Shown here piece by piece: positions 1 to 28,576 of a stretch of DNA of 28,576 nt (positions are counted from its first letter, which is position 1; every line of letters starts with the position of its first letter). The notes below the pieces were generated by a model. It worked only from the letters and a program-made list of their open reading frames with translations. It searched no databases and was not told where the DNA came from. The translations under genes were made by a program, and so were the position numbers. Source of the DNA: Paramicrosporidium saccamoebae KSL3 (taxonomy: Eukaryota; Fungi; Cryptomycota); assembly GCA_002794465.1 (NCBI GenBank), contig MTSL01000213.1:1-28576 (forward strand). Reading direction: 5' to 3'.

Positions 1-642
1 CGATATACGCACGCGATCCGTCGTTGGTGTGTACTGATGGGGTTCGTAAAATGGTGAGGTTCAGTTGGGGTGCGTGGAGGTACCATGTTCTGGAATGGCT
101 AGACCAGAAGTGTCAACAGAACGCAACCCGAGCCTGATCAACTACAGGATAGTAGACAATGCGGATCACTACGCAAATAAAACTCGCCCCAAACTAACTG
201 GGCTAGTGCTGTTCAATCATCTCACAGGTGCCATCACGAATACACGCGCTGCCCCTTTTTAGCGGATACCGACTAGCTTCGGTCCATCAGATCTTAAATT
301 CTCAAAAACCTGCCCAGCATTCTTCCCCAAACGACCGCATTACCAAGTACCATGGTAGCGCGTGTGGTAGACTGATCAGCAGGTCACTTACCCAGGACGA
401 AAAAGTCAAAGCCCGCCGATCATAAGCTCTCGCCTCTGATCTTTCCCTCCCTGTCCACTATAAACGGCATCGCCCAAGCTGTTGCGTTGTGGGTCGATTC
501 GCGTTTGAAAAATCCTTGCGCCTTGAATCGATCATTATTGCATATCAGTATAACCCATCACATACTAACACTACCTCTACGTGGGCTGTTGAGACACCAC
601 GTAACAATTATGATTGCCGAAGTTGACCAGTGATGTTGGTAA

Positions 643-1743
643 AGTATTGACGAGCCATTCTGCTACTTTACCATCCGTTACTGGGATCATACGTGTTATC
701 ATACTTTCCGACATGGCAGTCTTGATGCATTGAAATTGTTACACAGTATTAAGGAAATGCAATGCCCAGAATCGTGGCGGGTAAGTACGGCCGCCACATC
801 GGGGCATCTAGAAACCATCAAGTGGGTATTTGAAGAGTTTGGAACCAAGATAAATTGGAATGACGTAATTGCCAAGTCCTACACAAGCATCGACTCTCAT
901 GAAATCATCAGGTATCTCCAAGGTGAGGCCAAGATTTTATTGCCGCTTGAGGTAGATCTTGCGTTGTTGGCAAGGGAAGGCCGCTTGGAATAATTGCAGG
1001 CTAAATATACTGGTGCTGAATCAAAAGAAGATTTCCCATGGAAGGATGTAGCCAATGCCGCAGCTAGTTGTGGCCACGTTGAAATTCTCAAATGGGCTTA
1101 CAAAGAGTCCAGCACTCTTCGGGATGATGAATCTGTGGAGGCTGCCTGCAAAAGAGACAATTTCGCAGCTCTGCGCAACATGTTTGAAGCTTACACCAAT
1201 ATAATGGTGCCTGCAGACAAAATGCCTCGAGTTAGCACAAAGCGTATCCTCTACACCGCCATACACAATAAGCAGGAGGAAGTGGACTGGATATTAAAAA
1301 GCCATCTGAACAATGCGCCGCCAAGACTGGATAAGATTTAATACGATCAGAAACTTGTACCTGAAGACACATGGCTCCGCGTATTCAAATGGATTGCATC
1401 AAGGACAGAAAGCACTGTCAAAGTTGAATTAAGGCTGATGCAACGCGCTATTGAGAGCAACCATGAGCAAGTATCTCCCATAACTACAGACATTGTAGCA
1501 ACGGTCGTACTGGTTGGTAGCCTCAAAATTATCGAGACGATAATATACGCAAGCGATTCACCATCAGCGTGCGCCACAAAGATGACGAATATGGTAGCAA
1601 ATACTTCGCATGGGCGGAAGTACGATGCCTTGGATTGGATGTGGAAGACGTTTGCAATACTCCCAGCTAGACTGGGATGGGACGAGTATCTTTACAAATG
1701 GAAGGCAGACAAGCTCAAGCAGCAACGATCATTGTACAAATAA
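643..1743 (+). pseudogene. Ankyrin-repeat protein pseudogene (divergent xAxxGHLExLKW-type repeats)
   Basis: ORFs 730-993, 994-1341 and 1438-1743 share one frame, joined by in-frame TAA at 991-993 and 1339-1341 with no frameshift. Repeat cores FRHGSLDALKLL, AATSGHLETIKW, LAREGRLE*LQ, AASCGHVEILKW and ACKRDNFAALRNM have their central G/D at 715, 802, 979, 1072 and 1156 (about 29-31 aa period). Further stops lie at 631 and 640, downstream of ATG 610. Confidence 0.7.
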
Positions 1744-1824
1744 AGTTTATACTAAAAGAGTTAGGTCGACGCTAACACTGAGATTAGTACAGGTTGGGAA
1801 AAGTACAAGATTAAATTGCAGCAA

Positions 1825-1860
1825 TTGATATTGATATTGACACTGATATTGATATTGATA
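1825..1860. repeat. Microsatellite (TTGATA)x6, imperfect
   Basis: ttgata ttgata ttgaca ctgata ttgata ttgata read directly. Confidence 0.9.
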
Positions 1861-1884
1861 TGTACTGATCCGTAGGAAAATTGG

Positions 1885-1910
1885 TTATCCCCAAGGCCCG
1901 CTATGCGACA
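1885..1910 (-). mobile_element. Fragment (left-end module) of dispersed MITE-like element, copy R8
   Basis: Reverse complement TGTCGCATAGCG-ggcctt-GGGGATAA versus family left end TGTCGCGTAGYGGGGATAA. Confidence 0.55.
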
Positions 1911-1913
1911 TCA

Positions 1914-2001
1914 TTTATTGAATGTTTGTTGAATATTTATTGAATGTTTGTTGAATATTTGTTGAGCATTTGTTGGGTATTTGTTGAATATTTATTGAAT
2001 A
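1914..2001. repeat. 11-bp minisatellite x8 (TTTRTTGAATR) overlapping the stop codon of the NEDD1-like gene
   Basis: Units tttattgaatg, tttgttgaata, tttattgaatg, tttgttgaata, tttgttgagca, tttgttgggta, tttgttgaata, tttattgaata. The last unit (1991-2001) contains the minus-strand TAA at 1994-1992. Confidence 0.9.
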
Positions 2002-2730
2002 AATCGGGCCTTTAGTCTCTCATTCTCTTCTTGAAGAGCACGACATTCATCTGCAAGTTTTTTGAACGCATCGGGCATGGATGACAATATTTGTCTCAGC
2101 ATAGTCTATAATAATGAATGATCTAACGTGGTACTTGTTGCGCCAATGTCTGCTTAATGAGATCAACGTGAAGATTTTGGATATCGTTTCTGATTTCATG
2201 CATGCTTTCTGCAACCGACTTTTCGACCAAGGATCGAATCATTTCTGGCATCTGATTCTGCTCGCCGTCTCTGGGGAGTGTAAACTTTGGTCGCTCATCA
2301 AGGTCAATGCGAGTCTTATCTGCAGTGGAAGGGATAGGAAAGCGGTCGCGAATAGTCTCAGACTCTCTCAATGGAGCAGGAGTTTCGGGCGGTTTGCTAT
2401 AAGATAGACGCCCGGATATTGAGAGTCTTCCAAGCTTGTCGCTCGAAGTCTTTTCGTCGGCGTACCTCCGGAACGGAGTCTTTCCATACTCAGAAAAGTC
2501 CTCATTATCCGAGGAGGCCGCCGATGTGACATGGCGGGCGACGCTACTAGAGTGGGTGGGCGTGGCAGTTCGGGGTTGTATTTCAGCGACAGCTTCTCCC
2601 TTTAATTTGCTGGCGCCAACTGGAGAAAAAGAGGCCAAAGCTGCATGTGAGTTGCCAAGAATGAAATACCTGGATCAGGCCTAGAAGTGCCGATAGAGGA
2701 CGTGCGTGTTGAATACCCGCCGAGTGACAT
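1992..2730 (-). CDS. NEDD1/GCP-WD C-terminal-domain-like coiled-coil protein, 226 aa, 3 exons (2730-2670, 2640-2135, 2105-1992), no WD40 region
   Basis: Two 29-nt GT-AG introns (2669-2641, 2134-2106) restore a continuous frame ending MHEIRNDIQNLHVDLIKQTLAQQ|TMLRQILSSMPDAFKKLADECRALQEENERLKARFIQ*. This resembles the NEDD1 C-terminal NLHxDxIxQ...LxEENERL segment. The N-terminal part is Ser/Pro-rich and low complexity. Confidence 0.65.
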
Positions 2731-2731
2731 G

Positions 2732-4809
2732 TTATTTTTTATTTTTATTTACTTTTAAAATGGATTCAGTGGGCAAACTTTCCATATTGTACACAATGTC
2801 CTCACGATGATTAAATGTGCTGGGAATCGGGGCAAACTGACTTTTCTGGAGCATACGGTACTTTCGAAACACCAGAAGAGCAATAATTAGGATGAGCAAA
2901 GCAGCGCTAGCGACCAGAGTTGTCATGAGAAGAATTGGCGACGCCTCCACATCATCGCTAGCCACTCCCCGCCCAAGATCCCAAATGCCGTCCTTGTCAT
3001 CAAAGTATTCCGCGTTCGGAGGATAGTAGTTGCGCAGAAACGATTCTGCAAATACTTCATTAGATTCTATGACGTCCTTAGAAAGCGATCCCCAAAAGGA
3101 AATCCGAAAGTTTTCGAGAATCCCAGTGCCAGACGTCTTTGGCGAATTTTTCACCGTCAAGGACCACACACCTTGAATAGGTTCTCCCCAGAACGCCAGT
3201 GTCATCATAGTCCAGTCCCTGAGGCCTTTTGGACTAGTGTCCAAAGGACGACGGGTGGCAAGTGGAATGACAGTGCCGGATGGAGACTTTAGAAAAATTG
3301 TCAAATCCCCACGAGACGAATGCTTGATATTTAGTGTCACTGTGACCTGTTCCAGATTGCTAATATTTTCGAGATGCATGGAACGAATTACATTCTCATC
3401 AATCAAAAACTCTTTGACGGCCTCCTGGGATTTGGAAATTGCCAAATTGCATACAATTCGGGGCATTGACCGGACTGTCATCTTGTCCACGCTTTTCCAT
3501 GTCCTTGCAGCCTCTACAATTTTGTGGGCATCAACTTTGCCAAATCCAAATCTGTAGCTGTAAAGTCGTCCAGCGCCATTTCGGATCCATGAAGAGTCTT
3601 TGGGGCTAAACGAAACTGCAGTTTGTACGCAAATGTACCAAAGGTCCCGCCATGTGAGATTGGGATTGACTGAGAGCGCCAATGCCAAAATTCCCGCAAC
3701 CATGGGGGCTGCCGCCGAAGTCCCCCCATGCTTCAGGGTGCATCGATTGCCTCCGAGGTCTGTTGTTGGGATTTTATAATCCTCGTTGCTACTGTATGCA
3801 GTGACGAGCTGAGCACTGCATGGCTCCATGTACTTGGGCATTTTGTGATTCACATCGATCGCCCCTACAGTCAATGCAAATATTCCGTTTGCATAGCCAT
3901 CATAGTTGCAATTGTCCACCGATTTCCCATTCCCGGCGGCAAAGACATATATGGATCCCTTTCCACCACGACCATTCACAAGCCCATCTATAAAGGAGCG
4001 CAATACCAAAGCGTCGGGAGCGTCAATGGCCTTGCCATCGTCAGCAGGTCCCCAGCTGCAGGAATAAATGTGATTCTCGTGGTATTTGTGCACGACCGCC
4101 GCAGCTTCATTGGTGCTGGACACGGCCATGGACAGAATTCTAATGGCAGAGATTTGTGCCTCGGGACAAATGCCCACTCCGCAGATGCCATTGTCTGGTT
4201 TCGAGACTAACTGCCCGGCGCAGCGGGTTCCGTGGTGATCTCTCAAGGTTGGGTCGGGTACCGGAAGCAACTTTCCAGAGTTAAAGTCATAGGACAGGTC
4301 TTTTCGGAACGCATCCTTCAAATCTGAATGCTCATAGTCCACTCCTACAGAATCAATTCTCCCATGAAATTTGTACCGTCATCGATTAAACTAATCACGA
4401 CGCCCTTGCCCTTAACGCCCTTTTCCCAAACAGGACCAACATTGAGGTCATGTCCCGGTGTCTTCCGATTGAACAAGTACCATTGTTTGGAAAAGAGCGG
4501 ATCATTAAAGACTTTAGTATCTGTGCCCGCCGCCATGCGGGAGCTGAGAGAGTGCGTGCGGACATTATAGAGTGTCTTCTTTCTCTGCTTTAACCACTGA
4601 TACATTGCCACTCGACGCTTCAAGTCGACAACTTGAGCAAAGTCACACAGAATAGAGTGCGGCATCCAGGCCAGCACAGCGCAAGGAAACGAACGCGGGA
4701 GAACAAACTGTTCAGCAAACTCTACCACAACCGACCCGTGCGACAGTAACACATAGCTCAAAAAGAATAGACATGCAACTTTAAGAGACCATGGTACAGC
4801 CAGACGCAT
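2732..4809 (-). CDS. KEX2: Kexin/furin-like subtilisin proprotein convertase, 681 aa, 2 exons (4809-4377, 4344-2732)
   Basis: Signal peptide MRLAVPWSLKVACLFFLSYVLL from the first ATG (4809; the ORF-track start at 4833 is TTG). DPLFSKQWYL; catalytic IDDG|V (joined across a 32-nt intron 4376-4345), HHGTRCAG, GNG and GGTSAAAP; P domain with RGDL; C-terminal transmembrane segment. Confidence 0.95.
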
Positions 4810-4923
4810 AAGCCAGTGCAAGCCGAGATGCAATTTATGGCTTGCGATTCAGCCCCCCGATTTGGAATTTTGATAAATACATTCTTTGTGTGTGTTTAAA
4901 GTTATATTAGTTACCATCAGCTA

Positions 4924-5024
4924 TAATAGTGTCGCGTAGTGGGGATAATACCGCGGCCCAGTTTACTGCTAATTCTAGAATAGTATAGATACACATCACA
5001 TCTCACTGTCCTCAAATACCCAGC
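4924..5024 (+). mobile_element. Dispersed MITE-like element copy R1 (right end missing)
   Basis: TAATAGTGTCGCGTAGTGGGGATAA...GTTTACTGCTAATTCTAGAATAGTATAGATACAC...ATCTCACTGTCCTCAAATACCCAGC shares modules with the copies at 7405, 11607 and 16421. Confidence 0.8.
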
Positions 5025-5076
5025 AAAGCGATCCACAATTCACTCATCACCACAGAGCCATCTATTACACTCTTAC

Positions 5077-7353
5077 TCACATCCCCCCGCCGGCTGCTTT
5101 GGCAAATTCGGCCACTAGGGCTTGCTGTGTACTACTGGCAACAGGAGCATACGTTTTGTATTCCATGGAAAACTCGCCCTTTCCCTGCGTGAGGGAGCGA
5201 AGCTCGGTAGAATATCCAAACATGTTGTTGAGCGGAACGTCGGCAGTAATCACCAAAAAGTCGTCTTGGGTGTCCGTGTCCACAATAAGGCCCTTCTTCT
5301 TGTTGATAGTCCCCATCACTGCCCCTTGGAACTCAACTGGCACCGTAATGGACACTTTCATGATCGGCTCCAGAATGGCCGGTTTGGCCTTTGCAACAGC
5401 CTGGCGGAATCCTTGGATGGTTGCTGAACGGAACGAATATTCATTAGAGTCGACAACATGGGAAGATCCATCGAGCAAGACAATCCGAGTACCCACCACA
5501 GGATGGCCAATGATAGAGCCTTTCAAAGTCGCCTCGTTGAATCCCTTTTCGCACGCAGTAATGTACTCGGTCGGGATGGCTCCTCCAACCACTTGGTTGA
5601 CAAATACGTTATTAAACCTCGAAACGTCATCTGTGGCTTCGCCATACCAGTCACCGACCGGCTCAATGTATCCCGCCACACGTCCAAACTGGCCTGCTCC
5701 CCCCGACTGTTTCTTGTGGGTATAGTCGAATTCGGCCCGACTTGTAATGGTTTCTCGGAATGCAACCTGTGGTTTCCCAGTGGTGCAGGGACAATTATAC
5801 TCGCGTTTCATGCGCTCAACGTAAATTTCCAAATGAAGCTCGCCCATCCCAGAGATGATAGTTTCATGGCTCTCAGAATCAATGTGCACCCTAAACGTCG
5901 GATCCTCTTTTTGGAAACGCGCAAGTGCTTTGGTAAAATTGGGATTGTCCTTGGCAGTGGGCCGAATTGCAAGGGAAATGACCGGCTCTGGCACATGCAT
6001 GGGACTCATAGTGGCCCGGACAGTCCCATCAGTAAACGTATCGCCAGAGGCACATTCCACACCAAACATGGCGCAAATCTCTCCAGCGCCCACCTCGTCC
6101 ACATCCTCCATCTCGTTGGCATGCATCCGTACCAGACGGGGCACTTTGACCTTTTTTCCATTGGCCACATTGACAATATAAGCTCCGCGCACTAATTTTC
6201 CCTGGTAGATTCTCATATAGGTGAGCTGTCCAAACTTGCTCTCTTCAAGTTTAAAGGCCAGCCCTACAAAGGGGGCCTCTGAAACCGTGCTCATTTGAAG
6301 CTTTTCCTTGCTTTGGCAGTCGTATGCACTGTTAGTGACTTCGGCTGGGTTTGGGAGATAGTCAATCACACCGTTCAATAAAAGCTGCACTCCAACGTTT
6401 TTGTAAGCCGCCCCCATGAACACTGGGATCATTGACCTGGATATTGTTGCCCTTCGGATGGCAGCCTTTAATTCCTCAACCGGAGGATCCTGCTCCAGCA
6501 AGAAATATTCAGCAATCTGATCATCAACATTGGCAAGCACGCTCACAAGTTCGCTCCTCTTGGCTCGTGCCAAGGCTTTCAAGTCTTCTGGAATGTCTTT
6601 TTCTATAATCTGATCCCTAAACTGTTAGCACAACTAAGACGGTGAGCCGTACCCAAACGGACCGTGGAAATAGAGTGCCCGCTCCCTAACGAGATCCACA
6701 ACTCCAACATGGGCATCTTCAGTGCCAATGGGAATTTGCACCGCCGCTGCATTGTGCTTTAGTTTGCTGCGCATCTTGTCAATGACATTAAATGGATTGG
6801 CCCCCAGCCTGTCAAGTTTGTTGATAAAGGCGATCCGTGGAATGTCGTATCGCTTCATTTGACGATCAACAGTCATTGTCTGACTCTGGACTCCACTGAC
6901 TCCGCACAGTACAAGAATGGCACTATCCAAGACACGGAGAGCGCGCTCCACCTCAATGGTAAAATCCACATGTCCCGGAGTATCAATAATGTTGATATTC
7001 TTGCCAGTCCAATGGCAATATGTGGCAGCGGACTGGATGGTAATGCCCTTTTCGCGCTCAAGGTCCATACTGTCCATTTTGGCCCCAACTCCATCTTTTC
7101 CCCGTACCTCGTGTATCGAATCGATACGACCAGTATAATACAAAATGCGCTCCGTAAGAGTCGTCTTTCCAGAATCAATGTGAGCAGAAATTCCAATATT
7201 CCGCAGATTTTCTAACCGTGCCTACAATAAGAACTATTATGACATTGCTACTGCATCGACGATTGTTGAAGAGTTTCTCCCAAAAGAAACATTTCTCATC
7301 AGACGAAACCTTATGGGCCTGAATGAAGAATGTATAATTGTGAAAGAATACAT
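5077..7353 (-). CDS. MEF1: Mitochondrial translation elongation factor G1, 736 aa, 3 exons (7353-7252, 7221-6653, 6616-5077)
   Basis: [40 protein letters not shown]; domain [13 protein letters not shown] and domain [16 protein letters not shown]. Introns of 30 nt (7251-7222) and 36 nt (6652-6617, with GCTAAC branch site) restore the frame. The Arg/Ser-rich presequence [20 protein letters not shown] is consistent with mitochondrial targeting. Confidence 0.95.
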
Positions 7354-7404
7354 TGTGGGAAGATGAGCCAGGGATGAGGTAGATGGTGGATGTCTTGAGA
7401 GCAT

Positions 7405-7530
7405 GTGTGACGTAGAGGCCGAGGCAGAGGATTGATTAGTTGGGTATTTGACGTAGAGGATTGATTAGTTGCTGGGTATTTGAGGGCAGTGAGATGTGTA
7501 TCCATACTATTTATCCCCGCTACGCGACAC
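7405..7530 (-). mobile_element. Dispersed MITE-like element copy R2 (short form, both ends present)
   Basis: Reverse complement GTGTCGCGTAGCGGGGATAAATAGTATGGATACACATCTCACTGCCCTCAAATACCCAGCAACTAATCAATCCTCTACGTCAAATACCCAACTAATCAATCCTCTGCCTCGGCCTCTACGTCACAC. Confidence 0.85.
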
Positions 7531-7745
7531 ATGCATCACAAGATATTCATGTGAAAGGATCAATTATACCATTTTATTGAGACACAAACCTCACACGGAA
7601 TCCCACAGTACACTAATCCACTACTGTGTAACAGATGGACAGTTTTACTTGAATCTCTGCTAATTATTACATTACTCCCGCCTTTCAATTTAACAACCCC
7701 CTAATTCCCTAATCCCCTACTCCCCTAATCCAACTCCCCTCAGTC

Positions 7746-8797
7746 TCAATGGGCGTGGGAACGGGCAAACTCTTCACCTTTTCGTATGTCCTTTGCCAAG
7801 TCTGCCAGGGCAGTTTTGAGGAGCTCCTTCTCGTAGGGAGAGAGGTTTTCAGGCAAAATCGACTTGACTGAGCCGTTAGGGCCAAGCTTTACCTCTGATG
7901 CAAAGTATCCAGTCTCAAATGCATCAGTTTTGACAAAGGCCACGGGATTCACAGAGGAGACGCCATCAATGACGGCTACAAAGGAGTCGTAAAACTCTTT
8001 GGCCGCAAAGGCCATGCTCAGAGTTGCCGATCCTGCCCCCGCTTTGGCCTTGACAACCTCGTCTCCTCCGTATTGGATACGTTGCACCAGGCTCTTGCTT
8101 TCCTCTTCAGTAAACTTTACCGAGGCGGTAGAGAGGATGGGCACAATGGTGGGGCCAGAGTGGCCTCCAACTACCTTGACCGTCACATCAGTAGGGTTTA
8201 GACCCTTCATCTCGGCAATAAACGTACGGGCGCGAATAATGTCCAGAGTAGTGACGCCAAAGACGTTCGGCTGAGCAACACCCAACGACTTCATCGTCTC
8301 ATAGGCAATTGGCACCGTCGAGTTGACCGGGTTCGAGATGATGAGTACGTGGGCCGACGGACAGTACTTTGCACACGCCGCAACGAGATTGCGAACAATT
8401 GAGGCGTTAATGTTGAACAGATCATCACGCGTCATTCCCGGCTTGCGGGGTACGCCAGCGGGGATGATAACCACATCGGCCTTGTCCAACGCATGCGGCA
8501 ATTCCCCCTCGCCAGAGAAGCCCTTTACCCGGGATGCGGTGGGAATGTGCGCCAAATCTGCAGCCATTCCCATGTTGGCAATGTCGTACAAGGCGAGGTC
8601 CGAAATTCGAGACTTGGCGTCACTCTTCAGCAGCAGGGAAAGAGGCTGGCCAATTCCACCAGCAGCCCCCAGCACCGCAACCTTGCGAAGTTTCCCGGTC
8701 GAATACATTGCCGAGCCTCTGATCTAAGGACTCAATGCGTCAGCATACCAAGTACCGGAACGTGTCGAGACAAAGAGCCAACAAAGGTTGCACGCAT
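7746..8797 (-). CDS. MDH1: Mitochondrial NAD-dependent malate dehydrogenase, 339 aa, 2 exons (8797-8756, 8723-7746)
   Basis: KVAVLGAAGGIGQPLSLLLK, IPAGVPRKPGMTRDDLFNINA, ISNPVNSTVP, LDIIRA, GGHSG, AKAGAGSATLSMA. A 32-nt intron (8755-8724, GCTGAC branch site) adds the presequence MRATFVGSLSRHVPIRGSA. Confidence 0.95.
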
Positions 8798-8830
8798 GAA
8801 TCCTGCACTGTTTAATTACGGAAAATTGTG

Positions 8831-9063
8831 ATTGGGTGACCAATCTCTTCGACAGACTCGCGGAACATAGTCAAGTTCCCATCTGAAATGCCATTGGTTC
8901 AACCAGGACGGTTGTGATTGGTGACCGCCGACTACTGGAGGATTGCTAATTGGAGGGACTGATAGCTGCTCGTGTACTGAATCTGGTTGGTTAGGAGACT
9001 GCATTCACACGTAATCGGACGAATCACAATGCAGATTGGGTGCGTCCAGACCTTGACTATAAT
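8831..9063. promoter_or_regulatory. Divergent promoter with six CCAAT/ATTGG boxes and a TATA-like TATAAT
   Basis: ATTGG at 8831, 8893, 8917, 8949 and 9035; CCAAT at 8840; TATAAT at 9058, about 35 nt upstream of ATG 9098. Confidence 0.5.
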
Positions 9064-9097
9064 AGAATGCTCAAGCTAGCACCGGTATCCACGATCC

Positions 9098-11431
9098 ATG
9101 AAGTTGAACAATTTCACGAGTGCTGTCCTTGCGGCCTGCTTCCTGGCCGCGGTGAATGCAGCTTGTACTCTAGACACACTAATCAGTCAACCAGGCGCCT
9201 TTGAAAGCAGCACTACACAGTGCCATCCCTTGGCCACCACACCTAGTCACTCCCCCCACTGGTTTACTGCGATCAGCACCCCAGAACGTAGGCTTGCCTT
9301 TAGTGCTCAGGTCTTTCAACTGGCCAACCCGCCGCAGAGAGGTCATGGAGCGACGGCGGGGCGATACTATCAATCTGCCTTTAATGATGCGGTAAAGAGC
9401 AGCTTGAGAGGCATCAATTCGAACGATGTGGCAGCCTGTCAGCACGACGAATGCTGTCAATTCCTGTCAGATGCTATTCGGGGGATCCCCCAGAACAGCT
9501 TGAAAGCTTTGTCGGTTCGATGCGTCATGCGAATCACCGAGGACGCCAAAAGTGGGACCGCAGGGAGAGATCTAAAGATCCTGAACCTGCTGCCGACTGA
9601 TGTTCTAAAGACCAAGGGCTATGCAATTATCAGACAGCTGTCTGGAGAGGGCGGGATCAAAGTTGTTCCCAGCACAGTGCTTGGCCATATTCTTTCTCAG
9701 CCAGCAGCGTGTCAAGCTCTAAGCAGCGGAGATTGGGCCACACTGCTAACCACCTCCTTAAAGATAGCAAAAGAGTGCCTCCACGCAGGACAAAAGAATT
9801 TCACTAACGCATATGCTCCCGGGGCAAAGACAAGCAAGTTGGACGCAGCAGCGTTTGAGCTCTACAATAGGGATATCCACCGCCAACTAATACCAACTCT
9901 CACCTCTGACCAAGTAATGCACTATGCAGGAAAGGCAGAAGAAGGTCAATTTCCAGGCCACAATTTGGATTTGAATGCACTTGGATCAAACGCAAAAGGT
10001 CTCACTCGTCGTCTGCTCCTGGGCATGACCCATCAGTTCCCGGATTATCGCATGGAATTTTCAAGATCGGCCTGGTCCAAGGTGAGCGAAGACATTTTCA
10101 AGGACCTACCTGCCGACGATGCTGCCGCAATAGCCAATGCTATTAGACCCACAACCCGCGGAGATAGTATTCAGGAGTGGTTGTCAAAGACGCAGCTTGA
10201 GCATTTGGTAGTGCATCACGAAATTTGTAGTGTCCTCCTTCCTGTAACGATGAATCGCAAGATTGCGATTACAAAGGAATGCTTTGCCTCGATGCAACCA
10301 AAGACTCAAGCGGCTGCTCTCGTAAATGGTGGCACACTGCCAAATGACCTCTTGGCGAGTGCCACCGGCGATCAAGTCAGCGCATGGAGCTATAATGGGA
10401 CACAGGGACTAAATTTGCTGGGATTGATACGCAACCGCGAAAATATTTCCAAACTCATCGCTCTGATGGGCGCAAATGTGGAATATGATCATCCCTGCAA
10501 GTTAATCACCGATCTGGACATGCTTAAGGATCTGCCAGTTCTTCAAAAGTTTATGAGTGTCCGTTGTCGTTCCAGAATGGCATTCGAGCTGGAGGCAGAG
10601 GATTATGTTGGACTGGATCCCCGAATGATCTATCTTCAGACATTTGCAGAGATGAAGCGCGTACGCAAGCCCGAGTTCTGGACCGATATGAATTCTTCAA
10701 TCCTCGGCATCCTTATTACCATTGATGGATTTTGCTCGGATATAGACAGTACAACCTTTTCTGGCTTCAAGAAGGATACCTATTCGGCAGTCACTCGCGA
10801 TTGCCTCCGGCAGCTCCCCTATCTTGATGATTTGGCAGCCGATGTGATCCAGAGCATGCCTACCGCTGTATTCGCGAATGATAATGCTAGTACCATTAGT
10901 GCCGCAGTCGTTTCCAAGATGAGCGCTGAGCAGATTGGAATGGTTGGAAACGCAGCCACATCGGGCATTAGTATCGGTGCGCATTTGTCAGAGACTATTC
11001 TTGATAAATTCAGTGCTGCACATTACGGAAAGATTCAGCCCGTCCATTGGAAAGATGTTCCGGCTGGCTCATTCAAGGCAATCTCTACATCGGAGCGACT
11101 TGCCGCAGTTCCCGGCAATTCCATGGTCCACTGGACAAGAACTCAAGTAGGCAACGTCTCCAAAGACCTCTTGGCTGAAATGACCCCCGATCAGGCGGAG
11201 AACATTAGCAGCTCTGCTAGTGTTGCGGATTCGGCTCTTCATGTTCTGACTCCTGATATCAACTTTTGTCCCGAAACAAGGGCCATCATTGAGAGACGCC
11301 GCAAAGAAGCTAATATCACAGTCGGCGATGAAGCCTCTAGCACCACCTTGATCATTATCCTAGTTGTCGGCGTTGCAGCAGCCCTCGCCGCATGTGCTGG
11401 TTTCTACTTTTGGAGACGCAATCATCAGTAA
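9098..11431 (+). CDS. Uncharacterised Cys-patterned type I membrane/surface protein A, 777 aa
   Basis: Intronless ORF with signal peptide MKLNNFTSAVLAACFLAAVNA, a C-terminal TM LIIILVVGVAAALAACAGFYFW and a very short RRNHQ tail. Paralogous to 12070-14451. Confidence 0.9.
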   Translation: MKLNNFTSAVLAACFLAAVNAACTLDTLISQPGAFESSTTQCHPLATTPSHSPHWFTAISTPERRLAFSAQVFQLANPPQRGHGATAGRYYQSAFNDAVKSSLRGINSNDVAACQHDECCQFLSDAIRGIPQNSLKALSVRCVMRITEDAKSGTAGRDLKILNLLPTDVLKTKGYAIIRQLSGEGGIKVVPSTVLGHILSQPAACQALSSGDWATLLTTSLKIAKECLHAGQKNFTNAYAPGAKTSKLDAAAFELYNRDIHRQLIPTLTSDQVMHYAGKAEEGQFPGHNLDLNALGSNAKGLTRRLLLGMTHQFPDYRMEFSRSAWSKVSEDIFKDLPADDAAAIANAIRPTTRGDSIQEWLSKTQLEHLVVHHEICSVLLPVTMNRKIAITKECFASMQPKTQAAALVNGGTLPNDLLASATGDQVSAWSYNGTQGLNLLGLIRNRENISKLIALMGANVEYDHPCKLITDLDMLKDLPVLQKFMSVRCRSRMAFELEAEDYVGLDPRMIYLQTFAEMKRVRKPEFWTDMNSSILGILITIDGFCSDIDSTTFSGFKKDTYSAVTRDCLRQLPYLDDLAADVIQSMPTAVFANDNASTISAAVVSKMSAEQIGMVGNAATSGISIGAHLSETILDKFSAAHYGKIQPVHWKDVPAGSFKAISTSERLAAVPGNSMVHWTRTQVGNVSKDLLAEMTPDQAENISSSASVADSALHVLTPDINFCPETRAIIERRRKEANITVGDEASSTTLIIILVVGVAAALAACAGFYFWRRNHQ

Positions 11432-11606
11432 AGCATGAAATTAGAAAATCAATAAAGAGGTACCTTGTACATATAACTGTGATTTAATGGCCTTGTGAGA
11501 TATAGTAAGCAAATTTTCTTTTAAAAAAGTACGTGGTATCAACATTAAGCATCCATCCAACACATCCGCGGAAGGATGGATGTGAATATCAGCCAATAAA
11601 GTGTCA

Positions 11607-11790
11607 TATTATTGTCGCGTAGTGGGGATAAATAGTATGGACTGGAAGGGGGTCTGTCTACTGCTAGTCCTATAATAGTATGGATACACATCTCACTGTC
11701 CTCAAATACCCAGCTAATCAACACTCTATCACACAAATACCCAACTAATCAATCCTCTGCCTCTGCCTCTGCCTCTACGTCACACTATTA
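11607..11790 (+). mobile_element. Dispersed MITE-like element copy R3 (apparently full length)
   Basis: Left end TATTATTGTCGCGTAGTGGGG and right end CCTCTACGTCACACTATTA. Internal direct repeats AATAGTATGGA x2 and CAAATACCCARCTAATCAA x2, plus a (CCTCTG)n tract. Confidence 0.85.
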
Positions 11791-11802
11791 ACCTCACATT
11801 AA

Positions 11803-12031
11803 CCAATAACGCGTCTGATCCACCTCATAACGCATATACCTTTGGAACTTGATTAGTCAATGGGGCGCAATACGATTGGCAGATTCGCAGCCGAGGCGAT
11901 TGGTGTAATGTGTCTGGCCACCCTGACAGTTACCAATCGGCATCGGCATTCCGTGCTACTTTGGAGCAGTCTTGTTGGTGCAAGCTGCACATTTCACACC
12001 AATCAGCCTAAAATGACGGTGCGCCTATAAA
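11803..12031 (+). promoter_or_regulatory. Promoter with five CCAAT/ATTGG boxes and TATAAA
   Basis: CCAAT at 11803, 11933 and 11999; ATTGG at 11875 and 11899; TATAAA at 12026, about 39 nt upstream of ATG 12070. Confidence 0.5.
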
Positions 12032-12069
12032 GCAGCGACCGTCCAGTGCGGTGATTCACCTTGTTTACG

Positions 12070-14451
12070 ATGAGACTCTCTGCTGCTGTATTGATCATAA
12101 CTGCAGCGCTTTTGCAGAACACTTCTGCTTCTGCTGTTACCGCACAGACTTACTCTCACAATGGGCCCGCTGCAAAGGCTGCGGTGAGTAAAGACGGAAT
12201 TACCGATTTTGCTGATGATAGTGTGATTAATACGGGATCTCCGCCATTTGACAAACCTGCATCATTACCTCCGCTCGTCTTCCGGGCAATGACTGCTAAC
12301 AATATCATCACGTTTGCCAAATATGGTGCCAAGCATGCTGGTGTCAAGTTGGACCCGAAGACAGACTTGAACAATGCCAATTACAAAAAATTCCTGGCCG
12401 GTATCGGCAGTGAACAAATTCAAGCCTGTACCAACGACCACTGTCTTAGGTGGCTCTACAAAGGCGCCTTTGAGCTCAAACTCGGAGGTTCTCTCAAGGG
12501 AAGGGATGCCTTAAATGGTGTCCAAGTCCGTACGATTGTTGATTCTGCATTTAAAGGTGATTGTCTGAAAGCTACCAATCAAACCCAAACAGTGGAAGCT
12601 GCCTGCGTGAAGGGACAGTTGGATGCCATCCCGGAAAAAGTTAGAAAAGCTTACGCGGCACAGATCATCACAACAGCTGGGGACAATCTCCATTATCTTT
12701 CTGCTGATATGCTCAAATCCGTCTTTTCAGTGGCCTCTGCATGTGAGAAGATTAGAAATGCAGGCAGTTTGAAAGCAATCCTAACTAGCAATAGTCTAGC
12801 AGGCGCAGTTACCGCGGAATGCTTTGCGCATATCCCTCCCGCGGTTATCAATGCAATTCAAGGAGATAGTACAGACGGTGGAGTTACTCAAGCCAAGGTT
12901 AACGTCGCGAGCAAAATTGGATTGTACAAACTATACAATGGTGCACTTCCCAAGCCAATGCTTGAAGGTATTAGCGCTGCGTTGATGAAGGATTTCGCAA
13001 CTGGGTTCGCCAGTGGAGATAGACCTGGTAAAGGTCTCGTTTTGGAGAACATTACCACTAACAACCTGTCGAGTATAAATCAAAAGACACTCTTGGGAAA
13101 CCTCAATGCTAATGATGCTGTCAAGCTGGCTTCAACTGGTAAAAAGCTTACTTTGGCACATTTTGACAAAATTTCTGCTGAAGATGCATATACTGCACTG
13201 AGACACTTTGACCCGACTGCCTTTGGAAATCTAGGTGGTGATATTATTGCTCACATCATGAACGACTACCCGGCCGTCTGCTCACTTCTCCCCGAGACTA
13301 TCGAGTACAAGAATGTCAAGTTGACCAATTCAGATTGTTTCCGCTACTTGGATCCTAAATCTCAGGCAAAAGTGCTTGCAACGGCCGCCAGTGTTCCTGA
13401 CAATGCCCTCGTCCATGTCACGTCTGACATGGTGAAAGGATGGGAATATACGGGGGCTCGCTCAGAGAGTTTCTCTGGTGCCAATGTCTTGGGAGCCAAT
13501 CCGAAACGCCCCAACATTGAAAGCATTATTGCCGGTCTTGGAGTCGATCCCGATGGTCCTAATCCGTGCAAAGATCAAATTCCTTCTGTTACCGACATGG
13601 CTGTAGTCCTGGGTGATAACATAACGTACGCGTGCTTCAAAGAGGGAGAACATGAGATCCCTACCGACAAAGACGCCAAGTTTAGTGAACGCCTCCGTTA
13701 CATGGTGCCTTTCCCGCAGCTATTGAAGGCTCAGGGCATAAAGTTCTTTGAGAATTTGTCAGAGAAAACTTTTGCAACTCTTATGAAGACGGGCACATTC
13801 TGTAGGGGAGTCGATATTGATACTTGGTCCGTGATCAAGCCCGAAATCAAGAAGAATACAAGCTCCAGGTGTCTCGCTGAGCTCATGACCCATCTGTCCC
13901 CCACAGCGGAAGATCTCAAAGGAATGTCTGAAAGCGTCCTCGCAGGTCTTCAGCCTAGTCAGATTCCTGCATCTATGATCCCGTCCTTTAGCAAGGAGCA
14001 ACTCATGGCCGCTGATCCGTCTATTGCTACCATCTTTACCGCCGACACTCTTAAAGCTATCGACGTGACTGCTTTGAACGGTGAATTCTGGGCGAATGTC
14101 TCTCCTGCAGCATTCGGAGGAGTTGCAACGGTTCAAGATATTAAGCCTGAAAACATGACCAAGTGGACTGAGGCTCAGGTCACAAAGGCCTCAGAAGAGG
14201 CCTTTACGCCCCTCACCAAGGAGCAGGCTCAGACTGTTGGCTCCGAAGCTGCAGCTGACGCTTCTCCTGTGAAGGCACTCGTGGCAATGAAGGGAATCTC
14301 TGAAGAAGCTCGCCAAGTCCTCAAGTCACGCTTGAAGGCCGAAGATGCAGCATCGGAAGGAATCCCAACTTGGGTGTTGTTCATCATTGGCGGAGTGATC
14401 GCCGTAGCTCTCATTGGCGGTCTGGTCTACTTTTTTGTTCTTCGCAAGTAG
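12070..14451 (+). CDS. Uncharacterised Cys-patterned type I membrane/surface protein B, 793 aa (paralog of A)
   Basis: First ATG at 12070 gives signal peptide MRLSAAVLIITAALLQNTSA; C-terminal TM WVLFIIGGVIAVALIGGLVYFFVL with RK tail. Collinear conserved blocks with protein A. Confidence 0.9.
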   Translation: MRLSAAVLIITAALLQNTSASAVTAQTYSHNGPAAKAAVSKDGITDFADDSVINTGSPPFDKPASLPPLVFRAMTANNIITFAKYGAKHAGVKLDPKTDLNNANYKKFLAGIGSEQIQACTNDHCLRWLYKGAFELKLGGSLKGRDALNGVQVRTIVDSAFKGDCLKATNQTQTVEAACVKGQLDAIPEKVRKAYAAQIITTAGDNLHYLSADMLKSVFSVASACEKIRNAGSLKAILTSNSLAGAVTAECFAHIPPAVINAIQGDSTDGGVTQAKVNVASKIGLYKLYNGALPKPMLEGISAALMKDFATGFASGDRPGKGLVLENITTNNLSSINQKTLLGNLNANDAVKLASTGKKLTLAHFDKISAEDAYTALRHFDPTAFGNLGGDIIAHIMNDYPAVCSLLPETIEYKNVKLTNSDCFRYLDPKSQAKVLATAASVPDNALVHVTSDMVKGWEYTGARSESFSGANVLGANPKRPNIESIIAGLGVDPDGPNPCKDQIPSVTDMAVVLGDNITYACFKEGEHEIPTDKDAKFSERLRYMVPFPQLLKAQGIKFFENLSEKTFATLMKTGTFCRGVDIDTWSVIKPEIKKNTSSRCLAELMTHLSPTAEDLKGMSESVLAGLQPSQIPASMIPSFSKEQLMAADPSIATIFTADTLKAIDVTALNGEFWANVSPAAFGGVATVQDIKPENMTKWTEAQVTKASEEAFTPLTKEQAQTVGSEAAADASPVKALVAMKGISEEARQVLKSRLKAEDAASEGIPTWVLFIIGGVIAVALIGGLVYFFVLRK

Positions 14452-14792
14452 ATGCTCACCGAATGAATTGTACAGTAAAATGATGTAGATAAATTGAACA
14501 AATAAATGAATGGGGCTGTAAGCGCGAGTCTGGTACGTAAAAGGGTTGTTAAACACGATCCGTTTGTTATTATCGAAGAGTTCGATCCAGATAGCGGTAG
14601 TGTATAAGTGTATAAGCCACACACTACTAAAACTGTAAGAAATACGACCTTGTTGAGCAGTTTCCGCCTGTTATAAAATTGTGAGAGATAGGGCCTTGCT
14701 GAATGGTATCCGCTTATTATGCTACATACTCTAATAAAACTAATTCGCTCATCAACAAGATCATGGCCCAATAAAATGACTATGGATCAACC

Positions 14793-14966
14793 TGTCGCGT
14801 AATGGGTGAATTACTGCAGGCTTTGTCAGACGGAAAGAAATCTTGCCAATTGCTAATCCAACGGCCTAATTCAGGTGAGAAGAAAATTTGCTCACTGCCA
14901 ATCTTGAAATTGCAAGTACACTGATCTCACCATCCACAACTATCCAACAACTAATCAATCATCTGC
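14793..14966 (+). mobile_element. Dispersed MITE-like element copy R7 (diverged, long-spacer subfamily)
   Basis: TGTCGCGTAATGGG left end. 14852-14910 matches 28451-28509 (reverse) at 51/59. Ends in GATCTCACCATCC...CAACAACTAATCAATCATCTGC. Confidence 0.75.
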
Positions 14967-14993
14967 ATCCCAACTCCACATACATACAAGAGT

Positions 14994-15789
14994 TTATAGA
15001 GGTGCTACAATATCATTGAGGAAAGAGGATAAATCTATTCCAACTCCTTCCTCGGGCGTCTCACTCTTCAATTGACCATCAACATTGGTCATGTTGAGCA
15101 GAACAAGCTGTCGCAGAATAGTCTCCAAATGAGAATTGGATTGTTTGAGGATGGCCGAATTCACAGAATCGGCCAAGTCTTCTCGATGCTGCATTGCCAG
15201 TAGATGCTGCACCGGTGAATCGGAGGGATCGGAATACGCCAACAACACAATGACATCCTAAATCATATTACAACCAGACTACAGGCCGCACCTCCAGGTG
15301 TTTCTTTAGCATTGGTCGATTCTGGACGAGCGGCGTGATGGATGATTCTATAAACTCGAGGGCCGTAGTTGATTCTCCTCCCCGAACCATCTCTACAAAT
15401 TGTTGGCACAGCAGCTTGAACCGCAATAAACATCCATCCACGTCTTCGTTAGAGTCGATACCATCCTGCATGTCCACGCCCAACAACTGCGGGAAGAACT
15501 CTCCCATGTACTGGAGGGCTTCAGCTAGACGTCCGTCCAGGATGAGATTCTTTAGATGACTGCGGTACTGAAGAGTTTGGGCTGCGAGTAGCTCGGCCTT
15601 ACTCAGCGTCTCCTTTGCGGGGCCCAGCCACTGTGCCAGAAACGCCTCGGCCGTCTCATAGTAGCAGTGATGTGCCAGATAGCTGAATATCAAATGTGCC
15701 GCCGAGAGGTCGATTTTCTCATTAGCGATAATTGAGCTGGCTAGGTCGTTGTTGTCAGTGGTCGGAATGTCAACCTTGAGCATTTTCAT
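14994..15789 (-). CDS. LisH-CTLH-CRA protein (GID/CTLH complex; RanBP9/Gid1-like motifs, no SPRY), about 253 aa, 2 exons (15789-15292, 15257-14994)
   Basis: LisH LIFSYLAHHCYYETAEAF; CTLH YRSHLKNLILDGRLAEAL...FPQLL...LRFKLLCQQFVEMV; CRA LLAYSDPSDSPV...REDLADSVNSAIL. A 34-nt intron (15291-15258) joins KHLE|DVIVLLAY. The start ATG (15789 or 15783) is uncertain. Confidence 0.85.
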
Positions 15790-15819
15790 GTTGAGGGGTC
15801 GGGGTGTGGTGCCGTGCCG

Positions 15820-16232
15820 ATGCTTCACAACGAGGACGCTGAAATGACCGATTCTCCCAACCAGCAGCAACCGCAGCAGTATGACTTATTGGCCCAACCT
15901 TTTCTTGTAGGGAAGATGGAAAGGGCAAGGAAAAGTTTTACCCAATGCTAACATCTCACGACGACGGATATCAGGACATAATCCTGACCTCTGGTATGTC
16001 CCTCCACCATTCTCATGCAGTAGACAACCTCGACGAAAGCATGTTGGACGACGAGGAAGAATGGCGTGCCAACTCTGACGGCGAGGAGAGTGAAGAGGAG
16101 GGACTGGACGAGGAGGACGGCGAAGAAGCGGAGATGGTCATTGAATGTCCCTTTGAGGAACCCAAGGCAGCGCTGCTGGACCTATCCCACGAGGATGCTC
16201 CCCTAGAGTCGCCTCGTATCTCCATACCATAA
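15820..16232 (+). CDS. Small acidic intrinsically disordered orphan protein, about 114 aa, tentative 2 exons (15820-15906, 15975-16232)
   Basis: Asp/Glu-rich ORF 15945-16232. A putative 68-nt GT-AG intron (15907-15974, GCTAAC branch site) joins it in frame to MLHNEDAEMTDSPNQQQPQQYDLLAQPFL. AATGCATTTTATTT follows the stop. Confidence 0.45.
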
Positions 16233-16420
16233 TGCATTTTATTTCGTGTAGATGCCAATCTGGAGCCTGTCAGCTTGGACAATATTCTCCCTCAAGGTTC
16301 CCGCCGAAGCCGTCCCACCAAATTCGATTAATTAAATAAATGATTTGTGAGTGGCTTGGGTGGTTGGGGGTTCTGAGGTAGTAGGGGGTTTGAGTAGGCT
16401 GAATGGTGTCCGAGTAGGTT

Positions 16421-16608
16421 GTATCGCGTAGTGGGGATAAATAGTACGGACTGTCAGGCAAGAAAGGGGGGGGGGTTTGTTTACTGCTAATCCTACAATA
16501 GTATGGATATACATCTCATTGTCCTCAAATACCCAGCAACTAGGTCTTCTCCAAACTGGGGAACTATCTTCAAATACCCGACTAATCAATCCTCTACCTC
16601 TACGTCAC
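16421..16608 (+). mobile_element. Dispersed MITE-like element copy R4 (near full length, G11 tract in spacer)
   Basis: TCGCGTAGTGGGGATAAATAGTACGGA...TTTACTGCTAATCCTACAATAGTATGGATATACATCTCATTGTCCTCAAATACCCAGC...CAAATACCCGACTAATCAATCCTCTACCTCTACGTCAC. Confidence 0.85.
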
Positions 16609-16724
16609 GGTTGAATAATATATCATACGTATGGACCAAGGGTAAAATGGGCGTATTACGAAGGAATACACCATGTTATATCAGCAGATACGAAACAACA
16701 GGTCGGTACTACAATACAGGCCCT

Positions 16725-16764
16725 ATACAACCATACAAACATACAAATACACAAATATACAAAC
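16725..16764. repeat. 8-bp tandem repeat x5 (ATACAAAY)
   Basis: atacaacc atacaaac atacaaat acacaaat atacaaac, about 50 nt past the stop of the carotenoid-oxygenase-like gene. Confidence 0.85.
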
Positions 16765-16814
16765 CCTATGCAGGTCGATGTAAACCTCATGAATGGCAAC
16801 GTTTATTCACAATG

Positions 16815-18629
16815 CTATTCTCGGGGGAGAAGGGCCGTCTTTTCGGGCATCTCGACAAATGCGGGGGGAAGGGCAAGCGATGCCCGGTTGGGACACCACA
16901 CGGGGGTGGAGGGAGTGATTGGGATCGATTTAGGAAGAGTATATCGAGCCAATTCTCGCAGATCTCTTGCATCCAAAACAATCAAAAATGATTTCTGTGA
17001 AAAAACATCCAAGACGGCAGTGACAACAACGCCGTCATCGTCTTCGGTCCTAGCAGTGCTGGAAGGATAGGCCAATTCGGCACGCGGGATAAACAATGGG
17101 GCACTCGCATAACAGCCGGCCCGATGCCATTGTTTGGAGCGGATTGGCGTAGACAGGTCACATTTTACAATGGCATTTGGTAAAAACCCGGGTTTTCCTC
17201 GACTATCGCGATCGATGGTCACTCCAAACGAATGTCGGTAAGGTGCGCCCACAAAGGACGGAGAGATTACGGGAGAGGAAAGCGAATAGTCTGTCAGATG
17301 GTGGAAGAGGGCAAGAGGAAAGGAGGGGAGTTGACCCGCCGCTCCATCGAAACGAGCAATCTCCTCCCCAAGACGGAAGAGACAATATCGGCGGAGCGTA
17401 CTATTCGGCGGCAGTTGGTGTCTCAACTCTTCCAATTCACTCACACGAATCTCGTCAAGACGGCCATTGGACGACGGTGAATCCCCTGCAACAACATCAA
17501 TGTAAATAGTGTCAGCGTCCCCTTCAAACGCATTCACCACGGCAGTCACATAACTGGGCTCGCTTCGATAGACGGCAACCAATTGTTTCGCACCCCGAGA
17601 GATTACGTAAAACAATGTATCGGCCTTTTCGTCAAATTTCAACAAGGAATCAACGCCATCAACAATACTCGACGCAGAATTGGGCATTCGTTTGGCGTAG
17701 CGATTGGAATGAATGACAACAATGACAAAGCGCTCGCTGATAGCAAAATACTCCAATTTGGTGGGAGGAGCCAAAAAGGTGGCCACCACAGTCCCAACAT
17801 GGGGAATGTTCTGAAACGTATCCATAGACTGAGACAAGGAAATGACATGATATCGGGCAGGATTGTCCTTTAGCTCACACAACACATTAATTAGTTCCCC
17901 GGTGCGTGGATCGATCCTCGGTGATGCACAGGGATTTCCCTTAAAGAGAGTATTCAAATCGGTGTAGGCAATGTGCTGTCGGGGAAGCAGACCAGTGGGT
18001 TCAATCAGATGGATACGGTCCAGACCGTTCTGATGCAAAATCAGTCGGTTGTCAGTTCCTCGATAAGGTCCCATAGGAAACGAAGCAGTAATGGTCTCTT
18101 GAATGACCACAGATTCGGGATGGAGGCGTTCCTTTCGGGGCCGCGTCTCAAACCATCGTCTTCGTCTCACATCGCCCAGTTTGGTGACAATCCTTTGCGT
18201 GTCGAGACGTTCTGGGTCACCCTGTGCACGTTGCCACTCCTCCAACGCATTTTCAGCAAGCAACTGACTGCGGAACTGCACTTGGCCATTGTCAAGAAAC
18301 TCTAAATGCACGAGCATACGGAGACAGTCATCCACTCGACCAATCGGACGTCGTTCGCGTCGCGTATTGATTCCGGCCAGACCCAATTCACTGCGCCAAT
18401 AGTGAATGTCAAAGACAGAGGGCACCAGCATGAATATTGACCCAACAAGCCAGCTGGGTGCTCCCGCCGACGTAAGAGATTCTGCACTCTGATCCAGCGG
18501 AAGCATTACCCGAAGCGGATGGTGCCACGTATTTCGAAAGGTGAGACGCCGAACCGCAAGTCGTTCATCATACAGCGTCTCCTCCTCCTCCGTCTCTGCA
18601 TCTATTGCCGCCTCAGTTCTTGTCCTCAT
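16815..18629 (-). CDS. Carotenoid cleavage oxygenase/RPE65-family protein, predicted catalytically inactive, 604 aa
   Basis: Family landmarks in order: GAPSWLVGS, FLDNGQVQFRSQLL, SPRIDPRTGEL, FAISERFVIV, VVNAFE, PVISPSFVGAPYRHSFG, PNAIVKCDL, PLFIPR, EDDDGVVVTAVLD, FLIVLDARDLRELAR. The iron-ligand His residues are missing at all four expected positions. Confidence 0.85.
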   Translation of the reverse strand: MRTRTEAAIDAETEEEETLYDERLAVRRLTFRNTWHHPLRVMLPLDQSAESLTSAGAPSWLVGSIFMLVPSVFDIHYWRSELGLAGINTRRERRPIGRVDDCLRMLVHLEFLDNGQVQFRSQLLAENALEEWQRAQGDPERLDTQRIVTKLGDVRRRRWFETRPRKERLHPESVVIQETITASFPMGPYRGTDNRLILHQNGLDRIHLIEPTGLLPRQHIAYTDLNTLFKGNPCASPRIDPRTGELINVLCELKDNPARYHVISLSQSMDTFQNIPHVGTVVATFLAPPTKLEYFAISERFVIVVIHSNRYAKRMPNSASSIVDGVDSLLKFDEKADTLFYVISRGAKQLVAVYRSEPSYVTAVVNAFEGDADTIYIDVVAGDSPSSNGRLDEIRVSELEELRHQLPPNSTLRRYCLFRLGEEIARFDGAAGQLPSFPLALFHHLTDYSLSSPVISPSFVGAPYRHSFGVTIDRDSRGKPGFLPNAIVKCDLSTPIRSKQWHRAGCYASAPLFIPRAELAYPSSTARTEDDDGVVVTAVLDVFSQKSFLIVLDARDLRELARYTLPKSIPITPSTPVWCPNRASLALPPAFVEMPEKTALLPRE

Positions 18630-18671
18630 TGCATCACATTAGCTTCATCGGATCATCCGTTTTAGCCACCC

Positions 18672-18761
18672 CCAATTAGTCTCCGAGTCTATCTCAAGCC
18701 AATAGGTGCTGCCCAAAAAAGGAAATATTCAGATTCAATACAAATTGGGAATTGGTCCAAT
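18672..18761. promoter_or_regulatory. Divergent promoter with five CCAAT/ATTGG boxes
   Basis: CCAAT at 18672, 18699 and 18757; ATTGG at 18744 and 18751, within a 154-nt spacer between divergent ATGs. Confidence 0.45.
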
Positions 18762-18783
18762 TACACTAGATCGTGCTTGCCAC

Positions 18784-19851
18784 ATGATGCTGACAGGACA
18801 AGACCGGCCTCTGATTCTGGTTACTGGGGGGGCGGGCTACATAGGCAGTCATTGCAGTGTGGAGCTATTGCAGTCCGGCTATGATGTGGCAATTGTGGAC
18901 AATCTGTGCAATTCTTTCCGTGCCGCCATAACTCGGATCGAAGAGTTGGCCGGTCGTAAGGTAGACTTTCATCAGGTTGATCTCCTGGACGAACTGGCGC
19001 TTGAAGCGGTGTTTGCACAGTACGATGAAGACGGCAAATCTAAAATCCACGCAGTGATCCACTTTGCAGGGTTAAAGGCGGTGGGTGAGTCATCCCAGGA
19101 ACCCCTAAAGTATTACCAGAACAACATTACCGGTAGTCTGATCCTCTTCCAATGCATGGAACGCCACTCTGTCCGTCGACTAGTCTATTCTTCCTCTGCC
19201 ACCGTCTATGGAGAACCGCCGACTTATCCAATCCACGAAGAATGTCCCACGTCCCCAAACTCGCCCTATGGACGAACAAAATTGTTTATTGAGCGAATCA
19301 TTGAGGATACTTCCAGGACCCATAGCTGGCAAAGTGTCATTCTGCGCTACTTTAACCCCGTTGGTGCCCATCCATCAGGAGAACTTGGTGAACATCCTCA
19401 AGGGATCCCCAACAATCTCATGCCCTATCTCGCCCAAGTTGCAATAGGAAAATTGTCCTCCATCACCGTATTTGGTACGGATTATTTTACACGCGACGGT
19501 ACCGGTCTGCGTGACTATATCCACGTCATGGATCTCTGTCGTGGCCATCTTGCGGCACTTCTTGAACTTGGCACAGTTGTCACTCCAGGCTGTGCAGAAA
19601 TCTTTAACCTTGGAACTGGCACCGGCTACACAGTGCTGGAAATGATTGATGCATTCTCCGAAGCCACAAAGACGGACATTCCCTTCCAGCTAGGCCCCAG
19701 ACGGCCTGGTGACGTTGCCACGCTGCTTGCCGATCCGATCAAGGCCAATGAGCAGCTAAAATGGCGCGCAGAATACAATTTGAATAGGATGTGTGTTGAT
19801 CTCTGGCGATGGCAGTCCACCCATCCAAATGGATTTTCCAAATCCTCATAG
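18784..19851 (+). CDS. GALE: UDP-glucose 4-epimerase (stand-alone GalE, no mutarotase domain), 355 aa
   Basis: LVTGGAGYIGSH, VIHFAGLKAVGES, YSSSATVYG, catalytic YGRTK, LRYFNPVGAH, GIPNNLMPY, RDYIHVMDL, RRPGD. First ATG at 18784. Confidence 0.97.
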   Translation: MMLTGQDRPLILVTGGAGYIGSHCSVELLQSGYDVAIVDNLCNSFRAAITRIEELAGRKVDFHQVDLLDELALEAVFAQYDEDGKSKIHAVIHFAGLKAVGESSQEPLKYYQNNITGSLILFQCMERHSVRRLVYSSSATVYGEPPTYPIHEECPTSPNSPYGRTKLFIERIIEDTSRTHSWQSVILRYFNPVGAHPSGELGEHPQGIPNNLMPYLAQVAIGKLSSITVFGTDYFTRDGTGLRDYIHVMDLCRGHLAALLELGTVVTPGCAEIFNLGTGTGYTVLEMIDAFSEATKTDIPFQLGPRRPGDVATLLADPIKANEQLKWRAEYNLNRMCVDLWRWQSTHPNGFSKSS

Positions 19852-19871
19852 CAATAGCCATGTGAATAAAT

Positions 19872-19907
19872 TGTGATTTAGAGGATTGATTAGCTGGGTA
19901 TTTGAAG
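19872..19907 (-). mobile_element. Fragment (right-end modules) of dispersed MITE-like element, copy R5
   Basis: Reverse complement CTTCAAATACCCAGCTAATCAATCCTCTAAATCACA. A possible upstream module TTTACTGCAAATT lies near 20043-20055. Confidence 0.7.
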
Positions 19908-20082
19908 ATTGCACCATCTAGTGAGCGGATTCCCTTTTCGTCTCGCTCTGTCTGGCTTGGTCCTTGGTACCTCTCTCATTATGTAACAATCGGATGCACT
20001 GGTCTAAAATACCATCTCCCCTTTTTCATCAACCATTTCCAAATTTGCAGTAAATAATGAATTTATGTTTATGAAAAATTAG

Positions 20083-20265
20083 TTCTTTGCCGACGGTTGT
20101 ATTATTCTTTGCAGACGATTGTATTAATTATTTGCAGACAGTCACATCAATTCTTTGCAAACAGTCACATCAATTATTTGAAAACAGTCACATCAATTAC
20201 TTGCAGACAGTCACATCAATTCTTTGCAGACAATCACCTCAATTCTTCGCCGACGATCGGATTTT
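20083..20265. repeat. 23-bp minisatellite x8 overlapping the USP7 stop codon
   Basis: Core unit TTMTTTGCAGACAGTCACATCAA, contiguous with no spacers. Unit 7 (20220-20242) contains the minus-strand TGA at 20241-20239, and unit 8 lies inside the CDS. Confidence 0.92.
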
Positions 20266-23200
20266 TATGGATCGTTCAATACCAGAAGAAATGGGCGCAG
20301 ATTTCAGTCCCGTCGATGAGGCGCTTGGATCGGGCCGTCCAATTCCAATCTGATCATGGGGTCCAAGGGTCGTCGATGCAAGAATGTCGTCATCACCAAT
20401 CACACGCGCGCGTCCATACGAAACAATCGAAAATGTCCATTTGTCCGCCTCGGGAGGATTGCCAAGTCGGGTGAATAGTCTCTTTTTTGTCAGACGCCAA
20501 GGCTCAGAGGGCCGGAGTAGGAAGCGGAATGGTCTGGAATGGGCTCTAGAAGGCTCCTTGGCAGCATAGCTAAAGACGGAAATCACCAAATGGTTTCTGG
20601 GCGGATCGAGCTCTGTTGGATCGACTCCTCCTTCAATATATACTGTTGAAGTCTCGCCGATAGAGGCCAAAGAGTCATCCTCAATGTAATCACGAATCAC
20701 GCGATTATTATGCGATTCAATGATGCGAATTGGCCGTTCAAGGGCATTCTGGAATGTCGTGGGTAGTCGAGACACAAGACTGTTGGGAGTATCCTTCACC
20801 CCAATGTAGACAATACACTCCTCTCCAGCCTGGTCAATATTTTCTGGTTCATCAACCAAAGTCAGCCGGATGCGCTTCATTGAATCCAACTCGGCAACAG
20901 GCATCATAGTCGCCTCACACGCAATAGTCAGCCCCTCAGTGGCAATGTTCGAGGGAAGCGATACATGGCTCAGAGTCTCCTCTAGCGTCGCCTTCTCAGA
21001 CGGAGGCTTAAGTACAGTTAAATCACCAATTTCGTCAATCAGATAAAGACGAACATGTGTGGCAACCGCCTTAATCTTCCCTGCCACAGCTTCCGTCAAC
21101 TCCAGAAACGGCGTGTTCAGTGAAATGCGCGCACTGATAATTTCGGCCAGGTCCGACGGATCAGGCTGAGTGCCAGACTCGACAGCCACAAGATGCTTCA
21201 ATCGGATAAATAGCATGGTGTGCAAGTCCCTGAAATAGTCTCCAACCTTTGGTAGTTTCACTTCGTGGGGCAGAACCGGATGGGCCAGTTGGAAGCAGAC
21301 AATGTCGCCGGTCTGCAATTGGTTCTCGGCAAAGGACTTTGTTGGTGACAGAACATCAATGCGCATGGCCTTGACCTCTTCAAAAAATTCCAACTTGACA
21401 TTCTTTGGCAGTCCCACCATTTCTCGCAGCTGCGGATACACATCTTCCAAAGTTGCCGTGGGCTTTACATACAATTTCCCAACAATCTTGATAATTCCAT
21501 GTTCGGGATCGTAAAACTTGAACAGCACACAGAACAGCTCCTTTGTGTACTGTTCAAATCCATCAACCTCGGCATACAGACAAAACTGCGGCAGTTGCGA
21601 TGATGTCCGGCTGTAATAATGAGCCAGCGTCTTGTTCTCATCCTCAGCACCAATGGGCTCGTCCAATCGCACCGTTTTATTCCGACGCAGCGCAAATGTC
21701 CAGAATCGCAGTCGAGATGGCTCAATGCCCATGTCCTTGGCCACAGACTCCTTCAGACTAAGTACAGTGTCGTCTCGTCGAACCCGGGAGACGGTGCTGC
21801 TTGTCATGGGGAAATTGTGATTGTTAAAGTTGAACAGGTCGTATCCTCCATGCTCACCCAAGTGCTTGTCAGTCAAAATGTGTGCCTTGATGGTCATCAA
21901 CTGCTGCTGCTTCTCCAACCGGCGTGCCTTTTCCGCTTCGTCTTCAGCGCGGACAGAAGTGCCAATATAGGCGGGAATGTCTTCTTCATTGATGGGACAT
22001 AGAATGTTCTCTAAATCACTCTCGCGAATGTACACCAACATGTACGCATTCGTGAAACGCCTAAACTTGTCCCGACTGCGGAGTCCCATTCTGGGAGCCA
22101 AATCTTCGTCAGCCACACCGCCAAAAGTGTCCTCGACTGCCTCTTTACGGCTTGCGGGAATAACTTTGGTGTCATCGAAGCGGAACCATTTACTCTTCTC
22201 TCCATCACGGGGGTCATGGATGTAGACATAATAGTGCCCGCCATGAGAATCGCCGCTGTGAACAAAGACGCCCTGCAAGACATATTTCTGTGATTGTCCC
22301 TTTTGCGGCGAGTCAGGTGCAAGATATTTGTCCAGACTTATCGACAGCGGGAATTCAAGCCGATCATTAATCTTTACAGTGGCCATGACTTTGGGATCAA
22401 ACGCATAGCGTTCAAGATGGACGTGTAAAACGGGGGGGAACGCTTCGAATTCTACAAAACGACGCGCATCCTGCAATCCGTGTCCTTCGGCATGGTACTT
22501 GTTGTCCCCCTGAAGCATCTCTTCGCGAACATAGTTGTCAAATGACTCTTCCAGTGTCCTCATCCCTTTGATTGTCAATTGCAAGTCATAGAACGACTCG
22601 GTGCGAGTCGATTGAAAGGGAACATTTAGACAGCTGATCACATTTCGGACTCTGCCCGTAAATAGCTTTTCAATAGTTCCCTCCGCCTTGGTTGCCTTCA
22701 TACGCCTCTCCAGCTCATCCATCAAGACTCTGCTGAATTCTTGCACATCGCTTTGAATAAACGACTCGATTGTATCCCATCCAAACGCACGTGTCAATTC
22801 CTGTGTAGACACGGGAACATCGCTGAATTGAAGTCGCCAAAAGATTCGCTGAAGAGCCAAAGCACTACTTTCGCTGGGCACATCACTCTCGGTGGGGATG
22901 AGATAGAGAGCTTGACGGAAGGCATTTGTAAAATATAGCGACTGCAGCAGCGAATTCATGTAGCAAGTGGCCCCTTGGTTGGCCAGACCAACAAATCCCG
23001 TAACCTGCTTTGAATTGTAATTGATAAAATTGTGCCACAAGACCCCAGTCTCATCCTTGATTATGCGTATCCGAGCCGTGATAAACATGGAATCGTTCAG
23101 AATAAGAGGGGTTCCCTGGGAATTGGCGTCTCCCTCGTGAAGAGTCTTTAACGGACAGAATGCTCCAAATCCCCAATCTGCTTCGGTGGCATCGAATCGG

Positions 23201-23667
23201 TGTTGGGTGTACTTTGAGAAGCAAATTTCAGGACGCTCAATATTTTCAACACTCAAAATGATCTGAGCACATACTGCCCAGTCTGAAGACTGAGACAGAG
23301 ATGGGGAGACTGCCGCCTCACCCTTGGCCTCGTCCTCGGGCACATATGCAACATAGAGCGAGAGCGAGTTTCCTTCATGCTGGTCGTTTCCCGTAGGGTA
23401 TACAAGCAATTTCCAGCAGTGCTTTCCCACCCTAAACACGGAACTGTACTCTTTTGTTTTGATTTCAGAAACCTTGTTGAGGCGCCATTGAAAGTAGCCC
23501 TCGCTGTCCACAGTTAGTTCACTATTCTCGGGAAATGACATTGCCCCTCCGCTCGGGAGCGAGACATTGGAATGACTTGCAGTGCCACTAGATGAATGGG
23601 ACACTTCCATAGGAACGGAAAGCTCAGTTGGCGGGTCTACATCCGTCATGGAAATGTCCTCAGTCAT
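20239..23667 (-). CDS. UBP15: Ubiquitin C-terminal hydrolase USP7/Ubp15 (MATH + USP + UBL region), about 1142 aa
   Basis: MATH (WKLLVYPTGN...HRFDATEADWGF); Cys box GLANQGATCYMNSLLQSLY; QSDVQEFSRVL; His box HSGDSHGGHYYVYI; WFRFDD; C-terminal EEVK...LQTGDIVCFQ. Start probably ATG 23667 or 23706 (the ORF-track 23823 is TTG). Confidence 0.95.
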   Translation of the reverse strand: MTEDISMTDVDPPTELSVPMEVSHSSSGTASHSNVSLPSGGAMSFPENSELTVDSEGYFQWRLNKVSEIKTKEYSSVFRVGKHCWKLLVYPTGNDQHEGNSLSLYVAYVPEDEAKGEAAVSPSLSQSSDWAVCAQIILSVENIERPEICFSKYTQHRFDATEADWGFGAFCPLKTLHEGDANSQGTPLILNDSMFITARIRIIKDETGVLWHNFINYNSKQVTGFVGLANQGATCYMNSLLQSLYFTNAFRQALYLIPTESDVPSESSALALQRIFWRLQFSDVPVSTQELTRAFGWDTIESFIQSDVQEFSRVLMDELERRMKATKAEGTIEKLFTGRVRNVISCLNVPFQSTRTESFYDLQLTIKGMRTLEESFDNYVREEMLQGDNKYHAEGHGLQDARRFVEFEAFPPVLHVHLERYAFDPKVMATVKINDRLEFPLSISLDKYLAPDSPQKGQSQKYVLQGVFVHSGDSHGGHYYVYIHDPRDGEKSKWFRFDDTKVIPASRKEAVEDTFGGVADEDLAPRMGLRSRDKFRRFTNAYMLVYIRESDLENILCPINEEDIPAYIGTSVRAEDEAEKARRLEKQQQLMTIKAHILTDKHLGEHGGYDLFNFNNHNFPMTSSTVSRVRRDDTVLSLKESVAKDMGIEPSRLRFWTFALRRNKTVRLDEPIGAEDENKTLAHYYSRTSSQLPQFCLYAEVDGFEQYTKELFCVLFKFYDPEHGIIKIVGKLYVKPTATLEDVYPQLREMVGLPKNVKLEFFEEVKAMRIDVLSPTKSFAENQLQTGDIVCFQLAHPVLPHEVKLPKVGDYFRDLHTMLFIRLKHLVAVESGTQPDPSDLAEIISARISLNTPFLELTEAVAGKIKAVATHVRLYLIDEIGDLTVLKPPSEKATLEETLSHVSLPSNIATEGLTIACEATMMPVAELDSMKRIRLTLVDEPENIDQAGEECIVYIGVKDTPNSLVSRLPTTFQNALERPIRIIESHNNRVIRDYIEDDSLASIGETSTVYIEGGVDPTELDPPRNHLVISVFSYAAKEPSRAHSRPFRFLLRPSEPWRLTKKRLFTRLGNPPEADKWTFSIVSYGRARVIGDDDILASTTLGPHDQIGIGRPDPSASSTGLKSAPISSGIERSIKIRSSAKN

Positions 23668-23870
23668 CCGGCCGGTCAGCTTGTGGCGCGCCAGGGGTGT
23701 ATACATATGTAAACTATGATTAGAAACGATTGTTGTAATGTATTCATTGTATGGCAAATAGATTATAATGAAATTTTTGTGCGCGCCGGGTCCGTGTTGT
23801 GTTGGGTCATGTGTAGGCTCCAATCATCCCGGGGATTATCGTCCTTGTCCACCAGTTGGGCGGCCTCGCC

Positions 23871-24515
23871 ATGATCGAACCACTTGGGCGCTTCCTGCGC
23901 TTCTATTCTCGCGTCCTTAACAAGCACAAATATGCAACGCAAGTAGCCACCGCTGGTCTCCTCTGGTTTTCTGGTGATATTCTCTGTCAAGGCCTTGTTA
24001 GTCTGGCTGAGGACGACAGGAAGCCATTTGAGCTCGACTGGCGAAGGACGGGTCGAATGACGCTCTATGGCCTAGGCTTCTCTGCCCCCGTCTATACATT
24101 CTGGTATTCGTTTCTGGAGCGGTACAGTCAGCGAATGTTTGCCCAGCGACCCGGCACAACCGCTCCGTGGATGCACGCGCTTCTCAGACGTTTTCCTCTG
24201 GATGCCGCACGCATTCGTACCTGGAAGATAATCAGCTTCAAGTTGGCCATGGACACGTTTGTCTTTGACCCGCTATATTTGAGTCTCTTCTTCACCATAA
24301 CCTCAGTGATGGAGGGTCGACGACTGAACGAGGTGGGAAAGAAACTGAGGGAGGATCTGGGAAAGACATGGCTTGTTGACATTGCCGTGTGGACGCCCAT
24401 CCAAACGGTCAACTTTCGGTTTGTTCCCGTTTTGTATCAAGCGCTGGTCGTCCAATCTTGCAATGTGGGCTGGAACGCATATCTCTCCTATGTCCAGCAT
24501 CGTAACTCTAGATAA
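23871..24515 (+). CDS. SYM1: Mpv17/PMP22-family (Sym1-like) membrane protein, 214 aa
   Basis: GDILCQ, DWRRTGRM, KLAMDTFVFDP, WTPIQTVNFRFVP, WNAYLSY; ATG in GCCATG context. Orthology within the Mpv17/PMP22 family cannot be resolved by eye. Confidence 0.85.
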   Translation: MIEPLGRFLRFYSRVLNKHKYATQVATAGLLWFSGDILCQGLVSLAEDDRKPFELDWRRTGRMTLYGLGFSAPVYTFWYSFLERYSQRMFAQRPGTTAPWMHALLRRFPLDAARIRTWKIISFKLAMDTFVFDPLYLSLFFTITSVMEGRRLNEVGKKLREDLGKTWLVDIAVWTPIQTVNFRFVPVLYQALVVQSCNVGWNAYLSYVQHRNSR

Positions 24516-24696
24516 TAGACTCTATTATGTGAATCCAAAATGGATGTGAGATTAGGTCATTTGTGTCCATGATGAGGATGGGCATCTAACCATCGCCATA
24601 ATCAAGTGTGATAACACGCTCAGTTCGCTCAGTCTAAAGCTTCTATTATTAATGTATAGCTATAGCAATTCTTGCTCTGTATCTGGCAGTCACGAC

Positions 24697-24759
24697 TTAT
24701 ACATCAACTCGCATGGATTACATATCAACTTGCACGGCCTACACATCGACTCGCATGAC
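24697..24759. repeat. 21-bp tandem triplication of the last six codons plus stop of the orphan gene
   Basis: Minus strand gtc atg cga gtc gat gtg TAG / gcc gtg caa gtt gat atg TAA / tcc atg cga gtt gat gta TAA. Confidence 0.85.
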
Positions 24760-25938
24760 CGACTGTTTTCTGACAGCAGCTGCCCGCACAACCTTTTCCT
24801 CAATTCCCCGGAGCCTCATATTCACCAACAGCCCCGTCATTCCAACTGTGGACACGAGAAGGAATCCCAAGAGAAAGTAAGCAGCCACTGCACTCAAATG
24901 TCCCAAGAACGGCATATAGTATAGCAGCCCCAATGCTTTTGGAGCTGGAGGCGGCTCGTCCTGTCGGATGATTGGTGTCGGCGAGGTGGAAGGCAAGATA
25001 ATATGTGGCCGAGAAGGCGCTGGTGCAGGTGCAGGGGCTGAAGGCGGAACGGTGTCGGGAACCAAAGCAGCATGGAATGTGCGCGGAGTTCCCGGAGTGG
25101 ACACTGCAGTCACTTGTATTCCCGGCTGCTCAGATTCAAAAAGGTACTTAAAGTCCTGTCGAAGATGGTGGGTACATGTACAGTTGTGGGGATGCCTTGC
25201 GTCTTTGTGTTCGTCAAAATATTGAGAAATTCCTGTCACCAGTCTTTGGATAATCGCCGTATCGGGCGCTTCCGAGTCCATTTGAACGTTGACCCGGTTA
25301 ATCTTTTTAATAACATCCAAATAGTGCTTTGGGAAATTTGCAGGAAATACCAGAACATTCCCCTCCACTTTGTTTGGGCTTGCGACGACTTCCCCGTTAT
25401 CTTTCCAAGGCTTGGTAGTAGAATGCTGCCTCTCGGGATGAGACTCGTCTGGCACAGTCGCCCAGATGGGGGGCGTTTCAGGGTTATCCAAATCTGGAGT
25501 ATCCGCTGGCTCCCTCTGGTCGAGGTCAGACGACTCGCTATCATCTGAATGTATGTTCAGGTTTAGCGCCAGCTTTGTGGTTAGAGCATCCATGGGATCG
25601 TCCTCTGAATCAAAAGTGTCCTCCTCCATATAGTCTGAATCTTTGTCAGAATCACCCAGGTCAGGCATCCGTCCCTTTAGCCACTCGAGATTAGCTAGTC
25701 TGTCTGCAATATCTTGGTTGTTTGATATTCTAACGTTTTCTCGTCCAGTCAACGGCGCAAACCCTTTGCGGCCGTGTCGAACCTTACCTCTCTCCCGAAG
25801 ATATCTGGGCTTATACTCGTAGACCCTTCTCGGAGAATACTTTGCGCACAATATATGGCATTGGCTCACTATGAGCAATAGGAAGGACAGGAACACGAAG
25901 CACTTTGAATGCAGCAAGCTACCTAGCCGACTGCTCAT
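24739..25938 (-). CDS. Uncharacterised membrane protein, 399 aa
   Basis: ATG in GCCACCATG context with an upstream in-frame stop. N-terminal hydrophobic segment, then a basic and an acidic region, a Pro/Ala-rich linker and a long C-terminal hydrophobic segment. Confidence 0.75.
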   Translation of the reverse strand: MSSRLGSLLHSKCFVFLSFLLLIVSQCHILCAKYSPRRVYEYKPRYLRERGKVRHGRKGFAPLTGRENVRISNNQDIADRLANLEWLKGRMPDLGDSDKDSDYMEEDTFDSEDDPMDALTTKLALNLNIHSDDSESSDLDQREPADTPDLDNPETPPIWATVPDESHPERQHSTTKPWKDNGEVVASPNKVEGNVLVFPANFPKHYLDVIKKINRVNVQMDSEAPDTAIIQRLVTGISQYFDEHKDARHPHNCTCTHHLRQDFKYLFESEQPGIQVTAVSTPGTPRTFHAALVPDTVPPSAPAPAPAPSRPHIILPSTSPTPIIRQDEPPPAPKALGLLYYMPFLGHLSAVAAYFLLGFLLVSTVGMTGLLVNMRLRGIEEKVVRAAAVRKQSVMRVDV

Positions 25939-26373
25939 GGTGGCGCTGGTGCTTTGAAGCTAGGATCGACCAGGGTCTCGGAGGTGTTTTTTTTGAATGT
26001 GCCTATTGGTCAGATTCATTGCAGGTAGAGACAACAGCCACCAACAGCCCAAGGATACAAGAAAGTATGAAAATTGCGTCGCAGCACAAAGATAGAGTTC
26101 AATTTGATTCTAGTATTTAACTGATGCAGAGCTTAGAGCACTGGGGAGCTAATTGTACTATTTTCGTGCGCATGATGGCTGTCCCGTGGTGCCACAACAA
26201 CCAGGAATCTTATATCGCACACGCTAAACGAGAGTTGGCTTTACTATTATCTGTTGGGTAATAACGATCAGCTCAATTTACAGTAATTCTTCCTTAACCG
26301 GGAGCTGTCCATCATCAAGATTGCTACTTTCAACTTTACACTAATACGGCCGTGTTTCTATTGGTCCAGTCAA

Positions 26374-28308
26374 ATGTCCGATAATGCCGCCTTTGAGGAA
26401 CAGTTGCTTCGTCTTGGAGAGCTGGACGACCCACTATCAGTTTTTGACGGATATTATTCCCATTTGCAACACACAAATGCCGATGCTGTGACCCTGACGC
26501 GTATACTAGAACGAGCCACTCAGACATTTGTGACTGACCGACGGTACCGAAATGACCCGCGGTATTTGAAACTCTGGCTGGCCTACGCCCATCGATGTGT
26601 GGACCCAGAAGACATTTACTCATTCCTCGCCATGAGGGGCATTGCGAGCGATTTGGCTGCATTCTACGAAGACTATGCCGGCTATTTGGAGCGGAAGGGC
26701 GACCTTCACAAAGCAGGCGAAGTATTGAAGGCTGGCGTCCAGAAACACGCTGCACCCATAGAGAGGCTAATGAAGAGGCAGGAGGACTTTAAGACAAAGC
26801 ACCCTGAAAGTGAGAAGAAGCGGAGACAAGAAGTTGCAGGGTACAATGTTGCGCTGCTTAATAATTGTCTGTTGTCTTTTGAGGAGGTGCGAGCAAAGAG
26901 TTGGCGTCGTGCCGGAAGTATTCTCAAGGCCACCTATAATCCCCCTGCCCCGATCCCCACAATGATGGACGATGATGGATTGGACGGATTCGATCTCGGT
27001 TTGGGGCCAGTGGACCCTGACGATCTGACTCACGTGAGCATCTACAGGGACAATACCACCGATTTGCGAGAACTCGCCCGTTCGCTTTCCACGGAAAAGG
27101 AAAATACCCAACCGTTGCTGAATTTCTCAATTGACCAGTTTATTTTAGAAGAGAAGCCACCAAAGATGCTGTTGGGAATGGATGACGATGATTTCATCCT
27201 AAATACAAGACGGGACTGCCGATTATCGCTGATTCCTGAAGAATCCGATATTGCAACCCAAGTGTCTGGGGCAATTCCCAGTCTTCTCTCCGCTTCCCCT
27301 CGCATTAGTGTTGCCGATATACAACATATGAAGGAGCGAGTTCAGGTAGCGACAATTTCCAGTGAAGATCTGTTACAGCCCCGGTTAGCAGCAATGGAAA
27401 AGAGCATTGGCCGCGACGGCGTCGGTAACAATCACACGGTGGCCTCGTTGAGAGTGGCATCTGGTCACTTTTTTGTAGAGAGACGCCTTGGCGTCAAGGT
27501 AGTTTTGGCTATTGATCTGGAGGCTGATCTTGGGGGATCAGATTTGCACCAGGCGGCTCTGAAGCTGACGCATGATTGCTGGGAACCCCATATACTAGGC
27601 CGTCTAAAAGGAATCCGTGGAATTCCTATCCTTGGAAAAGTCTGTCGCCACCCTGACAATATCATATTCACTTGTTCATATTTCCCTCACGGATCGCTGG
27701 CCTCGTTGCTGCGGATAAGCATTGATGAAAAACTCGTCTTGTTTTGGGTGAGAGAACTGGTGAAATTGCTATTGCATCTCTATGAGCGCAACATTGTACA
27801 CGGTGGAATTACATTGGATCATGTGATGGTCCGACTTGGTCCACTGCCCATTTCGTCAATATTTGACCCGAATGGCGGAGGTGGTTGGGATGACCGTGGA
27901 GTTGGCCTCGTCTCCTTCTCCCACGCCTTGGATGGCGAGCTCATCAATTTGGATTCAGAGCTCATGTCCGAGACGACAACCAATCTGGATTCAGAGCTAC
28001 TCCCCGGCCCAATAGACAACCTTGATTCAGGACGCCATATCGCCACCCTTGATCTGTCCATGCTCCTGAACATTATTACAGAAATTTGTAAGGAAATTCC
28101 AACACTGCGCTATCCCAATATGTGGAGTGAGCTGACTTTATTTATTCGACAGAATCAGGGCTGTAAATGGCGGAAATTGAGCGATGTGTATTTGAATATT
28201 GTGAGTATTATTGACCATGTCTTGGTCTCCGAGTCGTCTGCCTTGCCCACTCTCAAGTCACTGCTGACGAAGCTCGAGATTACTCTGTTGGAAAGGCATC
28301 CACGGTAA
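26374..28308 (+). CDS. BUB1: Bub1/Mad3-family spindle checkpoint protein with degenerate (pseudo)kinase domain, 644 aa
   Basis: TPR region DDPL...YRNDPRYLKLWLAYA...AAFYEDYAGYLE; GLEBS-like LSFEEVRA; ABBA-like VSIYRD followed by KEN; C-terminal kinase-like fold with HGGITLDH and SFS in place of HGDIKPDN and DFG. Confidence 0.88.
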   Translation: MSDNAAFEEQLLRLGELDDPLSVFDGYYSHLQHTNADAVTLTRILERATQTFVTDRRYRNDPRYLKLWLAYAHRCVDPEDIYSFLAMRGIASDLAAFYEDYAGYLERKGDLHKAGEVLKAGVQKHAAPIERLMKRQEDFKTKHPESEKKRRQEVAGYNVALLNNCLLSFEEVRAKSWRRAGSILKATYNPPAPIPTMMDDDGLDGFDLGLGPVDPDDLTHVSIYRDNTTDLRELARSLSTEKENTQPLLNFSIDQFILEEKPPKMLLGMDDDDFILNTRRDCRLSLIPEESDIATQVSGAIPSLLSASPRISVADIQHMKERVQVATISSEDLLQPRLAAMEKSIGRDGVGNNHTVASLRVASGHFFVERRLGVKVVLAIDLEADLGGSDLHQAALKLTHDCWEPHILGRLKGIRGIPILGKVCRHPDNIIFTCSYFPHGSLASLLRISIDEKLVLFWVRELVKLLLHLYERNIVHGGITLDHVMVRLGPLPISSIFDPNGGGGWDDRGVGLVSFSHALDGELINLDSELMSETTTNLDSELLPGPIDNLDSGRHIATLDLSMLLNIITEICKEIPTLRYPNMWSELTLFIRQNQGCKWRKLSDVYLNIVSIIDHVLVSESSALPTLKSLLTKLEITLLERHPR

Positions 28309-28390
28309 TTCATCGTGTTCAATAAACATTAAATCTATGTGAGGGGAGATTGTCTTGCCGCAAGAGCCGAGGCTTTGATTTGTGATACGT

Positions 28391-28509
28391 GTGTGATGTA
28401 GAGGATCAATTAGTTGGGTATTGCAGGACAATGAGATCTGTATCCTTACGATTTTAAGATTAGCAGTGAACAAGTTTTCTTCTCGCCTAAACTAGGCCGT
28501 TGGATTAAC
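28391..28509 (-). mobile_element. Dispersed MITE-like element copy R6 (long-spacer subfamily, right end present)
   Basis: Reverse complement ...TCACTGCTAATCTTAAAATCGTAAGGATACAGATCTCATTGTCCTGCAATACCCAACTAATTGATCCTCTACATCACAC; 51/59 identity with R7. Confidence 0.8.
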
Positions 28510-28576
28510 GATGAACAATGAACGCTTTCTTTTCATCTCTTCCCACTTGACTTAGTACGTGGTACACCCCCCCCCC

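Follow-up and report, generated by a model that had tools for sequence, protein, structure and literature searches.

Families of MITEs, which are short non-coding elements bounded by terminal inverted repeats (TIRs), have been reported from microsporidia such as Nosema bombycis, members of the same broad parasite lineage as the organism considered here. Ginger-type DNA transposons are rare in fungi, where TG...CA termini combined with a target-site duplication (TSD) of 4-5 bp are the ordinary signature of LTR elements; in fungi and microsporidia alike, such ends most often stem from LTR elements. Termini of the form TGTNR with a TSD of 4-5 bp have been published as characteristic of Ginger1 and Ginger2 as well as of Gypsy LTRs (PMC2836005). 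Ginger1 elements have the TSD CCGG or CCGT in 99% of cases and TIRs of 40-270 bp, and Ginger2/TDD elements have a 4 bp TSD (5 bp in TDD-4 and TDD-5), AT-rich RTATAY targets and TIRs of 50-180 bp; a Ginger2-like vestige has been reported in the fungus Malassezia (Bao, Kapitonov and Jurka 2010, PMC2836005). The IS481EU families, described only from parabasalids, have TGT...ACA termini, TIRs mostly shorter than 50 bp and, in several families, 4-bp TSDs (TSDs of ~15 and ~25 bp also occur), and they include non-autonomous families without a known partner (Kojima 2023, PMC10045372). LTR elements produce TSDs of 3-6 bp (PMC10045372) and end in short inverted repeats, TGTTRNR...YNYAACA, that are conserved over ~7 bp, with AATAAA, a polyadenylation motif inside the LTRs of Metaviridae and retroviruses, as the best-conserved internal LTR motif in Metaviridae (PMC3601003).

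Paramicrosporidium saccamoebae, an intranuclear parasite of amoebae belonging to the Rozellomycota, has a genome (MTSL00000000) with a published repeat share of only 0.53%, mainly simple repeats; the genome paper does not mention transposons and describes no family such as the one reported below, and its supplements make no mention of an integrase, transposase or reverse transcriptase (PMC5701793). The species serves as an example of a streamlined, almost repeat-free parasite genome, of which 76% is genic. Here we report from this genome a family of transposable elements that is real and appears to be undescribed, and whose general kind is known. The window, by which we mean the whole stretch of 28,576 nucleotides that was analysed, comprises bases 1-28576 of the 188,315-bp contig MTSL01000213.1 (assembly GCA_002794465.1), and the products of its ORFs are eukaryotic (USP7, Mad3/BUB1, a kexin-like protease, mitochondrial EF-G, malate dehydrogenase and an RPE65-type oxygenase). 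The family was surveyed over contig bases 1-48563 (48.5 kb) of the 7.3-Mb genome.

Results and discussion

Copies of the family

A repeat search and an nhmmer profile of the window recovered all eight copies that had been listed in a first-pass annotation of this DNA, and extension of the contig to 48.5 kb brought the total to 12 loci (Table 1). These loci, together with the lack of coding capacity described below, bear out the earlier description of a dispersed, non-coding and non-autonomous mobile-element family. For the 19-mer unit and the 18-mer head, ~0.00-0.01 matches would be expected each and 3-4 were found in one 22-kb locus; motif counts so far over expectation exclude chance. Across the 12 loci of the 48.5 kb most elements measure 124-203 bp, with one decayed copy of ~500 bp, and the family makes up ~1.0 kb (3.5%) of the window and ~4% of the 48.5-kb stretch.

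Table 1. Family copies and other features of contig MTSL01000213.1 (window, positions 1-28576; later positions lie beyond it).
Feature	Position	Strand	State and length	Components	Flanks or TSD
Copy A (the copy singled out in the first-pass annotation)	11613-11784	+	complete, 172 bp	in order: head TGTCGCGTAGTGGGGATAA, spacer, core ACTGCTAGTCCTATAATAGTATGGATACACATCTCACTGTCCTC, two CAAATACCCARCTAATCAA units, (CCTCTG)3, tail CCTCTACGTCACA	TTAT 11609-11612, CTAT 11785-11788; 3/4 match
Copy B	7406-7529	-	complete, 124 bp	deletion subfamily; head fused directly to AATAGTATGGATACACATC; two tandem units	CATG 7530-7533, CATG 7402-7405; perfect 4 bp
Copy C	16422-16609	+	complete, 188 bp		GTTG 16418-16421, GTTG 16610-16613; perfect; GGTTG/GGTTG if 5 bp
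Copy D	4930-~5035	+	5' part only	head and core intact	
Copy E	14793-14962	+	diverged	subfamily 2, extra block GCTAATCCAACGGCCTA after head	
Copy F	28392-28576	-		subfamily 2, tail CCTCTACATCACA	
Copy G	19872-19909	-	3' fragment, 38 nt	one unit and tail CCTCTAAATCACA	
Copy H	~1881-1910	-	degenerate head only	TGTCGCATAGCGGG..GGGGATAA	
Copy I	29946	+	beyond window		
Copy J	30496	-	beyond window		
Copy K	~32800-33293	-	~500 bp	internal (GAGAY)n array	
Copy LM	42329-42531 (L123 15212-15414)	+	composite	77-nt 5' part of one subtype, ending ...GCACA, then complete head-to-tail deletion-subtype copy	ACAA/ACAG
Poly-G run	28567-28576			precedes the 141-N gap	
N gap	28577-28717		141 N		
N gap	30126-30376		251 N	1.5 kb further on	
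Tandem arrays, window	1913-2001, 7698-7731, 14628-14720, 16725-16764, 20078-20254				
Tandem arrays, further contig	33107-33262, 35272-35343, 39854-39942				
Kexin-like subtilase, two ORFs	2732-4342, 4345-4833	-			
Tandem genes	9098-11431, 12070-14451	+	777 and 793 aa		

Internal architecture

The modular layout proposed earlier, consisting of head, spacer, core, tandem units, hexamer repeat and tail, was recovered here, and at least three architectures could be distinguished among the 12 loci. The A-type architecture is represented by copies A and C, which share 91% identity over the 67-nt core, and in a variant form by D, I and L. In the deletion architecture, found at two separate loci (copy B and the M half of LM), the head is joined to the second AATAGTATGGA. 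Subfamily 2, which is longer and carries an extra GTTAATCCAACGGCCTA block, comprises copies E, F, J and K, with E and F 78% complementary over 100 nt. Each subfamily was found at more than one locus, and the annotated mixture of subfamilies and decayed copies within a dispersed non-coding family holds. The internal tandem unit is 29-35 bp long, CAAATACCCARCTAATCAATCCTCT(GCCTCT)nACGT, and is present in one to three copies per element, making it a variable-number tandem repeat; the right-end motif CCTCTACGTCA, annotated as the right TIR, also closes every internal tandem unit, at the unit-unit junction.

The two parts of copy LM lie between outer flanks that act as a single TSD, and the locus is either a recombinant or the result of an internal duplication that took in the head. 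Copies I and J, which are inverted around a gap, were considered as a single long-TIR element; this was rejected on account of their differing outer flanks (CACT and AAGA).

Element ends and target-site duplications

The ends were defined from an alignment of seven 5' junctions and six 3' junctions. Mean pairwise identity on the 5' side was 0.28 outside the element and 0.90 inside it, with the jump exactly at the T of TGTCGCG; on the 3' side the last four columns (TCAC) were invariant, five of the six copies retained the final A, and directly past ...CACA identity dropped to 0.28. These sharp homology edges give the element boundaries as 5'-TGTCGCGTAG...CTACGTCACA-3'. The ends had previously been described as GTGT...ACAC, whereas the homology boundary, TGT...ACA, lies one base further in; the left end of copy A, also given as GTGT..., is actually TTGTCGCGTAGTGG, the GTGT form being that of copies B and D, and the proposed 'TAATAGTGT' extension of the ends is flanking DNA outside the element.

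With the refined ends, all four complete copies (A, B, C and LM; Table 1) carry a TSD, of 4 bp or possibly 5 bp. In an unbiased scan of these copies over 648 combinations of offset and length (+/-4 on each side, 2-9 bp), the best scores were 17/20 at 5 bp and 14/16 at 4 bp, the latter exactly at the TG...CA boundaries, and the nominal p for the scan was 1e-7. Control sets, each made of four random intergenic pseudo-elements and scored alike, did not equal this signal in any of 1500 cases (best 1e-5), and the statement that the family had no clear TSD is therefore revised, with the reservation that the support consists of four complete copies, two of which match at just 3 of 4 positions. Copies D, E and K were set aside as sources of TSDs, their 3' ends being too degenerate for use; in copy D, the 3' part of which is degenerate, neither end nor TSD was recognisable.

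The imperfect TIR that had been annotated was found, but in a more modest form. With the comparison anchored at ends that had been defined independently, the 13-base left end, TGTCGCGTAGTGG, and the reverse-complemented 13-base right end, TGTGACGTAGAGG, agree at 10 of 13 positions (p = 2.5e-4), but the repeat is short, no extension of the inverted similarity was found past 13 nt, and unanchored local alignment of the 45-nt ends was not significant (p 0.3-0.9). The inverted repeat appears to be real but is short. A candidate subterminal repeat, between head GGATAAATAGTATGGATA and the reverse complement of unit GGATTGATTAGTTGGGTA, was not supported by shuffling (p 0.13-0.92). Both ends fit TGTNR, as TGTCG and, in the reverse complement of the 3' end, TGTGA.

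The family is probably a mobile element whose copies were put in place by an integrase-like DDE enzyme, the ends and the TSD suggesting this class of enzyme. In the mechanism that we propose, a DDE enzyme resembling retroviral integrases, whose gene lies elsewhere or has been lost, would insert the elements by recognising the conserved ends 5'-TGTCGCGTAGTGG... and ...CCTCTACGTCACA-3' and joining the CA-3' ends to target DNA whose strands are cut 4-5 bp apart; gap repair would then yield the 4-5 bp duplication. The integrase-type end signature narrows the search for a partner to an LTR element or a Ginger/IS481EU-like transposase.

Comparison with Ginger, IS481EU and LTR elements

When compared by published descriptions, the end chemistry of the family is of the integrase type, the full definition of neither Ginger1 nor Ginger2 applies to it, and the fit to LTRs is incomplete. 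The family resembles Ginger1 in its TGTNR termini and 4-bp TSD but differs in the sequences of its TSDs (CATG, GTTG, TTAT/CTAT and ACAA/ACAG) and in its inverted repeat of ~13 bp. Ginger2/TDD elements share the TGTNR termini, the 4-5 bp TSD and the inverted ends, although here too the TIR of ~13 bp is a difference, the TSDs are unlike RTATAY and there is no transposase in the 48.5 kb. With IS481EU the termini, the short inverted repeat and the 4-bp TSD all fit; however, no long TSD occurs among the four copies examined here, and the 48.5 kb again lacks a transposase. At 13 bp, the inverted similarity is longer than the short inverted repeat of LTRs and far below the Ginger TIR.

The annotation of the family as a DNA transposon, or MITE, stood as regards a non-autonomous mobile family, but TG...CA ends with such a TSD also fit solo LTRs; the end and TSD signature is common to retroviral-type integrases, and the MITE reading therefore competes with a second one. 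In this second reading the copies are solo LTRs, left behind when the LTRs of a Ty3/Gypsy-type retrotransposon, itself now extinct or missing from the assembly, recombined with each other; it is the less likely of the two but a serious rival. Like solo LTRs such as the sigma and delta elements of yeast, the copies lie between the genes of a compact genome from the fungal lineage and contain internal tandem repeats; their TG...CA ends are near the consensus TGTTRNR...YNYAACA (PMC3601003) and their TSD of 4-5 bp is inside the LTR range of 3-6 bp (PMC10045372). The body is moreover asymmetric and non-palindromic, TATA-like GATAAATAG and CTATAATAG motifs are present, and the inverted repeat reaches just 10/13 without extension. 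On the other hand, the elements are much shorter (124-203 bp), the propagated 124-bp form being very short for U3-R-U5, neither AATAAA nor ATTAAA is found inside A, B, C or LM, and the end match runs to position 13, past the usual ~7 bp. All 12 loci would need to be in the solo state, with no gag-pol, PBS or PPT remnant beside any of them and no PBS-like TGG or purine tract at their flanks; the 48.5 kb likewise holds no full-length partner or internal remnant, that is, no two direct copies around a PBS, gag-pol and PPT, and the genome paper has almost no complex repeats (PMC5701793).

The propagation of a 124-bp form, the lack of an internal AATAAA, the end similarity beyond 7 bp and the absence of retroelement remnants (0 of 12 loci) favour cut-and-paste transposition over solo LTRs, and on this evidence we regard the chances as about even that the copies are short non-autonomous cut-and-paste elements, namely MITEs with Ginger2- or IS481EU-type end chemistry. 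Standing against the cut-and-paste reading are the lack of any autonomous element or transposase in 48.5 kb of the 7.3-Mb genome and an inverted repeat that is short and imperfect where Ginger TIRs measure 40-270 bp, as well as TSDs that do not resemble the Ginger targets CCGG and RTATAY.

Coding capacity and RNA structure

As had been annotated, the elements have no coding capacity, both by an ORF check and by a protein search with the translated elements. Across the complete elements only one ORF exceeded 90 aa, and it starts in copy C and continues into the flank, while the search with a composite of the translated element reading frames gave no matches. No transposase was found within contig bases 1-48563.

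The pol III A-box has the consensus TRGCNNAGTGG, which the head TCGCGTAGTGG fits save at one position, and copy G is truncated at its 5' side; both would suit a SINE of tRNA origin or a family of genes for structured non-coding RNAs. The candidate for a B-box, however, is poor, ARAGORN found no tRNA, and no Rfam family matched any element even at E <= 5. RNA folding was no better than that of shuffled sequence (z-scores +1.55 and -0.09), and none of 13 consensus pairs showed a compensatory change. With no tRNA, Rfam, fold, covariation or coding signal, a SINE or structured RNA is very unlikely. The simple (hexamer) repeat is furthermore internal and not 3'-terminal, and a fixed short TSD with an end-anchored inverted repeat is unlike target-primed reverse transcription.

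Relatives and metagenomes

A syntenic relative, L124 (Logan SRR12926096_232105, 11,230 bp), has the same gene order across six genes and encodes a DDT-domain protein 52% identical to the downstream DDT-domain protein of the contig. Neither family members nor the head motif occur in L124, which also lacks interspersed repeats of its own. A scan of metagenome DNA with a 25-nt unit pattern gave 0 matches; the 14-specified-base head gave more than 120 single matches, none with a second family motif, and these were rejected as chance. Viral contigs also gave 0 matches, none carrying the unit or head meaningfully. Given its absence from L124, metagenomes and viral contigs, the family appears to be lineage-specific. 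Uncharacterised relatives of Paramicrosporidium saccamoebae exist in public read sets and metagenomes, and P0003 (JGI, a 1186-bp contig) is a relative with 89% protein identity.

Genomic distribution and decay

Within the 26 intergenic gaps of the 48.5 kb, copies occupied 6 of 8 convergent, 5 of 11 tandem and 0 of 7 divergent-promoter gaps, so that 11 of the 19 gaps having a gene 3' end hold a copy; after scaling by gap length without elements, the absence from divergent gaps had p ~0.02. Of 10 heads, 7 have an AATAAA or ATTAAA on their 5' side at a distance of 3-50 nt, and poly(A) signals adjoin tails too (copies G and F). The possibility that AATAAA is part of the element was rejected, both on account of these tail-side signals and because the distance from the head varies. 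An orientation rule placing copies on the same strand as the upstream gene was likewise discarded, convergent gaps being uninformative and tandem gaps holding 4 copies with the gene and 2 against. In a 76%-genic genome, the gap classes, the poly(A) positions and the mixed orientation fit the survival of insertions only just past poly(A) sites, and a host function is not required.

The same gap occupancy and the poly(A) signals near heads, together with a 17-nt head (TCGCGTAGTGGGGATAA) that is identical in 6 copies, could also be explained by a host cis-element downstream of genes, serving 3'-end formation, termination or insulation, held under selection and spread by duplication or conversion. 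We consider this decidedly improbable. TSDs and sharp TG...CA boundaries are unexpected of a regulatory motif cluster, the orientation in tandem gaps is mixed, and poly(A) signals beside tails as well as heads are what would be expected if insertions survive past poly(A) sites. Truncated and head-only copies exist, the family is missing from the syntenic relative, and decay of ~4-6% is alike in head, body and TSD, with no block-specific conservation. More precisely, decay was ~4% in heads and ~6% in TSDs, with ~9% pairwise in the core (A versus C), and its similarity across head, body and TSD fits neutral decay since an earlier burst.

Both N gaps in the 48.5 kb adjoin copies (Table 1), the head side of copy F entering a poly-G run and then the 141-N scaffold gap that starts just past the window; this suggests, without proving it, that copies are frequent enough in the genome to have interrupted its assembly. 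The compact genome setting that had been remarked upon is borne out by published repeats of just 0.53%, a value that sits badly with a high copy number (PMC5701793). In its most extended form, the cut-and-paste reading would make these integrase-type (Ginger/IS481EU-like) MITEs the first in Rozellomycota/Microsporidia, present at about one per 3'-containing gap genome-wide, assembly-breaking and perhaps partly co-opted at gene 3' ends, and this combination we judge unlikely. If it were true, MITEs at about one per 3'-containing gap would amount to several per cent of a genome published as having 0.53% repeats, and should the density in the 48.5 kb be representative of the whole genome, both the repeat content and the earlier transposon activity of the lineage have been underestimated. 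Otherwise the finding is an ordinary one, a new transposable-element family in a little-studied genome.

Neighbouring genes and tandem arrays

A kexin-like subtilase with a P-domain is split over two adjacent ORFs in different frames (Table 1), where the annotation table lists no gene; the split could reflect a short intron, a frameshift, a pseudogene or a sequencing error. The two tandem genes (Table 1) encode proteins that each possess an N-terminal signal-like segment and a C-terminal hydrophobic segment, and the genes show weak mutual DNA similarity (71% over 41 nt). Neither protein has a Pfam domain, and a search of 5.8 billion proteins returned no homologue save themselves; the 793-aa neighbour was accordingly abandoned as a route to paralog loci, its search having matched itself alone. 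The two products look like lineage-specific surface proteins.

Short tandem arrays unrelated to the family, with periods of 5, 8, 10-11, 18, 22-23 and 46 bp, lie at many gene 3' regions of the contig (Table 1). The 11-bp array at 1913-2001, directly 3' of which copy H is situated, contains CAAATACCCAAC. In L124, a (CCCAY)n-like array lies at 276-378, downstream of the orthologous gene, and the lineage may in general carry minisatellites past the 3' ends of its genes.

Follow-up and report, generated by a model that had tools for sequence, protein, structure and literature searches.

A predicted carotenoid oxygenase-fold protein of Paramicrosporidium saccamoebae KSL3 that lacks the iron-ligand histidines of its family

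The four-histidine iron centre is treated as an invariant hallmark of the carotenoid oxygenase (CCD)/RPE65 family, and mammalian members of the family lose their activity when any of the conserved histidines is mutated (PMC7221588). A 2016 review found the expected histidines in only one of three further presumptive CCD genes of Phycomyces (PMC5133782). This remark was the only literature on His-less family members recovered by our full-text search, which was not exhaustive and returned neither a characterised pseudoenzyme of the CCD/RPE65 fold nor a functional study of a His-less member.

The gene described here lies in a 28,576-nt stretch of P. saccamoebae KSL3 (hereafter the window) and encodes a protein of 604 aa. 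Its homology to the canonical enzyme NdCCD (6vcf) is detected at E 8e-16 with the 604-aa protein alone and at E 2e-47 with the profile of its clade, and the framework that it shares with canonical CCD/RPE65 proteins includes P58/W60/G63 and E/D530-D531-G533. Unlike the canonical proteins, the 604-aa protein is without the four iron-binding His, the two second-sphere Glu that were mapped and the flanking aromatic residues, and its clade possesses an insertion of about 16 residues, EE[IM]ARFDGAAGQLPxFPLA. As these iron-binding His and second-sphere Glu are absent, iron-dependent catalysis is not expected in the 604-aa protein. The closest relatives found whose NCBI names give an enzymatic function ("torulene oxygenase" or "carotenoid oxygenase") are the Hypoxylon proteins P0014-P0016, fungal torulene/carotenoid oxygenases of the CAO-2/CarT type with 26-27% identity over about 65% of the 604-aa protein (P numbers denote relatives and L numbers denote loci in the database searches of this analysis). 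They share with it a C at position -2 of His1 and an N(V/F)P(G/M)xP segment, but they retain the four His and the Glu residues that the 604-aa protein is without.

The gene and its predicted fold

The reading frame, which the preliminary description of the window had called intact, is uninterrupted in the list of open reading frames and starts with ATG (Table 1). The encoded protein matches PF03055 (RPE65) over residues 101-571 (E=4.9e-47; score 161.5 bits, cut-off 27), and because the N-terminal motifs of the family, P58-x-W60-L-x-G63 and P70, are found upstream of this stretch, the gene encodes the whole propeller. Alignments with orthologues cover the protein from residue ~4 to residue ~599, and the retention of the YDERLAVRR motif in the orthologues supports the annotated start codon.

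The AlphaFold2 model of the protein, which was built on the orthologue alignment, has a mean pLDDT of 74.9 and a pTM of 0.80, with pLDDT below 50 at residues 583-604. By Foldseek search of the PDB, the model matches NinaB, NdCCD, RPE65 and ACO at E values of 1e-32 to 1e-26 and target TM values of 0.74-0.84, the range that also covers the canonical structures 6vcf, 8fty, RPE65 3fsn and Synechocystis ACO 2biw; the match to NinaB 8fty has an E value of 2e-32, and those to NdCCD 6vcf/6vcg have target TM values of 0.82-0.84. The BCMO of C. elegans is also among the top matches, and all 50 PDB matches listed are members of the RPE65/carotenoid oxygenase family. These matches indicate that the propeller fold is kept, and the 604-aa protein is accordingly modelled as the seven-bladed beta-propeller of the RPE65/carotenoid oxygenase family. 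The retention of propeller landmarks, noted earlier from the sequence, agrees with the model, the Foldseek matches and the framework residues that are kept.

Table 1. Features of the carotenoid oxygenase-fold gene and its upstream region, with positions in the window
Feature	Position	Strand	Basis or remark
Carotenoid-oxygenase-fold CDS	16815..18629	-	intact, 604 aa, ATG start, intronless (ORF list)
PEKTALLP, C-terminal motif, residues 595-602	16824..16847	-	kept in crown orthologues (alignment); predicted disordered
S574 codon, Fe-ligand His4 column	16908..16910	-	structure alignments, MAFFT alignment, column read-out; GFHG replaced by TPST
A510 codon, second-sphere Glu column (RPE65 E469, PSEP motif)	17100..17102	-	structure and profile alignments
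S451 codon, second-sphere Glu column (RPE65 E417, motif FEFPQIN)	17277..17279	-	profile alignment to 3fsn
Clade-specific insertion, residues 420-440, GEEIARFDGAAGQLPSFPLA	17310..17372	-	helix and flexible loop; most conserved segment
A363 codon, Fe-ligand His3 column	17541..17543	-	structure and profile alignments, column read-out
E293 codon, Fe-ligand His2 column	17751..17753	-	structure and profile alignments, column read-out
S236 codon, Fe-ligand His1 column	17922..17924	-	alignments to 6vcf and 9plv; column read-out
H199-Q200	18030..18035	-	H199 the only His at least 90% conserved in the clade; Q200 invariant
FPMGPYRG motif, residues 184-191	18057..18080	-	clade-conserved; clade-specific relative to canonical relatives
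YDERLAVRR, N-terminal motif, residues 20-28	18546..18572	-	kept in orthologues (alignment); AlphaFold2 helix 22-29
Divergent intergenic region, 154 bp	18630..18783	.	shared with UDP-glucose 4-epimerase-like gene (ATG at 18784)

Iron-ligand and second-sphere columns

The iron-ligand columns were placed by pairwise HMMER alignment with each of three solved structures (6vcf, 9plv and 8fty), by alignment of the clade profile to 6vcf, RPE65 3fsn and BCOLg 9plv, by a MAFFT alignment with four-His fungal torulene/carotenoid oxygenases and by an independent, hmmsearch-anchored column read-out of 170 relatives, and all four approaches agree on the placement. In the His1 column, which we take to be that of RPE65 H180 and ACO H183, the canonical T-A-H-P aligns with C-A-S236-P of the 604-aa protein, while y-m-H-S-F aligns with K-L-E293-Y-F at His2, F-H-H-V-N-A-F-E with T-A363-V-V-N-A-F-E at His3, where the VNAFE motif that follows A363 is kept, and G-F-H-G with T-P-S574-T at His4. 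Across the clade, the His1 column reads S,A,N,R,R,T,N,N,R,Q,K,R,Q,K and the His2 column E,V,T,E,E,S,Q,E,R,R,R,T,N,Y.

Two second-sphere Glu columns were also mapped. The y-P-(G/S)-E-P segment of the canonical enzymes aligns with Y-A-S-A510-P, a column that is Glu in 100% of 95 canonical relatives and in 0% of the clade. F-E417-F-P of RPE65 aligns with L-S451-S-P, a column that is Glu in 86% of the canonical relatives; in the clade, Glu remains there in P0010, P0011, P0148 and P0149 alone, all of them basal. Q200 was considered as the counterpart of the third second-sphere Glu (RPE65 E148/ACO E150) and rejected, as the canonical set is without a conserved Glu in that HMM column; H199-Q200 may tentatively be placed near the position of RPE65 E148. 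By these alignments, the 604-aa protein has lost the four-His Fe(II) centre together with no fewer than two of the three second-sphere Glu. The preliminary description had read both the loss of the four His and the replacement of the Glu in its SEPxF motif correctly, and the codon coordinates that it gave for S236 (17924-17922), E293 (17753-17751) and A363 (17543-17541) are exact.

Loss of the ligands is not confined to this protein. Among the nearest 146 relatives in which all four columns are readable, 95 possess four ligand His, 13 possess three, nine possess two, 10 possess one and 19 possess none, in a sample that was ranked by similarity to the His-less profile and is hence biased towards His-less proteins. 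The earlier statement that complete ligand loss is unusual for the family was overstated in view of these 19 His-less proteins, and such loss is less unusual in this part of the family than had been assumed. The next-best relatives outside the clade are from early-diverging fungi (profile E 1e-81 to 1e-55) and show mosaic ligand loss, and partial or total loss of the His recurs in Rozella, Amoeboaphelidium, chytrids, Zoopagomycota, Mucoromycota, Mortierellomycota and Glomeromycota. For instance, the ligand pattern is xHxH in the chytrids Rhizophlyctis and Geranomyces, HHHG in Syncephalis and Ambispora, HHHA in Bifiguratus, HHHS in Actinomortierella, NNHA in Radiomyces and TYDS in EPZ35816.1 of Rozella allomycis, and KAI3640793.1 of Amoeboaphelidium is ligand-poor, with N and S in the His3 and His4 columns and the other two columns unreadable. 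By profile score, these His-deficient CCD-like paralogues belong to the same superfamily branch as the clade and share with it partial or total ligand loss. Unlike them, the clade forms a separate tight group with complete loss, a signature loop of its own and strongly conserved synteny.

The orthologue clade and its sequence constraint

Searches of a word-indexed database were combined with an exhaustive profile search that covered 1.84 billion representatives. The resulting His-less clade consists of the 604-aa protein, P0001, P0003-P0011 and P0147-P0149, which are 35-59% identical and mostly metagenomic; P0147-P0150 were added by the exhaustive search of representatives, and a profile search of the word-indexed database returned no clade members beyond those already found. 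Full-length intact ORFs are present in at least 14 divergent orthologues. A metagenomic fragment, P0002, is 93% identical to the 604-aa protein and has identical residues in the ligand columns. All clade members are without the iron-ligand His, apart from His3 in the basal P0010 and P0149. In a rough, distance-based NJ tree without bootstrap, the clade is separate from the grade of proteins with partial loss, and the canonical enzymes lie beyond.

The gene order USP7-Mpv17-GalE-604-aa-protein gene-CTLH, in which Mpv17 is of the Mpv17/PMP22 type and GalE is found in some loci only, is shared by the window and six loci (L001, L005, L006, L007, L008 and L009), and the gene context of the basal members P0011 and P0025 differs from this microsynteny. 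The divergent arrangement with the epimerase-like gene (Table 1) has an equivalent in L008 and L009, where the spacer is 153 bp. Between the window and L001, protein identity is 59% for the 604-aa protein, 61% for USP7, 58% for the CTLH protein, 72% for GalE, 76% for MDH and 38% for a lineage-specific unknown protein, so that the 604-aa protein is about as conserved as USP7 and CTLH and well above the lineage-specific protein.

The window itself is densely packed with genes (about 13 in 28.6 kb). Its ORFs are long and uninterrupted, it contains at least one tiny intron, and tRNA and Rfam scans of its 28,576 nt gave no matches. The neighbouring USP7 is 36-40% identical to proteins of named fungi (chytrids, Bifiguratus, Basidiobolus and Zoopagomycota), among which chytrids and Zoopagomycota rank highest, and 56-63% identical to metagenomic relatives, and these features mark the genome as compact and its lineage as deep-branching among fungi. 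One of the six syntenic loci is from an activated-sludge metagenome.

Comparison with orthologues by dN/dS, a check proposed in the preliminary description, was carried out by the Nei-Gojobori method on three independent close pairs and yielded 0.046 for the window gene and L004 (dS 0.78, 366 codons), 0.099 for P0003 and P0019 and 0.079 for P0011 and P0025; the 59%-identical orthologue was left out because that comparison is saturated (pS 0.81). The His-less clade genes are under strong purifying selection, similar to that on the neighbouring GalE (0.11).

Constraint within the clade was compared with that at ~64 positions conserved at 80% or more in the 95 four-His relatives. The clade keeps the canonical framework at D101, G231, D240, F295, N366-A367, D378, R414, K489, W501, P511, D531-G533, S547 and L552-D553-A554, and it has lost neighbours of the ligands, namely Y291, F362, F573, G575, HWF at 98-100, G69 and G102. 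HWF, F362 and Glu451 are still carried by the basal P0010, P0011, P0148 and P0149. With these residues, and His3 in some of them, the basal members are intermediate, which suggests a stepwise decay of the iron centre and indicates that this decay may have followed a change of function. Within the clade, the four former His columns fall in the 70-88th percentile of variability and frequently carry Arg or Lys, which is not the picture of a ligand pocket conserved at the former site; the variable pocket speaks mildly against binding there. H199 and C234 are the only His and Cys residues that reach 90% conservation in the clade, so that no substitute His-based metal site is evident, and no alternative conserved His set was found among the clade members at that threshold.

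The most constrained part of the protein is the clade-specific insertion. The lowest-entropy 12-mer of the clade, EE[IM]ARFDGAAGQ, spans residues 422-433 and continues to F437-P438-x-A440, and the 604-aa protein carries the whole signature at residues 422-440. The clade shows little or no variation at E422, A425, F427, G429, A430, G432, Q433, F437 and A440, residues that are absent from canonical relatives, and the segment 420-440 is missing from NdCCD in the clade-profile alignment. AlphaFold2 predicts a helix followed by a flexible loop of low confidence, with pLDDT below 50 at residues 428-433. A search of PDB sequences with the signature-loop peptide gave only chance matches to repeat proteins (the DC-SIGNR neck and LRR). 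Other clade-specific invariants include H199-Q200, F184, M186, G187, Y189 and G191 of the FPMGPY(H/R)G motif, D337, R355/E357 and N485.

Proposed role and implications

In pseudoenzymes such as pseudokinases and pseudophosphatases, a kept fold together with lost catalytic residues and purifying selection implies a repurposed, non-catalytic role. The 604-aa protein resembles pseudoenzymes in general in its conserved fold, its missing catalytic residues and the purifying selection on its gene. The clade-wide loss of the ligands and dN/dS values of 0.046-0.099 make a pseudoenzyme, in the sense of a protein without canonical Fe(II) dioxygenase chemistry, the best reading, as the preliminary description had proposed. 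We consider it very likely that the 604-aa protein does not carry out canonical iron-dependent catalysis and is nevertheless functional. The protein has kept the propeller scaffold and would have lost the iron-dependent alkene cleavage/isomerohydrolase chemistry of the family, a loss of activity that is deduced from sequence and predicted fold. A functional gene is indicated by its retention in single copy and in synteny throughout a deep lineage of fungi with compact genomes, under purifying selection as strong as that on its enzyme-coding neighbour. Constraint has shifted away from the former metal pocket, where positions vary freely, to the propeller framework and to clade-specific elements, which include the EE[IM]ARFDGAAGQLPxFPLA helix-loop, FPMGPY(H/R)G, H199-Q200 and the short terminal motifs. 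We therefore favour, as the probable though by no means settled reading, a catalytically dead member of the CCD/RPE65 superfamily that now likely serves as a non-enzymatic binding or scaffold module via new surface elements. These elements, rather than the ancestral active site as a ligand carrier, would be used for binding or scaffolding. A change in function would have come first and the stepwise decay of the iron centre afterwards, given that His3 (P0010, P0149), HWF, F362 and Glu451 persist in basal members.

Other readings fit parts of these data. The protein may still use the ancestral hydrophobic tunnel as a non-catalytic binding or carrier protein for lipids, carotenoids or retinoids; the CCD family binds hydrophobic polyenes, the full CCD fold is kept in the AlphaFold2 model and its Foldseek matches, and conserved framework residues are numerous around the blades that bear the tunnel. 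However, a conserved hydrophobic site would not be expected to vary as strongly as the old-site residues do or to hold Arg, Lys or Glu so often, and the aromatics that flanked the ligands (Y291, F362, F573 and HWF 98-100) are gone in the crown group, so that we regard a carrier of this kind as unlikely. An enzyme with new chemistry that is independent of the four-His iron, either without cofactor or at a new site of polar residues for which H199, Q200, D337, R355, E357, E422 and Q433 are candidates, seems still less probable. It would account for the very strong purifying selection and for the clade-specific set of invariant polar residues, but the clade conserves just one His and one Cys, its strongest conservation falls on a flexible, Gly/Ala-rich loop and not on a constellation resembling a pocket, and the non-exhaustive full-text literature search found no report of iron-free catalysis in the family.

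Loss of all catalytic residues is also what a dying enzyme gene might show, and the missing His could in principle be an artefact of alignment or assembly. Against a decaying pseudogene or relic stand the full-length intact ORFs in at least 14 divergent orthologues and the dN/dS values of 0.05-0.10 in three independent pairs, while an artefact is at odds with identical substitution columns against four different solved structures and in the independent HMM read-out, and with the identical residues of the 93%-identical metagenomic copy. The intact orthologues, the dN/dS values and the concordant alignments thus rule out the pseudogene and alignment-artefact readings, to which we assign a negligible chance.

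For the non-enzymatic binding or scaffold module that we favour, one option is speculative: the clade proteins might be propeller adaptors in a protein complex, with the adjoining CTLH-domain gene as a lead. A joint reading of the clade and the ligand-poor paralogues, to which we give somewhat less than an even chance, is that an ancient early-fungal branch of CCDs had its iron centre dismantled repeatedly, and that the clade is the iron-free end point with a new FDGAAGQ loop and an essential non-oxygenase role. If this joint reading is true, the CCD/RPE65 fold would have in the clade its first defined pseudoenzyme family. A ligand-free, constrained clade extends the known repertoire of the family modestly but genuinely; it is not a new kind of system. 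In it, a CCD propeller would have been taken over for a non-oxygenase role, which the defined signature loop and the graded natural intermediates open to study. Annotation pipelines name any PF03055 match "carotenoid oxygenase" or "torulene dioxygenase", as is the case for relatives found here. Given the ligand-free clade and its partly deficient relatives, such annotations probably over-predict apocarotenoid or retinal metabolism in early fungal lineages, with a bearing on what is concluded about carotenoid pathways and rhodopsin "vision" in fungi.

Altered iron centres and architecture among relatives

Among relatives of the propeller protein, the carotenoid-oxygenase-fold protein of the window that is devoid of the iron-ligand histidines, a Zoopagomycota/Glomeromycota group (P0157, P0158, P0161, P0169 and P0171, from Syncephalis, Ambispora and others) carries S-F-G-H in place of the canonical G-F-H-G. 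From the aligned sequences, His4, the fourth ligand column, appears to be displaced by one residue. Iron binding may persist in this group with an altered geometry; alternatively, the apparent shift may reflect a one-residue error in the alignment of this stretch. A chytrid clade (P0153-P0156, P0160, P0163, P0167 and P0191), which includes Rhizophlyctis and Geranomyces, retains His2, His4 and both mapped second-sphere glutamates, while His1 is lost and His3 usually lost, and has N-terminal extensions of 130-260 residues. Judged by sequence, its iron centre is in a distinct, half-degenerate state. The distant relative P0026 (ENA, 677 aa) has an unusual architecture, in which a glutamine amidotransferase domain (PF00117) is fused to a four-histidine PF03055 domain.

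Long open reading frames and split genes

Three long ORFs of the window have no Pfam match. Because a counterpart with 38% identity is found at 12877-15159 of L001, a locus carrying an orthologue of the propeller gene, the 777-aa ORF is a genuine gene specific to this lineage. With that L001 protein the 796-aa ORF shares no more than 27% identity, and it may have arisen as a tandem paralogue that has since diverged. The mitochondrial-type EF-G gene is divided into ORFs 5077-6582 and 6634-7143, apparently by a spliceosomal intron, which would imply that introns in this genome are ultra-short and have a branch point resembling that of yeast. A kexin-like S8 protease likewise lies in two frames (2732-4342 and 4345-4833).

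Features of the window and of orthologous loci
Feature	Locus	Position	Strand	Remark
777-aa ORF	window	9098-11431	+	no Pfam match
796-aa ORF	window	12061-14451	+	no Pfam match
399-aa ORF	window	24739-25938	-	no Pfam match
Candidate spliceosomal intron, 36 nt	window	6617-6652	-	GTACGG...tgCTAACag...TTTAG
CTLH-domain gene (small protein)	window	15268-15870	-	directly adjoins propeller gene
CTLH-domain gene	L001	10416-11039		directly adjoins propeller gene
CTLH-domain gene	L005	8637-8951		directly adjoins propeller gene
CTLH-domain gene	L006	9658-10167		directly adjoins propeller gene
CTLH-domain gene	L007	10855-11529		directly adjoins propeller gene
CTLH-domain gene	L008	4811-5326		directly adjoins propeller gene

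The CTLH-domain neighbour and gene order

The adjacency of the CTLH-domain and propeller genes is shared by the window and five more loci of the crown clade, the His-less orthologues other than the basal members. The adjacency may be plain synteny; as a lead, the CTLH-domain protein, which is of the same kind as those contained in GID/CTLH E3 ligase complexes, is a candidate partner of the propeller protein. Relative to GalE, the USP7-Mpv17 pair of the window is flipped compared with L001, L006 and L007 (window 20239-24515 versus L001 1761-6265). Apart from this inversion, gene order is kept over more than 20 kb at about 60% protein identity, which indicates that rearrangement is very slow in this lineage.
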